Positions 1 through 55,632 of a stretch of DNA of 55,632 bases are shown here, piece after piece. Origin of the DNA: a virus. Taxonomy: Duplodnaviria > Caudoviricetes. The stretch is from positions 1 through 55,632 of the IMG/VR virus record IMGVR_UViG_3300045006_000223. One strand, given 5' to 3'. The notes beneath the pieces are model-generated. The model did not search any database and was not told where the DNA came from. It saw only the letters and a list, made by a program, of their open reading frames with translations. How positions within the stretch are numbered: position 1 is the first letter of the stretch; every line of letters starts with the position of its first letter. The position numbers and the translations under genes were made by a program.

Positions 1-684
1 TGTAGCAGTACGTGCTGCCGCGCCGGCAGGACCCTGCGCTCCGGTATCGCCCTTCAGTCCCTGCGGTCCCTGCGGTCCCTGCGCCCCAACATCGCCCTGC
101 GGTCCCTGCGGTCCCTGCGGTCCCTGCAGTCCAGTGGCTCCGGTATCGCCCTTCGGACCTTGGATTCCTTGCGCCCCAACATCGCCCTGCGGTCCCTGCG
201 GTCCCTGCGGTCCCTGCGGTCCCTGCAGTCCAGTGGCTCCGGTATCGCCCTTCAGTCCCTGCGGTCCCTGCGCCCCAACATCGCCCTGCGGCCCCTGTGG
301 CCCAGTGGCTCCGGTATCGCCCTTCGGACCTTGGATTCCTTGCAGTCCTTGCGGACCTTGGCTTCCCTGCGCCCCGGTGGCTCCGACATCGCCTTGCGGT
401 CCTTGCGCACCGGTATCGCCCTTCGGACCTTGGATGCCTTGCGGGCCCTGTGGTCCGGTGGCTCCGACATCGCCTTGCGGTCCTTGCGCACCGGTGTAAC
501 CAGCAGGGCCCATCCGACCTTCCGGACCTTGTGGCCCCTGTGGTCCAGTGTCGCCCTTCTCGCCCCTGTCTCCGGGTGATCCTTTTTCTGATACTTCGAC
601 GAGCACTTGCTCGATAAGGGTTTGTGCGTTGACGCTCACCTCATCAGGCTTGGATTGCACGACCACGTTGATTATGTCAGACAT
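1..684 (-). CDS. Collagen-like (Gly-X-Y) repeat protein, 3' end truncated by the window
   Basis: Not in the ORF track because it has no stop. My translation from ATG 684: [18 protein letters not shown]...[38 protein letters not shown]...; the start overlaps the end of ORF 677-1021. Confidence 0.92.
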
Positions 685-1021
685 GATCGAACTCCGGTGT
701 TATGGTAGCCGTGCCGTCGATGTAGGTCTTGGACACACCGTTGGCAAAGGTGATCTTGATGGCGTATCCATACACATCCGCCGGCACATCAAACTTTTGC
801 GCGTCTATCCCGATCTGGCCCTTGAGCTGATCGCCAAACGACAGGCCGTGGCCAATGGCTAACGTGGCAACAGGCGGGCAGCCAGGCTTTTTGATCTGCA
901 TGATGGCGGATGCGCCGCGCAAATCGATGTACGCACCGTTCACGGTTATGGTGAACATGGCACCATTGTAGGTGTTGTTCCTTCTGGCAGTGAAGTCGCA
1001 ATGAACGCGTTGGTGGAGCAC
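677..1021 (-). CDS. Hypothetical virion-accessory protein (BppU-N-like beta-sandwich)
   Basis: GTG start with AGGAAGG SD; [12 protein letters not shown]...GQIGI pattern typical of proteins preceding collagen fibres. Confidence 0.6.
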
Positions 1022-1046
1022 GGCTACCTTCCTCTTGCCGGAAACT

Positions 1047-1076
1047 TTATCCGGTTTCTGCGGTTCTGTTGCCTAT
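1047..1076 (+). promoter_or_regulatory. Bipartite motif copy 1 (TTATCCGGTTT-N11-TTGCCTAT)
   Basis: Matches seven other intergenic copies with the same spacing. Confidence 0.75.
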
Positions 1077-1098
1077 TGGACGTGAACACCGCACCTAC

Positions 1099-1127
1099 AT
1101 TATACGGGCAAGCGTGTAAAAGTTCAA
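1099..1127 (-). promoter_or_regulatory. Sigma70-like promoter for the collagen module
   Basis: TTGAAC-17-TATAAT on the - strand. Confidence 0.65.
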
Positions 1128-1172
1128 CATACAAGAACATAGAAAGTTCCTCATGAAAACTGCAAACAGCAG

Positions 1173-1201
1173 TTGCATATTTATAAGTATCGTGTTAAAT
1201 T
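1173..1201 (+). promoter_or_regulatory. Sigma70-like promoter for the early/replication arm
   Basis: TTGCAT-17-TAAATT with extended TGn. Confidence 0.55.
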
Positions 1202-1245
1202 TAACCAACCGCGTAGCGGATGGAAAACAAATCAAGGAGCACATC

Positions 1246-1482
1246 ATGCCCAAGAACAAGATCGAAACCGGAACCGAGGCCGTCTACACCAACCACGGCC
1301 AGACCTTCGCCACCAAGAAGGACGCCGACAACTACGGCGTCATCGTCGCCAAGGTCCAGAGCTTCGCCGATGACAACGACCTCGACGAAGATTTCATCGA
1401 CAGCGCACTGGAAGCCTACCGGGCCGGCGTCTTCGCCCTGCCCAAGGCCACCCGCAAGCCCAAGGGCGACAGCGAGGACTGA
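1246..1482 (+). CDS. Hypothetical early protein (78 aa)
   Basis: AAGGAG SD before ATG 1246; strongly C/G3-biased codons. Confidence 0.85.
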   Translation: MPKNKIETGTEAVYTNHGQTFATKKDADNYGVIVAKVQSFADDNDLDEDFIDSALEAYRAGVFALPKATRKPKGDSED

Positions 1483-1501
1483 GCCGCAACGAACCCGTGA
1501 A

Positions 1502-1530
1502 GCGCCCACCAATACCGGTGGGCGTTTTTA
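1502..1530 (+). terminator. Rho-independent terminator
   Basis: GCGCCCACC/GGTGGGCGT stem followed by a T-run. Confidence 0.7.
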
Positions 1531-1543
1531 TCAGGAGACAAGC

Positions 1544-1945
1544 ATGGATAAACAATACAGGCCGGCACATCGGTTCATCGATCACGAGTACCTGCAAAAG
1601 CGCACAAGCCGAACCGTTCGCGCCGGCTACCAAGTTCCGAAGTGGATTTCTTTCTGCTCATGGGCGTTGTCACACGGTCTGCACGTGTTTATTCACGAAT
1701 CGCGCACGACCGTTTCCAAGTACGTTTATGTTTCCCAAGAACGAAACGGCCCGCAGTTCAAGGTTCGCTTTTCCAACCACAAACCGAGCTTTGCCAAAGA
1801 GTCTGCAGAAGACTGTGATTTTTTCGTCGGTGTGACAAACACCGGCGTGCGCACCACCGAGATGGCTGTCAATGCTGTGCTCGCATGGCTGTTTGCCGGG
1901 TCGACAGAAGAAAACTACACCGACCCGCGCCACGGAGGGCAGTGA
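1544..1945 (+). CDS. Hypothetical phage protein (KVRFSNH motif)
   Basis: AGGAG SD, ATG 1544. Confidence 0.8.
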   Translation: MDKQYRPAHRFIDHEYLQKRTSRTVRAGYQVPKWISFCSWALSHGLHVFIHESRTTVSKYVYVSQERNGPQFKVRFSNHKPSFAKESAEDCDFFVGVTNTGVRTTEMAVNAVLAWLFAGSTEENYTDPRHGGQ

Positions 1946-2193
1946 TGAAAAATCGCAGCTGTGGCAATTGCGCTTACCTGCTCGTGCCCTCAAGCCGTAA
2001 CCCGTGCCAGCTGTGCGACGACGAATCAGAATGGCTCCCTTGCGAACTGGAAAAGCTCAAAGCCCAGTGCGACGAGTTAATTGATGCCCTGGGCGATTGC
2101 GGGCATGGCGCATTGTACAGCGGCAAGCCAATCCACCCAGACTGCAAATCTTGCCAACTCGTCGCCAAAATACGCAATGAAGTTCCCAAGTAG
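1942..2193 (+). CDS. Cys-rich hypothetical protein
   Basis: GTGA overlap with the upstream stop; several CxxC pairs. Confidence 0.75.
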   Translation: MMKNRSCGNCAYLLVPSSRNPCQLCDDESEWLPCELEKLKAQCDELIDALGDCGHGALYSGKPIHPDCKSCQLVAKIRNEVPK

Positions 2194-2296
2194 ATTATGC
2201 GGATCGGGATATTCGATGTTCGGTGGACGCTCTGCGGCGTAACTGCGTTACACCGACAACGCGCCAAGTTTTTGGCACAGATTACAGGAGTAAAAG

Positions 2297-2533
2297 ATGT
2301 GGAACTCAATGCTGAATGAATTGAATGAACTGCACACGAGGCTTGAGCAAAAGCCAGATAGCGAAAAAATGGGCTATGCCTGTTGCCCAGGCGGCATATT
2401 GAATGCTTATCGAGAAGCTGACATTACTTTTGCTCAAGCAGTCAAAGCAATCGAAGATTGGGCATTGTCCCAAGGTGCCAAAAACACCGAACAACAGCTT
2501 CAAGCGGATAGCCCCGTTGGGCCTACCGCTTAA
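2297..2533 (+). CDS. Cassette 1 hypothetical protein
   Basis: AGGAG SD; stop codon lies inside attC1. Confidence 0.8.
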   Translation: MWNSMLNELNELHTRLEQKPDSEKMGYACCPGGILNAYREADITFAQAVKAIEDWALSQGAKNTEQQLQADSPVGPTA

Positions 2534-2546
2534 CCAAATGTTCGGT
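2486..2546 (+). repeat. attC site 1
   Basis: ACCGAAC...TTCAAGCGG-A-TAG...CTACCGCTTAA...GTTCGGT; extra C and extra A in the left arm. Confidence 0.9.
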
Positions 2547-2615
2547 GGACGCCTGCACGGCGTAACCACTTCGTTTATTACGCCGACAGGCGCAGACCTT
2601 CGGCGGGGAGGATTT

Positions 2616-2813
2616 ATGGATGGGACTTGCGAATGGACAGAAGAAAAAGAATGGGGCGAATCCATGGGAACATGGGATACTGAATGTGGCAATGCTTTTA
2701 CCATAATTGACGGGACGCCCCAAGAAAATGGATTTAAGTTCTGTCTATATTGCGGAAAGAGCCTTATCGAATCCGCCGAAGGCACCGAACAAGCTAATCA
2801 ACCTGACTCGTAG
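2616..2813 (+). CDS. Cassette 2 small Zn-ribbon-like protein
   Basis: GGAGG SD, ATG 2616; MDGTCEW...FKFCLYCG. Confidence 0.85.
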   Translation: MDGTCEWTEEKEWGESMGTWDTECGNAFTIIDGTPQENGFKFCLYCGKSLIESAEGTEQANQPDS

Positions 2814-2841
2814 TAACTCGCAGGTTATCAGCACGTTAGAT
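2784..2841 (+). repeat. attC site 2
   Basis: ACCGAAC...ATCAACCTGAC...GCAGGTTAT...GTTAGAT. Confidence 0.88.
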
Positions 2842-2898
2842 GGATTCTTGCCGCATATCGCTACGCTGGATATGCGGACGGCGAACAGGGGGTAGAGT

Positions 2899-3123
2899 AT
2901 GGATGGCATGATAAGAATAGAATCGGGTTATGGTGTTGAATTATATGTCCGCCTTGATCTTGCAAATAAAGTGAAAGCGTGTCCAAGGTGTCTTGGCAAT
3001 GGAAGGTTTTGGCATCAGACATTTTTAACCAATGGTCAGCTATATCCCTACGTGATATGGGGGAGTGTTTGCCCTGAATGTGGTGGTAATGGAATTAAGC
3101 ATCTAACAACTGCTTCAACCTGA
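2899..3123 (+). CDS. Cassette 3 protein with two CxxCxGxG motifs (DnaJ-type zinc finger)
   Basis: CPRCLGNG and CPECGGNG. Confidence 0.8.
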   Translation: MDGMIRIESGYGVELYVRLDLANKVKACPRCLGNGRFWHQTFLTNGQLYPYVIWGSVCPECGGNGIKHLTTAST

Positions 3124-3155
3124 CACCTTCGGTGCAGGTTAAGCAAATGTTCGGC
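3101..3155 (+). repeat. attC site 3
   Basis: ATCTAAC...TTCAACCTGACACC-TTC-GGTGCAGGTTAA...GTTCGGC. Confidence 0.92.
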
Positions 3156-3209
3156 GGACACTCCGCAACGTAACTGCGTCACGTTGACTGCGTGCGAAAG
3201 GAAACAAGA

Positions 3210-3488
3210 ATGATTAACTTTTTAAAAGCAAATCCGTTTGAAGTTGATAGCATGGCCTATAAAATAGACGGATATTTTATACCAAATTACACGGGCAATA
3301 AAACCAAAGAAGAAGAGTTTGAACGCGCAAAAAAGGAGCTATTGGGCCACCTTCGACGGCAATTGGAAATAGCCGAGCAGATGCCGTTTGATATATTTAT
3401 TAAACAAAAATCTGTTTCTTTCTCAACAAAACAATATCGGAATGACGCCGAACAAGGCGTTCAAGTGGACGGCAAAGCCGCCACTTAA
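3210..3488 (+). CDS. Cassette 4 hypothetical protein
   Basis: AAGGA SD before ATG 3210; stop codon inside attC4. Confidence 0.8.
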   Translation: MINFLKANPFEVDSMAYKIDGYFIPNYTGNKTKEEEFERAKKELLGHLRRQLEIAEQMPFDIFIKQKSVSFSTKQYRNDAEQGVQVDGKAAT

Positions 3489-3501
3489 CTTAATGTTAGG
3501 T
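3447..3501 (+). repeat. attC site 4
   Basis: GCCGAAC...TTCAAGTGGACGGC-AAA-GCCGCCACTTAA...GTTAGGT. Confidence 0.92.
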
Positions 3502-3560
3502 TGACAAACAACCAGATAAGCCAAATGCGCTTATCTGGATAATTTGCAAAGGAGGTTTTT

Positions 3561-3794
3561 ATGACAGTAGGTGATTTGATAAATAAACTCTCGGCGTTTG
3601 ATGCCAGAACTGAGATTACTATACTTGACGGGTTTAATGGTGGTGGCATACCACGAACCATAAATTTTGGCCCTATTTTGTTCGATCCTCAAGATAAAGA
3701 GCGTACTTTCAATGGAGATGAAATGCAGGACTACTCAGACTTAGACACTCCAAGTGGTCAAAAAATTATTGTAATGGGTTACGGCTCTTATTAA
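3561..3794 (+). CDS. Cassette 5 hypothetical protein (MTVGDLINKL-type phage protein)
   Basis: AAGGAGG SD. Confidence 0.85.
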   Translation: MTVGDLINKLSAFDARTEITILDGFNGGGIPRTINFGPILFDPQDKERTFNGDEMQDYSDLDTPSGQKIIVMGYGSY

Positions 3795-3798
3795 GGAA

Positions 3799-3862
3799 GC
3801 CTAACAACTGCTTCAACCTGACTCAACGCAGTAGCGTTTCGCAGGTTAAGCAAATGTTAGCC
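3799..3862 (+). repeat. attC site 5
   Basis: GCCTAAC...TTCAACCTGAC...GCAGGTTAA...GTTAGCC. Confidence 0.92.
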
Positions 3863-3926
3863 AGATCGGCGCGCCGCATAACTGCGTCATGCGGACGGTC
3901 AACTAAACCGCCCGAAAGGAAGTTTT

Positions 3927-4133
3927 ATGGACGGAAAATGCGAATGGTTGCGCCAGTTTGACGGCCATTTTGCCATTGGTTGCGTTGGCGAAACTGGTGA
4001 ACGGGCAAATGGTAATTTCAAACGTACAAACGACGGTTTGGACGCAAAATGGGATTTTAAGTTTTGCCCCTACTGCGGTCGGGAAATAAAAGTCGTTTCA
4101 ACCGGGCGGCGTCGAACAAAGGTTTCAACCTGA
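3927..4133 (+). CDS. Cassette 6 small Zn-ribbon-like protein (homolog of cassette 2)
   Basis: MDGKCEW...FKFCPYCG. Confidence 0.85.
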   Translation: MDGKCEWLRQFDGHFAIGCVGETGERANGNFKRTNDGLDAKWDFKFCPYCGREIKVVSTGRRRTKVST

Positions 4134-4167
4134 TTCGCTACGCCCACAGGTTAAACCAATGTTCTAC
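4111..4167 (+). repeat. attC site 6
   Basis: GTCGAAC...TTCAACCTGA...CAGGTTAA...GTTCTAC. Confidence 0.85.
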
Positions 4168-4192
4168 AAGGATAAAATAAGAAGGAGGTAAT

Positions 4193-4819
4193 ATGGACCG
4201 CAAAACATGGACGTACCGGCCTGGTGTGTTCACAAGTAAGGACAAGACCGCTATTCGGGGCTTGGCCACCGTAGCGCCGAACGCTGCGCAGATATTCCTG
4301 ACCGGGGAAATAGCCACGGCAAGGCTGTCCGAAGATGACCGGTGGTCGTTGCTTTACGCGAACAACACCGTCGAGCACCCGCTGTTCGAGGAAACCGGGC
4401 AGGCGACGATCCGCATGATGCGCTTCGACGCTCGGCAGGTTTGGCCGGTGCTGTTGCAGGGCCAGCTCGTCAAGATGATGGTCCTGGAAGCCCGGCGGTT
4501 TGGTATCACCGACATGGCACTCACCAAGTTCTGCTTCTACGAAAGCCTGATCGACGTGGCCGGCCTGACGGACACATACGTCACCTATGACAGCCCGACC
4601 CCATCCACGGTCAAGGTGTACTTCAACGCCCTCACCATGTTCGGCAAGCCCATGCTGTGCGGCATCCCTGTATCATGCTTTTTTTCTGCCGACTTCGATC
4701 TGAAGGCTGACCGAGTGGCTGCCAGTCGTGATACACTGAAGGCGCGGGACATGGCCAGGGATAGTAGCCACTTTGCGCCGACCAGCTCCGAGGTGAATTT
4801 TCTGCTCCGGCTGAGTTAA
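4193..4819 (+). CDS. Hypothetical protein (208 aa)
   Basis: AAGGAGG SD, phage-like codon usage; no tyrosine-recombinase RHRY signature seen. Confidence 0.85.
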   Translation: MDRKTWTYRPGVFTSKDKTAIRGLATVAPNAAQIFLTGEIATARLSEDDRWSLLYANNTVEHPLFEETGQATIRMMRFDARQVWPVLLQGQLVKMMVLEARRFGITDMALTKFCFYESLIDVAGLTDTYVTYDSPTPSTVKVYFNALTMFGKPMLCGIPVSCFFSADFDLKADRVAASRDTLKARDMARDSSHFAPTSSEVNFLLRLS

Positions 4820-4827
4820 ATCACCAC

Positions 4828-4856
4828 TTGACATTTATCATCCTTCATGCGAGGAT
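4828..4856 (+). promoter_or_regulatory. Sigma70-like promoter, possibly leaderless
   Basis: TTGACA-17-GAGGAT with TGn, 6 nt before ATG 4863. Confidence 0.5.
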
Positions 4857-4862
4857 ACTGGA

Positions 4863-5441
4863 ATGGCAGAAAAAAGACTCGTCGGCAAGATCGACCTCGC
4901 CCCCGGTGTTGTTTTCAACGAAGCGCGGCACGAGTACCACCTGAAAGGTCGGCAGCTTTCTGGCGTGACCGGCGTGATCGGCAAGCGGCTTGGGACCAAG
5001 ATGCCTGAACAGTTCGTCGGCGAAGTGCGGAACGAGGGTCTGCATGTCCACCATGCAATCGAAGACTGGATCGGGTCCGGGCTTACTAAGTGCAATTCCA
5101 TCCATCCAGGCGTTATGTGGATGACTCAGACCCTGCTTGACCACTGTGTCGGCCCGAAACAGCTATTCGCAGAAGTGCTGGTCAGTGATCTGCAACAGTA
5201 CGCTTCGGCCGTCGACATCGTAGTACTTACCACCTATGGTAAGCTCGACTTGTTCGACATGAAGCGCAGCTTCAAGCGCACGTCGGTGACGTGGCAGCTG
5301 TCGATCTATAAGTATTTCATCGAGAAGTTTACTGACTACGAGGTCGGTAAGCTCTGGTGCGCTGCGTTCCGTGATAAAGAGTACTACCCGGTGTTCGCAA
5401 AGAGCGCTGAAGAGGTCGAAGGGCTTCTTTACGGAAAATAA
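4863..5441 (+). CDS. PD-(D/E)XK exonuclease (RecB/Cas4-like phage nuclease)
   Basis: SGVTGVIG, GxxVHxxIE, E..VD..DMK, WQLSIY motifs. Confidence 0.85.
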   Translation: MAEKRLVGKIDLAPGVVFNEARHEYHLKGRQLSGVTGVIGKRLGTKMPEQFVGEVRNEGLHVHHAIEDWIGSGLTKCNSIHPGVMWMTQTLLDHCVGPKQLFAEVLVSDLQQYASAVDIVVLTTYGKLDLFDMKRSFKRTSVTWQLSIYKYFIEKFTDYEVGKLWCAAFRDKEYYPVFAKSAEEVEGLLYGK

Positions 5442-5471
5442 TTATCCGGTTTTCGCAGTTTCATTGCCTAT
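5442..5471 (+). promoter_or_regulatory. Bipartite motif copy 2
   Basis: TTATCCGGTTT-N11-TTGCCTAT just upstream of the SD of ORF 5489. Confidence 0.8.
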
Positions 5472-5488
5472 AAGGCGAGGAGGTTAGT

Positions 5489-5680
5489 ATGCCCGAACCC
5501 AAAATCAAAGAGGTGCATTTCGAGCGCGTGTTCAATCTGGGAAACTACGAGAGCTTCCGCATCGGCTTTACTGCCACGGTAGGCCCGACGGACAACCTGG
5601 AAAACGTGCTGACTGCCCTGGATGAGCGCACCGTGCAGGCCCGTAACGAGTTCCTGCGCCCTGTGAAGGCTGGCAAGTGA
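5489..5680 (+). CDS. Hypothetical phage protein (NLGNYES motif)
   Basis: GAGGAGG SD; common small phage family motif. Confidence 0.85.
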   Translation: MPEPKIKEVHFERVFNLGNYESFRIGFTATVGPTDNLENVLTALDERTVQARNEFLRPVKAGK

Positions 5681-5901
5681 TGAAACTTGAGCAGCAGCCG
5701 GCAACGATAGACGGTGTGCGCAGCATCGCGCAGATGTTGGCACGTATCGAGCGTGCCAACAGCGAGAACGTCACCTACGTTCGCAGTGTGCCGAAGGTGC
5801 ACATGAGCAAGAAGGCTCGCCGGAAGCTCCGCGAGCAGCAGAAGCAAGACACAGCTGCCTGGATCGGCAGCAAGCAAGGAGAGGCCAATGAAAGCCGCTG
5901 A
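5677..5901 (+). CDS. Hypothetical protein
   Basis: GTGA coupling to the upstream gene. Confidence 0.7.
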   Translation: MMKLEQQPATIDGVRSIAQMLARIERANSENVTYVRSVPKVHMSKKARRKLREQQKQDTAAWIGSKQGEANESR

Positions 5902-6832
5902 TGCTACCATGCCGGAACTGGCGATTGTTCCGGTCAAGAACTACGAAGTCGAGGGCAACTTCGATGATGTCAAGAAGTTCCTCGAAGGTGTCCGTGCCAA
6001 GTACCGTGATCTGGTCTTCACCGAGGACAACATCGAAACCGCCAAGATCATCAAGGCTGAGCTGGTTTCGCTGCGTACCTCACTGACCAAGATTCAGACC
6101 GATGTGAAGAAGCAGCGCTTCAACGACCCGAAGAAAATCTTCGATGCCAAGATGGACGCACTGCTCGCCATCACCGGTGAGGTCGAGGCCGAGATTGACG
6201 CAGCACTGTCCCGCGAAGACCAGAAGCGCATCGACGAAATCAACGAGGCGCTGGAAGCCTACAAGGACCATTTCGTCACGGTGTATAGCCTGGAACCGCA
6301 GTACGCTGAGCGCGTCGAGTTCAAGAAGTCCTTCTACAATAAGACCGCCATCGAGAAGGAGTCCAAGGCCGACATCGAATCCCAGTGCAAGTCACTGGCC
6401 GCCGAGCAGAAGGCCCGCAACGGCTCTATCAAGCTCATCAAGAAGGCACTGGCTGGAACCCCGGAAATCAATGTTGACGAACAAATCAGGAAGCTCGACA
6501 ACGGCCACGACGTGGCTTCGATCCTCGAATGGATCGAGGGTGAGCAGGAGCGTCTGGCCAGTCTGGCCATGCCGAAGTCTGTGGGTGTTGCTGGTGTGCC
6601 GGCGGACAGCCGCGACTACGCCAACGATGGCGAGGAGCAGGAAGAAGACGTGCCCACGCTCACCGGCAAGGTGGTCGACGCGGCCAAGAAGATCGACTTC
6701 AGCACCGACTTTCCCGGCAAGACCAAGAGCCTGTCCGTCACCATCACATATCCGGTTGATGCTGGCGATGCGCTCACCGAACTGTTCAAGACGCTCCGTG
6801 AGTACGGCATTACCACGAAGGTCAACAAGTAG
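5888..6832 (+). CDS. DUF1351-family coiled-coil protein
   Basis: NFDDVK..KYRDLVFTEDNIETAK..AEL pattern; located in the recombination module. Confidence 0.75.
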   Translation: MKAADATMPELAIVPVKNYEVEGNFDDVKKFLEGVRAKYRDLVFTEDNIETAKIIKAELVSLRTSLTKIQTDVKKQRFNDPKKIFDAKMDALLAITGEVEAEIDAALSREDQKRIDEINEALEAYKDHFVTVYSLEPQYAERVEFKKSFYNKTAIEKESKADIESQCKSLAAEQKARNGSIKLIKKALAGTPEINVDEQIRKLDNGHDVASILEWIEGEQERLASLAMPKSVGVAGVPADSRDYANDGEEQEEDVPTLTGKVVDAAKKIDFSTDFPGKTKSLSVTITYPVDAGDALTELFKTLREYGITTKVNK

Positions 6833-6842
6833 GAGGCTGAGC

Positions 6843-7178
6843 ATGGCAACACTTGGTTCGCTAATCGGTGCCGTAGTAGTATCGCTTATCTTGGCGTACC
6901 CGGTGCTGCATTTCCCGCCTTTGTTCTGGGTCTTTTTTCTGGTCGGCGGGATACCGAGCATGATCATCGGGATGTGCCAAGACGCAAAGCACAGTGCTGC
7001 TGTGTACCATGAGGATCGCGCTGACCGCAGGCAGCGTAGTGCCAACGCCGCAACAATGGCCGCAGCGCTGGCCGCTTCGACGATTCAGGAGCACAATGAC
7101 AACCGCGTCGTCAATATCGATGCGCGTCAAGTGCATTACCACCAAGAAAATAAAGCACGAAACGGCTTTATTGAATAG
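6843..7178 (+). CDS. Membrane protein (2 TM)
   Basis: AGGAGG SD, ATG 6843, hydrophobic N-terminal half. Confidence 0.75.
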   Translation: MATLGSLIGAVVVSLILAYPVLHFPPLFWVFFLVGGIPSMIIGMCQDAKHSAAVYHEDRADRRQRSANAATMAAALAASTIQEHNDNRVVNIDARQVHYHQENKARNGFIE

Positions 7179-7195
7179 CCATCAGGAGGAAAACC

Positions 7196-8122
7196 ATGGC
7201 AAAAACTGTCAATGCGGGAGTACCCGCCAAGAAGTCCGAGGCTCTGGACGAGCTGAACCAGCTGGCGCTCGCTGGCAAGGCACACGAAGATGTCATCCGC
7301 GACCAGACCGGCGGCCAGAACAGCTTCATCAAGCTGATCGGCGATCCCCAGGCCAAGGAGCTGATCGAAGGCAAGCCCGAGTTCATCAAGGGTGCCAAGT
7401 ACGCCAGCTTCATCATCGGCAACAAGAAGCTGCACCTCGGGCAGAAGTTCGAGGCCACCGTCGTCGGCATGTTCAAGCTGTACGAGGAGTCCGAGGTCAA
7501 GAAGGAAGGCTCCAAAGAACTGCCGAAAATCTTCGGCTACTGGATGCCTGAGGACGCCGAGAACATCCCCGTCGAAGGTATCTTTGACCGCCCCTTCAAG
7601 GCCAAGGACGGCACCGACCACGTGCTGAAGCCTGTCCACTGGGTCGCCCTGTACATCCACAAGTTCCCGGACTTGGAAGACGCTGTGCTGTCGTTCCGCT
7701 CGGTCGGCAACGGTATCTACAACCAGCTGGCCAAGACCATCAAGAACCAGAGCGCCATGGCTCCGCAGCTGCGCTTCATGGTCAAGAGCCAGGCCATCGA
7801 AAATAAGAACTGGGAGAAGACCAACCTCTACCCGGCCTTCGAGGTCATCGGCAAAAACTTCGACTTCGCCGACGAGAAGATCAAGCTCATCGACGAGGAC
7901 GACGGTGGCATGAACGTGGACACCCTCAAGGAAGTTCTCGGTCGGTACGCCCGCCTCAACGACGAGTACGCTGCCAACAAGCTGGTCGCCAAGAAGGCCA
8001 ACATTTCGGCGCTGGTGGCGGGTACACAGGCCCCGGCCGGGGCGCTCACGGCGAATGCCGGGAAGGGCAAAGCCGGATACCGCGCTGCCGACGATGACGA
8101 CGAGGCACCGACCAAGTTCTGA
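7196..8122 (+). CDS. Putative single-stranded DNA-binding protein
   Basis: Highly biased codons, acidic C-tail ending in Phe (DDDDEAPTKF), upstream of primase/polymerase. Confidence 0.65.
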   Translation: MAKTVNAGVPAKKSEALDELNQLALAGKAHEDVIRDQTGGQNSFIKLIGDPQAKELIEGKPEFIKGAKYASFIIGNKKLHLGQKFEATVVGMFKLYEESEVKKEGSKELPKIFGYWMPEDAENIPVEGIFDRPFKAKDGTDHVLKPVHWVALYIHKFPDLEDAVLSFRSVGNGIYNQLAKTIKNQSAMAPQLRFMVKSQAIENKNWEKTNLYPAFEVIGKNFDFADEKIKLIDEDDGGMNVDTLKEVLGRYARLNDEYAANKLVAKKANISALVAGTQAPAGALTANAGKGKAGYRAADDDDEAPTKF

Positions 8123-8130
8123 TCGCTGTG

Positions 8131-8169
8131 CGGCACCGGGTCTTCAAGGCTCGGTGCCGACTACATTTT
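8131..8169 (+). terminator. Terminator-like hairpin
   Basis: CGGCACCGGGTC/GGCTCGGTGCCG stem; weak T-tail. Confidence 0.55.
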
Positions 8170-8185
8170 ACCGGAGGAGTCAAAC

Positions 8186-8662
8186 ATGGCGTACTACAAG
8201 GTGATTGTGGACGGAAAAGAATACGTGAGCCAGCACCTGTGCCGTGCGGCCAATCGCCTCGGCGACGCCGGCATCATCAGGGCTGTTGCCGAGAATGAGC
8301 TGTCGCAGCTGAAGCTGTTCGACAATGTGCTGTTCTCGGTCGAGGATCGGCATCGCAGGCACTACGACAACCTGGCACCGCAGACCGAACTGCAGCAGGT
8401 CGACGCTGACATCAAGATGTTGCAGAAGATCGACAAGCCGGTGCCGGAGAAGTCAGTTATAGCCGTCCAGAAGGAATCCGTTGTCGCGCTCTACGAGCGG
8501 AGTGGGTTCAGGTTTGTTCGGCTCAGCGACATTACCGATGTGCGCAAGTACCGACTGCAGGTCCGCATGGCCTGCCTGCAGATTTGTGGTAGTATCTACG
8601 TGGCACTTGACGCCGTTACCAAAGGAATCGTTGATCCGATAGTTGTCACAATCAAAGAATAA
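8186..8662 (+). CDS. Hypothetical protein
   Basis: GGAGGAG SD, 158 aa ORF. Confidence 0.8.
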   Translation: MAYYKVIVDGKEYVSQHLCRAANRLGDAGIIRAVAENELSQLKLFDNVLFSVEDRHRRHYDNLAPQTELQQVDADIKMLQKIDKPVPEKSVIAVQKESVVALYERSGFRFVRLSDITDVRKYRLQVRMACLQICGSIYVALDAVTKGIVDPIVVTIKE

Positions 8663-8676
8663 GGCCGGTAAACACC

Positions 8677-10428
8677 ATGAGTGGACCAACAATTGTAGAT
8701 AAGTTTCGGTCCTTGTTTACCGGCCACACTGAGAGCTTCGTCAAACACACTCCACCTTTTGCCACTGACGACGAAGGCAAAACAAAGGCGAGTTTTGTGG
8801 GGCTGGCCCAGTACAAGCTGAACAGCAAGTACCACCCGAAACCACCAAGCGGGTATTCCGAGGACGACTATGTTCCGCTGACGGTCGAGCAGTACCGCGA
8901 ACACCTGAACGGCGGCAACGGTCTTGCAGTGTCGCCGCTCACTGACGCACCAGACAAGCGAGACGTGTGCTTTTTTTCTGTCATCGACATTGACGTGTAC
9001 GACGTTAATTTTACTGCGCTGGTGCAGCGCCTATACAAGTATGGGTACAAGTTTGCCGCGTTCATATCAAAGTCTGGCGGGATTCATCTGTACTTCTTCT
9101 ACCTGAAGCCGGAGGAAGCAGGAAAAGTACGCCACGAGATGGACCGCATAATCGAGCGGTTTGGTTTGAACAAGATATACCAGAAGGGTGGGAAGTCACG
9201 TGTCGAAGTTTTTCCGATGCACAGCGCCAGGACGCCGGGGCAGCACGACAAGTGCATTTTCCTGCCGTTCTACAACTCGGCAAATCAGGATGGTGGGTCA
9301 AGTCAGAAGATGCTTGGTGCGGATGGTGCCCTCCACTCGATAAGCAAGGCGATACCGATCATTGAAACGATGTTCACATCGGTCGCAGATGTCGCCCGGA
9401 CCACTGATGCGCTGCCGTACAGCGACGCACCGTTCTGCATTCAGATGTTGATCCTGTCGGGCAGTATGGACGCCAACTCAGGGCGCAACGAGTTCTTGTT
9501 CACTGCGGCGACTTACCTGAAGACGAAGTACGGTGACGCGCTGACGATAGAACACATCGAGGAGGTAAACGCGGAGTTTCCTGACCCGCTGGAAGCCAAG
9601 GAAACGAATAGTGTGTTCAACTCCATCAAGGTGAAGGACTGGCAGACTGCGGGTCGCTGCAAGAAGGAGCCGGTGGCATCATTCTGCGACAAACAGCTGT
9701 GCCGCGACAGGAAGTACGGCGTTGGTCGACAGAAAGGCAACACGGTTTCCAACGTCGAGTTCGGCAAGATTTACAGGATGCTGGCGGAAACGCCATACTA
9801 CCTGTGGGAAGCCAGGCTTGCAGGTACTGACGAGTACAAGAAGCTTCGCATAGATGGCGCAGAAAATCTGTTGAACCAGAAGACGATCCAGAAGGCGTGC
9901 ATCGACACACTCGGCCAGCTGTCACTTACCGTCACACAGCCCACCTGGGAGAAGACAGTCAACGACTGCCTTGCCACGTTAGAAGAGCTTGAAGTGCCGA
10001 AGGCCACCGACACCACGGAAATGTCGGCGTTGCGCGAACTGTTCCTACGCTACCTCACCCACCGGCAAGCACAGAACAAGCAACCGTACACCGTGAATGT
10101 CAAACAGGTCTACAAGAACTGCAGCGCCTACTACTTCAAAACTGACGGCTTCGTCGACTACCTGCGCACCATGAAATTTGTGCTCGGCAGGACAAACCTG
10201 CGCGAGCAGCTTCTGTCCTACGGATGTGAGGAAGGTGAGCTTGAGTACACCACGGGGGCAGGGCAGAAGAAAAGCATCAAGTGCTGGAAGAAGCCAGATG
10301 ATGACGATCTGCGGGCGCTGGACACATTCTACGACGACATCATGGACGCCGATGCGGAAGTGCTGGCGCAGAATAAGCTCAACAAACAAGATCGCGGCAG
10401 CCCGGATGCCGATGACACGAGGTTCTAA
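8677..10428 (+). CDS. AEP-superfamily primase with PriCT-like domain
   Basis: IDID, SKSGGIHLY, GRNEFLF motifs; Cys cluster; no Walker A. Confidence 0.88.
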   Translation: MSGPTIVDKFRSLFTGHTESFVKHTPPFATDDEGKTKASFVGLAQYKLNSKYHPKPPSGYSEDDYVPLTVEQYREHLNGGNGLAVSPLTDAPDKRDVCFFSVIDIDVYDVNFTALVQRLYKYGYKFAAFISKSGGIHLYFFYLKPEEAGKVRHEMDRIIERFGLNKIYQKGGKSRVEVFPMHSARTPGQHDKCIFLPFYNSANQDGGSSQKMLGADGALHSISKAIPIIETMFTSVADVARTTDALPYSDAPFCIQMLILSGSMDANSGRNEFLFTAATYLKTKYGDALTIEHIEEVNAEFPDPLEAKETNSVFNSIKVKDWQTAGRCKKEPVASFCDKQLCRDRKYGVGRQKGNTVSNVEFGKIYRMLAETPYYLWEARLAGTDEYKKLRIDGAENLLNQKTIQKACIDTLGQLSLTVTQPTWEKTVNDCLATLEELEVPKATDTTEMSALRELFLRYLTHRQAQNKQPYTVNVKQVYKNCSAYYFKTDGFVDYLRTMKFVLGRTNLREQLLSYGCEEGELEYTTGAGQKKSIKCWKKPDDDDLRALDTFYDDIMDADAEVLAQNKLNKQDRGSPDADDTRF

Positions 10429-10629
10429 ATGTTGATTGAAGATTTCGGCACTATCACGTGCCCCGTCCACGGCACGAGGATGGAGATTAGCTATGTGAAT
10501 CCGTCGCGCAAGGTTGCGGGCTACGGCATCAAACAGCTCGGTGTGTACACCGGATCGTGTGGATGCGTTCTGCAGTTTGGCACTGATCCGCAGCTTCTGC
10601 GGAGGGGGTGCGACAATGGAAGTTCTTGA
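10429..10629 (+). CDS. Small Cys-containing hypothetical protein
   Basis: Abuts the primase stop; CPVH...CGC. Confidence 0.6.
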   Translation: MLIEDFGTITCPVHGTRMEISYVNPSRKVAGYGIKQLGVYTGSCGCVLQFGTDPQLLRRGCDNGSS

Positions 10630-11029
10630 CTACATCGACATCGCCACTACCGACCCTGATCATGTCGCGCAGGCGGTAGTGAGGTACATCCAAGAGCATG
10701 GCGACATGATCAATTCCCTGGATGTGAAGGTGCGCGTGTCGATATGCAGGTCGCCCCAGACGATACGGGCGAGCAAGTCTGACAGGCAAAGCACACTGCA
10801 GCAGCTTATTTCTGCTTCCGGCATTTCCGTGTGGCACGCCGGCTTGTATAGGTTCGACTTCACCAAGGGTCAGTACCTTGCTGGCAGTCAGGAGCTGTAT
10901 GTGACAGCCGGCGAGGCTGTGGCAATGTATCAGAAGCTGGTGCGCAAGCAGCACAGTATCACCTGGGCTGCGTTCTTCTCAAACCTGAAACGTAAACACG
11001 GGAACGATTTTCTGAAGGATTTCGTGTAA
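10616..11029 (+). CDS. Hypothetical protein
   Basis: GGAGGGGG SD before ATG 10616. Confidence 0.75.
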   Translation: MEVLDYIDIATTDPDHVAQAVVRYIQEHGDMINSLDVKVRVSICRSPQTIRASKSDRQSTLQQLISASGISVWHAGLYRFDFTKGQYLAGSQELYVTAGEAVAMYQKLVRKQHSITWAAFFSNLKRKHGNDFLKDFV

Positions 11030-11038
11030 GGAAACAAA

Positions 11039-12541
11039 ATGAAAGCCTACGACGTAGAGTTTGCCACGGACGACGTGCTGGTACATCTGGCAGCTGCCGG
11101 GGCAGGAAAAACACACGCCATGATGGAGGAGGTGGTCGAGCTTCTGAAGGTTTACCGGCCGGACGAGATTGCCTTCGTTACCTTCACCCGAAAAGGCGTC
11201 ATGAACGGCATCGACCGCGCCATCAAGGCAAACCCGCAGCTGTCACCCGACGACCTGCCGTACTTCCAGACATTGCACCGCCTGGCATTCCACGAATCCG
11301 GACTGAAGCACAAGAACATCATCGAGCGCTCGGACATCGCCCGTTTCAACAAGATGCTCGGATTTCATCTGAACCTGGCGTCCACCTTCGACAATCAGAC
11401 CGACGACGACAAGATGTTGCAGCGGTACGACGCGATCCGCTCTGGCGGTGACAAGGGTGTGTTCGTACACAGCATGTACGACGAGGAGCACTATGATCGG
11501 CTCATCTCGGCCTACGAGAACTTCAAGAAGCAGAATGACCTTGTGGACTTCTATGACTGCCTGCTCAGATTCAAGGAGCGCGGCAAGCCAATAGGCGTGA
11601 AGGTGTTCATGATCGATGAAGCGCAGGACTTGACACACACCCACTGGGAAGTTGTCGAGATTGCGTCACGCAACGCCGAGAAGGTTCGCATAGCTGGCGA
11701 TGATTTCCAGAGTCTTTTCTCGTACTCGGGTGCATCACCGGAGACACTGATCCACCTTGCGGAAAAATACCCGACAGTCAAACATGAGAAGTCGCACCGT
11801 CTTCCGATGGCAGTATACAAGTTTGCCCGTGGTGTGACGAAGCTCATCCAGCACAAGGTCGACAAAGACTACGCGCCGATCAAGGATGTGGAAGGCTTTG
11901 TGAAAACAATTTCCGACCGCAACATCCTCGCCCGCATAGTGCGCAAGGACTTTGAGGACAATGGTTACGCGCCGAGCCGGTGGTACTTCCTGTTCCGTGC
12001 CAACCACTTCATCGCCGATATGGCCACGACGCTTGAATCGTTCAGTGTTCCGTACCACACATCAAAAGGCTTCGTGATACCGGAACGCGACATTGCCAAG
12101 ATCAAGCGATTCTATATGTACCGCAAGGCAGGCTACGGCACACGTGACGCACGCGAGCACTTCATGAAGGAATACAATATCAAGAGCTTTGATGAAGATT
12201 TCGTCGAAAGCGACTTGATCCCATCGACCGCCAGATACGTGTACTTCGACTACGTGAATAAGTACGGTATCGAGGAAATCGAGCGCATGTCGAAGGCAGA
12301 ACCGTTTGTGCTGCTGGCGACAACATACAAAGTCAAGGGTGGTGAGTGTGACTACTGCGCAGTGTTCATGGACTCGACGAAGCTCGTCAGCGAGAATACC
12401 ATGCTCGACCTGGACAGCGAGCTGCGTGTTTTGTACGTCGCCTGTACCCGCCCAAAGATCGGGCTGTATCTGATACCAAGCGAGAGCCGCTACGGCATGG
12501 ACAATGTGGTAGAACTCGTGCGCGACATGATGGAGGAGTAG
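11039..12541 (+). CDS. UvrD/Rep-like SF1 DNA helicase
   Basis: AAAGAGKT, FVTFT, DEAQD, GDDFQS, SHRLP, LYVACTR motifs. Confidence 0.93.
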   Translation: MKAYDVEFATDDVLVHLAAAGAGKTHAMMEEVVELLKVYRPDEIAFVTFTRKGVMNGIDRAIKANPQLSPDDLPYFQTLHRLAFHESGLKHKNIIERSDIARFNKMLGFHLNLASTFDNQTDDDKMLQRYDAIRSGGDKGVFVHSMYDEEHYDRLISAYENFKKQNDLVDFYDCLLRFKERGKPIGVKVFMIDEAQDLTHTHWEVVEIASRNAEKVRIAGDDFQSLFSYSGASPETLIHLAEKYPTVKHEKSHRLPMAVYKFARGVTKLIQHKVDKDYAPIKDVEGFVKTISDRNILARIVRKDFEDNGYAPSRWYFLFRANHFIADMATTLESFSVPYHTSKGFVIPERDIAKIKRFYMYRKAGYGTRDAREHFMKEYNIKSFDEDFVESDLIPSTARYVYFDYVNKYGIEEIERMSKAEPFVLLATTYKVKGGECDYCAVFMDSTKLVSENTMLDLDSELRVLYVACTRPKIGLYLIPSESRYGMDNVVELVRDMMEE

Positions 12542-12865
12542 ATGAGCATATTGCAGGTGATAAGGCTACGTGCCAGGGCGGCCAAGCTACGGGCCGATGC
12601 TGACATGCTTGCCGAGAAGGCAGCCGACATCGAGTTCAACGACACACTTCGAGCGCTCGGCTGGAAAATCGGTGATGACCTGGAACGTGACAGTCCGATG
12701 TGGGTGTTCGGGAAGTTCAAGCCCGTGCACGAGCGCGTCCGGCTCGAAGGGCGTAAGGGCCACACCGGCAGCTTTCTTGCAAGACCATACAATTGCGACG
12801 GTAAGCTGGTGGCAACGGTAATACGGATATGGCCGAGCGACGGCTGGAAGAAGGTGAAGAAATGA
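12542..12865 (+). CDS. Hypothetical protein
   Basis: Coupled between helicase and polymerase. Confidence 0.7.
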   Translation: MSILQVIRLRARAAKLRADADMLAEKAADIEFNDTLRALGWKIGDDLERDSPMWVFGKFKPVHERVRLEGRKGHTGSFLARPYNCDGKLVATVIRIWPSDGWKKVKK

Positions 12866-15087
12866 AGTACTTCGGCCTCGACTGTGAAACCGACGACCCG
12901 CTCCTGACTGACCAAGGCCCGTCCTGGGTGTTCAAGCAGGGCGAAGTACTCGTCACCGGCCTGTACGACGCGCAGAAACAGAAGAAAAAAGCTGTAGACG
13001 GGGCGGGCGCCCACCGCATTCGAGATATGTTTTTTTCTGCCAACACGACGCTCATCGGCGCGAACATCGGCTACGATGCCGGTTGGTTGTGTCACGCCCA
13101 CGGCATTAAGGCGCGGGAAATCAGGTGTGGGCTGATTGACGTGACCATCGCCGAAAGCCTGATCGACGAGTACCAGCCGTTCAGCCTGGACGCGCTGGCC
13201 CAGAAGTACCTGCGCGAGCGCAAGGGGCACGAGAAGCTTGCTGACATCGCGGCCGCCTACGGCTGGAAAGGCGATTTCCGCCAGCACTTGAAGAAGCTGT
13301 GGTACGGTGAAACGCCGACCGGACTCTCGTACCGTGCCGAGATACGTGAGTACGTCATTTCGGACGCGGACCAACCTGTCCGCATCTGGGAGAAGCAGAA
13401 GCTGATCCTTGAGGAGCAAGGCTTGATGCCGGCCTTCGAGATGAACATGAAGATGGTGCGTATCACCCTCGGCATGAAGCAACACGGCGTCCGCATCGAC
13501 TATGAGAAGTGGCTTGAAAACTGCGCCATCGCAAACAAAGCGTACACCAAGCTGCACGACGAGTTTGTGGCCAAGTACGGCGAGTGCAACATCAACTCAC
13601 CGAAGCAGGTGGCAGCACTGTTTGACACGCACGGCGTACCGTACAAGTGCAAGATCGTGTTCAAGGGTTGGGCACCGAACGGCCGCAAGTTCACCAAGGC
13701 AGACTGGTTCGTTGGCGACGATGTGTGGGACCAGCGCAAGCGCCTGAAGGAGAGCTTCCCCAATGTCCGTGTGGCCAAGGGAAAGATCGTGCTCATGGTT
13801 CCGAAGCAGTACGCCGAGCGAACAGCCGTGCAGGCCGCCAGCATGGGCTACCAGATCACATGCAACCCCTCCGTCGGCAAGTTCTGTTTTGCCGCTACCA
13901 AGGCGACCCATCAGGTTGTGGCAGACATCGTGGAATACAAACAGGTGCTGAACATCATCACCAAGTTCCTCGGGCCGAACCTGGAACGCTTCATGGCTAT
14001 CGATAAGAACGGCGACCGTAGAATACACGGCAACTTCGACCCTGTGGGTGCTCGCCAGACATCACGCCTCAGCGCGTCAAAACCGAACCTGCAGAACATA
14101 CCGTCGAAGACCGTGCTGTTCGCCGGAACGGATCACGCCATGGACCTTGCGCACATGTGCCGTGAAGTGTTCCTGCCGGATCGCGGTCAGATGTTTGTGA
14201 AGCTCGACTTCTCCGGCCAAGAGAACGTCCTGCAGGCGCATTTTGCCGTGGGCAAGGCTGGCGAGCGCATCCGCCAGATGTACCGCGACAACCCGCGCCT
14301 GGACGAGCACCAGTTCGTTGCTGACGCCTCTGGCCTGCAGGAGCAGCACGGCAAGAAGGTCGGCCGCAAGTACGCCAAGAACGTCCGCTTCGGTCTTTCC
14401 TATGGTATGCAGATCGTGACGATGTGTGAGCAGTTCGGATGGGATACCGAGTTCGCCGAGGCGCTGATCATTGCGGTCAAGGACGCTGCCCCGTGGGTGC
14501 CGGAAACCATGGAGGCGATCCAGGACATGCTACTCGGCAAGGGGAGGTTCCAAGGCAGGGCCAGGCGGTACATTAAAACCATTGCCGGCAGGCGCATCCA
14601 TTTGCGCGACGGCATGGACCGTGACGCCTACAAGTTCTACAACTACCTGATTCAAGGCTCGGCTGCTGACATGATGAAGCACGCCTTGATAAAATTCGAC
14701 GAGTCCCCGGCGGCCGAGGTCATTACCCTGTTGCTGACCGTGCATGACGAAGGCGGTTTCAGCGTCCCGATCACCCCTGAAGGCATCGCGCTCGTCTTGG
14801 CGCTGCAGTCTTTCTTCTGCTCTGCGGTCAAGCTTGACATCCCAATCAATGCCGACCCGGAGGCCGGCCCGAACTGGGCAGACGCCGACGGCCAGACCAA
14901 GGACACGGAAACAGGGCTGTTCAACGAAACTGTCGAGGCCATGCTTGAACGGATCAGCCAGAAACTTTTGTCGGGCAAGGTGGAAATAGTTGACAAGACC
15001 GATGTTCCATGCGAAGATGCTGAAGACGATGACATCGACTTCGACGCCTTGGGTGAAGAAGACGAGGAAGAATTGGAGGAAGAATGA
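12862..15087 (+). CDS. polA: Family A DNA polymerase with 3'-5' exonuclease
   Basis: Exo DCET/NIGYD/YxxxD; RLSASKPNLQNIP; motif A DFSGQE; motif B RKYAKNVRFGLSYG (Phe at the 762-equivalent position); motif C VHDE; ATGA overlap start. Confidence 0.96.
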   Translation: MKYFGLDCETDDPLLTDQGPSWVFKQGEVLVTGLYDAQKQKKKAVDGAGAHRIRDMFFSANTTLIGANIGYDAGWLCHAHGIKAREIRCGLIDVTIAESLIDEYQPFSLDALAQKYLRERKGHEKLADIAAAYGWKGDFRQHLKKLWYGETPTGLSYRAEIREYVISDADQPVRIWEKQKLILEEQGLMPAFEMNMKMVRITLGMKQHGVRIDYEKWLENCAIANKAYTKLHDEFVAKYGECNINSPKQVAALFDTHGVPYKCKIVFKGWAPNGRKFTKADWFVGDDVWDQRKRLKESFPNVRVAKGKIVLMVPKQYAERTAVQAASMGYQITCNPSVGKFCFAATKATHQVVADIVEYKQVLNIITKFLGPNLERFMAIDKNGDRRIHGNFDPVGARQTSRLSASKPNLQNIPSKTVLFAGTDHAMDLAHMCREVFLPDRGQMFVKLDFSGQENVLQAHFAVGKAGERIRQMYRDNPRLDEHQFVADASGLQEQHGKKVGRKYAKNVRFGLSYGMQIVTMCEQFGWDTEFAEALIIAVKDAAPWVPETMEAIQDMLLGKGRFQGRARRYIKTIAGRRIHLRDGMDRDAYKFYNYLIQGSAADMMKHALIKFDESPAAEVITLLLTVHDEGGFSVPITPEGIALVLALQSFFCSAVKLDIPINADPEAGPNWADADGQTKDTETGLFNETVEAMLERISQKLLSGKVEIVDKTDVPCEDAEDDDIDFDALGEEDEEELEEE

Positions 15088-15329
15088 GTGACCCAGTGAA
15101 CCATCCCCGGCATTACAGCGATGGTCCGTGCTGCGACCATTGCGGCAAGCCTGTCGAGTGCATCGTGGTGGTGCGGCGGATGAACTTCAACATTGGCAAC
15201 GCCATCAAGTACCTGTGGCGGGCAGGAAAAAAAGACCCGGACAGGCACATCGAAGACCTGCGGAAAGCCGGGTGGTACATCGAAGATGAAATCAAGCGGT
15301 TGCAGTCCGCGCAGGGAGGTCAGGCATGA
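15084..15329 (+). CDS. DUF3310 (SaV-like) protein
   Basis: DPVNHPRHY...GNAIKYLWRAGKK...EDLRKAGWY. Confidence 0.9.
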   Translation: MSDPVNHPRHYSDGPCCDHCGKPVECIVVVRRMNFNIGNAIKYLWRAGKKDPDRHIEDLRKAGWYIEDEIKRLQSAQGGQA

Positions 15330-15991
15330 AGGTCATCGAGCAGGTATACCAGATTGAGTGGTTCACACCAGACCCGTTGCGCACCATCGAGCGCGTCGGT
15401 CGGGTCTGCTACAAGTCCGAGGACAAGATCACCGAAGATTCAGCCGGCGAGTTTGTGCGAATGTTGGTCAGGCGCGGTCATACCGCCATGATCGAGCACG
15501 CCAGCTTGAGCGTCCGCTTCATCACGGACCGTGGTATTTCGCATGAGCTGGTGCGCCACCGCCTGGCCAGCTTCGCGCAGGAGAGTACCCGCTACGTGGG
15601 CTACGGTGACGCCAATGGTGGTGTCACCTACATCCGGCCGTACTGGGTGTCCCAGGAACAACTGGACGACCTGGAGAAGGCGATGCGATCCGACCGCGCC
15701 CTGCCGGCCTCCCCGGCTTACGCCTGGTGGATCGCCTGCTCCCAGGCGGAGACTTCCTACAAAAACCTGCTCCGCCTCGGCTCTACGCCCCAAGAGGCTC
15801 GCCAGGCGCTGAACAACAGCACCAAGACCGAGATCGTCATCACGGCCAATTTCCGCGAGTGGATGACCATCTTCCGTCTCCGTGATGACAAGTCTGCCCA
15901 CCCCCAAATGCAGGCCCTGATGAAGCCGCTTCATACCGAGTGCGCCACGATGTGGCCGGAAGTCTTTGGCCCCGTCGGGTACATGGAGTAA
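15326..15991 (+). CDS. thyX: FAD-dependent thymidylate synthase
   Basis: GHTAMIEH; RGISHELVRHRLASFAQESTRY ThyX motif. Confidence 0.96.
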   Translation: MKVIEQVYQIEWFTPDPLRTIERVGRVCYKSEDKITEDSAGEFVRMLVRRGHTAMIEHASLSVRFITDRGISHELVRHRLASFAQESTRYVGYGDANGGVTYIRPYWVSQEQLDDLEKAMRSDRALPASPAYAWWIACSQAETSYKNLLRLGSTPQEARQALNNSTKTEIVITANFREWMTIFRLRDDKSAHPQMQALMKPLHTECATMWPEVFGPVGYME

Positions 15992-15994
15992 CCT

Positions 15995-18058
15995 ATGCCA
16001 ATAATGAAATACCGCGAAATCAAGATCAGGATGGCCGGCATGGCGCTGGTCAAGCAGATCAACTCCATCATCGATGAGTATGACAAGGCCGGGTACTCGT
16101 TGACACTGCGCCAGGTGTACTACCAGCTTGTCGCTCGCGGCGTGATCCCCAACAACGAGCGGAGCTACAAGAACATTGGCGAGCTGATTTCTAACGCTCG
16201 CTTGGCTGGCCTCATCGACTGGTACGCCATCGAAGACCGCACCCGGTACATCCGCCGCCGTAGCGTCTGGGAAACCCCCGGCGACATCATCGCAGCATCG
16301 GCCAGCCAGTACCACATTGACCTGTGGGCAGACCAGCCGAGCTACGTGGAGGTCTGGTGCTTCCTGCCGGGAACGCCAGTAACTACGGACAAAGGCATCA
16401 TTCCTATTGAAAATGTTGGAATTGACGACAACGTGCTGACCTCAAACGGAACGTTCAGCGCTGTGTCTGCACCGAAGGCACACAGGCATGAGGGCATGGT
16501 CTACACCATCAAGGGCGCTGGCCTTGAGCCGGTCACTGTGACTGGAAATCATCGGTTCATGGTGTATGTGGCCGGCCCCGGTAAAGGTGCAAAAAGAAAA
16601 TACTCTGAGGAGCCTGTATGGGTGCGGGCCGATGAAATCGGGAAGTTTGACCTGCTGATCGTACCCCGCGCAGTCAGCTCCGCAATTGACACGGTAATAC
16701 CGGCGATGCCGGAAACATCGAGGTCAAAACGGCCGGCTACCATCGATGTAGGTATAGACTTCTACCGCGTTATCGGCTTATTCCTCGCAGAAGGTTGTGT
16801 GCGTGGCGATGGTAGAACTGCGCAATTCACTATAGGAGACAAGTCGAGCGAGCTTGTTGAACTGATAACCGCATGGGCGCAGCGCAGCGGTATCAGCACC
16901 AGCACTGCCGCCGGCAGAGGATGTACACAGGTTTACCTATACAACGCCTCACTTGCTCGATGGTTGGCAAAATGGTTCGGCAACGGTGCTTTTAATAAAT
17001 ACTTACCGACCTGGATAATCCAGGGAAGACGAGAACACATAGCTGAAGTAGTTAAATACTACATTCTTGGCGATGGGTGCCTTAATGATGAAACAAGAAA
17101 TGCTATAACTGTATCATCAAGAAGCCGTAATCTGTTGCGTGTTGTGCATAAAATACTACTCGACTTGGGCTACGCAGCAGCTATCTACTCGGTCGAAGAT
17201 CATGGCAAGCCAACCTACCGTGTGTCGGTATCTGGTAAAAGTGCCATAGAGCTTGCTTACGACTTTGGTTTTTCTTCTGCTGCTGTAGCTGATGCAGGCG
17301 TAGCTTTTAACCATATGCGGGTCGAGAAAGACCGCATTCTTGTGCCAGTCAGAGAGGTCGTACCGTCCATCTATAAAGGCATGGTCTACAACTTCGAGGT
17401 AGAAGAAACACATGACTACTGCGTACCATTTGTCACACACAACTGCGAGAAGGACGCTTTGATTGGTGTCGTAGAGCAGGTAGCACGACGGCACGACGTG
17501 CCCTGCTTTTCCTGCCGTGGCTACACCAGCCAGACCGAGATGTGGAACGCTGCCCAACGGCTGATCGACAAGTCGAACGGCTGCAGCCGGCCAGTCACCG
17601 TCATCCATCTGGGCGACCACGACCCGTCCGGCATCGACATGACCCGTGACATCGAGGAACGGCTTGTCGAGTTCAGCCACGGGGAGCTTGGCCTCACCAT
17701 CGACCGGATCGCCTTGAACATGGATCAGATCGAGGAGTACAGCCCGCCGCCCAATCCGGCCAAGATCACCGACAGCCGAGCCGACGCATACATCAAGATG
17801 TTCGGCGGTGCGTCTTGGGAGCTGGACGCCCTGAACCCGAAAATCCTTGACAGCCTGATCGACGGCAAGATCGCTCAGATCGTTGACCAAGACCTGATGG
17901 GTAAGGCCATTGAACGGGAGGCAGAAGAAAAAGCCACTCTTCGGCACGCGGAGGAGTTCGTGCGCAAGCCGCACCTTTGGCAGCGCGTACCGGTTGTCGT
18001 CAACGACTACTCCAAGCAGCTCGGTCTGTTCGATGACACCCAGCGGGGCAAGGTATGA
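15995..18058 (+). CDS. TopoVI-A/Spo11-like wHTH-TOPRIM protein interrupted by an intein
   Basis: TLRQVYYQL, VEVW|CEKDAL, GDHDPSG, WELDAL motifs once the intein is removed. Confidence 0.85.
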   Translation: MPIMKYREIKIRMAGMALVKQINSIIDEYDKAGYSLTLRQVYYQLVARGVIPNNERSYKNIGELISNARLAGLIDWYAIEDRTRYIRRRSVWETPGDIIAASASQYHIDLWADQPSYVEVWCFLPGTPVTTDKGIIPIENVGIDDNVLTSNGTFSAVSAPKAHRHEGMVYTIKGAGLEPVTVTGNHRFMVYVAGPGKGAKRKYSEEPVWVRADEIGKFDLLIVPRAVSSAIDTVIPAMPETSRSKRPATIDVGIDFYRVIGLFLAEGCVRGDGRTAQFTIGDKSSELVELITAWAQRSGISTSTAAGRGCTQVYLYNASLARWLAKWFGNGAFNKYLPTWIIQGRREHIAEVVKYYILGDGCLNDETRNAITVSSRSRNLLRVVHKILLDLGYAAAIYSVEDHGKPTYRVSVSGKSAIELAYDFGFSSAAVADAGVAFNHMRVEKDRILVPVREVVPSIYKGMVYNFEVEETHDYCVPFVTHNCEKDALIGVVEQVARRHDVPCFSCRGYTSQTEMWNAAQRLIDKSNGCSRPVTVIHLGDHDPSGIDMTRDIEERLVEFSHGELGLTIDRIALNMDQIEEYSPPPNPAKITDSRADAYIKMFGGASWELDALNPKILDSLIDGKIAQIVDQDLMGKAIEREAEEKATLRHAEEFVRKPHLWQRVPVVVNDYSKQLGLFDDTQRGKV
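16358..17443 (+). mobile_element. Intein (362 aa) with LAGLIDADG homing endonuclease
   Basis: Starts CFLPGT; block B TGNH; IGLFLAEG and YYILGDG helices; ends VYNFEV...THN followed by Cys; codon usage differs from the exteins. Confidence 0.95.
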
Positions 18059-18462
18059 TTGCCGTGGTCAGCGGCTTAGTTGACGGGCCTTTTATCGGGG
18101 AAACTCCATACAAGGCCGCAGTCATCAAACAGCTCTCTTTTCTGCAACATTCCTACGACTGGTTTTGCATTGAAACTGACCAGACAGAACCTGGCTTCCC
18201 GGATACCATCCGCGTATCGCAGGTAGCGCCGGTACTGTTCGTGGAGTTCAAGTGTTCTGATGCTGACGGCAGGATTGATTTCAAGAAGTCACAGCCGCTG
18301 TTCTATCGCAAGCATCTGCGTTACCAGATACTGATATTGGCATGGGACAAGCGGTTCAATAGAACCGTGCTGTACACCGCAGACGAAATCGTGTCTATGA
18401 AGACAAGATCAATCGTGCTACCGACAAAGTTCGAGCATTCGGTGGAGGCATCGTGCATATGA
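18055..18462 (+). CDS. VRR-NUC-like PD-(D/E)XK nuclease / resolvase
   Basis: PGFPD...FVEFK...Q; position before SNF2. Confidence 0.8.
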   Translation: MIAVVSGLVDGPFIGETPYKAAVIKQLSFLQHSYDWFCIETDQTEPGFPDTIRVSQVAPVLFVEFKCSDADGRIDFKKSQPLFYRKHLRYQILILAWDKRFNRTVLYTADEIVSMKTRSIVLPTKFEHSVEASCI

Positions 18463-18746
18463 GTAAGCGTTACCACGAGCTGTGGCCAGACCAGGCAGCA
18501 GCCAAGAAGGCTGTTCGTTATGCTGTGCGTCACGGCCGCATCACGAAGCCGGAATGGTGTCACTGTTGCGACACTGCGCATGATAGGCAACACATGGAAG
18601 CGCACCATTGGTCGTATAAGCCGGAGAACTGGCTGGATGTCATCTGGCTGTGCCGAAAATGCCACAAGGCCGTACACAAACAGCTTGGTAAGGACTGGCA
18701 GGAACCGTGCGAAAAACCGGTGTATATGAACAAGGATATGAAATGA
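18459..18746 (+). CDS. HNH endonuclease
   Basis: CxxC...EAHH...WLCRKCH..VH. Confidence 0.85.
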   Translation: MSKRYHELWPDQAAAKKAVRYAVRHGRITKPEWCHCCDTAHDRQHMEAHHWSYKPENWLDVIWLCRKCHKAVHKQLGKDWQEPCEKPVYMNKDMK

Positions 18747-20080
18747 AGTATCTGATAGTGCCGACACAACATTTTTCCGGGTCGCTGAAGGGCAAGAAGT
18801 TTGCGGAGTTCGATGATCTTCCTTCAACCGTGAAGTGGTTCATTTCCTTCTTCAAGAAGCGCGTATTTGCCGTGCTTGACGAGTCCAGCTGGATCAAGAG
18901 CACCCAGGCAATGGCCGAGGACAAGAAGAGTCAGCGCACCCGGCTGGTGAAGCTGTTGACAGGCTACACTGCGTCACGTGCCATCCTCACCGGTACGCTG
19001 AAGTCAAAGTCGCCGATGAACGTTATCGACCAATATCAGTTCTTGTCGAAGTCATTCTTCCAGGAAAGCATGTACGAGTTCGCCGAGAATTACTGCATCA
19101 TGATGAGCCTGCGAACTGCACGCGGCAGACGTGTCATAGTCAGTCAACAGGAGTACGCGAAAATTCGTAAGCGTATGGTGAACGCCTACAAGTTCGGTGG
19201 TGAGTTACAACTTGGCGCGGCCATGTGCCGCATAACCAACGAGTACGGCATAAACTACGAGAAGTTGGAGCACATTATGGCCCACCGCAAGTACTCGCCG
19301 TTCCTGCACCAGGCCGAGTTGATGCACAGGGTCGAGGACTGCACCATGACCGTCGAGCGTAAGGATGTGTTCGACATTAGCTACGACAAGTACATATACG
19401 AACCAATCAAGCGTCCGGTGACAATATCAAAGAGTGCGAAGAAGATAGCCAACGAACTGATCGATCTTGGATTTACGGATCAACTCGTACTCGGCAAGGC
19501 CCCAGCGCTCGAACTTGTGATACGGCTACAGGACATCTGCAACGGATTCGAGCCTACAAAGGAAGACGAGGACAGTAAGGTAGTATACAGGCCGCTTGCC
19601 GACAACCCGAAACTCGATGAGCTTGAGGAGCTTCTTGATGAAATCGATACTGAGAACAACCAAGTTGTTGTTTGGTGTTCACGCACGAACGCGTTTGACT
19701 CCATCAGCGCCAGGCTTGATTCCATGGGAATTGCGCATGTTCGATATTCGGGATCAGAAAGCAAGGAACAGAAGAAGGAAGCAGAAGAAAAGTTCCAAAG
19801 CGGTGAAGCCCGAGTATTCCTGGCAAATCAAGCATCAGCTGCCTTTGGTCTGAACTGTTTGAAGAACTGTAGCTACGTGATCGAGTACTGCAACGACGCG
19901 TCTGTGGAGCGGCACCACCAGGCGCAGCACCGCGTACTGCGTGGCCAGAGCAAAACGCCGAAGTTTGCGTACCAGATTTACGTGAAGGGATCGGTCGAGG
20001 AGCGCGTCATCGGGGCGTTGAACGTTGGACAGGAACTTCTATCATCGACCAATCGCAAAAACCTGTTCGTATTCTCGTGA
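18743..20080 (+). CDS. SNF2-family helicase, large fragment (motifs Ib-VI, no Walker A)
   Basis: VLDESSWIK, LTGT, VVVWC, AAFGLN, QAQHRVLRG. Confidence 0.88.
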   Translation: MKYLIVPTQHFSGSLKGKKFAEFDDLPSTVKWFISFFKKRVFAVLDESSWIKSTQAMAEDKKSQRTRLVKLLTGYTASRAILTGTLKSKSPMNVIDQYQFLSKSFFQESMYEFAENYCIMMSLRTARGRRVIVSQQEYAKIRKRMVNAYKFGGELQLGAAMCRITNEYGINYEKLEHIMAHRKYSPFLHQAELMHRVEDCTMTVERKDVFDISYDKYIYEPIKRPVTISKSAKKIANELIDLGFTDQLVLGKAPALELVIRLQDICNGFEPTKEDEDSKVVYRPLADNPKLDELEELLDEIDTENNQVVVWCSRTNAFDSISARLDSMGIAHVRYSGSESKEQKKEAEEKFQSGEARVFLANQASAAFGLNCLKNCSYVIEYCNDASVERHHQAQHRVLRGQSKTPKFAYQIYVKGSVEERVIGALNVGQELLSSTNRKNLFVFS

Positions 20081-20087
20081 GGTATTT

Positions 20088-20381
20088 ATGAAGCATCTCC
20101 GCTCGTACCAGATGGAGGCGTTTAACCGCTTCAAGGACAAGGCTTTTTTCTGCGTCAATTTCGCCTGCGGCCTTGGCAAGACTCTTGTTGCCAGCGTAAT
20201 ATCCCGACACAAGCAGATGCCGACTATAATCATCGCACCGAACGCGCTCTGCGAGCAGTGGCGCGATGAACTGATCGAGCTTGGCGTCGATCCTACGGAC
20301 ATCTTCATCGCGTCGACGCCGGAGGAGAATCGCGACAAGGACGCCTACGCCGCAAAATTCGCGCAGTGGATCAAGGGGTGA
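20088..20381 (+). CDS. SNF2-family helicase, N-terminal fragment (Q motif, Walker A, Ia)
   Basis: LRSYQ, CGLGKT, IIIAPNAL..QW..E; GAGG SD. Confidence 0.88.
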   Translation: MKHLRSYQMEAFNRFKDKAFFCVNFACGLGKTLVASVISRHKQMPTIIIAPNALCEQWRDELIELGVDPTDIFIASTPEENRDKDAYAAKFAQWIKG

Positions 20382-20385
20382 GTCG

Positions 20386-21714
20386 ATGGCAGTAGAGGTA
20401 AAGCGCTACAAGAATACCGGTCTGGACTACATCCAAGGCAAAGAGCGCGTGCTCTTCCGGCGCGGTGGGGTCATCGCCCTGGTGTCCGACTTCATGGACT
20501 GGGACTCCCGCAACACAGTCATGGCGAACGTCCTCGGCCTGGCAAACCGGCCGGAGTGCTCGGGCTACGACTTTGACCACGCGGCCAACACCGGGCAACT
20601 CCGACGGAAGCCGCACAACGAGCCGACTACCGCAGCCGCCGTTGAACCCGATCCTGTGCCGATCATGGAGGAAGCGCCCCAGGACGAGCCCACCCCCGAG
20701 CCTGCCCAAGAAGCCGCGCCCGAACCGGAAGCCGCGCCCGAGCACTTTCCGCTCCTGGTGATCCCGCAGCCTGCCAAGCCGCAGGACGAGGCCCAGCCTG
20801 AGCCTGAAGTCGTGGGCGCTGCCCACGGACAGTCGAGGCCGAGGCAGCCGAAGCCGACCAAGCAGAAGAAAGACCACATTGCCCACCGGGTCCACAGCTC
20901 CCCGCTCCTGTTGCTCGGCGTCATCGTCATAGTTGGCCTTGGCTCGCTGGTCATGTCGGCCTACCACATCATCACCTACATGCACGACGGTGGGCGTGCA
21001 CAGGAAATCGCCATCACGACCGGCGTAGTCATGACACTTTTTTCTGCCATCGCCTTCACAGCGGCCAGGTACTTCTTCAACACAAGGAAGATTTCCGGTG
21101 CCTTCATCGGCGCGGCGTTCGTCGCCTTTGGCGTTATCGTCATCTTCTTCGCCATGTTCTCGACCATCAAGGTCAACTACGACCAGTTCAAGGCCGGCGA
21201 TGAGAAGAAGATCGAGGCCGCCGTCGCCAAGTCTTCCAAGGTGCAGGATGCAAGCGACCGCGCATCATTTGTGACCGGTGAACTGAAGCGGCTTGACAGC
21301 GCGATAGTCAGGGCGCAGAATGATGTTGACGGTTGGACGCGGAAGTGGAATGCTGAAAATGCCAAGGGTGATATGTCCGACGGCGATTTGAAGTGGCAGT
21401 ACTGGGCGAAAGTACAAGCGTCGACCAAGGCGTTGGCCGCACTGCAACAGGAGCGTGCACCGTATGCCGCCGAGAAGCTGAACAAGAGGAACGACGTGTC
21501 TACGGTCGAGGAGGCGGTGAAGCAAGAGGCTGTGGACGCCACCGTGTTTGGCATGTTCGCAAAGCTGTTCGGCATAGATGAAAGCACGTTGAAGTTCATC
21601 GTATATATCATACCTGCTGTGTTCTACGACCTGATGTGCCCGTTCGCCCTTACTGTGAGTTTCATGCTGCTTGAACGACGCGAGGACGAGATAGACCAGG
21701 AGGAGGCGGAATGA
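20386..21714 (+). CDS. Multi-TM membrane protein with Pro/Glu linker and coiled coil
   Basis: PE-rich tract, three TMs, coiled coil, C-terminal TM. Confidence 0.8.
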   Translation: MAVEVKRYKNTGLDYIQGKERVLFRRGGVIALVSDFMDWDSRNTVMANVLGLANRPECSGYDFDHAANTGQLRRKPHNEPTTAAAVEPDPVPIMEEAPQDEPTPEPAQEAAPEPEAAPEHFPLLVIPQPAKPQDEAQPEPEVVGAAHGQSRPRQPKPTKQKKDHIAHRVHSSPLLLLGVIVIVGLGSLVMSAYHIITYMHDGGRAQEIAITTGVVMTLFSAIAFTAARYFFNTRKISGAFIGAAFVAFGVIVIFFAMFSTIKVNYDQFKAGDEKKIEAAVAKSSKVQDASDRASFVTGELKRLDSAIVRAQNDVDGWTRKWNAENAKGDMSDGDLKWQYWAKVQASTKALAALQQERAPYAAEKLNKRNDVSTVEEAVKQEAVDATVFGMFAKLFGIDESTLKFIVYIIPAVFYDLMCPFALTVSFMLLERREDEIDQEEAE

Positions 21715-21920
21715 GATTGATGATGGCAATAGTGCTGCCAATGCTGCTCGTACTCACCATCGCCGGATTCCAGATGATCGCCGATCAGGGGGACAGGCTG
21801 CTACGCGAGCACGCGCACCCGAGCTTTGTACAGTGGGGTGACGGCGACGTGTGGGTGCTATCAGATATGGTGAAGAATGCAAAAGTCACTATATATAAAA
21901 AGGAGAATGTAGATGAGTAA
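21711..21920 (+). CDS. Small membrane-anchored protein
   Basis: ATGA coupling, N-terminal hydrophobic helix. Confidence 0.65.
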   Translation: MRLMMAIVLPMLLVLTIAGFQMIADQGDRLLREHAHPSFVQWGDGDVWVLSDMVKNAKVTIYKKENVDE

Positions 21921-22290
21921 AATCAGAGCAGTACTTGCGGTCGCGGTGATGTGGGCCGGATTCGGATTGCTGGCAGTCCTCGTGGTGTCAGCCATGGCAT
22001 TCCTGGCCACGCTCATCGTCATGATGAGCATCGTTACCGTATCGGTCGTGTTTGACCTGGCCCCGACGTTCTATAAAGAAATAGCGGCCATGACCGGTAT
22101 TGTCGCCTTGGCGTTTTCAGTCTTGGCCGCTATTTCAGTTGGCCGAAGCCAGGCACAGCGGATCAGATGGCAGCGAACGTCGCAACAAACTGAACCGTCT
22201 GACCAGCAATCGCCGGAGCCTCAACCGGCAGCTTCACGGTCAGTTCGGAAGAAAGCTTCACGCCACCGAGATACCAGCCAACAAAGTTGA
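21913..22290 (+). CDS. Membrane protein
   Basis: AAGGAG SD; hydrophobic N-terminal region; 3' end overlaps the convergent gene. Confidence 0.7.
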   Translation: MSKIRAVLAVAVMWAGFGLLAVLVVSAMAFLATLIVMMSIVTVSVVFDLAPTFYKEIAAMTGIVALAFSVLAAISVGRSQAQRIRWQRTSQQTEPSDQQSPEPQPAASRSVRKKASRHRDTSQQS

Positions 22291-22594
22291 AGCCGGCAGC
22301 GGGGATGGCCTGGAAGATCACTTCCTCGCCATCGTTGACGGTGAAGTCGTTCGGGGTGCCCGAACAACCGGCCAGAGCAGCAGGGCTGGGCGTCACGGCC
22401 ACCGTGAAGTGAACGGGCAGGGCAGGATCGGCGGACACGCTTTCCACGTTGGGGCGCACCCGAGTGATCTGGCCGATGGGGGTTGCCGGCGTTTCATAGG
22501 TCTTGCAGACCAGCGCCATGTCGGCCGCCACAACGGTCCTGACGGACTCGTCCACGAACAGGACGCGGTACTCGTTCTTCATGACTACAGACAT
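22163..22594 (-). CDS. Protein with InlB B-repeat-like domain (virion-associated?)
   Basis: GGAGG SD; AIPAAGFNFVGWY...ATF pattern. Confidence 0.65.
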   Translation of the reverse strand: MSVVMKNEYRVLFVDESVRTVVAADMALVCKTYETPATPIGQITRVRPNVESVSADPALPVHFTVAVTPSPAALAGCSGTPNDFTVNDGEEVIFQAIPAAGFNFVGWYLGGVKLSSELTVKLPVEAPAIAGQTVQFVATFAAI

Positions 22595-22606
22595 TGTAAT
22601 CCTCCA

Positions 22607-23137
22607 TTACACAGGTATTATTTTCAACTTGCGCAGTAACTGCACAATCTTGAACACCATGAAAACTATGATAGCACCTACTGCGGCAATTGCCAACATC
22701 CGCCAGAATGAAGCAGCTTTTTCCGCCTCAAGGACTTTTTCCCGCTGCCTTACCACCTCGGATGATAGCGAGCTGATCTGGGCTGACTTCTCTGCCTCGT
22801 ACATGTTGAAGTACGCCCTCAATTCCTGAGTCGTCGCCCGTTCCGCTGCCAAGGCTTTGTTCAAGTTGGTCGACTCTGCTTGCAGCGCTGTCGACTTGGC
22901 CTTTGACGTTTCCAGCTGTTTCACCAGCGTCTGAGATGTCGCCTGCAAGTTCTGTAGCTCCACTTTCAACACGCTGACCTGAGATAGCCACGTCTGTTTG
23001 CTGGTTTCCCAGCTTTGCTTCTCCTTCTCGATAGTCTGTAGCTCGCTTTCCGTTATCAGGAAGTACCGTTGGTCCTGTGCTTGCACAAGACCACAGCAGA
23101 GCAACAACGAGAGCAGAAAAAAAGGTTTCACGCACAT
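22607..23137 (-). CDS. Spanin-like coiled-coil protein (N-terminal signal/TM and C-terminal TM)
   Basis: AGGAG SD, ATG 23137; long heptad region; lysis-cassette position; hosts a nested lipoprotein ORF. Confidence 0.7.
   Translation of the reverse strand: MCVKPFFLLSLLLCCGLVQAQDQRYFLITESELQTIEKEKQSWETSKQTWLSQVSVLKVELQNLQATSQTLVKQLETSKAKSTALQAESTNLNKALAAERATTQELRAYFNMYEAEKSAQISSLSSEVVRQREKVLEAEKAASFWRMLAIAAVGAIIVFMVFKIVQLLRKLKIIPV
22728..23135 (-). CDS. Nested lipoprotein, o-spanin-like
   Basis: MRETFFSALVVALLWS-C lipoprotein signal; fully embedded in another frame of 22607-23137. Confidence 0.7.
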   Translation of the reverse strand: MRETFFSALVVALLWSCASTGPTVLPDNGKRATDYREGEAKLGNQQTDVAISGQRVESGATELAGDISDAGETAGNVKGQVDSAASRVDQLEQSLGSGTGDDSGIEGVLQHVRGREVSPDQLAIIRGGKAAGKSP

Positions 23138-23139
23138 CA

Positions 23140-23391
23140 CTACTCCTGAAGCACGATTGTCCAGTCGACGGCGAGGATGTCTTCCTGACTGGCCAGCCAT
23201 GGTATCAGCTGGCCACTGGCGTTTTTCATGACCATGAACGGCGCGGTGCGCAGATTCCCGACGCCCTCAATGCTCAGGGTCCATCCGGTGGCCGGCACGT
23301 ACTGTAGCCACATGCCCTTGCCGTTCCAGCCGAAACGTGCAACCCGCCGGCCGTCCATGGCGTGCATTACCGCCTGTCCGAAGTTCATCAT
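23140..23391 (-). CDS. DUF2829 / Tad2-like putative anti-defence sponge protein
   Basis: MNFGQA...GRRVARFGWNGKGMWL...PWLASQEDILAVDW. Confidence 0.85.
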   Translation of the reverse strand: MMNFGQAVMHAMDGRRVARFGWNGKGMWLQYVPATGWTLSIEGVGNLRTAPFMVMKNASGQLIPWLASQEDILAVDWTIVLQE

Positions 23392-23392
23392 A

Positions 23393-23764
23393 TTACTCCT
23401 TAACCTGCGGTGCTGATTTCCGCTTGATCCAGTCGCCCAAGTATTTGATGGGCCGCAGGGTGAAGTAATAGGCAAACGTCACCCAGCCGCAGTAGACAAT
23501 CGCCGACTCGGTGGCCTTGGCAAACAGCTGCAGCGTGCCGGAATACTTCGGGCTGTCCGATATGAAGCTGACCACGCCGGCCAGTGTGCCGATAAGCAAC
23601 GGGATGAGCCACACACCTTTCTTATTGCTGCCGGTACGCTTGATGTTCTTGGTGATGCCTTCAACTACACCGACGCCGGACAGAATGAGCACCCACTTCA
23701 GCGATGCTATCTGCGTCATGATGGTGTTGGCCTGCGCTACTGCGCTATTGTACAAATCGTCCAT
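23393..23764 (-). CDS. Putative holin
   Basis: Three hydrophobic segments, basic C-terminus, upstream of the spanin-like pair. Confidence 0.65.
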   Translation of the reverse strand: MDDLYNSAVAQANTIMTQIASLKWVLILSGVGVVEGITKNIKRTGSNKKGVWLIPLLIGTLAGVVSFISDSPKYSGTLQLFAKATESAIVYCGWVTFAYYFTLRPIKYLGDWIKRKSAPQVKE

Positions 23765-23773
23765 TATTGTCTC

Positions 23774-24172
23774 CTATGCTGAGTTCGTGAGTTTTACCGC
23801 GTACTGGAAGTACTGCTTGCCTGACGGTGACACCACCGTATCGTAGGTAACGGTAACGCCAGGCCCCTCCTGCTGTATCTCGCCCTGAATCTGTAGCTGC
23901 ACAACCGGGATACTGACCTCCCCAAGCACAGCCTCTGCCCACTGGACACCGGAGTAGATGTCGAGCGGGTCAGCCCCGCGTTGTTTGACTGTTCCGAACA
24001 TTGCACGGTCCAGCAGTTCCTCGCGGTCGTCATCAAGCATTTCCACGTCCATGATCAGGTTCGGGTCGGTGGGGCTGTAGACCGGGTACAGGTCGAATAC
24101 GTTGCTGGTAAGAACTTCGACCGCGCCGCTTGGTTGCAGCCTGGTTTCTTTTCTGCTCACCCTCAAATCCAC
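23774..24172 (-). CDS. Hypothetical structural protein (possibly baseplate wedge/gp25-like)
   Basis: AGGAGG SD, GTG start; size and late-operon position. Confidence 0.55.
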   Translation of the reverse strand: MDLRVSRKETRLQPSGAVEVLTSNVFDLYPVYSPTDPNLIMDVEMLDDDREELLDRAMFGTVKQRGADPLDIYSGVQWAEAVLGEVSIPVVQLQIQGEIQQEGPGVTVTYDTVVSPSGKQYFQYAVKLTNSA

Positions 24173-24261
24173 TTGCGAACCCTCCTTGCGAACGACTCAA
24201 GAAGCTCGCGCACCGAGATGGCCACCACGTGCATTTTACCGAACGGCTTGAATATACTCAT
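24163..24261 (-). CDS. 32-aa basic peptide (MSIFKPFGKMHVVAISVRELLESFARRVRKWI)
   Basis: TGATG coupling upstream; overlaps the start of the next gene; fills the gap. Confidence 0.5.
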   Translation of the reverse strand: MSIFKPFGKMHVVAISVRELLESFARRVRKWI

Positions 24262-25184
24262 CAGAAATCCTTCATCGGTATCTCGCCGTGATCCTCGATG
24301 TGGTCTACAGCACTGACAACCTGCTCCTGGGTGCGTAGCTTAATGGCTTTTCGCTCGTCTGACAAGTCGCGGTACTTGTCCATCAGCCACATAAACCCGT
24401 CGATACCCCTGTCGTCATTGTGCTCAAGGCCCTTCATGAAGTCCTCGAAGGTATAATCCGGGTGTCGCCAATCCTTGGCAAGCAACGTGAACACCTGGCG
24501 TTTCACGTAGTCGTAGTTCGCCAACATGGTTTTGCGGTAGACATCCGCAGACATTTCGCGCATATGATTACGGTCGAAAATACCGAGCAGCAGTCTTGGC
24601 AACACGACCTGCACTTTGCCGTCGCAGATGGTGTTGAAGTGCCAGTCGCCGCCCATGGGAATAGGGTGCCCGGTCTTGACCTGGTAGATGCGGTGATTCA
24701 TTTCCGTGATCTGCGCGATGAAGTCGGCGACGTGCTGGCGGGTATACTCGCGTGCGTCTTCTTTCACGCGGTCAAGCTCGGCCTGTTCGTTCTCCATGAG
24801 GTCATGCACGTAGACAAACGCTTCCTTCATCATACGCTTCAACATATCACGCAACTCGGCTTTTTCAGCCTCGTGCTTGACTTTCTCAGCTGCGAGCCGA
24901 GCTTCGATCTCATCCTCGCACACCGCTGGTGCCGCTGTAGGCGCTGCACCAGAGAACTCTACCTCGACTGGACCGGCACGCACACGTCGCCAAGGCAGCT
25001 TGATACCGGCAACACGCATGAGGAACGCCCCAAGGACGAGGATGATGAACATAGCCGCCACCCAGATGCCGACAGCGGCAATGGGATGTGCGTCAAGGTA
25101 CTGGATGATACTCATGTCAGGCTGCTGTTTCTGCGCAAGGAACAGTGGTGATGTCAGTGCTGTCGTGAGCGCCGGCTGGGCCAT
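24261..25184 (-). CDS. Membrane-anchored hypothetical protein
   Basis: GAGGAG SD; N-terminal TM and helical body. Confidence 0.8.
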   Translation of the reverse strand: MAQPALTTALTSPLFLAQKQQPDMSIIQYLDAHPIAAVGIWVAAMFIILVLGAFLMRVAGIKLPWRRVRAGPVEVEFSGAAPTAAPAVCEDEIEARLAAEKVKHEAEKAELRDMLKRMMKEAFVYVHDLMENEQAELDRVKEDAREYTRQHVADFIAQITEMNHRIYQVKTGHPIPMGGDWHFNTICDGKVQVVLPRLLLGIFDRNHMREMSADVYRKTMLANYDYVKRQVFTLLAKDWRHPDYTFEDFMKGLEHNDDRGIDGFMWLMDKYRDLSDERKAIKLRTQEQVVSAVDHIEDHGEIPMKDF

Positions 25185-25194
25185 GAAAGTCTCC

Positions 25195-25833
25195 TCAGAG
25201 TTGAAATGCGACGAAGGGTCGATACGCGGCTGCCTGATGCCGGTCGTACAAGCTCTTAATGCTTTTTTCTCCTGCCCACGGATGAGCTATTGCCTTTCCG
25301 ACGTGGAACCAAGGCAGAAAAGAAAACCGGTGGAGGTCAAACCAGATCACCGGCCTGAGCCACTGGCCTTTGGCAAGTTTGAACGGCAGGGCGAGGAAGG
25401 CCGGTATGGCCGGCGGAACCTGTGTTACCACATCGCCGATTATTTCATGCCGGACCACGGGCAGCTTCCTGGCGGCCATCCACCACCGGAGGCCGCCCAC
25501 CCGTGGGCACCCGCAGACCTCAACGGCGGTCGCCCTGCCGAGCGCATGGCAGGCAGCGCCGACCAGTAGCGCGATTGCCCCGCCCAAGCTGTGGCCGGTG
25601 ATGAGCAGGGGCGATGACCCACGAATGACTGGTAGCAGGAACTCCATGGCTGAATCGGCCTGTTCAGCGAAACCGGCGTGTACCCCGTGAAAATGACACC
25701 ACGCGGTCCTGCGGATGTTCAGGTCCGAGTCCACATCGTACTCATCAGCCGTGCCGTAGAAGTGGATGTGGAGGCCACTACCTGGCAACGGCTCGTAGTA
25801 TCCCTGGCACCTACCAGTCGAGAAGTGCGTCAT
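25195..25833 (-). CDS. Class 3 lipase (alpha/beta hydrolase)
   Basis: FYGT, VHAGF, ITGHSLGGAIA, GCPRVG, DVVTQVPP, HVG motifs; start placed at ATG 25833. Confidence 0.9.
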   Translation of the reverse strand: MTHFSTGRCQGYYEPLPGSGLHIHFYGTADEYDVDSDLNIRRTAWCHFHGVHAGFAEQADSAMEFLLPVIRGSSPLLITGHSLGGAIALLVGAACHALGRATAVEVCGCPRVGGLRWWMAARKLPVVRHEIIGDVVTQVPPAIPAFLALPFKLAKGQWLRPVIWFDLHRFSFLPWFHVGKAIAHPWAGEKSIKSLYDRHQAAAYRPFVAFQL

Positions 25834-25834
25834 G

Positions 25835-26464
25835 TCACACCCCCAGCAGTGCGAGCGCGTCGACCGCACCATTGTAGGCGTCGGTGATCTGCGCAAGAGT
25901 CCTGGCCGACTCGCCGATGTACGCGCCCTCGCGGCGCATGAAATCCTTAGCATCCCAAATCGGTGGATAACAGGATTCGACAAAGGCTCCGAAAGCAACA
26001 GCAAAGTCCTGGAAATCAGCCACCGGCAGGTTGATGTACAAGTTCTCTCTGGTTTTCCATTTGATGGAAGTCGTTCGGCCCATCAGTATTTGCAGCGCAA
26101 ATCCCTTCACATTGTCTTGCCCCATCTGGCAGGCTTGGATGACATAGTTCTTGTTCTTGTATTTGTACCGGAAACCGGCTTCAAGTCGCGGGAACAGAAG
26201 CGCGTCCACCTTATCACACATACGTTCGATGTACGCTGCTGGGTCGCGGTCGAAGTCTGCCTGTTCGCGTTCCTCGTCGGTGGTCGGCTCCGGTGACGGA
26301 GCGCATCGGTCAGGATGGGCTGCCACGTAATCTTCGACGGCGGCAAACTGTTCGGGGTCATGACCGGCTGTTGCATGGTAAACCTTTTCGCCATGCTCGG
26401 GATGATCGATGAGATAAGTCCCATCCTTGCGCTTGTAAACGGTGCCTTGAACATTGAACATCAT
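25835..26464 (-). CDS. Tail fibre assembly/accessory protein (DUF4376-like)
   Basis: ATGA coupling after the fibre gene; WKT..N motif. Confidence 0.6.
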   Translation of the reverse strand: MMFNVQGTVYKRKDGTYLIDHPEHGEKVYHATAGHDPEQFAAVEDYVAAHPDRCAPSPEPTTDEEREQADFDRDPAAYIERMCDKVDALLFPRLEAGFRYKYKNKNYVIQACQMGQDNVKGFALQILMGRTTSIKWKTRENLYINLPVADFQDFAVAFGAFVESCYPPIWDAKDFMRREGAYIGESARTLAQITDAYNGAVDALALLGV

Positions 26465-28035
26465 GCTACCCTCTTGTAAATCACTATCGCAGTGGTTGTT
26501 CCGCTCAAGTTGATTTGCGTTCCACCGCCAGCATAAACACTGCAATATGGTACGCCATTCAATGCGAGAACAGTGACTGCAAACGCCCCACCAGCCGGCA
26601 GGTTGATATACATCGTGGCCTGACAAACCTGAACCGCTGTGACATTGAGATAAATGTCGGCAAGCGTCACCGTCGTACCCGATCCGTAAAGACCGGGCGA
26701 ACTGAGGGTGGCGATATTATATGCCAAGTTGTTCGTCATTATCCGTTGCCATGACCCAAGCACGCCATTGATATACGAGCGGAAATACAGGTTGGTGTCT
26801 GAGCCGGGTAAGTCAGTACAGAAGCAGATGCCTGTGCCCGACGATGTATTCCCGCCCATGCGGAAAAACGCGATGTGCCACAGTCTTGTTGACCGGGCAG
26901 CGCCTTCTGGCGTATACAGGGTTCCGGTGGCAAAATAGGCCGCACCGCTTGCTCCGCTGTTCATAAGTACGGCGAGTGCGTTGTTGCCGTCCACGTCCAC
27001 CCCACCAAGCACACTTTCACCATCGTAGATTTGCAGGCGGTGCCTGCCATCGAGGGTGTCAGCGTTCGCTGCGTTGGTTGCGTTGGTTGCGTTGGTTGCA
27101 CTTCCGGCACTGGTAGCGTACCCTGCTTGGAGACTTGCGTTCATCGCCCCATTACTGATGGGTATTTGACCAGCGCCGTTCCCGGCATCGTACCCGTCAA
27201 GCTGATCAGCACTTTTCCCGGTAAGCGTTGCCGGAATCTGGGCCAATGGAACGGTGCCTGCGTTCAGGTTTCCGGCATTCAGGTAATACGCCCCATGCTG
27301 CCCGTCAAGCAGGTCGGCGTCCAGGCCGGAACCGGCACCGTCAACGGTCAGAATCTTGGCGAGCAGGGCAGCAGCCGTCACCAGCGCGTCGGTGTATGCC
27401 TTGGTGGTAAGATCATCAGTAGCGGCAGGAGTCGCAGCCTTCAAAGTGCCGTCGGCACCGCGAGCTGCCACGGTGTTGGCGGTGGCAGCAGCCGTCGAAC
27501 CAAGTCCGTTCAGCAGCCCGGCGTTCGATGGAACCATCGTCCAGTCGGTCTGGCCGGGCGTCTTCGGCGACACGCCAACAAGGTCGAGTGGGCTGGCAGA
27601 GGTGCGACGGTAGAACTCGAACACGGACACGGTACTGACGGTGCTGATGACGAAGCACACATCAAACTGCTTGTACGCCTGTGCAGCGTCGTACTCGAAA
27701 GCGTTGTGCGCAGCTGCTATTTTCTCTGCCTGGGCATATGCCAGGAACTGCTGTGCAAGCTTTGCCACATTGTAACTGAACCGGCCGAGGAAGTGGTCCC
27801 ACGCCATGCGCGGAATAGACGCGGCCTGCGAACGCGCACCCCGATCAAGTATCACCGGATCGTAGTCGGTCTTGCTGGCATTCGGGATATTCTGATCGTT
27901 GGCGATGTTGAAGTCATCGACACCCTCGATCAAGTTGTTGTCGTAGGCAGCCTGCGTAAACGAAAAACGCGCCGGTTTGGCTGCGTCTATACGTTGAAGA
28001 AGCGCTATTATCGCATTAATTTCGGTAGCAGACAT
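26461..28035 (-). CDS. Tail fibre protein
   Basis: AAGGAG SD before ATG 28035; DGAGSGLDADLLDG, ATNA repeats, ADTLDG. Confidence 0.9.
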   Translation of the reverse strand: MSATEINAIIALLQRIDAAKPARFSFTQAAYDNNLIEGVDDFNIANDQNIPNASKTDYDPVILDRGARSQAASIPRMAWDHFLGRFSYNVAKLAQQFLAYAQAEKIAAAHNAFEYDAAQAYKQFDVCFVISTVSTVSVFEFYRRTSASPLDLVGVSPKTPGQTDWTMVPSNAGLLNGLGSTAAATANTVAARGADGTLKAATPAATDDLTTKAYTDALVTAAALLAKILTVDGAGSGLDADLLDGQHGAYYLNAGNLNAGTVPLAQIPATLTGKSADQLDGYDAGNGAGQIPISNGAMNASLQAGYATSAGSATNATNATNAANADTLDGRHRLQIYDGESVLGGVDVDGNNALAVLMNSGASGAAYFATGTLYTPEGAARSTRLWHIAFFRMGGNTSSGTGICFCTDLPGSDTNLYFRSYINGVLGSWQRIMTNNLAYNIATLSSPGLYGSGTTVTLADIYLNVTAVQVCQATMYINLPAGGAFAVTVLALNGVPYCSVYAGGGTQINLSGTTTAIVIYKRVA

Positions 28036-28045
28036 CTCGAACTCC

Positions 28046-28906
28046 TTACACGTAAACCTGGGAAGTTTCAAATAGCTTGAACTTGGTCTTCACTATATAC
28101 ATCCACATCGTGTGGCGCGCAAGCCGGTTTGAAAGTTCTGCACTTTCGTCGAGTTTATACTCAACAAGGTAGTGCATATTTCCAAACGTAATGTTGATGT
28201 CCTTTACATACGTACCGCACAACAATTCAGTAAGCTCAAAAAACACTTTTATGCTCGGCCCATTGTACCGAACGTACTGCATTATTTCGATGACCGATTT
28301 TACAATGTCTATGGAAATCGCAGATATGACATTCGCATCATTGCTCATGGTGAGAAAGCTCTCGCCGTAGAATGGATCGTAGGCAACACCGATGGGCGGT
28401 GAAGCCAGGATGTTCGCCCATATCACGTTGCCATTGATGTCATACACCGGTTGGTCGGCTCGTGCATACCCAAGTACGGTCTTCCCATGCGGCACGAGTG
28501 ACGCCCGCCTGGTAGCGCTCGCTTCGGTTGTTATGTCATCCGGGTAGTCATCATTTGCAGTTCTGACGTAATCAAAGCCCTCGGTGATGCCATTGTACAG
28601 GCCGCGCTCACTCCGCTCCTTGCCGTCTACAACATGGCTCTCCGTGAAGTACTCCATGCCACGCCACGCGCCGCCGGCAAGGTAGGTGGGAAACACGCCG
28701 GCAATCTTGCCGATGTTCAGGATGTCCGCGCTCCGCATGGCAAGTTCTTCGGTCGACGACACCTCCATCTGCAGCTTGAACTGCACCTTGATCCAGTACA
28801 CAAGCTCGTCAAGAATGTCGTCGATTGCGAAGTTCAAGAACACCACGAGCCGAAGCAGAAAAAAACCGTTGAACTCACCACGATGAAAGCGGAACGGCAG
28901 TTTCAT
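28046..28906 (-). CDS. Baseplate wedge protein (putative)
   Basis: Between baseplate J and fibre. Confidence 0.6.
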   Translation of the reverse strand: MKLPFRFHRGEFNGFFLLRLVVFLNFAIDDILDELVYWIKVQFKLQMEVSSTEELAMRSADILNIGKIAGVFPTYLAGGAWRGMEYFTESHVVDGKERSERGLYNGITEGFDYVRTANDDYPDDITTEASATRRASLVPHGKTVLGYARADQPVYDINGNVIWANILASPPIGVAYDPFYGESFLTMSNDANVISAISIDIVKSVIEIMQYVRYNGPSIKVFFELTELLCGTYVKDINITFGNMHYLVEYKLDESAELSNRLARHTMWMYIVKTKFKLFETSQVYV

Positions 28907-28917
28907 CTTTTCTGCTC

Positions 28918-30105
28918 CTATGCCTGGTCAGTGCCGACGAACGTGGCAGCGGTGAGGTTCAATGTCCTGGTTTTGGGAACGTCCAGGAACGGAACTTGTG
29001 ACCCGCCAACCAGAATATCAATGTTGGTAATGCGGACGCTGGTGAGGCCGAGGTTGGTGAGCTTGGTGTACACGTCGGCCTCGGTCAAGGTGTCGACGTG
29101 CGTGGCCGAGTTCTTGTAGGAATCAAGCGCAGCGTTCATCGCTGCTTCGGCGTTGATCTGTAGAATCTTCGAGCTGTCAAACCGGTAGCTGATGTTCAGT
29201 GTGAAGCTCGCCTGCTGGTGGTTGGTATAGTACACCGGGTACTTGCCACCGATGTAGTGGCTATCCACGTAGTACACGACCTTCGCGGCATCAACCATTT
29301 TCGTGGCGTAGATCGTGCTACTTGCCACAAGCTCAGCAAGCTCTACACCAGGCGAGCCAGTTATGATGATGAGCAGCTGGTACGGAGCGACAACAATTCC
29401 GTCATATGTGGCGTTCGAGTTTGACTGGTTGAACACCACATTGCACTCAAGGATGTTCGGCAGATTGCGGATGTTGAGTTCGAGTTCTTTTATGGCGTCC
29501 TGACGATCCGTGTCGGTGAGAATGCGCTGTCGAAAATCGAACGCAGTCTCGTCGCCGTATCCGAGCAGCCCCGAGTTGTCAGCGCAGTCGAATGACACCG
29601 CAGCAGGCATGGTTGCACCATCCTGCCTGACAATGGTTATTCCGGCGACGCTGGACACCGGGAATGCCCCGACCTCAGCGGACCTGGCGGTTATCTGTGA
29701 GGACGCGCTCGCGGCAAGCACAAGATCGAGCGTGAGCGTGAACGAAAAGATGTCGCCGTTGACCGACGTGTAGTTGTACACACCGGCGAGCAGCGTTGCC
29801 GCGCTGGCGGAATCGTTATTCGTGGCGGTGATCTGAAGCAACGACCCGGACCCAGCCTTGAACTTGGTGCCTACCAGCTTCGCGGTGGAGTAGAGGTCTT
29901 CGTCGGCACAAGTCTCGGGATCGAACTTGTTCCTGAGCGCCAGGGCAGCGTCCTGGATCAGCGTGTAGCCGGCCGCGATGGCCCGGAACGCGAGCCACAG
30001 CTTGTTGTTGTTATTCCGAAAAATTCTCTTCGGTGCGACCAGGCCGTCATACTTGTCGGCCATCAGCTTGAGAATTTCGTCAATCGACCTACTTACTAAT
30101 GCCAT
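28918..30105 (-). CDS. Baseplate J-like protein
   Basis: DPETCADEDL, G.GDETAFDFRQRI patterns; 395 aa. Confidence 0.85.
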   Translation of the reverse strand: MALVSRSIDEILKLMADKYDGLVAPKRIFRNNNNKLWLAFRAIAAGYTLIQDAALALRNKFDPETCADEDLYSTAKLVGTKFKAGSGSLLQITATNNDSASAATLLAGVYNYTSVNGDIFSFTLTLDLVLAASASSQITARSAEVGAFPVSSVAGITIVRQDGATMPAAVSFDCADNSGLLGYGDETAFDFRQRILTDTDRQDAIKELELNIRNLPNILECNVVFNQSNSNATYDGIVVAPYQLLIIITGSPGVELAELVASSTIYATKMVDAAKVVYYVDSHYIGGKYPVYYTNHQQASFTLNISYRFDSSKILQINAEAAMNAALDSYKNSATHVDTLTEADVYTKLTNLGLTSVRITNIDILVGGSQVPFLDVPKTRTLNLTAATFVGTDQA

Positions 30106-30111
30106 AAGTAG

Positions 30112-30140
30112 ATACTACACCACAAATCGGTGTAATACAA
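30112..30140 (-). promoter_or_regulatory. Sigma70-like internal promoter, possibly leaderless
   Basis: TTGTAT-17-TAGTAT, 6 nt before ATG 30105, no SD. Confidence 0.55.
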
Positions 30141-30194
30141 GCCTCGTGTTTCAGCTTTAGTTAGGGCAAGGCGGGTATTTTGGGCAAGACCGAC

Positions 30195-31256
30195 TTAGCC
30201 GCCTGTCTTGATTGTCGTGGTCTTCGCAGCCGTGATACTGCAGGTCAGGCCGGCCAGCCCTGGCGAGGTGGCACCGTTCGATGGATGCGTGTGAGCCGCC
30301 AACGTCGCGCACAGTGTCGTCAAGGCATCCTGCAGTTCTTGCCAGGTGACGAGTCGTTTCGAGCTACCATTTAGGCGCATTTCATTGAACGAGACATCCA
30401 GGTCGGACTCGCTAACTATGTTCACATCCGCCTTGGACCCGATGGTGACGGTGATGTCAGCATCCACATCAACCACCGCGCCAGCAGGATCGCCTGCCGG
30501 TGAGTGCGCCTTCCCTACCGTTATGTCTTGGGCGGCCTGGAAATTCTTCACCACCGGGGCGTTTGGTGAATACTCCTCGGTCACGGTGGCGTCCACATTT
30601 TCCAGAGTCTTGTCGTTCTTGACCGCGAAGCCGTGCCGGCGCGTCACTGTCGACTGGTAGTCGTACTCAGCAGGGCTGTGGACGCCGAAGGTGAATGCAA
30701 CCACGCGGTCCACAAACCCACCACTTCCCGGTATGGCGTCGAACAGCACGTTCATCTCTCGTTTGAATATCGCCGTACAGGCAGCACGACTCTGCATACT
30801 GACAGTTGGTACATCCGCGATGACGGTGTTCTTGATGACAGTTTCCGCAAACCCCCTGGCCGGAGCAAGCAGTATGCCAACCATCGAGTAGGTGTTGTAC
30901 CCTGTAGCGTCGGAGTCCTTAATGCTCCAATCCTTCTTGCCGGATGCCTCATATCGTCCCTGTGGCAAATCGAACATTGCCCTGTTGTATAAGTTCATGC
31001 TGAGCAACAGCACCAGATCACCGACAGCTGGCCGCGATGCCTGCTCGAAATGCGACGAGCTAATCGACAGCACAGGCACGCACGACACGGTATGCGCTGC
31101 GCCGCGCCGAATGATGTGCTCCACCTGCGCGATGTTGTCGGTGACTACCTCAATGACAACACCGTAAGAAATGATTGTGGTTTCCTTCAACCAGTTCTCA
31201 TTGTTGCTTCTACTACTGTTTTTCAGCAGGTCGAACGGCTCTCTACGGGACGACAT
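30195..31256 (-). CDS. Baseplate central spike (gp138/gpV-like)
   Basis: PAVGDLVLL OB-fold motif; C-terminal HTH (HxH) metal-binding apex. Confidence 0.8.
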   Translation of the reverse strand: MSSRREPFDLLKNSSRSNNENWLKETTIISYGVVIEVVTDNIAQVEHIIRRGAAHTVSCVPVLSISSSHFEQASRPAVGDLVLLLSMNLYNRAMFDLPQGRYEASGKKDWSIKDSDATGYNTYSMVGILLAPARGFAETVIKNTVIADVPTVSMQSRAACTAIFKREMNVLFDAIPGSGGFVDRVVAFTFGVHSPAEYDYQSTVTRRHGFAVKNDKTLENVDATVTEEYSPNAPVVKNFQAAQDITVGKAHSPAGDPAGAVVDVDADITVTIGSKADVNIVSESDLDVSFNEMRLNGSSKRLVTWQELQDALTTLCATLAAHTHPSNGATSPGLAGLTCSITAAKTTTIKTGG

Positions 31257-33192
31257 GGCTTACTATCTCCTCACTCTCCGGGTAGTCGTGCAAGAACGGC
31301 AGCTGCAGATTGATTTTATCGCCGACGCCGGGTGTTATTGGGTTGTTCTCACGCCCGTAAATCGATGGCATTGTCCTGCCGAACAACTTGCTCTCCGCAT
31401 TTGAGAAGTAGTTCATGCGGTATGCGCTCTCGAACAATTGGGGATTCCAACCAACCAATGCACTGATGGCATCCTCCACAGTCGGAGGGTGCGGCCACCG
31501 CTTGATGTATGGAAACCTTGCCGACGCCATCAGCAGGTCTACAAGCCCTTGCCATGTAGACGGGCACGTGCCGAAACTACCATTGAACGCATACACCGCT
31601 TCAAGCGCGACCTTCCGCCACACCTTCGTCCGCTCTTTCGGTGTGATGACAGCCGGCGGCTTTACCGGTGTGATACGCCCGGTCATGGCGTCGGTCTTCG
31701 GCTCGTACTCGCCTTCGATGTCGGTGCACATCATCGTCATCATATTCGAATCGCCGTCCGTACTGAACTCCACGTCGACGATCAGTACCAAGTACAAGTT
31801 GTTCAGCTTTCCTGGCTGGTAGTAGTGCCCTACCAGATCATTCAATACATAGCTGGACTGGAACGCCACGGTGCACATAGAGCCGATAGCAGAAAAAAAT
31901 GGTGCGCGGATTTGCCGTGTCCCGGACCAGGTGATGTCGTAGACCGCTGGCAGCTTAAAGATTTTTTTCTCCTGCTGTGCGTACACGAAGTTGTCCTGAA
32001 AAATCTGCTTCTCTTTTTCCTTTTCGTGGTAGGCGAAGTAATTGCCATCACTCAGCATGTAGTACCTGATGAATGGATACTGCTTGCTGATGCTGTTGAG
32101 CTGTGCGGAAACCGAGTCGTACATCTCGACGAATGGCGGGTGCATGATAGGTGCTGTCTGCAACACCTGGTCTTCTGTGAGGTCAAACAGCGGCAGTTCT
32201 TCGAGCGGCGTTTGCCATAACACATCTGACATAAATACGGTGATGCCGTAGTAATCAGCTGCTGACTTGCCGTCTTTGCCGGTGCCTGGCTCGTTGGAGA
32301 GTCTGCCGTCTTTTAGCGGCACCCGTGTCACAGAGCGCATGTCCGCCGAGTACACATACACGTCATCACGTGTCGTTACTACCTGCAACTTTCCGTCAGC
32401 CGCGGACACAACTGTCTGGCGTTCGTCCACCGTGTGGTGGAAGCGCGGATTAATGAATCGCATCGTGATGAGCGCGAAGAAGGTGAGCGGCAGGTTATTG
32501 AACGGCTTTTTCGCGCCCCAGCTACTACTTGTGTGGTAGCCGTAATTCATCTTGCGTATGGTATCTGCGTCAGCTTTCCACACCAAGCCCTGGCTGATGT
32601 TGCCGACAACGCATTGGAAGCGCGTTACCATGTCTGGAGGGCCACTTATTCGCTGGGTAGTCAGTACGTCAGCCACAATGCGTTCAGCCGGAACTTTCCA
32701 GCTGCTGCTTGTTTCAAGGGAGTTGTCGAGCAATGCAAGAAAGTCTGATGCGGGCCTTTCGCTGTACCATGGATCACGTGCCCAGTCGGACATCTGACTC
32801 TTATAGCCCATTTGTATCTCGACGCGCCGAATCATGCCGGCATTTCGCTCCATTGATGTCATGTCCTTGATAAACAGATTCGCTACGTCGATATTGAGTT
32901 CTATGGCGGTGCTATTTGCCACCTGTTTGTATGTTACTTTGATGGACGGTTTTTGCCGGCAGTCGATGTATTGGTATGTACCACCCGAGTATAGTATTTC
33001 GTAGTCAGACCTGATGGTGAAAGTTTTCGGAGGGTCGCCAGGCTTTATTGGGTCATGGATAAAGCGTAGGTTGATGATCCTGTCGTTGAAGTCTTCCGAT
33101 GTCAACGACACGGTATCGACATCGCGCTTTATACCTGCCGCCGGCACCTCTGGTTGGGCATTGGCCTGGAACATCCTACCTTTTGCTGTCAT
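31243..33192 (-). CDS. Baseplate hub protein (putative)
   Basis: Synteny; ATGA-coupled start at 33192. Confidence 0.65.
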   Translation of the reverse strand: MTAKGRMFQANAQPEVPAAGIKRDVDTVSLTSEDFNDRIINLRFIHDPIKPGDPPKTFTIRSDYEILYSGGTYQYIDCRQKPSIKVTYKQVANSTAIELNIDVANLFIKDMTSMERNAGMIRRVEIQMGYKSQMSDWARDPWYSERPASDFLALLDNSLETSSSWKVPAERIVADVLTTQRISGPPDMVTRFQCVVGNISQGLVWKADADTIRKMNYGYHTSSSWGAKKPFNNLPLTFFALITMRFINPRFHHTVDERQTVVSAADGKLQVVTTRDDVYVYSADMRSVTRVPLKDGRLSNEPGTGKDGKSAADYYGITVFMSDVLWQTPLEELPLFDLTEDQVLQTAPIMHPPFVEMYDSVSAQLNSISKQYPFIRYYMLSDGNYFAYHEKEKEKQIFQDNFVYAQQEKKIFKLPAVYDITWSGTRQIRAPFFSAIGSMCTVAFQSSYVLNDLVGHYYQPGKLNNLYLVLIVDVEFSTDGDSNMMTMMCTDIEGEYEPKTDAMTGRITPVKPPAVITPKERTKVWRKVALEAVYAFNGSFGTCPSTWQGLVDLLMASARFPYIKRWPHPPTVEDAISALVGWNPQLFESAYRMNYFSNAESKLFGRTMPSIYGRENNPITPGVGDKINLQLPFLHDYPESEEIVSHVVP

Positions 33193-33515
33193 TGGGTATC
33201 CTCGTACAGCGTGACGACGCACTGTTCCATATTGTCGTGCGTCAGCAGCTTGCCTCGCAGAGAAGCGTCGGCTGACGTAATACCTACTTGACCATCACCA
33301 ATGCCTATGACCATGGCAGCCATCGACGCACGCAAAATGCCTCCATTCGCATCGAGCTTGCGCACCATGCAGGTAACACGATTAATGTTGCCGAGCGTAT
33401 TCAGCCCAGCAAACGTTTCGTCAATGATTGTGAACATTGCTTCTTGCCGAACACCGTAGGTGACGTACAATTTACTGTTCACGAAGTCAGAGTTTTTCAG
33501 TACGATGTCCATCAC
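33189..33515 (-). CDS. Hypothetical tail/baseplate protein
   Basis: Synteny. Confidence 0.6.
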   Translation of the reverse strand: MMDIVLKNSDFVNSKLYVTYGVRQEAMFTIIDETFAGLNTLGNINRVTCMVRKLDANGGILRASMAAMVIGIGDGQVGITSADASLRGKLLTHDNMEQCVVTLYEDTQ

Positions 33516-33524
33516 ACACCCCTA

Positions 33525-34454
33525 TTAGCTGCGGCGCAAAAATGGCACGCTGGTTTCGTCGCTACCGGCTATTTTAGCATTAGAAGCCTCTTCAACACCA
33601 GTCAAATTGGCCATCAAGGCGGTGAAAGTCTTCATGTACCCCATCACTGCCGCAGACGCCCAACCGAGCTTGACTGCGCTCGGGCTACCGATGTTCTCGG
33701 CCACGGTCATGGTCAGCACCGGCCGCTCACGCACCTGTAGAGTTGCACGGAACACATCATCCTCTTTGCCTTCCTTCTTGATGTCAAGCCCTACGATCTG
33801 GACGTAGCGATAATCGTGCCCGCTCCACATTTTCATGGTCAGCACCTTCTGACTTTCCAGCATGGCTTCCAGCGAGTTTTTATTGATATGCTTTGCACCA
33901 GGATTGTCTGCGAACATTGTGGCTATATCGACGATCTTACCCACAGGCTGGTACGCGAGGTTCATGGCGTCTATTTCACCACGATTCTCAGCTTTTCCGG
34001 CAAATATGTCGATGAGTGCACTCGTCAGTTGTGAGAACTCACCAACAGAGCGGCCAAACTGCTTGCTGTACGGCTGAAACGGCAGTATGATTTCGAGGTT
34101 ATACGACTTCGGCTTTATGACAGAATTGTCCACAACAACTTCCTGTACGCCACGGCGTATCTGGTCGCCAAGCTGTGCCATAGACACCTTGGCCTGCGGC
34201 TCGTACAGAAGAATGCGCTTGTCAGAAACATCCACCTGCTGTGTTTCACTTATGCTTTTCACGTAGAACATACAGATTGGCAACGTCATCTTGTCGTTGC
34301 GTGGATACCAGAACTTATTGTATAGGCACGTAAGGTTATCGAAGCTGCTTACCATGTCGATGCTGGTCTGCACCATTGTAGGAACGATTATCGCACCAAC
34401 AGGATCGACGCCTTTACCATACGCGCCGCTACCGTTTATAGGGCCACCCGCCAT
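33525..34454 (-). CDS. Tail tube initiator / Dit-like protein (putative)
   Basis: Immediately after the tape measure gene. Confidence 0.6.
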   Translation of the reverse strand: MAGGPINGSGAYGKGVDPVGAIIVPTMVQTSIDMVSSFDNLTCLYNKFWYPRNDKMTLPICMFYVKSISETQQVDVSDKRILLYEPQAKVSMAQLGDQIRRGVQEVVVDNSVIKPKSYNLEIILPFQPYSKQFGRSVGEFSQLTSALIDIFAGKAENRGEIDAMNLAYQPVGKIVDIATMFADNPGAKHINKNSLEAMLESQKVLTMKMWSGHDYRYVQIVGLDIKKEGKEDDVFRATLQVRERPVLTMTVAENIGSPSAVKLGWASAAVMGYMKTFTALMANLTGVEEASNAKIAGSDETSVPFLRRS

Positions 34455-34466
34455 GTTGTTGCTCCT

Positions 34467-37337
34467 CTATTTACTGGGCGCACTGAGCGCGGATGCGCCT
34501 GTTACCTCAGGTTTATATACTATATTCTGTATGCTTCCGCCATCGCCAGTCGCACTTTCTATCGATAAATTATTGCCTGCAGAATCAAACTTACCACCTG
34601 CCCGCACAAGATCGCGCAACTTATCGTCTTTCACAACCACCTCAAATCCGAGCCAACCACCTTTGTCACGGGATATTTTTATGTTGGCGCTGTCTCTGTA
34701 CTCCTGCATTGTGAGATCGCCGCCAAGTTTTACTGCCGCGTCAGCTGCCGCTCTGTACATCTGCTGGTCCAGTATTTGACCATACGCAATTGACGAGTCT
34801 CTGGTGTGCCTTGCCGCAAGTCTTTTTAGTCCGCTTGCAGAAAAGTCCGGTTGTTGTATGCTTCGCGCCAGCGCATCCAACTGTGTTTTTATTGGGAGTG
34901 CGTCTTCTGTACGGTACGGCTGGTCGTACGCGTCGGTCATGCCAGTTATACTTCTATCAACAAGAGCGTAAATATCGGTTATATCCTTGACACCGAATCG
35001 GCCAGCGTCGACGTGTTCTCGCATTTGCGCCGTAGTTTCAAGTATTGTGGGCAACACACCAGCATCACCAAGCGATAACGCCCTGACAAGTGCTTGTAGC
35101 GCAGCGTTTTTTGGATACTTCTTAGCCAGAAGCAGTAGCACCCTGTTCTGTGCGGCTATTGCATCATTCGGCCGTGCTTTGGGCACGGTAGTGTTGGATG
35201 TAGTAATAAGCGCTTCCGCATTGTCCATCGCCTGCAGCGCAGCCTGTGTCGACTCTGCAAGTTGTCCAATACCCATACCAGACATTTCCGGCGTTGCGCC
35301 TTCAAGCTTTCCACCAAAACCCTCCACGCCGCTACCAAGTGACGTCTTCAGCTTGCTGAGCGCGATAATGCTTGTTATATACGGGCGGTGTGTGTAAAGA
35401 AAATCCTTAGCATTGATACCTGTGCCAAGCCTCTTTTGCACCTCGGCGTAGTATTCCGCGAGCCTACCGCCCGCAACCATGCCAGATTCATTCTCGCTGA
35501 TGTACTTTACCGTGTCGCTAAGCCTGCGTTCGAATGTACTGTTGTCTACACCTCGCGGAGTGTTCGGCCTGTATAAACCGACAGTAGCGGTAAGCTCTGC
35601 TTGCCGCTTTAGATTTTCCTGCACGTATCGATTGTTGTTAAGTACTTCCTGCATGGGGTCTATCTTAGCCATTATCGGACGAAGAAAGTTCTTCAGCATC
35701 ACTACTATCTGCTCGACAAGACCAAGCAGCTTGTTAAATGCCAAGTCTTTAACGCTCTCAAAAAATGCCCCGCCTTCCGTTATTTTTTTACCAGCCTCAT
35801 TGCTGCTTTGCTGGCCAACATCGCCCTGCTTCACAACCTTCGTAGAGAAGGTGTTTACAAGCCATTTGTATAACTCCGCGCCTGTCCAGTTTTGGTTTGC
35901 AGATATGCCACCATTATCGCGCATATGCGCAAATATAGCATTGAGCAACATCTCTGTCCCAGTTCCGCCGATGCGTCTGGCGACTAACAGGTTATCAGCC
36001 GCCGCCTCCTCTATCGACTGGCGCGTCATAATACCACCGCGTCCGCGTGAGGTTACGTTGATCGCGCCAGCAAGTGTCTCCATGAGCAAATCCTTAGCAT
36101 TGCCCGCACCACCTGCGGCCATGTTGACAAACTTACGAACATCGTCACCTGATTGGTAAAATTTGCCGACCTCTTTTAGAGCCGATTCGAAACCAGCCGA
36201 ATCCACGTGTGCGAAGCTATCAAGCAGTGTACCCATCGCTTGTGAAAACGGATCGTATCCTACTTTATCAAGCCTCATACCGCGTGCTATAGCAGTCATT
36301 GTTGCGAACTCGGGCGTTGTTAGGTTGTATTTCGCGCTATCCATCGCCATTTTTGTGGTGCCCTTGGCAGTCTCCAACACACCACTCAGTATCTTGCCAG
36401 AAACTACCAGCCCTGCGCCGAGTAGCGATATGACAGTTTTCAGCGTACTGAGCGCGACACTGGCTGCCAGCTTGGCAGCGCCGCCACCAGCGCCGTCCCC
36501 GCCACCAGGCAGTAGTGACTCTTTACTAGCTGCATCTTCAGCAGCCAGTTTCTTTGCTATAGCGCTATTAGGATACTTTTTCGCGTATGCTATTTCAGCC
36601 TTTTCACGCATACGTGTATTAAGTTCGTGCTGGCTAATCTTCAAATACTCCTGCTCGAACGGAGTTCTGAACGGCTTCATTTTCAAATCAGTAACTGCCT
36701 CTGGGTGCGCAAGCTCGTATGATTCTTTAAGCTTTGCAACCTCTACTGCCTTGCGCCGTCTTCTTGCGAACTCAGACGCAGCCTTTTCCGACATATTAGC
36801 ACCGGACGCGTAACCCATGGCTGCGGCGCTTTCGCCGGCGAGCACCTGCCTATCGCCAGCGTTCATTACACTATACAGCCCTTTCGAAGCGCTTGACGGC
36901 ACCATGTACTGCACTATGCCAGTGGACTTGTCGACATGCGACGTGCCTCCTGCGCTGCGCACATACTCGCGCATCGCCGCAGTTGACCTGGCATTTAGTG
37001 GACGTTCAGTTACCTGTGAATACGCAGTACTCCGCACGTTACCTATGTTTATCGACTCGTCTTTTTTCATGCCGAGTGCACTATGAATTTCAGCGAGCTG
37101 TGCCTTCAGATTATTTATAACGCTTTGCGGACCTGTAAACGCAAATGTAGTGTTGCGCATTTTTCCATTGTCGCTGTACACAGTGCGCCTTAAAATCCCG
37201 AGTTCGTCAGCAAGCGGTTTTAACAACTTCATGACCTCTTTCTCGAACTTATCCGAAAAAGCCATGCCCTGGCTTGTTGACAGGTCAGAACTAACAGTAA
37301 ACTCGCGCATCATCCTACGCTTTATTTCTCTATCCAC
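34467..37337 (-). CDS. Tape measure protein
   Basis: 956 aa, Ala/Gly-rich, helical, follows the chaperone pair. Confidence 0.85.
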   Translation of the reverse strand: MDREIKRRMMREFTVSSDLSTSQGMAFSDKFEKEVMKLLKPLADELGILRRTVYSDNGKMRNTTFAFTGPQSVINNLKAQLAEIHSALGMKKDESINIGNVRSTAYSQVTERPLNARSTAAMREYVRSAGGTSHVDKSTGIVQYMVPSSASKGLYSVMNAGDRQVLAGESAAAMGYASGANMSEKAASEFARRRRKAVEVAKLKESYELAHPEAVTDLKMKPFRTPFEQEYLKISQHELNTRMREKAEIAYAKKYPNSAIAKKLAAEDAASKESLLPGGGDGAGGGAAKLAASVALSTLKTVISLLGAGLVVSGKILSGVLETAKGTTKMAMDSAKYNLTTPEFATMTAIARGMRLDKVGYDPFSQAMGTLLDSFAHVDSAGFESALKEVGKFYQSGDDVRKFVNMAAGGAGNAKDLLMETLAGAINVTSRGRGGIMTRQSIEEAAADNLLVARRIGGTGTEMLLNAIFAHMRDNGGISANQNWTGAELYKWLVNTFSTKVVKQGDVGQQSSNEAGKKITEGGAFFESVKDLAFNKLLGLVEQIVVMLKNFLRPIMAKIDPMQEVLNNNRYVQENLKRQAELTATVGLYRPNTPRGVDNSTFERRLSDTVKYISENESGMVAGGRLAEYYAEVQKRLGTGINAKDFLYTHRPYITSIIALSKLKTSLGSGVEGFGGKLEGATPEMSGMGIGQLAESTQAALQAMDNAEALITTSNTTVPKARPNDAIAAQNRVLLLLAKKYPKNAALQALVRALSLGDAGVLPTILETTAQMREHVDAGRFGVKDITDIYALVDRSITGMTDAYDQPYRTEDALPIKTQLDALARSIQQPDFSASGLKRLAARHTRDSSIAYGQILDQQMYRAAADAAVKLGGDLTMQEYRDSANIKISRDKGGWLGFEVVVKDDKLRDLVRAGGKFDSAGNNLSIESATGDGGSIQNIVYKPEVTGASALSAPSK

Positions 37338-37620
37338 GGTCTACCTTCGCTTCCAGCGCCTCAAGCGCCAATGACTTCATTTTACCTTTCGTTGCGCAGT
37401 AGTGCATAAACTCAAACAGTTCTACAAATGATTTTGGTCTATCATGCAGTTCTGCCATGAACTCATAGCAGAAAAAAAGAAGTTCACGGTCGGTTCCGAA
37501 ATACCTACGCATCACTGATGCGGCGTCTACCCCTGATAGATCAGCTTCCTCTTGGCCGCTCCCTTTTTCTGTGGTGTCTGGGATTGAGCGCTTTGAGCGG
37601 GTCCAGGCACCGGAAACTTT
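37330..37620 (-). CDS. Tail assembly chaperone, -1 frameshift extension (gpGT-like)
   Basis: Open -1 frame from the slippery A_AAA_AAG to the TMP start. Confidence 0.8.
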   Translation of the reverse strand, partial: KVSGAWTRSKRSIPDTTEKGSGQEEADLSGVDAASVMRRYFGTDRELLFFCYEFMAELHDRPKSFVELFEFMHYCATKGKMKSLALEALEAKVDRG

Positions 37621-38033
37621 TTTAGTAGGGACGCCCCCATAAAGTCGATGAGCCACGTCACGACGACAGGGTACTCGTCGATGAAGTCGCAGCCACGCAG
37701 ATTTTGGTAGCGATCAGTAACGTGGATACTGGCCATCTCGACGAGCACTCCAGCCTCGTTACGGATGGAGATCACGAGGTCTTTGTCGACCAACATCTGC
37801 ATGGTAATGTCGAACATCATGTCGAAATCGTCAAGTGCGGTCAGGGCGCGGCACTCCTCTAACAGGTCCAGCTTGTTCACACCGGAAGGGAAGCTGAACA
37901 CAACGCGGTTCTGCTTTACGTCCTCCCGGATGATCTGGTACTCCTCTTGGTAGTCGAGCACGGAAGCGTCCATGACGAAGCTTCTCGGCGGCGCAACCCC
38001 AGTGATCTGCTCGGCAAAGTTGTCCTGTCTCAT
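37527..38033 (-). CDS. Tail assembly chaperone (gpG-like)
   Basis: Between tube and TMP; in-frame A_AAA_AAG at 37623-37617. Confidence 0.8.
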   Translation of the reverse strand: MRQDNFAEQITGVAPPRSFVMDASVLDYQEEYQIIREDVKQNRVVFSFPSGVNKLDLLEECRALTALDDFDMMFDITMQMLVDKDLVISIRNEAGVLVEMASIHVTDRYQNLRGCDFIDEYPVVVTWLIDFMGASLLKKFPVPGPAQSAQSQTPQKKGAAKRKLIYQG

Positions 38034-38048
38034 TGCAGCTCTCCTGAT

Positions 38049-38087
38049 AAAATACGGGCGAAGGCAGTTTTAACCCACCTCCGCCCG
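38049..38087 (-). terminator. Terminator after the tail tube gene
   Basis: CGGGCGGAGG/CCTTCGCCCG stem then TATTTT. Confidence 0.65.
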
Positions 38088-38112
38088 AAGTTTTTCTGCC
38101 TGACCAGACAGC

Positions 38113-38901
38113 TTATACCGGCCAGGTCGGATTGGGGTTCGTCGAGTCCGGGTCCACGCTCGGGTAGCCGCCAGCCGGTGCTGTGGTCGGAACCTGCGTG
38201 GCAATGTCACCGGTCTGGCTGTCCGCATCGCCAGCGTTGACGCCACCGACGATGCCGAGCGGGTTGCCGCCGAAGAAGCTGGCCTGGTTTTCAGATTCTT
38301 GGATGGCATAGGGCTTGTACACACCCTTGAGGCCGTACTTGTTGCCGACTGCCCAGATAGTCTTCTCGTTGAGCGCCGCAGCGCCGGAAACGCCTTGGAC
38401 CCAGCCGGCGTACAGCATCACGACCGAGTATGGTACGACACTGTTACCGGCTTTCTTCAGATGCGGCACGTTCTTGAACGACACACCGTAGAAGACGGTG
38501 ACGAGGCGCTTGCCATTGATCGATTCAATGTGGGTGAACGTGCCGCCGATGTCGTCCTTCGACGCGATTATCAAGTGTGCTGCCGCGATGAGGTCGCCAG
38601 TGCCTACCAGACCGGTGGTGCGGATGACCGGCAGGGTAAGCTGCCCGGCCATCAGGTGGTTGGTGATGGTGATCACCGATCCGTCAACCAGCACCTCCTG
38701 GAAGGAGCTGTCCTGGGATGGGGTTGCATCGATGAACAGCTCGTTCAGCCGGACAGCGCGGGAAACGTCGATTTCGTCGACGGGCGATGCCTGGCTAATC
38801 TGGCCGGACAGGAATGGATGGCGGAACTTCATGATGGTGCCGCCGGCAGTCTGGAACGAACTTCTCGGGTGCGCCGCAGCGCGGTTGTTTGCGTAGGCCA
38901 T
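38113..38901 (-). CDS. Tail tube protein (putative)
   Basis: Follows the sheath; biased codons. Confidence 0.7.
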   Translation of the reverse strand: MAYANNRAAAHPRSSFQTAGGTIMKFRHPFLSGQISQASPVDEIDVSRAVRLNELFIDATPSQDSSFQEVLVDGSVITITNHLMAGQLTLPVIRTTGLVGTGDLIAAAHLIIASKDDIGGTFTHIESINGKRLVTVFYGVSFKNVPHLKKAGNSVVPYSVVMLYAGWVQGVSGAAALNEKTIWAVGNKYGLKGVYKPYAIQESENQASFFGGNPLGIVGGVNAGDADSQTGDIATQVPTTAPAGGYPSVDPDSTNPNPTWPV

Positions 38902-38913
38902 ATCGTTGTCTCC

Positions 38914-40605
38914 TTATTCCGCGGTGATCCCGCCAGTCACGACGATCTCATCCAGATCGTCGACATACTTGGCGGACCAGGCACTGGCAGCTTCCAGCTT
39001 GGTCATGCCGGTCTTCGCCACAGCGAAGGGCGGGAACGACAGGGTAATCATGCGCAGTCGGCCGGTGGTCGAGAAACCGAGCAGGTTGTTCTTGACGATT
39101 TCCTGAATCTGGCTGTACGCAGCCTCGTCGGTGAGTACCGGATCGGTGAGTGTGCCCTTGTCGGTGACAAGTTTGGCGCACTCCTGGGAAGACGTGTAAT
39201 CGACAAACTTGCTGATCATCAGTGCGTTCACCGGGATACCAGTCACGCCGCGAGCAGAAGAAAGGGCGCTGTCCTGCGGGGTGTTGTCCGCGATGGTGGA
39301 CAGGAAGCCGACGTTCATCTCGTCCAGCTGGTCGAACACCTTGGAGAAGTTTTCGTTCACTTCGGAGTTCAGCCAGGACGGGTAGCCGAGCGGCTTGATC
39401 TTCGCGCCAGACAGGCGCAGCAGCGAAAGCTTGTTGCCGATGTACTGGCCGGAGGCGTTCCGGCTGACAAACCAGGATGACAGGATTTCGGTGAAGACGT
39501 TCACCGGCTCAGAGTGGGTGATGACCCACGTGTTCAGGGCCTCGATCAGCCACAAGGCACCCCAGTAGTACTGGGAGCGCGGGATCGGCACCTCGGCAGT
39601 CGCGCCCTTGGTGAGCGAGGTCATCCACGCTTTCTGCGCTGCGGCGTTCTGGCTGGTGATGAGGCAGGTGTTGGTGTCCACATTGCTCGTCACCGGGTAG
39701 CCGCTCTGCGAGAGCGTGACCTTGGCCAGCGACCAGAAGAAGGACAGCTTCTGGTTCAGCTTGCACTGGTATGCCAGCGCCAGCGACAGGTCGAAGTACT
39801 TGGACGGCACAGCAGCCGGCGTCGGGTTGGCAGCGGTCCCCTGCACGATGTCAGTACAGGTGAATGTCAGCAGTTCGGCACCGCCGGCCAGCGCCGGGGA
39901 GAACTTGTTGACGGCCATGGCACCGGTCGCCAGCGAGGCGTCTATGCCAACCGTGTCGGCCACGATTTCGATGCCTACCAAGTCGTCGCCGGCAGCCAGC
40001 ACCACGTCAGCCAGCACTTCCAGGGTGAAGTGCTTGACGGTATCGTCGTAGATGTAGGTGCCGGCCGGCAGTGTGTGACTGACCAGCGTGCCGTTGCTGA
40101 TGGTGACGGTCATGCGGGCTTTGGTGCCGGGGTAGGGGATCACGACCGGCTTGCCGTCGAAGTTCTCGTCGAACATCATCTTCACGTAGGAGATGAAGTA
40201 CAGCTTCTCGAAGGCAGCGGTCAGCGGAGCGTAGGTGATGCTCTTGGTGCCGATGACCCAATCGCCGGCCTGTGCGTCATCGAACACGATGACGTAAACG
40301 ATGAGTGCTGCGTTGCTGTCTTGATTGAACGCGCTGGCCCACTGGTCGAGCATCGCGCCCTTCATGACCTTGGCGTAATTAGTGACATCGACGGTGAGCA
40401 CGACGGGCTTGGTGGCCGTCAGCTCGTCAGAAAAGTCCTCCCAACCAACGATGTTGTTGGCGGCGTATGCCTTGGGGACATACAGCGACACGGCGTTGAA
40501 CAGTTCGTTCTTCTCGTTGACGACGACCTGCACAGAGGACGAAAACCGCATCTTGCGCTGGGCAATACTGCCCTCATAGTTTACGTTGATGATCCTACCC
40601 CCCAT
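38914..40605 (-). CDS. Tail sheath protein (putative)
   Basis: 563 aa; C-terminal DEIVVTG; synteny with baseplate genes. Confidence 0.75.
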   Translation of the reverse strand: MGGRIINVNYEGSIAQRKMRFSSSVQVVVNEKNELFNAVSLYVPKAYAANNIVGWEDFSDELTATKPVVLTVDVTNYAKVMKGAMLDQWASAFNQDSNAALIVYVIVFDDAQAGDWVIGTKSITYAPLTAAFEKLYFISYVKMMFDENFDGKPVVIPYPGTKARMTVTISNGTLVSHTLPAGTYIYDDTVKHFTLEVLADVVLAAGDDLVGIEIVADTVGIDASLATGAMAVNKFSPALAGGAELLTFTCTDIVQGTAANPTPAAVPSKYFDLSLALAYQCKLNQKLSFFWSLAKVTLSQSGYPVTSNVDTNTCLITSQNAAAQKAWMTSLTKGATAEVPIPRSQYYWGALWLIEALNTWVITHSEPVNVFTEILSSWFVSRNASGQYIGNKLSLLRLSGAKIKPLGYPSWLNSEVNENFSKVFDQLDEMNVGFLSTIADNTPQDSALSSARGVTGIPVNALMISKFVDYTSSQECAKLVTDKGTLTDPVLTDEAAYSQIQEIVKNNLLGFSTTGRLRMITLSFPPFAVAKTGMTKLEAASAWSAKYVDDLDEIVVTGGITAE

Positions 40606-40620
40606 TGTCTCCCGGACTGC

Positions 40621-41205
40621 TTATTGCTCTGCTGTCCCGCCTGAAATGGTGTCTCCGGGAGCCAGCGACACGTATTCGAGCGGCTGCCACTTCAAATCAA
40701 TACTCTCTTTATACTCTATCTTTACGGAGAGGTCAAACGCTATAGACGAGTTTCCGACGCCGTAATAGTCTATGTTGACAGGAACTATGTCCCCGACGAA
40801 CTCAAGAATCTTGCCCTGGCAGATTTCCCAGAAAATCTCGGCCACATGCTCCCGCTGGTTGATGTGGTGGAACGCCTTCGCCCACAGCTCGGCCTCGATG
40901 CCGACGAACCGAATATCGACCGTGGCTAGCTTGTAGGCCGCGTTTTCGCCGCCGTCCACCGTCGCCTGGCTAAAGTCCTGGGCAATCCGGTCATCCCTGG
41001 CAATCCAGTACTCGATGAAGGTGTCCTTTGCCGTGTCACCCTGCAACGGATTGTCGAAGTTGTGTTGCATCGGCACGATGTACTTCATGGCCTCGTGGAT
41101 GTCATCCTCGGGCATTTCGTCATAGTAGAAGTACATGTTGAAGAGTGCCACCCGAAGGCTCTCGAAGGTCACTCCCTTGTAAATGATACGCCGTGGCGTG
41201 TGCAT
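40621..41205 (-). CDS. Tail terminator / neck protein (putative)
   Basis: Synteny. Confidence 0.6.
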   Translation of the reverse strand: MHTPRRIIYKGVTFESLRVALFNMYFYYDEMPEDDIHEAMKYIVPMQHNFDNPLQGDTAKDTFIEYWIARDDRIAQDFSQATVDGGENAAYKLATVDIRFVGIEAELWAKAFHHINQREHVAEIFWEICQGKILEFVGDIVPVNIDYYGVGNSSIAFDLSVKIEYKESIDLKWQPLEYVSLAPGDTISGGTAEQ

Positions 41206-42011
41206 TATCGTACACCCTCTTTTGCCGCAGTTTGTTGATCAAGCAGTATCACCGATACCACTATACTACTGATCAGCCGGCCTGTCGCGTAAAATATCGC
41301 CGTTGATGGTATCCCGAGCTTTTTCCTGGCCTGCAGTGTTCTGTCGCTTAGTCCGCCTTTGTGCAGCGGTATCAGCCCTGATGCCAAGCTGTTCACAATG
41401 TCGGTCTTCGTTTCACGCGCAAGGTCTTCAAACACCGATTTCGTCATCGGCGCTGCCCACACATCGTAGTTCGACAGATACGCCTTGTGTGCCTTCCGTC
41501 TTCGCTGTGCTTCGTCCGCGATATTCTGCTTCAGGCTGCGCACAGCCTTGTCGTATTTCGGCTTCATATGCGACTCGAAAACAGAAAGAAAATAGTCTTC
41601 CATGAACCTGCGCCCGCCGTTGTACGCAATGCACAGCGCCTCGTACAGCACACGGAAGGTCATGTTGCCTGCGCCGTACCTACCTGCTCCGTAATGGTTC
41701 GGGCGCACGTCGGAAGGGAAGTAGTAGCTCACCTGGTACGGCAGATCGGTCAGCTCGGTGATCCACGCGGCGTCCGCTTCGTACCGGCTGCGCATTGGGT
41801 ACAGCGTGTTTTGGCTGCCTTCCTCGTCGTCAGTGTCAACATCATCGTCGGCCTTGTCCTCAAACACCGAGTCCATGGCGATGATAGCGTCCTCGTTCTG
41901 CGCAGTCACCCTGGCTTTGCCGATCTTGATCGGCTTCGCCCGCGTGGCCGTCAGCAACGAGCGATCCATGAGCATGATTGGCAGGTTGTCAGGTGCCCAC
42001 TCGTCTGTCAC
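41205..42011 (-). CDS. Neck / tail completion protein (putative)
   Basis: LSDRT..RK...ATGRLISSI pattern; synteny. Confidence 0.6.
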   Translation of the reverse strand: MTDEWAPDNLPIMLMDRSLLTATRAKPIKIGKARVTAQNEDAIIAMDSVFEDKADDDVDTDDEEGSQNTLYPMRSRYEADAAWITELTDLPYQVSYYFPSDVRPNHYGAGRYGAGNMTFRVLYEALCIAYNGGRRFMEDYFLSVFESHMKPKYDKAVRSLKQNIADEAQRRRKAHKAYLSNYDVWAAPMTKSVFEDLARETKTDIVNSLASGLIPLHKGGLSDRTLQARKKLGIPSTAIFYATGRLISSIVVSVILLDQQTAAKEGVR

Positions 42012-42418
42012 TTGAACTCATCCAGCCCGAGGTTTACGCGCATGTGCGGCGTCTGTTTTTCATTGTTGCCGGTGACAAGCTGCAGCCCATGCTGAACAAA
42101 CCCGCCTTCACGAACATACGAGTTGTCGACGACGAACTGGTACAATTCTCCGCTGTCCTCAACGTAAAGGCCCTGTTTGATAGCCGCCTGCGGCAATTCA
42201 TCATCGCAGTAGAAGCTCGCCTGCTGATTTTCGGTTCTCAGCTCTGTTACCACAGATTCTTTGCCGCCCTTGTTGCGTGATAGATACGCGCTCACCTGGC
42301 GAAACACAACGCGCTGGTGGCTGTACCCGGCACCTACGTTCGGCCGCATAGAAAATACGTCATAGTCTTGAAACAGCTCAGGAAAATACGCGAGCTGAGC
42401 GCCGTACACCCCGCCCAC
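42008..42418 (-). CDS. Head closure protein (putative)
   Basis: Synteny, size. Confidence 0.55.
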   Translation of the reverse strand: MGGVYGAQLAYFPELFQDYDVFSMRPNVGAGYSHQRVVFRQVSAYLSRNKGGKESVVTELRTENQQASFYCDDELPQAAIKQGLYVEDSGELYQFVVDNSYVREGGFVQHGLQLVTGNNEKQTPHMRVNLGLDEFK

Positions 42419-42424
42419 TGCGGC

Positions 42425-42625
42425 CTACTTTGACACCGGACGCGCTACGCCGGACACGAAGCGCACTTCTGCAGGGTAGCTTTTCGCAAGACCGGCAGCC
42501 ACCATCTCCTCGACGGTATCAGCCAAGCTGTCGGGTATCTTGTAACAGATCGACGGGCGGAACTGCCCGCCGCCAATCGTGCACGAAAACTTCACACTGA
42601 AGTAGGAATTTTTTACTACGGGCAC
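42425..42625 (-). CDS. Small hypothetical virion protein
   Basis: AAGGAG SD. Confidence 0.65.
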   Translation of the reverse strand: MPVVKNSYFSVKFSCTIGGGQFRPSICYKIPDSLADTVEEMVAAGLAKSYPAEVRFVSGVARPVSK

Positions 42626-42639
42626 ACTGTTCTCCTTGG

Positions 42640-43113
42640 TCAGATTTGCGACTTTCCGCGCACAAGTACGCGCTTACCAGATGCACGTATCATGAGATAC
42701 GCCTTGTGCCCAAACGGATTGCTTTTCAGCGAGGACAACAGGTCTTGGTAGTGACCGCTCTCGCTGATGTTGTCAGCATACGCAATGTCGATGTCACCGA
42801 TCTTTTTTCGCTTCAACGGCACGCCACCCATGGCCGGCACACCGGCAAGCAGCTTAGGATTCGTATCGGCGATGTACCAGGCAACAAGAAGCCGGTAGCA
42901 GAGCACGGTTTTTTCATACCACACATCACGAGGATGAATATCCCATAGGGTGCCTATGCCGTAGAACATGGCATACACCGAGGATATTGCCTCTTCCAGC
43001 ACGGGTGAATTGTTCTCTGCTGCCAGCTTCGGGAACTGCGCCAGGTGACAGCGAATGAAGTCCTGCGCAGTAATCCGCGCAGGTACTCCATCCACAAAGA
43101 TCGGTGCGCCCAT
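42640..43113 (-). CDS. Head-tail adaptor (DUF4054-like)
   Basis: LLVAWY...KKIGDIDIAY...NPFG..YL pattern. Confidence 0.75.
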   Translation of the reverse strand: MGAPIFVDGVPARITAQDFIRCHLAQFPKLAAENNSPVLEEAISSVYAMFYGIGTLWDIHPRDVWYEKTVLCYRLLVAWYIADTNPKLLAGVPAMGGVPLKRKKIGDIDIAYADNISESGHYQDLLSSLKSNPFGHKAYLMIRASGKRVLVRGKSQI

Positions 43114-43517
43114 CAGAGCTTGGACCCGTCCCCGGCTTTCTGCTTGCCCTTGTCGCCCTTTTCGGCAAGGGCAGCTTCCAGCTCGGCGATCCTGGCATTG
43201 GCAGCGGCCAGCTCGCGGCGGGTGGCCACCAACATGTCGTGCGGGGTCTGGGCCTCGGCTGGCAGGTCGTCGTGGACGAACAGCAGCTTCTGCTCGACGG
43301 CATGGGCGAACAGCTTGCTCTGCTTCACCAGCGCCTCGTAGTCGGAGTCCTCGACAGCCGTGAAACCGCTTTCCAGTTGCCGGCCGCTATTGCGGTCATT
43401 ACTGGCGGGGCGGAACAAAAAGTCCCTGGACGCGACCCTCCCCGCAATGCGGGGGGAGTCGGGGTCTTCAATGCGGCATTTGATCAGTGCGATGTGCACG
43501 TTCTGAACGTACTTCAT
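43113..43517 (-). CDS. Hypothetical protein following the capsid gene
   Basis: AAGGAG SD, coiled-coil C-terminus. Confidence 0.75.
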   Translation of the reverse strand: MKYVQNVHIALIKCRIEDPDSPRIAGRVASRDFLFRPASNDRNSGRQLESGFTAVEDSDYEALVKQSKLFAHAVEQKLLFVHDDLPAEAQTPHDMLVATRRELAAANARIAELEAALAEKGDKGKQKAGDGSKL

Positions 43518-43543
43518 GTGATGTTCTCCTTCATGCCCTCAGA

Positions 43544-45082
43544 TCAGGGGGTGTACCGAGCGTTGGTGCCCATGCCGCTGATGACATGCACAGTCTTGGC
43601 GACCGGGCACAGCAGACTACCGACGCGTTTCAGGGCGGTACGGGCAACGCCGTCGCGGTAGCCGGGAGCGCTGGGCAGCACCATCTTGTCGATGGGGGTA
43701 GGAGCCATGATCAGGTCGACCAGGTTGCCTTCTTCCAGCTCGCTCTGCAGGGTCGGGAAGGTGATGAACATCAGGTCTTCCGCGGTCGCGTTGAACGGGG
43801 TGTTGGGCATCAACATGGGATCGGGCACCAGCTCGAAGGTCCGGTACAGATTGTCGCCGGAGTTGGTGACAAGCGTGCCCTGAATCTTGTTGCCGGACTC
43901 GAACGCCTTATCGATGATCGACAGCGGGTTGTTCTGGTTGAAAGTCTTGGACAGCATGGAGAACTTCAGCACCTTGTACAGAATCGGCGAGCACGTGACC
44001 TTGATGTTGACTGGCAGGAAGAAGAGGTCTTCCATCTTCTCAGCCAGCATCCGGTTGAACATCATCAGCAGGTCCGCACCGACGGTGGTGTTGGTGTTGT
44101 CGTTCCACATGTACTCGGCAGGCGGGCTGGCGGTCGGATAGAACTCGTAGGTGCCGTCGCGGTTGGCGATCTGGGTCAGGCCCTCGAAACCGGATTCAGC
44201 ATGGCCGAAGTAGTACAGCAGGCAGGACAACTGTTCCAGCATCAGGTTGGCGTAGGCATCGCGGTCGCCGATGACGGAGTTGGTCAGCCAATTCCCTTCC
44301 ATGCCACCGTAAATGCCTTCCATCGGGGTCGGCGATTCGTAGTCGATGACCAGGTTGATGACTTCGGACAGCATGGTGCCGGTGCGGTTCTTGACGCCGG
44401 TGGAGGTGTTGAACTCACCGGTTCCCTTGGCGACATTGGATACACGGGCCATGCCTTCAAAGGTTTCGGTGTATATCTGCACCAAGTCGGCCCAGATGTT
44501 GGGAATGCCGACCTTGTTGACCAGCGTTTCCGAGTAGCCGCGCAGGAAGGGCTGCTTGAAGACCTTCTGGATGCGGGCGATGTCCCAGTACGGGGTGGTC
44601 AGGCCGGACAGGATGGAGTCGTTGACGCGGCTGGCAACGCGCTCGGCCACGAACTGGCCGGACTTCTTGTCGTAGAAGCCGAAGGCCGAGATGCTGTCAG
44701 CAACGCGGTTGCGGGCGTCACTGATGCTGACACCCTTGGCGACCAGCTCGTTGACCTTCTCGACGGCCATGGCCTGCACGGCGTCGGAGGCACGGGTGAT
44801 GATCGACTTCTTCTTGGCATCCGGGCTGGCAATGATCGATTCGCCGATCATGCGCTTGGGAACGTCCAGGAACAGGGCACTGGACATGACGGCCTGGTTT
44901 CCGCGCACGCGGTACCCGCCACGGTCGCCGACGCCGCCGTCGGTGTTACGGCCCACGGAAATACCGTGATAGTGGCCGCTGTCGATCATCTCGGGGAACT
45001 GACGGCAGAGGTACTCTTCGGCCTTGCCCTTCCAGTTGTCGTAGGGTTTGGCAACGTTCAGCAAACTTCCTTTGTTCATCAT
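43544..45082 (-). CDS. Major capsid protein with N-terminal propeptide
   Basis: Strong codon bias; YFGHAESGFEGL pattern; synteny after protease and decoration genes. Confidence 0.8.
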   Translation of the reverse strand: MMNKGSLLNVAKPYDNWKGKAEEYLCRQFPEMIDSGHYHGISVGRNTDGGVGDRGGYRVRGNQAVMSSALFLDVPKRMIGESIIASPDAKKKSIITRASDAVQAMAVEKVNELVAKGVSISDARNRVADSISAFGFYDKKSGQFVAERVASRVNDSILSGLTTPYWDIARIQKVFKQPFLRGYSETLVNKVGIPNIWADLVQIYTETFEGMARVSNVAKGTGEFNTSTGVKNRTGTMLSEVINLVIDYESPTPMEGIYGGMEGNWLTNSVIGDRDAYANLMLEQLSCLLYYFGHAESGFEGLTQIANRDGTYEFYPTASPPAEYMWNDNTNTTVGADLLMMFNRMLAEKMEDLFFLPVNIKVTCSPILYKVLKFSMLSKTFNQNNPLSIIDKAFESGNKIQGTLVTNSGDNLYRTFELVPDPMLMPNTPFNATAEDLMFITFPTLQSELEEGNLVDLIMAPTPIDKMVLPSAPGYRDGVARTALKRVGSLLCPVAKTVHVISGMGTNARYTP

Positions 45083-45111
45083 GCTTTCCTTTTCTCGGTT
45101 TGGACTGTGGG

Positions 45112-45804
45112 TCAGGCCACAGTGGCGCGGAGGTCGACGTAGACCGCCTGGTTTTCGGGTTCGAGCACTTCAACCCAGCCGCCAAAGGTGGCGTTGGCCA
45201 GTGTGGGAGCGCCGATATTGGCTGCCAGCACCAGGGAAATGATGGGGAAGCCGCTTGCGTTGGCAAAGAAGATCGCCAAGCGGTCGCCGTCAGCACCGGC
45301 CTTCAGGGTGGCGATCCAGTCGGCGTAGACCTTGCGGACGGTGCCGGTGTCCTTGGTTTTGTCGCCCTTCAGGAGCGCGAGGAAGTTGGCTTCCTGACCA
45401 ACAGCGGTCATGGACTGCTTGTAGCCGACCAAGCCCTTGCGCACCAGTGTACCTTTGGCGTAGCCGGAGGGAATGCCGTGGCCGGCAACGGGATGGCCGG
45501 TCTGCATACCCTGCTCGAACTTCAGGACGCCGGCGAACCAAGCCTTGGTGGGCTTGTCGGCGTAGACGGCACCAGGAGCCGAATCGACGGTGGCAGTGTC
45601 GCGCCACAGGCCGCAGCCGAAAGGCACGATGCCGTCGACGTACAGGGCGCTGCCAGCACCGATGTTCATGCGGGAGAAGCCTTCCTGCAGGGCCGGGATG
45701 CGGCCGTCGATGTTCTTCATCAGGAAGCCGTTGCTGCGGTCCTGACCACGGAATACGTTGTTCTGGTCAATGCTCAGAGGAGCGCCAGGTCCGTAAGTGC
45801 TCAT
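45112..45804 (-). CDS. Capsid decoration/cement protein (putative)
   Basis: VPFGCGL, AGV pattern; between scaffold and MCP. Confidence 0.65.
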   Translation of the reverse strand: MSTYGPGAPLSIDQNNVFRGQDRSNGFLMKNIDGRIPALQEGFSRMNIGAGSALYVDGIVPFGCGLWRDTATVDSAPGAVYADKPTKAWFAGVLKFEQGMQTGHPVAGHGIPSGYAKGTLVRKGLVGYKQSMTAVGQEANFLALLKGDKTKDTGTVRKVYADWIATLKAGADGDRLAIFFANASGFPIISLVLAANIGAPTLANATFGGWVEVLEPENQAVYVDLRATVA

Positions 45805-45841
45805 TGTTCTCTACCTCCAGGTATTTGTTGACGGCCAACCG

Positions 45842-47113
45842 TCACTTGCTGCCGAACACACCGTCGAGCAGGAACGCGGCGTCTTCAGCGATGTTGCCGC
45901 TGGCACCGTCCACGGTCCGGCTGTCACCACCCTTGGCGTCGTCCTTGCCCTTGCCGCCAGAAACGCCGAGGGCCTTGGCAACGGCAGCGTCCACGGTGGC
46001 ACTGATGCTGTCGTTGACGCGCTTCAGCTCGTCCTGTAGGGGCTTGACGCTCTTGGCGATGGCCTCCTCGACAATGGTGGCGGTATCCTTGGTCTTGGCT
46101 TCATCGGCCTTCTTTTTCTTGGCCTCCTCGACAATGGTGGCGGTATCCTTGGTCTTGGCTTCATCGGCCTTCTTTTTCTTGGACTCGTCGTCCTCGTCAT
46201 CGTCACCGTCTTCGCCCTTGTCGAGAAGACCGTCCATGGTCTTCTTCAGCTCGGCGTCGTCCGCGTCGCGGCAACGGGCGTAGAGCTTGTCGATGATGTC
46301 CGACACTTCCTTTTCCTTGGCCACAGCCTCGACAGGGTGGCTGAAGCTGTCGCGAACGGCACCAATGAGAATTTCACGGGTGTCGCTTTCCGACAGGCAG
46401 GTGATGTGCGACATCACGTCCTCAACCGACTTGCTGACCCCGGCAGCGTCAAGAGTGTGTACCTGTTTGACAGCACTCATCACCACCTGGGAAAGCCTGA
46501 AATTGGCCTCGTCTTTGGCACGGCCGATGCCGAGAAAGCCCAACACGCCTTTCTTCATTTTCAAACCTCCGATGTTATTTTGCGGACGCGCACTGTCGGT
46601 GACACGCACGCTTGGCCCGCCTCTACCACGCTCGGTGAGGACGACGCCATTCACCGACATGATTTCCACTAATTCAAGATCATACTCTGGATTCTTGCTG
46701 AGCACAACCTTTGACCGGTAATCCGCGCTGGTTTCCTTGTGGCCGGCGTTGTAGTAGTCAGCTGCATCCTGCGTGTAAAACGCAATGTTGCCACTCAGCG
46801 CAACTTCACCATTGTCCAATGTGGTGACTTCGATATTTTCACCAATAATGCCACTTGCCTGCGAGCGAAAATTCTTGGGGTTGGTTTCCTCCGCGGTATG
46901 CTCAACTGTCATTGTGGTGAACGCGAACTTGTCCTTAGCACGAATAAGGACGTGCGCCGGCCGGTACTCGCGGTAGAAATCCTTTTTCACAGGCGGCTTG
47001 AAGCCGCGCTGCAGCATCTCGTCATACGAATACAGGTACACACCAGACCTAGCAAGAATGCCGTGTTTAACCATGATTGCCGGATGACTGTCACGTGTCT
47101 TTACAGCGCCCAT
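45842..47113 (-). CDS. DUF2213 prohead protease/scaffold
   Basis: LARSGVYLY, REYRP, TVEH, ETSADY, RGRGG..VRVTDS; acidic/basic scaffold tail. Confidence 0.85.
   Translation of the reverse strand: MGAVKTRDSHPAIMVKHGILARSGVYLYSYDEMLQRGFKPPVKKDFYREYRPAHVLIRAKDKFAFTTMTVEHTAEETNPKNFRSQASGIIGENIEVTTLDNGEVALSGNIAFYTQDAADYYNAGHKETSADYRSKVVLSKNPEYDLELVEIMSVNGVVLTERGRGGPSVRVTDSARPQNNIGGLKMKKGVLGFLGIGRAKDEANFRLSQVVMSAVKQVHTLDAAGVSKSVEDVMSHITCLSESDTREILIGAVRDSFSHPVEAVAKEKEVSDIIDKLYARCRDADDAELKKTMDGLLDKGEDGDDDEDDESKKKKADEAKTKDTATIVEEAKKKKADEAKTKDTATIVEEAIAKSVKPLQDELKRVNDSISATVDAAVAKALGVSGGKGKDDAKGGDSRTVDGASGNIAEDAAFLLDGVFGSK
46061..46180. repeat. Perfect 2 x 60 bp in-frame tandem duplication
   Basis: Encodes KKKKADEAKTKDTATIVEEA twice. 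Confidence 0.95.
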
Positions 47114-47123
47114 ATTGACTCCA

Positions 47124-47152
47124 ATTCTATCTTCGTATCAGCAATTAAGCAA
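47124..47152 (-). promoter_or_regulatory. Sigma70-like promoter for head genes
   Basis: TTGCTT-17-TAGAAT, adjacent to a TTTTTTCTGCC motif. Confidence 0.6.
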
Positions 47153-47168
47153 GAGGCAGAAAAAAGAA

Positions 47169-47831
47169 TCACGCGGAGTATTTCGGTACAATGATCACGT
47201 CCTTTCCGCCGACGCCGAAAGGCTTGATCATGGAGTTGACCTGGGGTATCGTGAGGACGATGTTGTCACCGAACTGGGATTTGTACTTGGTGGTCGGGTC
47301 GCCGAAGGGATCGTCAACCAGCCATGTCAGCACGACCCCGCTACCACCAGTTGAAAACCCGGCCAGCGACTCGAAGTGCCCGCTCATCACCTCCGATCCG
47401 TCCGCCCTGGTGAACACGAAGTCGCCATGGATCACCAGCCCGTCGCCGGCGATCAGGTGGTTGTGGATGCACACCTTCTCCTCGGCGTACACGCACCTGA
47501 TGCCTTTGCACCCGAAGTACTCACGCAGACCGACGGCCAGGATTTCCATGTACTCGTTCATCGGGTACTTTTTCTTCGGGTCAAGCGAGGCGTAGATTTG
47601 CTGGCACGCCACGTTCTGCCGCATGAAGAACAGCAGGTCCATCGGTGGTCTGGGGTGCAGCCCCTTGTTGAATTTCTCGACTGGCCAGCCGGCCGTAACC
47701 GCAGCTGTAATGCCGGCGGTCACATTGCAGGTTTCCATGGTTTCGTTCCACGGTGTGCTTGGATCGTCCGGGTTCAGCCGCTGGGAATAGTTCGGTTTTC
47801 CTTCGGAGTTGTTCACTGATAAGCCGCCCAT
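47169..47831 (-). CDS. Hypothetical protein between portal and protease
   Basis: AGGAGG SD, 220 aa. Confidence 0.8.
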   Translation of the reverse strand: MGGLSVNNSEGKPNYSQRLNPDDPSTPWNETMETCNVTAGITAAVTAGWPVEKFNKGLHPRPPMDLLFFMRQNVACQQIYASLDPKKKYPMNEYMEILAVGLREYFGCKGIRCVYAEEKVCIHNHLIAGDGLVIHGDFVFTRADGSEVMSGHFESLAGFSTGGSGVVLTWLVDDPFGDPTTKYKSQFGDNIVLTIPQVNSMIKPFGVGGKDVIIVPKYSA

Positions 47832-47840
47832 ACTGTCCTC

Positions 47841-49718
47841 CTACTGCACCTTTGCACGGGCTTTTTGCACGCCCTGCTTCTTGCCGGCTCCGACCTTCTC
47901 GTGCTTCTTCTGTTCAAGCGGGTCGTCGTAGCTGTGCCCCTTCTTTTCCTTGTCGCCTGACTTCGTGGCCGGTTTGGGTGTTGCCCCTCCTGCCGCCGGT
48001 GCCTGGCCAGCAGTTTCTATCTGCTTGTCCATCAGCTCCATTTCCCTCTCATGCTTCTCGGTTTCGCGGGCGTCCTTCACCGCCTGGCGGGCACGGATGT
48101 TTTCCATCAGTTCCGGGCTGATGGTGAACTCGTCGTCCGAGAACTGCCGGCTGATGTCGAGCGCTGCGTCTTCCGGCAGCCCGCCTGCCACGAGGTCGAA
48201 GAAGCCCTTCGTGATCTTGCCGGCAATCTCGGCCTTGTCCTTGGCGTTGGTGATGCGCGGATTGTCGAACTCGATGGTGACGTAGGGCAGGGCTGCCAGC
48301 ACGTCGCGGCCAATACCGAGGGCATTGATGACCGCCAGCTGTGCAATAGGCTTCAACTGGTGCGCCACGTCGATGTGAATGTACCGCGTGCCTTCGGACT
48401 GTTTCTCGTAGGCGCTGTCGGTGGAGTCACCGGACGAGAACGCCCCGCGCTCGCTGGACCACAGCAGTTCTTCAGGGATGTTCGCCCTGGCCGCAGCGTC
48501 CTGTCGGATCAGGCGGATCAGCTCTGGCACCTGCTTGAAGTCGCGCTGGATGGCCTTCAAATCGCCGATCACGTCCAAGTTTATGGGGTTGTTGATTGAT
48601 GCCTGTCGCACACGGAAGGTTTCGTCGAAGTCAATATGGTCCATGATGTCTGCACCTTCAGTCGCCATCAGCCCATCGACGTTGAATGTTCTGGCCAGTA
48701 TCGACATCTGGTTGATCATGTTCGGCACGGCTGACATCACATTGTAGTAATTGAAAACCGCTTCAATCCAGCCTGGAATGTCCGAGATGCCCCAGCCGAG
48801 CGTCATCAGGTTGCCCCAGTAACCGGACTGTGGTGCTGTAACGATCCTGGCGCATCGTTCGCCGCGCACATCCGCGCCGAGGAACGGGATGTAGTAGTGT
48901 TCAGGGCTGAGAAAATCCTTGGCTGTGGGGTTCCAGTTCGGAATGTGCACTGTGTTCCACCTGTCAAGCGCCGTGTAATAGTCGACACAACCCTTGCCTA
49001 CGACCCCAAGCCGCGCAAGTGTGGAAATTGGCATATCCATCGTGCCGGGTGTGTCCTGCTTGAAGACGGGGTATAACAGTGCTCCACCGTGCGTAAGGCT
49101 TGCATTGATGGCCTCCGCAATCTTGTGTGCCAGCCCGGTGCTGACCATGCTCGCCGCGATCTTGTCGTGCTGATCAGGGGACAGCATCTTGCACCTGATC
49201 CTGACGCCGTTCAGCAGAATCGACTGGCTCTTCTTGCGGATGATGGTTTCCGGCAAGCCCTTCTGGCTGTAGATGGCTGCTGCCTCTGCTGGGCTGATCC
49301 ACACGTTCGGCACAACGCGGTTGTTGAGCGCCGGGTCTTGCCCATAGACGCCAGACTGGGTGGTGGTATTTGATATGCCGCCGGCATACCCGCCGCCAGG
49401 CACGATGTCCCGTGTGATGGCGTCCATCACACGCTCGGTTAGTGGCTGTTTTGTCCTGAAGTTGGTCATCACCGCCGGAATTAGCCTGGAACTCCGTTCT
49501 TTGATGTCCTGCAGGCTGTCCGGCCTGCCAAGTATTCTTGTAACATGATTCTTCTGCTCGTTTTCGATTATGTCATTCACCAGCTGCTGCTTCGACAGCG
49601 GCAGCGGCTTGAAGCCATGCACATCGTTTATGATGCGCTGCCCGTCGCGTGTCCGGCCGGTACTCGTCTTCTGCGAGTTGATGATTTGCCATACCTCACG
49701 CCACCACATTGAAGCCAT
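47841..49718 (-). CDS. Portal protein (DUF1073-like)
   Basis: 625 aa after TerL; HGGALLY, WGISD, AARANIPEELLW patterns. Confidence 0.88.
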   Translation of the reverse strand: MASMWWREVWQIINSQKTSTGRTRDGQRIINDVHGFKPLPLSKQQLVNDIIENEQKNHVTRILGRPDSLQDIKERSSRLIPAVMTNFRTKQPLTERVMDAITRDIVPGGGYAGGISNTTTQSGVYGQDPALNNRVVPNVWISPAEAAAIYSQKGLPETIIRKKSQSILLNGVRIRCKMLSPDQHDKIAASMVSTGLAHKIAEAINASLTHGGALLYPVFKQDTPGTMDMPISTLARLGVVGKGCVDYYTALDRWNTVHIPNWNPTAKDFLSPEHYYIPFLGADVRGERCARIVTAPQSGYWGNLMTLGWGISDIPGWIEAVFNYYNVMSAVPNMINQMSILARTFNVDGLMATEGADIMDHIDFDETFRVRQASINNPINLDVIGDLKAIQRDFKQVPELIRLIRQDAAARANIPEELLWSSERGAFSSGDSTDSAYEKQSEGTRYIHIDVAHQLKPIAQLAVINALGIGRDVLAALPYVTIEFDNPRITNAKDKAEIAGKITKGFFDLVAGGLPEDAALDISRQFSDDEFTISPELMENIRARQAVKDARETEKHEREMELMDKQIETAGQAPAAGGATPKPATKSGDKEKKGHSYDDPLEQKKHEKVGAGKKQGVQKARAKVQ

Positions 49719-49777
49719 GATTGCCTCCCTTTCTGTTCCATATTACCCGATTTCCAAGGCAGAAAAAAGAGGGCCGG

Positions 49778-51148
49778 CTACAGTGCCGACGGGTTCAGTT
49801 CGGTGTACCCGCCTTCCAACTCCGTCACTGCCGGCTCTTCCTCATACATTTCCAGGTGCCGTGCTATCGTAACACGTTTTATGTCCCTGAGCGAGCGTTT
49901 GTTGCTGGCGAGGAAATAGCACATCATGCGTACTGTGTCGACATAGTGAATTGGCGAGTTCGGCCCGATACCTTTCGGTATCTTGCCGTTTTTGTCGCGC
50001 TGCGCCAGTGCACACGCCTCCGCGACTTCCTTCGCCATGGTCGTCAAGAATAGGCGTTTGGTGAAAAACAGCTTGTTGACCAAGAACGCACTGTCCTCAA
50101 CGAGCGGGTTCTTCCCGCGCTGAATCCAGTGAATCCTGAACTTTCGCAGTTCCTTTATGAAGTGGCTGATCTGGTCCTTGGCCGTCGTATCAGGTATCCA
50201 CACGATCTTGTTGTGGGGAAAGTCGTGCCGGACAACAGCCGGTGCTTCGCGGATGTCCGGGAAGTCATAGCTTTTTACGATGTATATGCGCCCGTTCCGC
50301 TCGACCCCAACACAGCCTCTAAAATAGCCGGTGTTGAAGTCCTGCGCCCAGTAGACCGTTTCGTCTTGGTCTATCTGCTGGTCCAGATCGGTATGTATGA
50401 AATTCCTATCCCAGTCGAAGTCGCCAATGACCCGCCCCGTCGAGATAGGCAGAAAAAAGCCTTCCAAGAATACCTTGCGCTCGGTTTCATTGTACATCCT
50501 GTACAGCGAATCGACGTATTCCGGGTCAAGATGCGGGTTGTCGCGTGTGCTGCCGCGAATGAGGACGAATGCAGCACCGGTCTTTATGAATTGGGTGTAC
50601 ACACGGTACAAACCTTTCTGCCCCTGGCTTGTTGAGCCGAAGCATAAAAATGGTTTTCTGATGTCTTTGATGATCTGGCGCGTGCGCTCGTTCATCGCCT
50701 TTATTGCTTCAAATGTGAGGTCGTCGCTCGCTGATGTGCCGAGGTCGTCTACCTCATCTCCGAAGAAACACCAACAGTTGAAACCTACGATCTTTGACGG
50801 CTCCGAAAGTGATACGAGAATTATCTTTACATTACCGATGACGATGGTGTTCAGCTTGGTGTCATGCTTGTATACTGTCTTTGATGCGTCGAGGTCTTCT
50901 TTTATCATCGCTACCGTCGTCTTTTCCAAGTGTGCCAGTGTTACACCGCCAAGCCCGATGGCAGGGCTGTGCCCTTCCGTGTCGTACTTGCCTTGCAGCA
51001 ACCGCACACAATGGAGAACTGCAGACGAGATGGAGGAAGTCTTTCCCGCGCCGTACCCTGCCACGAGAATGTGAAAACGTTTTTTCGGGAAAAGAAACGG
51101 TGATTGGATGAACTGTCCTTGGTGCTTTAGCAGCATTTTCTTTTTCAT
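49778..51148 (-). CDS. terL: Terminase large subunit
   Basis: LLKHQ, AGYGAGKT, FGDE, STRDNPHL, QDFN, HYVD. Confidence 0.93.
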   Translation of the reverse strand: MKKKMLLKHQGQFIQSPFLFPKKRFHILVAGYGAGKTSSISSAVLHCVRLLQGKYDTEGHSPAIGLGGVTLAHLEKTTVAMIKEDLDASKTVYKHDTKLNTIVIGNVKIILVSLSEPSKIVGFNCWCFFGDEVDDLGTSASDDLTFEAIKAMNERTRQIIKDIRKPFLCFGSTSQGQKGLYRVYTQFIKTGAAFVLIRGSTRDNPHLDPEYVDSLYRMYNETERKVFLEGFFLPISTGRVIGDFDWDRNFIHTDLDQQIDQDETVYWAQDFNTGYFRGCVGVERNGRIYIVKSYDFPDIREAPAVVRHDFPHNKIVWIPDTTAKDQISHFIKELRKFRIHWIQRGKNPLVEDSAFLVNKLFFTKRLFLTTMAKEVAEACALAQRDKNGKIPKGIGPNSPIHYVDTVRMMCYFLASNKRSLRDIKRVTIARHLEMYEEEPAVTELEGGYTELNPSAL

Positions 51149-51159
51149 CTATTCACCTG

Positions 51160-51801
51160 TTATTGTGCGGTAGCTATTTCTTCGAGCGACCCATCGGAAC
51201 TCATAATAAATGGGTCAGGCTCCTCGTCAAAATCCGGCCCGAAGCGTTTTCTTGCTGTTGGTGATACTGACTTTTCGCTTGACGATATTGACGAGTCATC
51301 CGATCCGTCGTGAATCTCCACGTTGCTCATCGCCTTAAATTCTTCCGCAGTCAATGCGATGTAGAAAATGTTCAGCGCGTCGTTTTCTTCTGCTTCTTTT
51401 GTCTTGGTTATGCTAAGGACATCGCGCCGCATATCCGCTACTTTCAGCCGCAGGTTCAGTGTGTCTTTTATGTCCTTAACATAGGCATCTGCATCTTTCG
51501 GATTGCGAATATCGTAGCTGCCTTCATCCGGCGTGCTATTCTTCAGTTCCTTGGAAATCTCCTCTATCTCCTCGATTTCCTCAAGAAATTTTTCTGCCAT
51601 GATCTGCCTGGTGGCGGTACGGTATTTTTCATTTTCAAGTACTATTGGGCGTAGCTTGCCGTCAACACCCATGTAGTTCAGCGACATGCTGTCATCGCCG
51701 AACTTTTCAAATGCGCAGATACAGGCGTCAATGAGTGCTGGTACGTAGGCTGGGTCGTTTTTGTCGGGTAACGTGGGGCGTGTCAATTTTTCGCTTGCCA
51801 T
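51160..51801 (-). CDS. Terminase small subunit (putative)
   Basis: Directly upstream of TerL; helical, acidic. Confidence 0.65.
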   Translation of the reverse strand: MASEKLTRPTLPDKNDPAYVPALIDACICAFEKFGDDSMSLNYMGVDGKLRPIVLENEKYRTATRQIMAEKFLEEIEEIEEISKELKNSTPDEGSYDIRNPKDADAYVKDIKDTLNLRLKVADMRRDVLSITKTKEAEENDALNIFYIALTAEEFKAMSNVEIHDGSDDSSISSSEKSVSPTARKRFGPDFDEEPDPFIMSSDGSLEEIATAQ

Positions 51802-51807
51802 GTGTCT

Positions 51808-51836
51808 ATATTACAATGCGTGTACAATACTGTCAA
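51808..51836 (-). promoter_or_regulatory. Sigma70-like promoter, possibly leaderless
   Basis: TTGACA-17-TAATAT, 6 nt before ATG 51801, no SD. Confidence 0.65.
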
Positions 51837-51963
51837 ACACCAACGAAACGTTTACATTTTCGTGCAAAGTATTGTATAAAATGCGCAAAGCAATGCCCTC
51901 GGTCAACGACACGAGGGCACTATTGATTCCATCATGCACAGTCGGTTTCCGCTTCTCTTTCAT
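51811..51963 (-). CDS. Possible 50-aa peptide (MKEKRKPTVHDG...)
   Basis: Strong AGGAGGAG SD, but overlaps a hairpin and the terS promoter. Confidence 0.35.
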   Translation of the reverse strand: MKEKRKPTVHDGINSALVSLTEGIALRILYNTLHENVNVSLVFDSIVHAL

Positions 51964-52114
51964 CTCCTCCTATAAGTTGATGTTCACCCACAAGGGCTAC
52001 AAGGTGTGGCAGTTTCGGTGACTGACTGCCGGCAGCGAGCAATGGCTGGGGAATTTGCGCTGCCCGGCCACTCACCTACAGATTGTCTTTTACCCACCAC
52101 ATACGCGGCCAGGG

Positions 52115-52285
52115 TTACTTCTTGCCAAGCCAGCCAAACACAGCGGCAATGGTGCCGGCCAACACGAATACACCGGCGACAATGGCCGTGACCATGTTTT
52201 CGCCGATGCCGGAAAGATACAGGCAAACGCATCCGGTAACAAGCCCGATGACACCGGTGATTTTCAGGATAGTCGATTTGTTCAT
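52115..52285 (-). CDS. Small 2-TM membrane protein (holin-like)
   Basis: GAGGAG SD; 56 aa, two TMs, KK end. Confidence 0.7.
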   Translation of the reverse strand: MNKSTILKITGVIGLVTGCVCLYLSGIGENMVTAIVAGVFVLAGTIAAVFGWLGKK

Positions 52286-52400
52286 TTGATACTCCTCGCT
52301 TCCTATTTTAGCATACCTGGCTGATCGGTGCAAACTATTTTATTTGTAGATGGCAATCACTATTTATCCGCTGTGAAAATTGCATATGGGCCGCTGTAAT

Positions 52401-52517
52401 AATGTAAAATGATAATTATTATTTACCCACTATGAAAAACTTGAAAATTGCGCGGGAAGAATGTAAAATGATAATTATTATTTACCCACTATGAAAAACT
52501 TGAAAATTGCGCGGGAA
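52401..52517. repeat. Tandem 58-bp direct repeat containing a Fur-box-like sequence
   Basis: 52401-52458 is identical to 52460-52517. Confidence 0.9.
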
Positions 52518-52552
52518 TAACGGTTGCGACCACCTGGCCACCAGGCCAAGGT

Positions 52553-52582
52553 AAAAATCAGGGCAGGGGAAATTCCCCTGCC
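52553..52582 (-). terminator. Terminator for 52594-53292
   Basis: GGCAGGGGA/TCCCCTGCC stem then T-run on the - strand. Confidence 0.7.
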
Positions 52583-52593
52583 TGCCGATTGCG

Positions 52594-53292
52594 CTACATT
52601 GCGTAGCGTACAATCAGTTCTAGAAAATCATTTACCGGTACACCTTTGGGCGCGTAGTTTTTTCGGATTGTTTCGTAATCCGGTGTATCGGCCGGAAGAT
52701 TGCCGGCCATGTATTGCTTGACTATTGCTGTCAGCCTTTTGCGTTTGGTAGTGCTCAGAGTCTGCCAATACTCGACAATCCACTCGCGCGCGACACCAGC
52801 ATTTTCGGTACTGTTTGCGTATTTGGTACTGTCGGCCTCGACAATTGACATCAGCATAGCCATAGCCATAGCATGGCGATCCTTTCGGGCTTGCCTTGCC
52901 TCGGCCTCTGGGTCGATCTCTTGCACAACGTCATACCTGATACGCGTATAGCTATCGCTTGTCCGGCTTGCAATGTCGGCGCATTCGCGTGCCAGCTTAG
53001 ACGGCATGGCTAGCTTGTAGTGCCTGCCTTCAGTTTGTTCGATTTCCAGCATCTCAACCGCCTCGGCATATGTGCGCAAACCGCCAAAGCCGGTACGTCT
53101 GATACGTTTAAGACAGCCGATAGTGTACCTTATCGCCGATATAGTGTCGTCCAGCTTGTCCGTGTCGCTTTTGGCTATCATGGCGCAAGCATAGACCCGC
53201 ATGCCCAAGTCTCGGCCAAAGTAGGCAATAAGTTTGCCAATATCCTGCCCATACTTTGCTACGCAAGCCGCAATCTTTTTTTCGTCCACCAT
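52594..53292 (-). CDS. Hypothetical early protein (232 aa)
   Basis: GGAGG SD before ATG 53292; downstream of the inverted motif copy. Confidence 0.8.
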   Translation of the reverse strand: MVDEKKIAACVAKYGQDIGKLIAYFGRDLGMRVYACAMIAKSDTDKLDDTISAIRYTIGCLKRIRRTGFGGLRTYAEAVEMLEIEQTEGRHYKLAMPSKLARECADIASRTSDSYTRIRYDVVQEIDPEAEARQARKDRHAMAMAMLMSIVEADSTKYANSTENAGVAREWIVEYWQTLSTTKRKRLTAIVKQYMAGNLPADTPDYETIRKNYAPKGVPVNDFLELIVRYAM

Positions 53293-53369
53293 GGTGTCCT
53301 CCAATACAAGTACCCTATCACGTGCGGCCGCAAATTGTCAAGCGACAATTTGCATTTATCGCTTTGCCT

Positions 53370-53399
53370 ATAGGCAATCAATCGGTAAAAACCGGATAA
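53370..53399 (-). promoter_or_regulatory. Bipartite motif copy 3 (inverted)
   Basis: Reverse complement reads TTATCCGGTTT-N11-TTGCCTAT and points toward the 53292 gene. Confidence 0.8.
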
Positions 53400-53611
53400 A
53401 ATTTTAATTCGTTACCTGTAAAAGAATTACGCCATTTCCTACGAAAATGTAGTTTACGCAATCGGTATCGTGAAATGAATAACGATTCTATATTTATACG
53501 GAAAAACCGGTTTCCACTGCATAATCATTGTATATTTTTGACTTGGCATGCTTATTGCGTGGCCGGAAAAACAGAAAAAAAGCCTGCGGACGGCCGCATC
53601 CGATATTTTTT

Positions 53612-54063
53612 TATCGTTCTATTTCCTTTCCTGGTAATGATTTACGTTATTACTACTGATTATGTATTATATACAGACCTGTTTTTACATTTTGTCGATG
53701 TAAAAAAGAGCGATTTTTAGGATACTTATACTTTTATAAGTAAAAAATTTTTGTTCACGGAATGAACATTCCGAACATTCCGAACATTCAGGTAGCAGTA
53801 GAATCGTATTCTGTCGTTATATATATGGCGAGCCCATCAAGCATGTCTTGACCGCATAGCCAGCATATGATAGACTGAGCTTGTCTATCGAGTCATGCAA
53901 TGTGACGACAAAGCGATTAGATAATTCCAACAAAAAAATCCAAAATCTCAAATTTGAAAAACAGTAGGGAAAATGGCTGGCTACTTGTAAAAACACGTCT
54001 ATAAATAATACCAATTTAGTAGTAATAACGTAAATCATTACACGGAAAAGAATTAAATCGATA
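53612..54063. repeat. Long imperfect inverted repeat in AT-rich non-coding region (putative origin/terminus)
   Basis: GTAATGATTTACGTTATTACTACT at 53634 with an exact reverse complement ending at 54041; similarity extends about 80 bp; GAACATTC x3 at 53764-53789 inside. Confidence 0.85.
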
Positions 54064-54224
54064 CAATTTTATAGATTATACCGCCTGGTATACGATATAC
54101 GATACTTTTGCATATTTATAATAAAAAACCGTCCGATTGCATCTGACGATGAATAAATACTCAATTAGGAATGAATGCGAATTATAACTCATTACACTAT
54201 AAGCAATTAAAATTTTGAAAATTT

Positions 54225-54254
54225 TTATCCGGTTTTGGCCGCCCCATTGCCTGT
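54225..54254 (+). promoter_or_regulatory. Bipartite motif copy 4
   Basis: TTATCCGGTTT-N11-TTGCCTGT. Confidence 0.75.
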
Positions 54255-54264
54255 ATGGTGTCAA

Positions 54265-54288
54265 GCGAGAGCGAGAGCGAGAGCGAGA
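54265..54288 (+). repeat. (GCGAGA)4 hexamer repeat in a 5' leader
   Basis: Direct reading. Confidence 0.85.
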
Positions 54289-54304
54289 CGAAAGCGAGGC
54301 CAAA

Positions 54305-54481
54305 ATGGTACGACAGACAGCGGGCGGCTATATGGCGACAGTCTACGGCATAAGCCGGACCGGTTTTGTCTCGGAGCTTGCCGCTTGGCAATGGATTGCC
54401 CAAGTAACGGGGCATAGCCTGTCATATGTGCGCGCTAACGCCAGTGGTAACTTGAGCAATTGCAAGCGCAAAAAATCGTAA
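54305..54481 (+). CDS. Small early protein (58 aa)
   Basis: GAGG SD, ATG 54305, lies between motif copies. Confidence 0.6.
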   Translation: MVRQTAGGYMATVYGISRTGFVSELAAWQWIAQVTGHSLSYVRANASGNLSNCKRKKS

Positions 54482-54486
54482 AAATT

Positions 54487-54516
54487 TTATCCGGTTTTGA
54501 TCGATTGATTGCCTAT
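54487..54516 (+). promoter_or_regulatory. Bipartite motif copy 5
   Basis: TTATCCGGTTT-N11-TTGCCTAT. Confidence 0.8.
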
Positions 54517-54555
54517 AGGCTGTCAAGCGATAAACAAGATGAGAGCGAGGCTAAG

Positions 54556-54786
54556 ATGAAACAAGTAAGTCACAATCCCTTCGCACGAGAGTCTATGATA
54601 CGCGAAAACGTCTATGTCACCGTGGAAACCTGTGCATGGTGCGGCAATGTCCGCAAAACCAAAACCGGCAAGGCGTACCTGTACCGGTACGGTATTGAGC
54701 CAGACGACAAGCCCGGCCGCATATCGTACCTTCGCGGGCTGTACTGTGACGCACACTGTATGCGCGCCCACCACGATATACGGTAA
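54556..54786 (+). CDS. Small Zn-finger-like early protein
   Basis: CAWCG...YCDAHC; GAGG SD. Confidence 0.75.
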   Translation: MKQVSHNPFARESMIRENVYVTVETCAWCGNVRKTKTGKAYLYRYGIEPDDKPGRISYLRGLYCDAHCMRAHHDIR

Positions 54787-54802
54787 AACTGTCATGTAAG
54801 CA

Positions 54803-54830
54803 AAGCTTACCCGGCAGGTAGCTTTTTCTT
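54803..54830 (+). terminator. Terminator
   Basis: AAGC-T-TACC/GGTAGCTT stem plus T-run. Confidence 0.55.
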
Positions 54831-54836
54831 CTGTTT

Positions 54837-54866
54837 TTATCCGGTTTCTGGTATTTCATCGCCTAT
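54837..54866 (+). promoter_or_regulatory. Bipartite motif copy 6
   Basis: TTATCCGGTTT-N11-TCGCCTAT. Confidence 0.8.
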
Positions 54867-54883
54867 TAGGCAAAGGAAAAATT

Positions 54884-55225
54884 ATGCAAATAACGATTGC
54901 CCCTGAGTATCTTCGGGAAACCATTGGTTTCGTCGCCAATACCATTGTCACACGCAAAGAGGAAATTCTGGCCGCCTACTGCGAAAAACAGGCAACGGAT
55001 GACAAGACAAGCGCCAATTTCCTGGCCGAGTGTTATAAGGAACTGGATGGTCTGAATCCTGCTGCTGTTGTATGGGCTGCTGTTGGCTATATCGTCACCT
55101 ATCAAGGTGATGACAACGTTACCATCGTCGTCTGTAATGACGGCGAACTGTGCACCACTGGCAAAAATGGTGAGATTCACGCTATCTTCCATCGCGACAA
55201 TTGTAAGTACACCTTCCACACGTAA
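54884..55225 (+). CDS. Hypothetical early protein
   Basis: AAGGA SD, 113 aa. Confidence 0.8.
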   Translation: MQITIAPEYLRETIGFVANTIVTRKEEILAAYCEKQATDDKTSANFLAECYKELDGLNPAAVVWAAVGYIVTYQGDDNVTIVVCNDGELCTTGKNGEIHAIFHRDNCKYTFHT

Positions 55226-55232
55226 AAGGATT

Positions 55233-55262
55233 TTATCCGGTTTCCGCAATTTCATTGCCTAT
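55233..55262 (+). promoter_or_regulatory. Bipartite motif copy 7
   Basis: TTATCCGGTTT-N11-TTGCCTAT. Confidence 0.8.
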
Positions 55263-55283
55263 AAGGCAAAGGAGAAAACGCAA

Positions 55284-55502
55284 ATGACAATCGAACAAGC
55301 AAAGACCCTCAAGGTCGGTTCCTACGTCCACCATGTCAGCAAGAAAAACGCTGACGGCACTCCCATGCGTGCCAAGGTTCTTTCCGTCAAGACGTGGAAA
55401 ACCCGGCCACATGATGTCGTCGTGTCTGTCAAACACGGAATGTACGACTACGCGAAGTTTAGTCAGGATGAGCTGTCCCAGATCGAACTTGGCTACGAGT
55501 AA
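55284..55502 (+). CDS. Hypothetical early protein (72 aa)
   Basis: AAGGAG SD, ATG 55284; VKTWKTRP motif. Confidence 0.8.
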   Translation: MTIEQAKTLKVGSYVHHVSKKNADGTPMRAKVLSVKTWKTRPHDVVVSVKHGMYDYAKFSQDELSQIELGYE

Positions 55503-55585
55503 TAGCTGCCGCCTGCCGGCGCACTGCCAGTATGCACCATAATACCCGCAGTGTGGCAACGGTTCGCCTGCTGGCAGGCGGCTTT

Positions 55586-55615
55586 TTATCCGGTTTCCGC
55601 AATTTCATTGCCTAT
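55586..55615 (+). promoter_or_regulatory. Bipartite motif copy 8
   Basis: TTATCCGGTTT-N11-TTGCCTAT; the window ends just after its SD. Confidence 0.8.
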
Positions 55616-55632
55616 TAGGCAAAGGAAAAATT

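What the first reader, a model, noticed from the sequence alone, without database searches (positions are those of the whole stretch)
2235..3895. Conserved bulged-A hairpin at a fixed distance inside the start of all six cassettes
Seen: 16-18 nt after each crossover G an 8-10 bp stem begins, with different sequence but preserved pairing: CGGCGTAAC/GTTACACCG (2235), CGGCGTAA/TTACGCCG (2558), CCGCATATC/GATATGCGG (2851), CAACGTAAC/GTCACGTTG (3166), CCAGATAAGC/GCTTATCTGG (3512), CCGCATAAC/GTCATGCGG (3874). Each is followed by GA with the A unpaired (2256, 2586, 2878, 3187, 3539, 3895), then a weaker lower stem (e.g. GCCTG/CAGGC). Three share the apical AACTGCGT. No such hairpin follows the last attC. 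It is not part of the standard attC model as I know it. In a circular cassette it would sit directly beside attC. Inference: a cis element for cassette genesis, mobilisation or expression, such as a protein-binding hairpin, processing site or RT-priming/branch-like structure.
Basis: partly seen in the sequence, partly recalled or inferred. Interest (0 to 1): 0.85.

Follow-up and report, generated by a model that had tools for sequence, protein, structure and literature searches.

The report
Second hairpin beside phage integron cassettes
Each small gene cassette in this lake-water phage starts with a conserved two-tier DNA hairpin right next to the integron recombination site, and sequence evidence suggests it folds on the same DNA strand that integron enzymes recombine.

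Summary
All six cassettes (crossover G at 2218, 2540, 2835, 3149, 3495, 3856) start with an 8-10 bp stem 16-18 nt after the G. An unpaired A and a weaker lower stem follow. Nothing comparable follows the last attC.

The hairpin is one member of a large family. Among 141 non-identical attC-defined cassette starts from uncultured phage contigs, 96 have such a hairpin, against 5% of shuffles. 89 of those 96 start at offset 16-18. Among 86 complete cassettes, 72 have it.

The stem covaries: 7 of 9 pairs show double changes. The lower stem has a fixed geometry: G8 pairs with C, A9 is extrahelical, and a helix runs from offset 10.

The mismatches are one-sided: 55 A·C against 6 G·T on the coding strand. 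The selected fold is therefore on the bottom strand, the strand that integron integrases recombine.

Identical hairpins precede unrelated genes. Spacing to the crossover is fixed (sd 0.7 nt), while spacing to the start codon varies (sd 6.7 nt).

My best reading (about 0.45) is a cassette-borne single-stranded-DNA accessory module of the attC site. An mRNA role is not excluded. The RT-priming or branch-site idea is not supported.

I found no description in Rfam or in the papers I searched. Earlier notes of this scan record phage cassette arrays on other DNA, but not this hairpin.

The parts
2194..2218 (+). Array entry site. It is a degenerate copy of a motif conserved at the first cassette junction of related phage contigs: core-like 7-mer, 6 nt, inverse-core-like 7-mer, 4 nt, then G|TT.
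   Evidence: One search lists first-cassette junctions without an upstream attC. One search gives the sequence.
2224..2266 (-). H2 hairpin of cassette 1. Upper stem 2235-2243/2247-2255, loop 2244-2246, unpaired A 2256, lower stem about 2224-2230/2260-2266 with A2227 extrahelical.
   Evidence: The bottom-strand fold forms the whole two-tier hairpin (-12.6 kcal/mol, z -2.49), while the top-strand MFE does not form it. R2 hit at 2218-2269.
2485..2546 (+). attC of cassette 1
   Evidence: R1 hit, 52.5 bits. Fold.
2548..2593 (-). H2 hairpin of cassette 2. Upper stem 2558-2565/2578-2585, 12-nt loop, unpaired A 2586, lower stem 2550-2555/2587-2592.
   Evidence: Folds. R2 hit at 2540-2598.
2783..2841 (+). 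attC of cassette 2
   Evidence: R1 hit, 49.9 bits.
2843..2886 (-). H2 hairpin of cassette 3. Upper stem 2851-2859/2869-2877, unpaired A 2878, short lower stem with A2844 extrahelical.
   Evidence: Folds. R2 hit at 2835-2891.
3100..3155 (+). attC of cassette 3
   Evidence: R1 hit, 73 bits.
3157..3195 (-). H2 hairpin of cassette 4. Upper stem 3166-3174/3178-3186 with one A·C mismatch on the top strand (G·T on the bottom strand), unpaired A 3187.
   Evidence: Sequence. R2 hit at 3149-3200. Neither strand forms this stem in its single-sequence MFE.
3446..3501 (+). attC of cassette 4
   Evidence: R1 hit, 51.9 bits.
3501..3549 (-). H2 hairpin of cassette 5. Upper stem 3512-3521/3529-3538, unpaired A 3539, lower stem about 3501-3508/3543-3549.
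   Evidence: Fold z -4.47 on the bottom strand and -4.14 on the top strand. R2 hit at 3495-3552. An identical leader precedes a different gene in L178.
3798..3862 (+). attC of cassette 5
   Evidence: R1 hit, 69.1 bits.
3864..3900 (-). H2 hairpin of cassette 6. Upper stem 3874-3882/3886-3894 with one A·C mismatch on the top strand, unpaired A 3895. The leader looks chimeric: its first about 18 nt resemble one leader type and the rest another.
   Evidence: The bottom-strand MFE forms the 9-bp stem and the top-strand MFE does not. R2 hit at 3856-3908. Compared with L184 and L220.
4110..4167 (+). Last attC of the array. Phage backbone follows it, with no H2.
   Evidence: R1 hit, 58 bits. No R2 hit downstream. 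No fold at 4163-4222.

Best explanation
H2 is a cassette-borne structural module of the integron recombination site. It works as folded single-stranded DNA on the bottom strand, the strand on which attC is recombined.

Shown:
- Every cassette of this phage-associated family carries, directly after the 7-8 nt R' box, a two-tier imperfect hairpin.
- In coding-strand terms, G7/G8 pair with C(C), A9 is extrahelical, and a lower stem of 3-5 bp follows.
- Then come an internal loop (about 3 nt opposite about 4 nt, the latter starting with a near-invariant A), an upper stem of 8-13 bp and a loop of 2-13 nt.
- In a circular cassette, or in the folded bottom strand of the array, this hairpin starts where the R-box helix ends.

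Inferred:
- It may stack on the short R-box duplex and lengthen it.
- It may remove the single-stranded landing pad from which SSB or competing pairings would open attC.
- In the subclass whose stem carries an ..TAAC/GTTA.. box, it may offer an extra integrase-type half-site.
- The net effect would be more efficient folding and recognition of attC by a host integron integrase acting in trans. These phages have no integrase of their own.
For: 1. Position. The hairpin starts 16-18 nt from the crossover G in 89 of the 96 hairpin-bearing starts, out of 141 unique starts examined. Among 90 hairpins, the sd of that distance is 0.69 nt, against 6.7 nt for the distance to the start codon.

2. It travels with the cassette. 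It is present at cassette 1, which has no attC before it, and absent after the last attC. 72 of 86 complete cassettes carry it, although the median cassette is only 330 nt.

3. Structure is conserved rather than sequence.
- In the model-fitted alignment, 98.8% of 966 cells are paired against 79.4% in shuffles.
- 7 of 9 pairs show changes on both sides.
- The covariation score is 0.506 against 0.157, reached by 0 of 500 shuffles.
- Slid controls give 30-42% pairing.
- An independent script, not fitted to a model, finds three or four Watson-Crick pair types at stem positions 2-5.

4. Strand.
- With a scoring that penalises both transition mismatches equally, the 74 unique hairpins hold 55 A·C-type, 6 G·T-type and 14 C·C mismatches on the coding strand. 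These read as G·T and G·G on the bottom strand.
- After clustering the ratio is 35:5 (33 clusters), 21:5 (16 clusters) and 18:5 (9 clusters).
- The bottom strand folds better in 55 of 74 hairpins with DNA parameters.
- In the window, the stems of cassettes 1 and 6 form in the MFE only on the bottom strand.
- The neighbouring attC sites, treated the same way, show no strand bias (46 against 47 of 98). The bias is therefore not a composition artefact.

5. The lower stem has a fixed register with an extrahelical base. Own flanks beat swapped flanks, and all four pair types occur at positions 2-4.

6. Independence from the gene. In 11 of 12 groups of identical hairpins, the N-termini downstream are unrelated.

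7. Established knowledge (recalled; also stated in PMC9892861 section 3.4, which I read). Integron integrases recombine the folded bottom strand of attC and recognise structure and extrahelical bases rather than sequence.
Against: - No binding or recombination was tested, and the presumed reader is not identified. Only 1 of 16 phage records examined has a tyrosine recombinase. It is Xer-like, far below family cut-offs, and lies 18 kb from that record's single attC.
- The hairpin always lies in a leader that ends in a Shine-Dalgarno sequence, a median of 24 nt before the start codon.
- None of the 3 cassettes classed as reverse-oriented has it. This also fits an expression role.
- The coding-strand hairpin is weaker but still stable: mean -7.3 kcal/mol as DNA and -11.5 as RNA.
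- Only 20 of 74 unique hairpins carry a full R'-like word in register, so the half-site idea covers a minority.
- Derivatives that have lost the upper stem persist in arrays (L221, L234 and L194), and 14 of 86 complete cassettes lack it. It is therefore not essential.
- The shorter hairpins at the same place in Treponema integron cassettes show no bottom-strand bias (12 G·T-type against 7 A·C-type).
- A bottom-strand C-to-T mutation bias could add to the mismatch asymmetry.
Confidence: 0.45

Rival explanations
1. H2 acts in the mRNA on the coding strand. It would be a 5'-leader hairpin that stabilises or processes the polycistronic transcript, for example as an RNase III or RNase E boundary or a protective 5' stem. 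Alternatively it would insulate the ribosome-binding site of each cassette from the attC hairpin just upstream.
For: - H2 always sits in a leader that ends with a Shine-Dalgarno sequence, a median of 24 nt before the start codon. A start was found for 85 of 90 hairpins.
- 84 of 122 cassettes with a forward gene have it, against 0 of 3 classed as reverse.
- The coding-strand RNA fold is still stable, mean -11.5 kcal/mol.
- attC hairpins in mRNA are reported to impede ribosomes (review PMC8876359, passages seen).
Against: - Mismatches are A·C and C·C on the coding strand (55 and 14) and rarely G·U-type (6). This is the opposite of what a selected sense RNA helix tolerates.
- Spacing is fixed to the crossover and not to the start codon.
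- 5 of the 13 cassette starts without a recognisable forward or reverse gene nearby still have it.
- It is not terminator-like: 2 sites in the region against 3.7 expected, and only one of the six hairpins qualifies, on the minus strand.
- No RNA ends could be examined, because only contigs were on offer.
Confidence: 0.25
2. H2 is a secondary or vestigial recombination site. It would be a stripped-down core/inverse-core palindrome, similar in layout to a simple site. It would be either a relic of how these cassettes were made or an alternative crossover or insertion point for incoming cassettes.
For: - 20 of 74 unique hairpins have AAC-loop-GTT at the apex. Their 3' arm plus two bases repeats the R' word GTTNNNNNGAY in the same register.
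- The phage entry sites use the same kind of 7-mers, arranged as core, N6, inverse core, N4, G|TT.
- One cassette start (L221) looks like an H2 3' arm joined directly to an attC.
- Qi et al. noted inverted GTTRRRY words at a phage CALIN boundary (PMC9892861 section 3.4).
Against: - 54 of 74 lack the full word.
- Loops vary from 2 to 13 nt, which does not suit a double-stranded site with fixed spacing.
- Cassette ends are complementary to the attC-proximal GTT word (mean 6.5 of 7 positions), so the crossover in use is not in H2.
- A relic would not keep compensatory changes in 7 of 9 pairs.
Confidence: 0.15
3. H2 is a double-stranded palindromic operator bound by a dimeric phage or host regulator that controls each cassette.
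For: - The element is a near-perfect palindrome in many copies.
- Several positions are conserved: C-S-G at the base, and T-A then A-T at positions 6-7.
Against: - Half-site spacing varies by up to 11 nt (loops of 2-13 nt) and stem length varies from 7 to 13 bp.
- Positions 2-5 covary freely.
- The strand-asymmetric mismatches have no meaning for duplex DNA.
Confidence: 0.05
4. H2 is an RT-priming, branch-site or other retroelement-like structure involved in cassette genesis.
For: - There is an unpaired A on the 3' side of a helix.
- How cassettes originate is unsolved (recalled).
Against: - No RVT_1 domain occurs in the 95%-complete genome.
- No group II intron or retron family reaches the gathering score or E <= 10.
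- The better-paired strand is antisense to the genes.
Confidence: 0.02

Closest known systems
Integron attC sites (59-base elements) recombined as folded bottom strands
   Same: - An imperfect hairpin conserved in structure and not in sequence.
- Two helical tiers separated by an unpaired spacer, with a variable terminal loop.
- An extrahelical base.
- A bottom-strand signature.
- It is carried by the cassette and lies next to the crossover.
   Different: - It lies at the 5' end of the cassette, outside attC.
- It is shorter, about 40-60 nt.
- Where an AAC/GTT box is present it is apical and not basal.
- No crossover is seen in it.
- The attC covariance model does not match it.
Clusters of attC sites lacking an integrase (CALINs) in phage genomes: Qi, Rajabal, Ghaly, Tetu and Gillings 2023, PMC9892861 (abstract and section 3.4 read)
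   Same: - A phage genome with co-oriented attC-bounded cassettes and no integrase.
- The authors remark on inverted GTTRRRY words forming a hairpin at one array boundary.
   Different: - That paper does not describe a hairpin at the start of every cassette.
- Its phages are cultured ones. The window's array region found no match among 50,697 GenBank phage records.
Short GC-rich hairpins after GTTRRRYGGAC in Treponema chromosomal integron cassettes (seen here; I found no description of them)
   Same: - They start at the same place, offset 10, just after the same GGAY motif.
- The same A is extrahelical, and the base after the 3' arm is mostly C, which pairs with G8.
   Different: - They have a single tier of 5-8 bp with a loop of 3-6 nt, and no upper stem.
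- They show no bottom-strand mismatch bias.
- The long-form model R2 finds nothing in 5 Treponema genomes.
attI sites with their simple site and accessory integrase-binding repeats (recalled, not tested)
   Same: Core-like words that flank the crossover and could recruit additional integrase subunits.
   Different: - attI is duplex DNA and belongs to the platform, not to the cassette.
- H2 is conserved as a fold, with variable loop length.
Promoter-early stem-loops (PeSLs) that flank small accessory genes in T4-type phages: Arbiol et al. 2010 (recalled, not read here)
   Same: A repeated intergenic module containing a stem-loop, shared by unrelated small phage genes in a plastic early region.
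   Different: - PeSLs carry a promoter and are thought to shuffle by homology.
- H2 has no promoter signal above chance.
- H2 is tied to an integron-type site-specific crossover.
Single-stranded DNA hairpins read by other recombinases: IS200/IS605 subterminal hairpins and the CTX phage attP fork (recalled)
   Same: An imperfect hairpin on one specific strand, at a fixed distance from the cleavage point.
   Different: - The enzymes and the element ends are different.
- No HUH or Y1 transposase was looked for here.

Membership tests
Integron attC site | Inverse core (..AAC) and core (GTT..) pair at the base of the hairpin, and the crossover lies in that GTT | tested here: not met
   In H2 an AAC/GTT box occurs in only 20 of 74 unique hairpins, and there it is apical. 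Cassette ends are complementary to the attC-proximal word, not to H2.
Integron attC site | Matches a covariance model of the attC sites of the same arrays | tested here: not met
   R1 gives 197 matches in 79 sources, all at attC positions or their mirror strand. In the window none lies on an H2.
Integron attC site | Imperfect hairpin with an unpaired spacer and extrahelical base(s), selected on the bottom strand | tested here: met
Integron attC site | Bound and recombined by an integron integrase | not testable with these tools
   No assay is possible. No integrase is present in 15 of 16 phage records.
Rho-independent terminator | GC-rich hairpin followed by a T/U run | tested here: not met
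   The scan finds 2 sites in 1900-4400 against 3.7 expected. Only the cassette-5 hairpin qualifies, on the minus strand. The base after the stem is A in 72 of 74.
Group II intron domain VI or retron-type RT-primed structure | An associated reverse transcriptase, and intron or retron RNA domains | tested here: not met
   No RVT_1 domain in the genome. No Rfam family at the gathering score in the window, nor at E <= 10 in 1900-4400 apart from two chance-level hits.
Any Rfam family (release 15) | Score at or above the family's gathering threshold | tested here: not met
   There are 0 matches in the window. The best sub-threshold hit is M23, 20.7 bits against a threshold of 41.2, E 0.82.
Sigma-70 promoter | -35 and -10 hexamers with a 16-18 nt spacer | tested here: not met
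   The region has 6 weak sites against 3.1 +/- 1.7 expected. None recurs at the H2 positions.

The most novel reading that the evidence does not exclude
The recombination site of a large pool of gene cassettes carried by phages is bipartite. It consists of the classical attC plus a second, adjacent, structure-specific single-stranded DNA hairpin (H2), read on the same bottom strand. H2 would be the adaptation that lets integrase-less lytic phages have their cassettes captured and exchanged efficiently by host integron integrases during the short, ssDNA-rich infection cycle. A shorter form of the same module exists in Treponema chromosomal integrons.
Probability: 0.3. Interest if true: 0.8.

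Novelty: new variant of a known kind. Interest (0 to 1): 0.62.

Why it matters
attC has been treated as the only cis element a cassette needs. If a second folded-DNA module next to it is under selection, three things follow:
- The minimal cassette definition, attC-finding software and synthetic-integron designs would miss part of the site for at least one large family.
- It would give a handle on how lytic phages without an integrase take part in cassette traffic.
- It is directly testable with existing strand-specific conjugation assays. The natural G·T versus A·C asymmetry supplies ready-made mutations that separate a DNA-level role from an RNA-level role.

If it instead proves to be an mRNA leader, it is still a portable expression module shared by hundreds of unrelated small phage genes.

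Tried and rejected
- **GenBank phages.** Megablast of window 1-25000 and blastn of 2150-4250 found no match. No annotated relative was available.
- **Rfam.** Nothing relevant turned up. M23 (E 0.82) and queA (E 3.7) are chance-level. TD-2 hits in Treponema locus L061 and a borderline Flavo-1 hit in L108 are unrelated to H2.
- **Terminator and sigma-70 readings.** Rejected.
- **N4-type hairpin promoter on the template strand** (idea recalled from memory). Rejected because stem and loop lengths vary, and no single-subunit RNA polymerase was found. The PF00940 search found nothing, but its control rang nowhere, so that search is uninformative. The largest proteins have no Pfam or PHROG match.
- **Integrase in cis.** Not found. 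The one hit is an ordinary Xer-like recombinase far from the attC.
- **attC as a positive control for strand bias.** It showed none. This validates the method but does not independently show that attC folds on the bottom strand here.
- **Difference between cassettes with and without H2.** Their own attC score and cassette size do not differ (p 0.57 and 0.87).
- **Expression data.** All 24 runs offered are kept as contigs, and the RNA-labelled ones hold under a tenth of the sampled words. The four DNA runs laid (X7, X9, X10, X12) gave fragmented contigs that break at the attC repeats, with loose ends at 2792, 3166, 3800-3801 and 3860. This fits other cassettes sharing these sites, but there were no joints and nothing about RNA ends. 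Parts without cover are not evidence.
- **Earlier notes of this scan**. Many notes describe phage cassette arrays. None describes this hairpin.
- **Papers.** Searches were. I saw PMC9892861 (outline and section 13), and term-search passages only in PMC3607928, PMC8876359, PMC4909258 and PMC6557892. None describes a hairpin at the start of cassettes. Subscription papers, such as the original Treponema denticola integron report, and all supplementary files could not be seen and may bear on this.
- **Not done.** I ran no metagenome-contig scan, so co-occurrence of H2-type arrays with an integron integrase remains untested.
Full report
**Context**

The window is a whole, about 95% complete, 55.6 kb virus record. 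It has phage replication and structural genes: primase, helicases, DNA polymerase and portal. It has no tyrosine recombinase.

Positions 2218-4167 hold six small co-oriented cassettes. GC content is 40-50% there, against 55-60% in the flanks.

The cassettes are bounded by sites that fold as integron attC hairpins. The same site type fills Treponema chromosomal integrons and many other bacterial contigs.

CALINs in phages are already in print (Qi et al. 2023, PMC9892861). This scan has also noted many phage arrays on other DNA. The array itself is therefore not the novelty. The finding to judge is the second hairpin.

**The observation**

Reading the sequence confirms each stem, each following A and the shared apical word at the stated coordinates.

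Single-sequence folding is only moderately better than shuffles. I therefore looked for relatives.

- A 15-base word from the start of cassettes 1 and 2 found ten true relatives among 46 viral-contig hits. The rest were chance matches or unrelated genes.
- A gapped attC pattern found 75 viral loci.
- The same pattern found bacterial loci L047-L166.

I built an attC covariance model from 51 sites. It gave 197 matches in 79 viral sources.

An nhmmer re-scan in a script defined cassette starts without any reference to what lies downstream. It gave 141 non-identical viral starts and 222 bacterial starts.

**Frequency and position**

The stem finder is symmetric: Watson-Crick pairs score +1, either transition mismatch scores -0.5, and transversions score -2.

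- 96 of the 141 viral starts have a stem scoring at least 6.5, against 5.1% of mononucleotide shuffles.
- 89 of those 96 begin at offset 16-18.
- Many of the starts without a hairpin are the last attC of an array, followed by phage backbone. Among cassettes bounded by two attC sites, 72 of 86 have the hairpin.
- 48 of the 67 loci with an attC-defined start carry at least one.

**Anatomy**

There are 74 unique hairpins.

- Stems are 7-13 bp and loops 2-13 nt.
- The base is C-S-G.
- Positions 6 and 7 are mostly T-A and A-T.
- Positions 2-5 show three or four Watson-Crick pair types each.
- The base after the 3' arm is A in 72 of 74, and the base before the 5' arm is a purine in 73 of 74.

The lower stem is real.

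- Own flanks pair better than swapped flanks in 60 of 74.
- The register is fixed: G8 pairs with C, A9 is extrahelical, and a helix runs from offset 10.
- At least 5 contiguous pairs occur in 53% of own flank pairs, against 4.7% of swapped ones.

The conserved GGAY after the R' box is therefore the 5' arm of this lower stem. The hairpin starts where the 7-8 bp R box ends.

A covariance model of the upper stem was built on the bottom strand from 17 sequences.

- It found all six window sites and no other place in the window, and 167 matches in the 79 sources.
- On its alignment (150 matches, 119 distinct rows), 98.8% of cells pair, 7 of 9 pairs have changes on both sides, and no shuffle reaches the covariation score. 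Slid controls pair at 30-42%.
- That alignment is fitted to the model. The script counts are the unfitted check.

**Which strand**

This is the most informative result.

- On the coding strand the mismatches in the 74 unique hairpins are 55 A·C-type, 14 C·C, 6 G·T-type and 1 A·A. On the bottom strand these read as G·T wobbles and G·G.
- The ratio survives clustering of related hairpins: 35:5, 21:5 and 18:5.
- The bottom strand has the lower folding energy in 55 of 74 hairpins.
- The model-fitted alignment gives 48 G·T against 3 A·C on the bottom strand. That model itself favours G·U.
- The attC sites next door show no such bias under the same method (46 against 47 of 98).
- In the window, the hairpins of cassettes 1 and 6 form in the MFE only on the bottom strand. 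The stem of cassette 4 appears in neither strand's MFE.

A sense-strand RNA helix under selection should show the opposite pattern. The bottom strand is the one that integron integrases recombine. I recalled this, and it is also stated in PMC9892861 section 3.4.

**Relation to the gene**

- Identical hairpins precede unrelated proteins in 11 of 12 groups.
- The distance to the crossover has sd 0.69 nt, and the distance to the start codon has sd 6.7 nt.
- The leader of cassette 6 in the window looks like a chimera of two leader types that share the first half of the upper stem.
- Variants that have lost the upper stem by deletion between short direct repeats exist: L234, L194 and perhaps L221.

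The module is therefore portable, recombines on its own, and can be lost.

**Distribution**

In my sample the long form is linked to phages.

- 12 of the 222 bacterial starts score as long hairpins at offset 15-19. About seven of these are of the phage type, from loci L051, L054, L060, L074 and L123. The others are different palindromes at that offset.
- Within the five MAGs behind those loci, the model matches only the contigs already found. One of these contigs has the same length and the same leaders as an IMG/VR record (L051 and L199).
- Five Treponema genomes with the same attC type have no match.
- Treponema cassettes often have a shorter hairpin of 5-8 bp that starts at offset 10, after the same GGAY, with the same A left out. 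There are 66 unique examples among the 222 starts. They show no bottom-strand bias.

**Who reads it**

This is unknown.

- 15 of 16 phage records have no tyrosine recombinase. Eight of those 15 are estimated 95-100% complete.
- The one exception is a Xer-like gene 18 kb from a lone attC.
- The array sits beside a putative exonuclease. However, each cassette's end complements its own start (mean 6.5 of 7 positions), which shows integrase-type crossovers.
- The first cassette junctions of related phages share an attI-like arrangement of core-type words.

**Interpretation**

I commit to a DNA-level role. H2 is a cassette-borne folded-DNA module on the bottom strand that abuts the R box of attC and assists folding or recognition.

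- Shown: position, structure, covariation, strand asymmetry and portability.
- Inferred: the mechanism, whether coaxial extension of the R box, a barrier to SSB or mispairing, or an extra half-site in the 27% that carry an R'-like word.

Points against this reading are real:

- The hairpin is always linked to a Shine-Dalgarno leader.
- It is absent from the few reverse-oriented cassettes.
- The sense-strand fold remains stable.
- No reader has been identified.
- Mutation bias may contribute to the asymmetry.

An mRNA role keeps about a quarter of the odds. The RT-priming or branch-site idea has no support.

**Novelty**

I found nothing like it in Rfam, in the papers I could search or read or in this scan's earlier notes. 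Supplementary files and subscription papers were out of reach.

I class it as a new variant of a known kind: an added module of the integron cassette site.

Noticed in passing
window 2194-2218; L003, L173, L179, L182, L184, L185, L192, L193, L198, L200, L202, L207, L209, L212, L218, L223, L232 (places): The first cassette of each phage array is preceded not by attC but by a conserved arrangement: a core-like 7-mer, 6 nt, an inverse-core-like 7-mer, 4 nt, then the G|TT crossover. It looks like an attI-type landing site shared by many integrase-less phages. The window's copy is degenerate.
   Followed up: partly
L047-L166, e.g. L062, L097, L104, L106, L116: Treponema chromosomal integron cassettes often start with a short GC-rich hairpin directly after GTTRRRYGGAC. 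The A of GGAC is left unpaired and a C closes the stem. This looks like a short form of the phage hairpin. I found no description of it.
   Followed up: partly
L061 2908, L108 4186, L122 676, L147 1739, L163 65 (oriented coordinates): Five Treponema attC sites are followed by the same GC-rich structured element of more than 90 nt, not by a gene. It begins with a copy of the R' word and its complement. It may be a mobile element that targets attC. Rfam at gathering scores names nothing there in L061, L108 or L122; L147 and L163 were not scanned.
   Followed up: partly
L061 134-235 and 309-401: Two tandem copies of the Rfam TD-2 RNA motif (66-67 bits) lie in a Treponema MAG contig that also carries integron cassettes. 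They are not at an attC or H2 position.
   Followed up: no
window 3856-3900 compared with L184 and L220: The leader of cassette 6 is a mosaic. Its R' box and lower-stem 5' arm match one leader type, and the upper stem and 3' flank match another. The R' word does not match the cassette's own inverse core, whereas the L184 leader does. This suggests recombination inside the shared first half of the hairpin.
   Followed up: partly
window 2792, 3166, 3800-3801, 3860: Contigs from other lake-water runs diverge from the window exactly at attC borders or a few bases after the crossover. This fits different cassettes sharing the same sites in related phage populations. No bridging joints were seen.
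   Followed up: partly
window 2616-2813 and 3927-4133; many loci: The cassette genes are tiny (median cassette 330 nt). They include zinc-ribbon proteins, and in relatives N-termini that (by recall) resemble DNA methyltransferases. Many genes read into their attC and stop at a TGA inside it.
   Followed up: no
window 1-684 (minus strand): A collagen-like Gly-X-Y repeat protein runs off the start of the record.
   Followed up: no

Follow-up and report, generated by a model that had tools for sequence, protein, structure and literature searches.

Genome and Array Organization

The window analyzed, that is, the whole stretch of 55,632 nucleotides of the IMG/VR record IMGVR_UViG_3300045006_000223, represents one whole phage from lake water with a completeness of ~95%. 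Positions 2218-4167 contain six small co-oriented open reading frames (ORFs), all six on the plus strand and encoding 65-92 aa, each followed by a 55-64 bp site with the architecture of an integron attC site. With six sites within 1.7 kb and no integrase in the record, the locus belongs to the CALIN category. A preliminary description had recognized five cassettes and placed the end of the array at 3862; its five pairs of core and inverse core were reproduced exactly, and a sixth cassette was found, extending the array to 4167. The seven cores (GTTnnnn) start at 2218, 2540, 2835, 3149, 3495, 3856, and 4161, and the six inverse cores (nnnnAAC) at 2486, 2784, 3101, 3447, 3799, and 4111. The features of the locus are as follows:

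1945..2193, plus strand: last backbone ORF before the array; 82 aa, Cys-rich, GC at backbone level
2218..2224, plus strand: first core, GTTCGGT; putative insertion point in the phage DNA (G|TT)
2219..2540, plus strand: cassette 1 (c1); leader hairpin ~2225-2265; ORF 2297-2533, 78 aa, uncharacterised; attC1 2486-2546
2541..2835, plus strand: cassette 2 (c2); leader hairpin ~2547-2593; ORF 2616-2813, 65 aa, zinc-ribbon-like, phrog_10312; attC2 2784-2841
2836..3149, plus strand: cassette 3 (c3); leader hairpin ~2842-2886; ORF 2899-3123, 74 aa, CXXCXGXG zinc-finger-like; attC3 3101-3155
3150..3495, plus strand: cassette 4 (c4); leader hairpin ~3156-3195; ORF 3210-3488, 92 aa; attC4 3447-3501
3496..3856, plus strand: cassette 5 (c5); leader hairpin ~3502-3548; ORF 3561-3794, 77 aa, uncharacterised; attC5 3799-3862
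3857..4161, plus strand: cassette 6 (c6); leader hairpin ~3863-3903; ORF 3927-4133, 68 aa, paralogue of the cassette 2 protein; attC6 4111-4167
4161-4167, plus strand: last core, GTTCTAC; right junction between array and backbone
4193..4819, plus strand: first backbone gene after the array; 208 aa

The left junction of the array, ...TTCGATG|TT, comes after the ORF at 1945..2193, for whose 82-aa product no family was found in the Pfam, PHROG, or NCBIfam searches. The NCBIfam search with 11 local proteins gave only a weak echo of the DnaJ zinc finger, in cassette 3, and the cassette 4 protein had no match except itself in a large protein collection. No relevant Rfam family was detected over 1000-5000. 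Upstream of 2218, the covariance model found no attC-like site; for attI, no general model exists. The units can be read as promoterless cassettes composed of TTnnnn, a leader hairpin, a ribosome-binding site, a small ORF, and attC, with G as the closing base.

Structure and Distribution of the attC Sites

The outer inverted repeat, AAC and GTT, was present in all six sites and invariant in an alignment of 75 sites. The RYYYAAC/GTTRRRY pattern was relaxed, with C at position 4 in four of the seven cores (GTTCGGT twice, GTTCGGC, and GTTCTAC). Each attC is predicted to be foldable on the bottom strand, the folds having an R box separated by an unpaired spacer from an L box, which contains a bulged G, and ending in a variable loop. 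Covariation is seen in the L-box pairs of the 75 sites (GCTT/AAGC, GATT/AATC, and AGTT/AACT). The bulged G after CTT/GTT was found in five of the six genomic minimum-energy folds, and in attC4 too once its cassette was circularised. Fold z-scores lay between -3.4 and -6.8 for five sites, attC2 being weak (-0.97). All six attC are located at the 3' ends of co-oriented ORFs, several stop codons falling inside the sites. The covariance model detected only these six sites in the 55.6-kb genome, with scores of 53-76.5 bits from a model built from 75 sites of their own family, its training set including these six.

The core sequence varies from cassette to cassette. GTTCGGY cores had been suggested as a possible mark of the donor integron lineage; this does not hold, as 21 of 126 cassette starts have C at position 4 and are distributed among unrelated contigs. 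In the aligned sites, the attC family is defined by the conserved L-box and spacer sequence and not by the core. A strict 26-base attC pattern was matched at no fewer than 43 viral loci and at 21 loci in 32.2 million bacterial and archaeal contigs, and model hits were obtained at 62 viral loci. The frequent occurrence of the family in viral contigs that are unrelated to one another is new here. The same attC type also occurs in bacterial genomes, 4 of 19 of which contain an integron integrase above the curated cut-off. In one of the bacterial genomes, the integrase is located ~10 kb from an attC site in the expected orientation.

Complementarity of Inverse Cores and Cassette Starts

In bacterial integron cassettes, the inverse core is complementary to the start of the cassette to which it belongs. 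For the present array, each inverse core was scored at the four variable core positions against two sequences, its own cassette start and the adjacent core. The own/adjacent matches were 4/4 for c1, 4/2 for c2, 4/1 for c3, 4/2 for c4, 3/3 for c5, and 2/3 for c6, giving 21 of 24 for the own start versus 15 of 24 for the adjacent core. In an exact permutation of the seven cores over the six sites, only 12 of 5040 arrangements (0.0024) scored as high as or higher than the own-start arrangement, and the corresponding value for c1-c5 alone was 0.0056. The self-complementarity noticed in the preliminary description therefore exceeds that with neighbouring cores. At offsets from -3 to +3 other than 0, matches reached only 55-63%.

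The rule extends beyond this locus. It was examined in a further 70 non-identical cassettes, of which viral contigs supplied 54, bacterial genomes 14, and the cultured Tetrasphaera phage TJE1 the other 2. In these, 258 of 280 positions matched the own start versus 141 of 280 for the adjacent core, and none of 10,000 shuffles reached the observed value. Counted per cassette, the own start was better in 57, worse in 5, and tied in 8.

The preference for the own start had been described for c2-c5; it stands for c2, c3, and c4, and c5 shows a tie (3 versus 3). The single mispair of c5, previously given as G-T, is a C·A mismatch on the recombinogenic bottom strand. A near-identical c5 leader at three other loci (L035, L006, and L071) follows the core GTTAGGC, which is a perfect match. 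Cassette 6 breaks the rule, and its first ~13 nt look swapped: elsewhere, the c6 leader begins with GTTCGAC, matching the c6 inverse core GTCGAAC. Insertion of c1-c6 in one step as a single circle was considered and is unsupported, attC6 and the c1 start matching at only two of four positions.

In silico circularisation of each cassette restored a 9-bp R box and reduced the folding energy of the bottom strand in c2 (from -7.0 to -14.7 kcal/mol), c3 (from -13.2 to -18.3 kcal/mol), and c4 (from -13.1 to -20.0 kcal/mol); it was unchanged in c5 and became worse in c6 (from -11.5 to -8.8 kcal/mol). Cassette 1, in which the own core and the adjacent core have the same sequence, gave no information.

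Leader Hairpin and Reuse of Non-Coding Modules

Most cassettes open with a second conserved hairpin, which starts right after the core. Covariation is seen in this leader hairpin, the bottom strand gives the better fold, and the hairpin is found again before unrelated ORFs; it is selected on the non-transcript strand. The second conserved leader hairpin is new here, and no description of it in bacterial integron cassettes was found in the portions of the literature examined. A promoter scan revealed no recurrent promoter consensus in the leaders or modules, and a hairpin-spanning sigma-70 promoter was considered and dropped. A structure of the mRNA 5'-UTR was also rejected, as it is the opposite strand that contains the wobble pairs.

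Among cassette pairs with at least 85% identical leaders, the coding regions were at background similarity in 25 of 31. Like the leaders, the attC bodies are found again and again next to unrelated ORFs, and c6 has a chimeric 5' end. Furthermore, a block consisting of attC5, the core, and 13 nt is common to the array and locus L020 and crosses a cassette boundary. From the reuse of leaders and attC bodies and the chimeric c6 5' end, it follows that homologous exchange between conserved non-coding modules also shapes the arrays.

Foreign Composition and Relatives Lacking the Array

The G+C content of the array is 0.455 versus 0.548 in the rest of the genome. The two closest relatives (L143 and L144) are syntenic, with 66-67% identity in the DUF1351 protein, and contain no attC site in 28.3 kb, even with the filters off. 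In both, the homologue of the 4193-4819 gene comes directly after other backbone genes, and no array intervenes. L143 has homologues of the two flanking genes side by side, and L144 has one of the downstream gene only. The empty insertion site is not recoverable because the relatives are too diverged in the interval. As a query against viral contigs and metagenome contigs, the 4193-4819 protein retrieved no relative, and megablast of positions 1-12000 of the window against cultured phages gave no match.

The terminase matched none of 40 attC-bearing viral records in a search run without a positive control. An all-against-all comparison of eight near-complete attC-bearing phage genomes revealed no protein family common to all; the most widespread family, a DNA methylase, was found in five.

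Integrase Search and Origin of the Cassettes

A six-frame search for the PF00589 tyrosine recombinase at E <= 1 found none in the genome and was positive in 14 of 14 control genomes. No integrase was detected among 58 ORFs compared with PHROGs and 69 ORFs compared with Pfam, and none of 40 other attC-bearing viral records, six of them at least 90% complete, contained a tyrosine recombinase. Since the phage has no integrase, we infer that an integron integrase of the host cell acted in trans. Actinobacteria, the phylum of the TJE1 host, are reported to lack integrons, which fits badly with this route.

The order of the array was identical in a 2018 run and in 2025 runs, with no sign of current activity. 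Joints of excision or circles were absent from the contigs of four runs over 1500-5000, which is no evidence against excision, as rare forms do not show up in contigs. In runs X7 and X9, a variant of c2 was present whose divergence begins at 2792, inside attC and not at G|TT.

It is highly probable that region 2218-4167 represents six foreign integron-type gene cassettes, which were inserted as circles at G|TT by an integron-integrase-type tyrosine recombinase, the enzyme presumably coming from the host. The recombinase would cut between G and TT, and insertion of circles with this cut would explain why the inverse core pairs with its own cassette start and not with the neighbouring core. The first target of the host integrase in the phage DNA would be a simple G|TT site, and the resident attC sites would be used subsequently. 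Joined together, the left and right junctions would reconstruct a ...G|TT... target fitting the GWT consensus, and integrases insert cassettes at non-att GWT sites according to the preprint by Loot et al. (10.1101/2022.09.11.507474). Insertion of circles with a crossover at G^TT had been proposed from the start, and it is supported by the attC anatomy, by the own-start rule here and in the 70 other cassettes, and by homologous sites in TJE1: section 3.4 of Qi et al. (2023, Front Microbiol, PMC9892861), a report of CALINs in virulent phages with a list of 17 CALINs, describes two TJE1 attC sites recombined into attI1 by IntI1 at G|TT. By analogy with the orphan DNA methylases in sister arrays, the six small cargo proteins are possibly host-takeover or counter-defence genes.

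A broader reading, advanced here tentatively, is that virulent phages, across unrelated lineages, have a common pool of integron-type cassettes of their own. Recombination may then take place at a composite of attC and the leader hairpin, i.e., two adjacent bottom-strand hairpins, and the attC-core-leader frame would be reused with unrelated ORFs. Such a pool could keep host-takeover or counter-defence genes (e.g., orphan methylases) available for exchange, the cassettes being moved by host integrases in trans or by a not-yet-recognised enzyme. If this is true, the reuse of the frame would make the genesis of cassettes traceable.

It is unlikely that the cassettes were moved mainly by a phage-world mechanism independent of an integron integrase, either homologous or annealing exchange between conserved modules, of the kind proposed for the promoter-stem-loop modules of T4-type phages, or an unrecognised enzyme acting on two adjacent bottom-strand hairpins. 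Such a mechanism would suit the absence of tyrosine recombinases here and in the 40 other viral records, the strict-pattern counts in viral versus bacterial and archaeal contigs, the dissimilar coding regions behind shared leaders, the chimeric c6 5' end, the block shared with L020, and the divergence of the c2 variant within attC. Homologous exchange, however, does not predict an inverse core that pairs with its own cassette start, and the eight near-complete genomes have no protein family in common. Moreover, the homologous TJE1 sites are good substrates of IntI1 in the cited section of Qi et al., and the same site type is present in bona fide bacterial integrons.

That the repeats are regulatory hairpins only (terminators or elements of RNA processing or stabilisation) with no history of site-specific recombination is very improbable, although they are intergenic, regularly spaced, and strongly folded, and attC sites are said by Qi et al. 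(2023, PMC9892861) to act as weak terminators. For regulatory hairpins, the expected partner would be the adjacent core and not one located 300 nt upstream, and the own-start rule refutes this reading as a full explanation; the sites may have a regulatory side role. A consensus scan of 900-5000 gave nine terminator-like hits, none of them an attC, in agreement with the initial view that the sites are not mere terminators; two hits lie in leader hairpins, at 2244-2263 (plus strand) and 3538-3512 (minus strand). No attC fits the terminator consensus because none has a T run. The absence of Rfam matches and the selection of the leader on the non-transcript strand also argue against a purely regulatory function.

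Least probable of all is an assembly chimera of a bacterial integron piece and a phage contig, which the low GC of the array and the breaks at several attC sites in the assemblies of other runs might suggest, but both junctions are spanned by contigs of different samples and years that show 0-5 differences (X4 pieces 1500-2826 and 3395-4476; X10 piece 3842-4328), the cultured phage TJE1 has the same arrangement, and the array is in register with the order of the early genes.

Significance and Comparison with Known Systems

The finding of one conserved attC family, often beside orphan DNA methylases, in dozens of viral contigs that have unrelated backbones and no integrase suggests that such arrays are not rare accidents. 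If phages routinely swap small early genes via host integrases, integrons would be a two-way channel of gene flow between phages and bacteria. The strand-specific second hairpin and the reuse of the frame bear on the control of attC folding and on the birth of cassettes. In addition, reading cores against inverse cores, by sequence alone, can correctly identify integron cassettes.

The promoter-stem-loop modules of T4-type phages bear promoters and are shuffled by homologous recombination. Similarly to the modules of the present array, they are non-coding, conserved, and located in virulent phages between early ORFs that are small and variable, and they are reused with unrelated ORFs; in contrast, no promoter consensus was found here, and the boundaries follow the logic of site-specific recombination. 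Bacterial integron arrays, sedentary chromosomal as well as mobile, share with this locus the attC anatomy, the G|TT boundary, and promoterless single-ORF cassettes, and the attC type is found in intI-bearing genomes. The array differs from them in lacking intI, a recognisable attI, and a known cassette promoter, in being carried by a lytic-type phage, and in the extra bottom-strand hairpin beside the core in most cassettes. The non-classical attG sites (SALIN/CALIN), as presented by Loot et al. (10.1101/2022.09.11.507474), likewise concern arrays without integrase or attI, and a simple G|TT target fits GWT; those are located in bacterial chromosomes, whereas here six cassettes have accumulated in phage DNA.

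Phage cassette arrays of the integron type have been known since 2023, when Qi et al. (2023, PMC9892861) described them in virulent phages. The nearest cultured relative of the present phage is Tetrasphaera phage TJE1 (NC_019930), the best cultured match for the terminase (36% identity) and six further structural genes. Both are virulent tailed phages without an integrase and carry small co-oriented cassettes at one end of the early region; their packaging and head-tail modules are collinear, though distantly related. The TJE1 sites belong to the same attC family (covariance scores of 53-66 bits, with a blastn match between a TJE1 attC and attC5), have the same leader hairpin after the core, and obey the own-start rule, and the G+C content of the TJE1 array (0.466) is likewise lower than that of its genome (0.577). 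The two phages differ in that TJE1 has three attC sites and a methylase cassette, whereas six sites and only small uncharacterised proteins are found here; only 7 of 75 ORFs are shared, with 23-36% identity, and the replication modules differ. The TJE1 sites were tested by experiment, and those described here are known from sequence. The present locus adds a six-cassette array in a virulent-type phage from lake water to the few phage CALINs known.

Array layout and core complementarity

The array (2218-4167) comprises six integron-type cassettes, c1-c6, each of which carries a small plus-strand ORF of 65-92 aa followed by a 3' attC site of 55-64 bp (attC1-attC6). The preliminary description had recognized five cassettes at 2218..3862; those five are present, and a sixth, at 3857-4161, had been missed.

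Core elements of the cassette array, by sequence inspection
2218, 2540, 2835, 3149, 3495, 3856, 4161; plus strand; cores GTTnnnn
2486, 2784, 3101, 3447, 3799, 4111; plus strand; inverse cores nnnnAAC

Complementarity between the inverse core and the first bases of the same cassette is the classical argument for the insertion of circles at G|TT. With four variable positions per site at six sites, the inverse cores matched the cassette's own first core (own start) at 21 of 24 positions and the adjacent core, which closes the same attC, at 15 of 24; other registers of the comparison gave 55-63% matches each. When the cores were permuted over the sites, 12 of 5040 arrangements equalled the own-start score (0.0024), so the self-complementarity exceeds that with neighbouring cores, as had been proposed. 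Circularization in silico followed by bottom-strand folding, suggested earlier as a check, stabilized c2 (from -7.0 to -14.7 kcal/mol), c3 (from -13.2 to -18.3 kcal/mol), and c4 (from -13.1 to -20.0 kcal/mol), and joining these attC sites to their own starts regained a 9-bp R box; the check was uninformative for c1, neutral for c5, and unfavourable for c6.

For the two exceptions to the own-start rule, c5 and c6, related leaders elsewhere offer an explanation. The c5 leader recurs almost unaltered in three other loci (L035/L006/L071), all with the core GTTAGGC, the perfect partner of the c5 inverse core; the c6 leader is preceded elsewhere (L043/L055) by GTTCGAC, the perfect partner of the c6 inverse core GTCGAAC. 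Over its first ~13 nt (within 3856-3870), c6 resembles the start of another cassette type (L020, L032), and the remaining leader resembles L043/L055. The 5' end of c6 appears to be chimeric on sequence grounds, and a G|TT crossover would not account for it.

With 0-5 differences, contigs of other sequencing runs cross the junction with the backbone at either end of the array and most of the internal junctions, and the cassette order c1-c6 is identical between one 2018 run and the 2025 runs. No joints were found in contigs of these runs, although contigs cannot reveal rare forms. A c2-like variant in two lake-water runs (X7 and X9) has 11 differences in 255 nt (2538-2792) and, from 2792 on, departs from c2 both in the attC body and in the DNA downstream; this switch at 2792 is beyond site-specific recombination alone.

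attC structure and distribution of the family

As single-stranded DNA, the bottom strands fold so that a short unpaired spacer separates the paired R box from an L box with a bulged G, beyond which lies a variable terminal hairpin. The fold z-scores were -3.4 to -6.8 for five sites and weak for attC2 (-0.97), and the attC4 R box closes only when joined to its own cassette start. The G+C content was 45.5% in the array versus 54.8% in the rest of the genome. None of the six attC sites was intrinsic-terminator-like in a consensus scan and no Rfam family matched, in keeping with the earlier view that they are not mere terminators.

A 17-base L-box pattern matched at least 121 viral-contig loci, and the complete nnnnAAC...GTTnnnn frame was present in 71 of the 134 matches listed. 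In a 75-site alignment, AAC, GTT, and the TTCAA/TTAA centres were invariant, the outer L-box pairs covaried, and the loops and cores varied freely. In the window, the covariance model built from this alignment matched the six array sites and no others. Among the first 80 viral loci it matched 101 sites, distributed over 44 loci (at least two sites in 28 loci and at least three in 16), and it also matched sites in 18 of 41 viral loci with short flanks.

Outside the window, 70 non-identical cassettes lying between two sites were compared; viral contigs supplied 54 of them, bacterial genomes 14, and Tetrasphaera phage TJE1 (NC_019930) 2. Their inverse cores matched the own start at 258 of 280 positions (59 cassettes perfectly) and the adjacent core at 141 of 280. 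The own start scored higher in 57 cassettes and lower in five (L067 twice, L006, L062, L092), with eight ties, and 0 of 10,000 shuffles matched the observed own-start score. The self-complementary signature is therefore general in this attC family, and both the original observation and its main interpretation, units inserted as circles at G|TT, are upheld in the window and in the 70 further cassettes. The suggestion that GTTCGGY cores mark a donor lineage was not sustained: C occupies core position 4 in 21 of 126 cassette starts, on unrelated contigs.

A strict 26-base attC form was found at 21 loci in 19 bacterial genomes of many phyla, and all 20 distinct loci among these were matched by the covariance model. 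An integron integrase above the TIGR02249 cut-off was present in 4 of the 19 genomes; in a Desulfosarcina genome it lies ~10 kb from the attC site, in the orientation expected for an array. One contig of 23,964 bp appears twice, as a viral contig and within a Spirochaetales bin (L076/L123); another contig of that bin carries an integron integrase. Loci L130 and L136 (one Treponemataceae chromosome) and L147 have arrays of five to six sites, mostly of ~120 nt, interspersed with the short phage-type site; an integron integrase above the curated cut-off lies 52-180 kb distant on the same chromosome.

Leader hairpin

A second conserved element lies between the core and the cassette ORF.

Leader hairpins of the window (conserved imperfect hairpin directly after the core)
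about 2225-2265; c1
about 2547-2593; c2
about 2842-2886; c3
about 3156-3195; c4
about 3502-3548; c5
about 3863-3903; c6

In most cassettes the core is followed by G/C/T-GA-C/T, the imperfect hairpin, and a ribosome-binding site; the hairpin has a lower and an upper stem (the latter of 7-10 bp) divided by an internal loop, ends in a free loop, and is also found in many viral contigs. Bottom-strand hairpins of <= -8 kcal/mol were predicted in 36 of 72 sequence clusters, compared with 7 of 72 control windows of 55 nt drawn from inside these cassettes and 4 of 72 shuffled sequences. Of 37 cluster representatives that have the hairpin, 30 were more stable on the bottom strand and one on the top strand. 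The G.T pair counts of these representatives were 33 for the bottom fold and 5 for the top fold (196 versus 131 in shuffled sequences), so the strand bias is due to base composition only in part. In an alignment of 35 bottom strands, pre-selected for folding, 9 of 11 consensus pairs had compensatory changes, paired cells reached 91% (69% shuffled, 31-43% slid), the covariation score was 0.63 versus 0.20 (0 of 500 shuffles), and one position was a G.T pair in 32 of the 35 sequences. The bottom-strand bias and the covariation suggest that the hairpin works as single-stranded DNA on the strand used by attC and not as the leader of an mRNA. Once the cassette is circular, the hairpin would directly adjoin the R box; our guess is that it aids or regulates attC folding or protein binding.

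Among 31 pairs of leaders at least 85% identical, the coding regions were at background similarity in 25 and clearly related in 2. Near-identical leaders with unrelated ORFs link window positions 2218-2296, 2540-2615, 3495-3560, and 3856-3926 with L062, L115, L035/L006/L071, and L043/L055, respectively. The non-coding frame thus seems to be reused with unrelated ORFs.

Phage genome and cassette cargo

The CheckV completeness estimate for the 55,632-base virus record, which the window covers entirely, was 95%. The PHROGs and Pfam scans named genes for an archaeo-eukaryotic-type primase, UvrD-like and SF2 helicases, a family A DNA polymerase, and ThyX, as well as a large terminase, a portal, a head protease, and the following tail gene:
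1-684; minus strand; collagen-like tail fibre (G-X-Y repeat), truncated by the contig end, with a homologue in viral contig L144

Integrase was absent among 58 ORFs (PHROGs scan) and 69 ORFs (Pfam scan), and a six-frame search of the window with PF00589 gave no match at E <= 1, the same search being positive in 14 of 14 control genomes; therefore, the record looks like a virulent-type tailed phage. The public runs containing the stretch are labelled lake-water metagenomes (2018 and 2025). A 687-aa product (15995-18058), whose two flanking parts match one PHROG family around a LAGLIDADG and Hint/intein-splicing centre (residues about 122-494), is a probable intein carrier. A GC-rich stem with a T run behind it (1497-1527), just downstream of the first early ORF (1246-1482), is terminator-like by eye and missing from the consensus scan.

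The six cassette products are 65-92 aa long. The c2 (2616-2813) and c6 (3927-4133) proteins are paralogues (32% identity) whose Pfam matches to zinc ribbons are weak (E about 0.01); phrog_10312 was matched by c2 and not by c6. The c3 protein has a DnaJ-type CXXCXGXG finger. No family match was found for the c1, c4, and c5 proteins, nor any homologue of the c4 protein in a large protein collection. Host-takeover or counter-defence roles may be guessed from the location of the array where the early region begins and, by analogy, from the methylases carried by sister arrays.

Origin of the array and candidate recombinase

The nearest relatives found are the viral contigs L143 and L144 (DUF1351 protein 66-67% identical; synteny over at least eight genes), in whose 28.3 kb no attC-like sites were detected (filters off, E <= 1). 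Homologues of both array-flanking genes adjoin each other in L143; in L144, the downstream homologue lies directly behind tail-gene homologues, and upstream flanking-gene homologues were not found. The array thus represents an addition in the lineage of the window phage. The array ends rebuild a plain target, ...TTCGATG|TTCTAC..., which fits the GWT sites outside att at which integrases insert cassettes according to the preprint by Loot et al. (10.1101/2022.09.11.507474).

A dedicated recombinase encoded by the phages is unlikely, since no protein family is common to all eight near-complete attC-bearing phage genomes. Forty other viral records that carry attC sites of this family, six of them at least 90% complete, yielded no tyrosine recombinase. 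The widest family, N6/N4 DNA methylase, occurs in five of the eight genomes, with several copies inside or beside cassettes.

Orphan N6/N4 DNA methylases in attC-bearing contigs
L152; 2999-3640
L152; 12231-13022
L156; 10575-11291
L156; 12135-12902, minus strand, 3' end within an attC site
L158; 1779-2591

Host integrases acting in trans are the best-supported engine and would have moved the cassettes, as the same attC form occurs in bacteria, 4 of 19 with an integrase, including that of Desulfosarcina at ~10 kb. Integrons are reportedly absent from the actinobacterial phylum, and the actinobacterial host of TJE1 is an awkward fact for this step.

Comparison with phage TJE1

According to the accessible text of Qi et al. 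2023 (PMC9892861), attC clusters without an integron integrase (CALINs) occur in virulent phages, 17 among 10,705 phage genomes, TJE1 included; IntI1 recombined 5 of 6 tested phage attC sites, both TJE1 sites included, into attI1 with junctions at G|TT. No mention of the leader hairpin was found in that text. In literature searches, no title or opening of an abstract indicated that attC sites had been surveyed in uncultivated viral contigs. Worth following are how widely the family is spread among uncultivated phages, the leader hairpin of the bottom strand, and the repeated use of the non-coding frame.

In TJE1 (L171; 49197-49217 and 1-12), an imperfect palindrome ahead of the array, with core-like and inverse-core-like halves, is annotated as a terminator, and the first cassette opens with a further inverse-core/core pair only 3 nt apart.

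Among known loci, the TJE1 array is closest to that of the window. TJE1 has three attC sites (53-66 bits with the covariance model), one of which matches attC5 by blastn, and, as in the window, it obeys the own-start rule, carries the leader hairpin, and has an array of low G+C content (0.466 versus 0.577 for the genome). Its terminase is the best cultured match to that of the window (36% identity; next matches about 26%), and collinearity extends to six more genes of the head, neck, and tail (23-31% identity). The window locus is a newly found, larger example of the published phage CALIN type.
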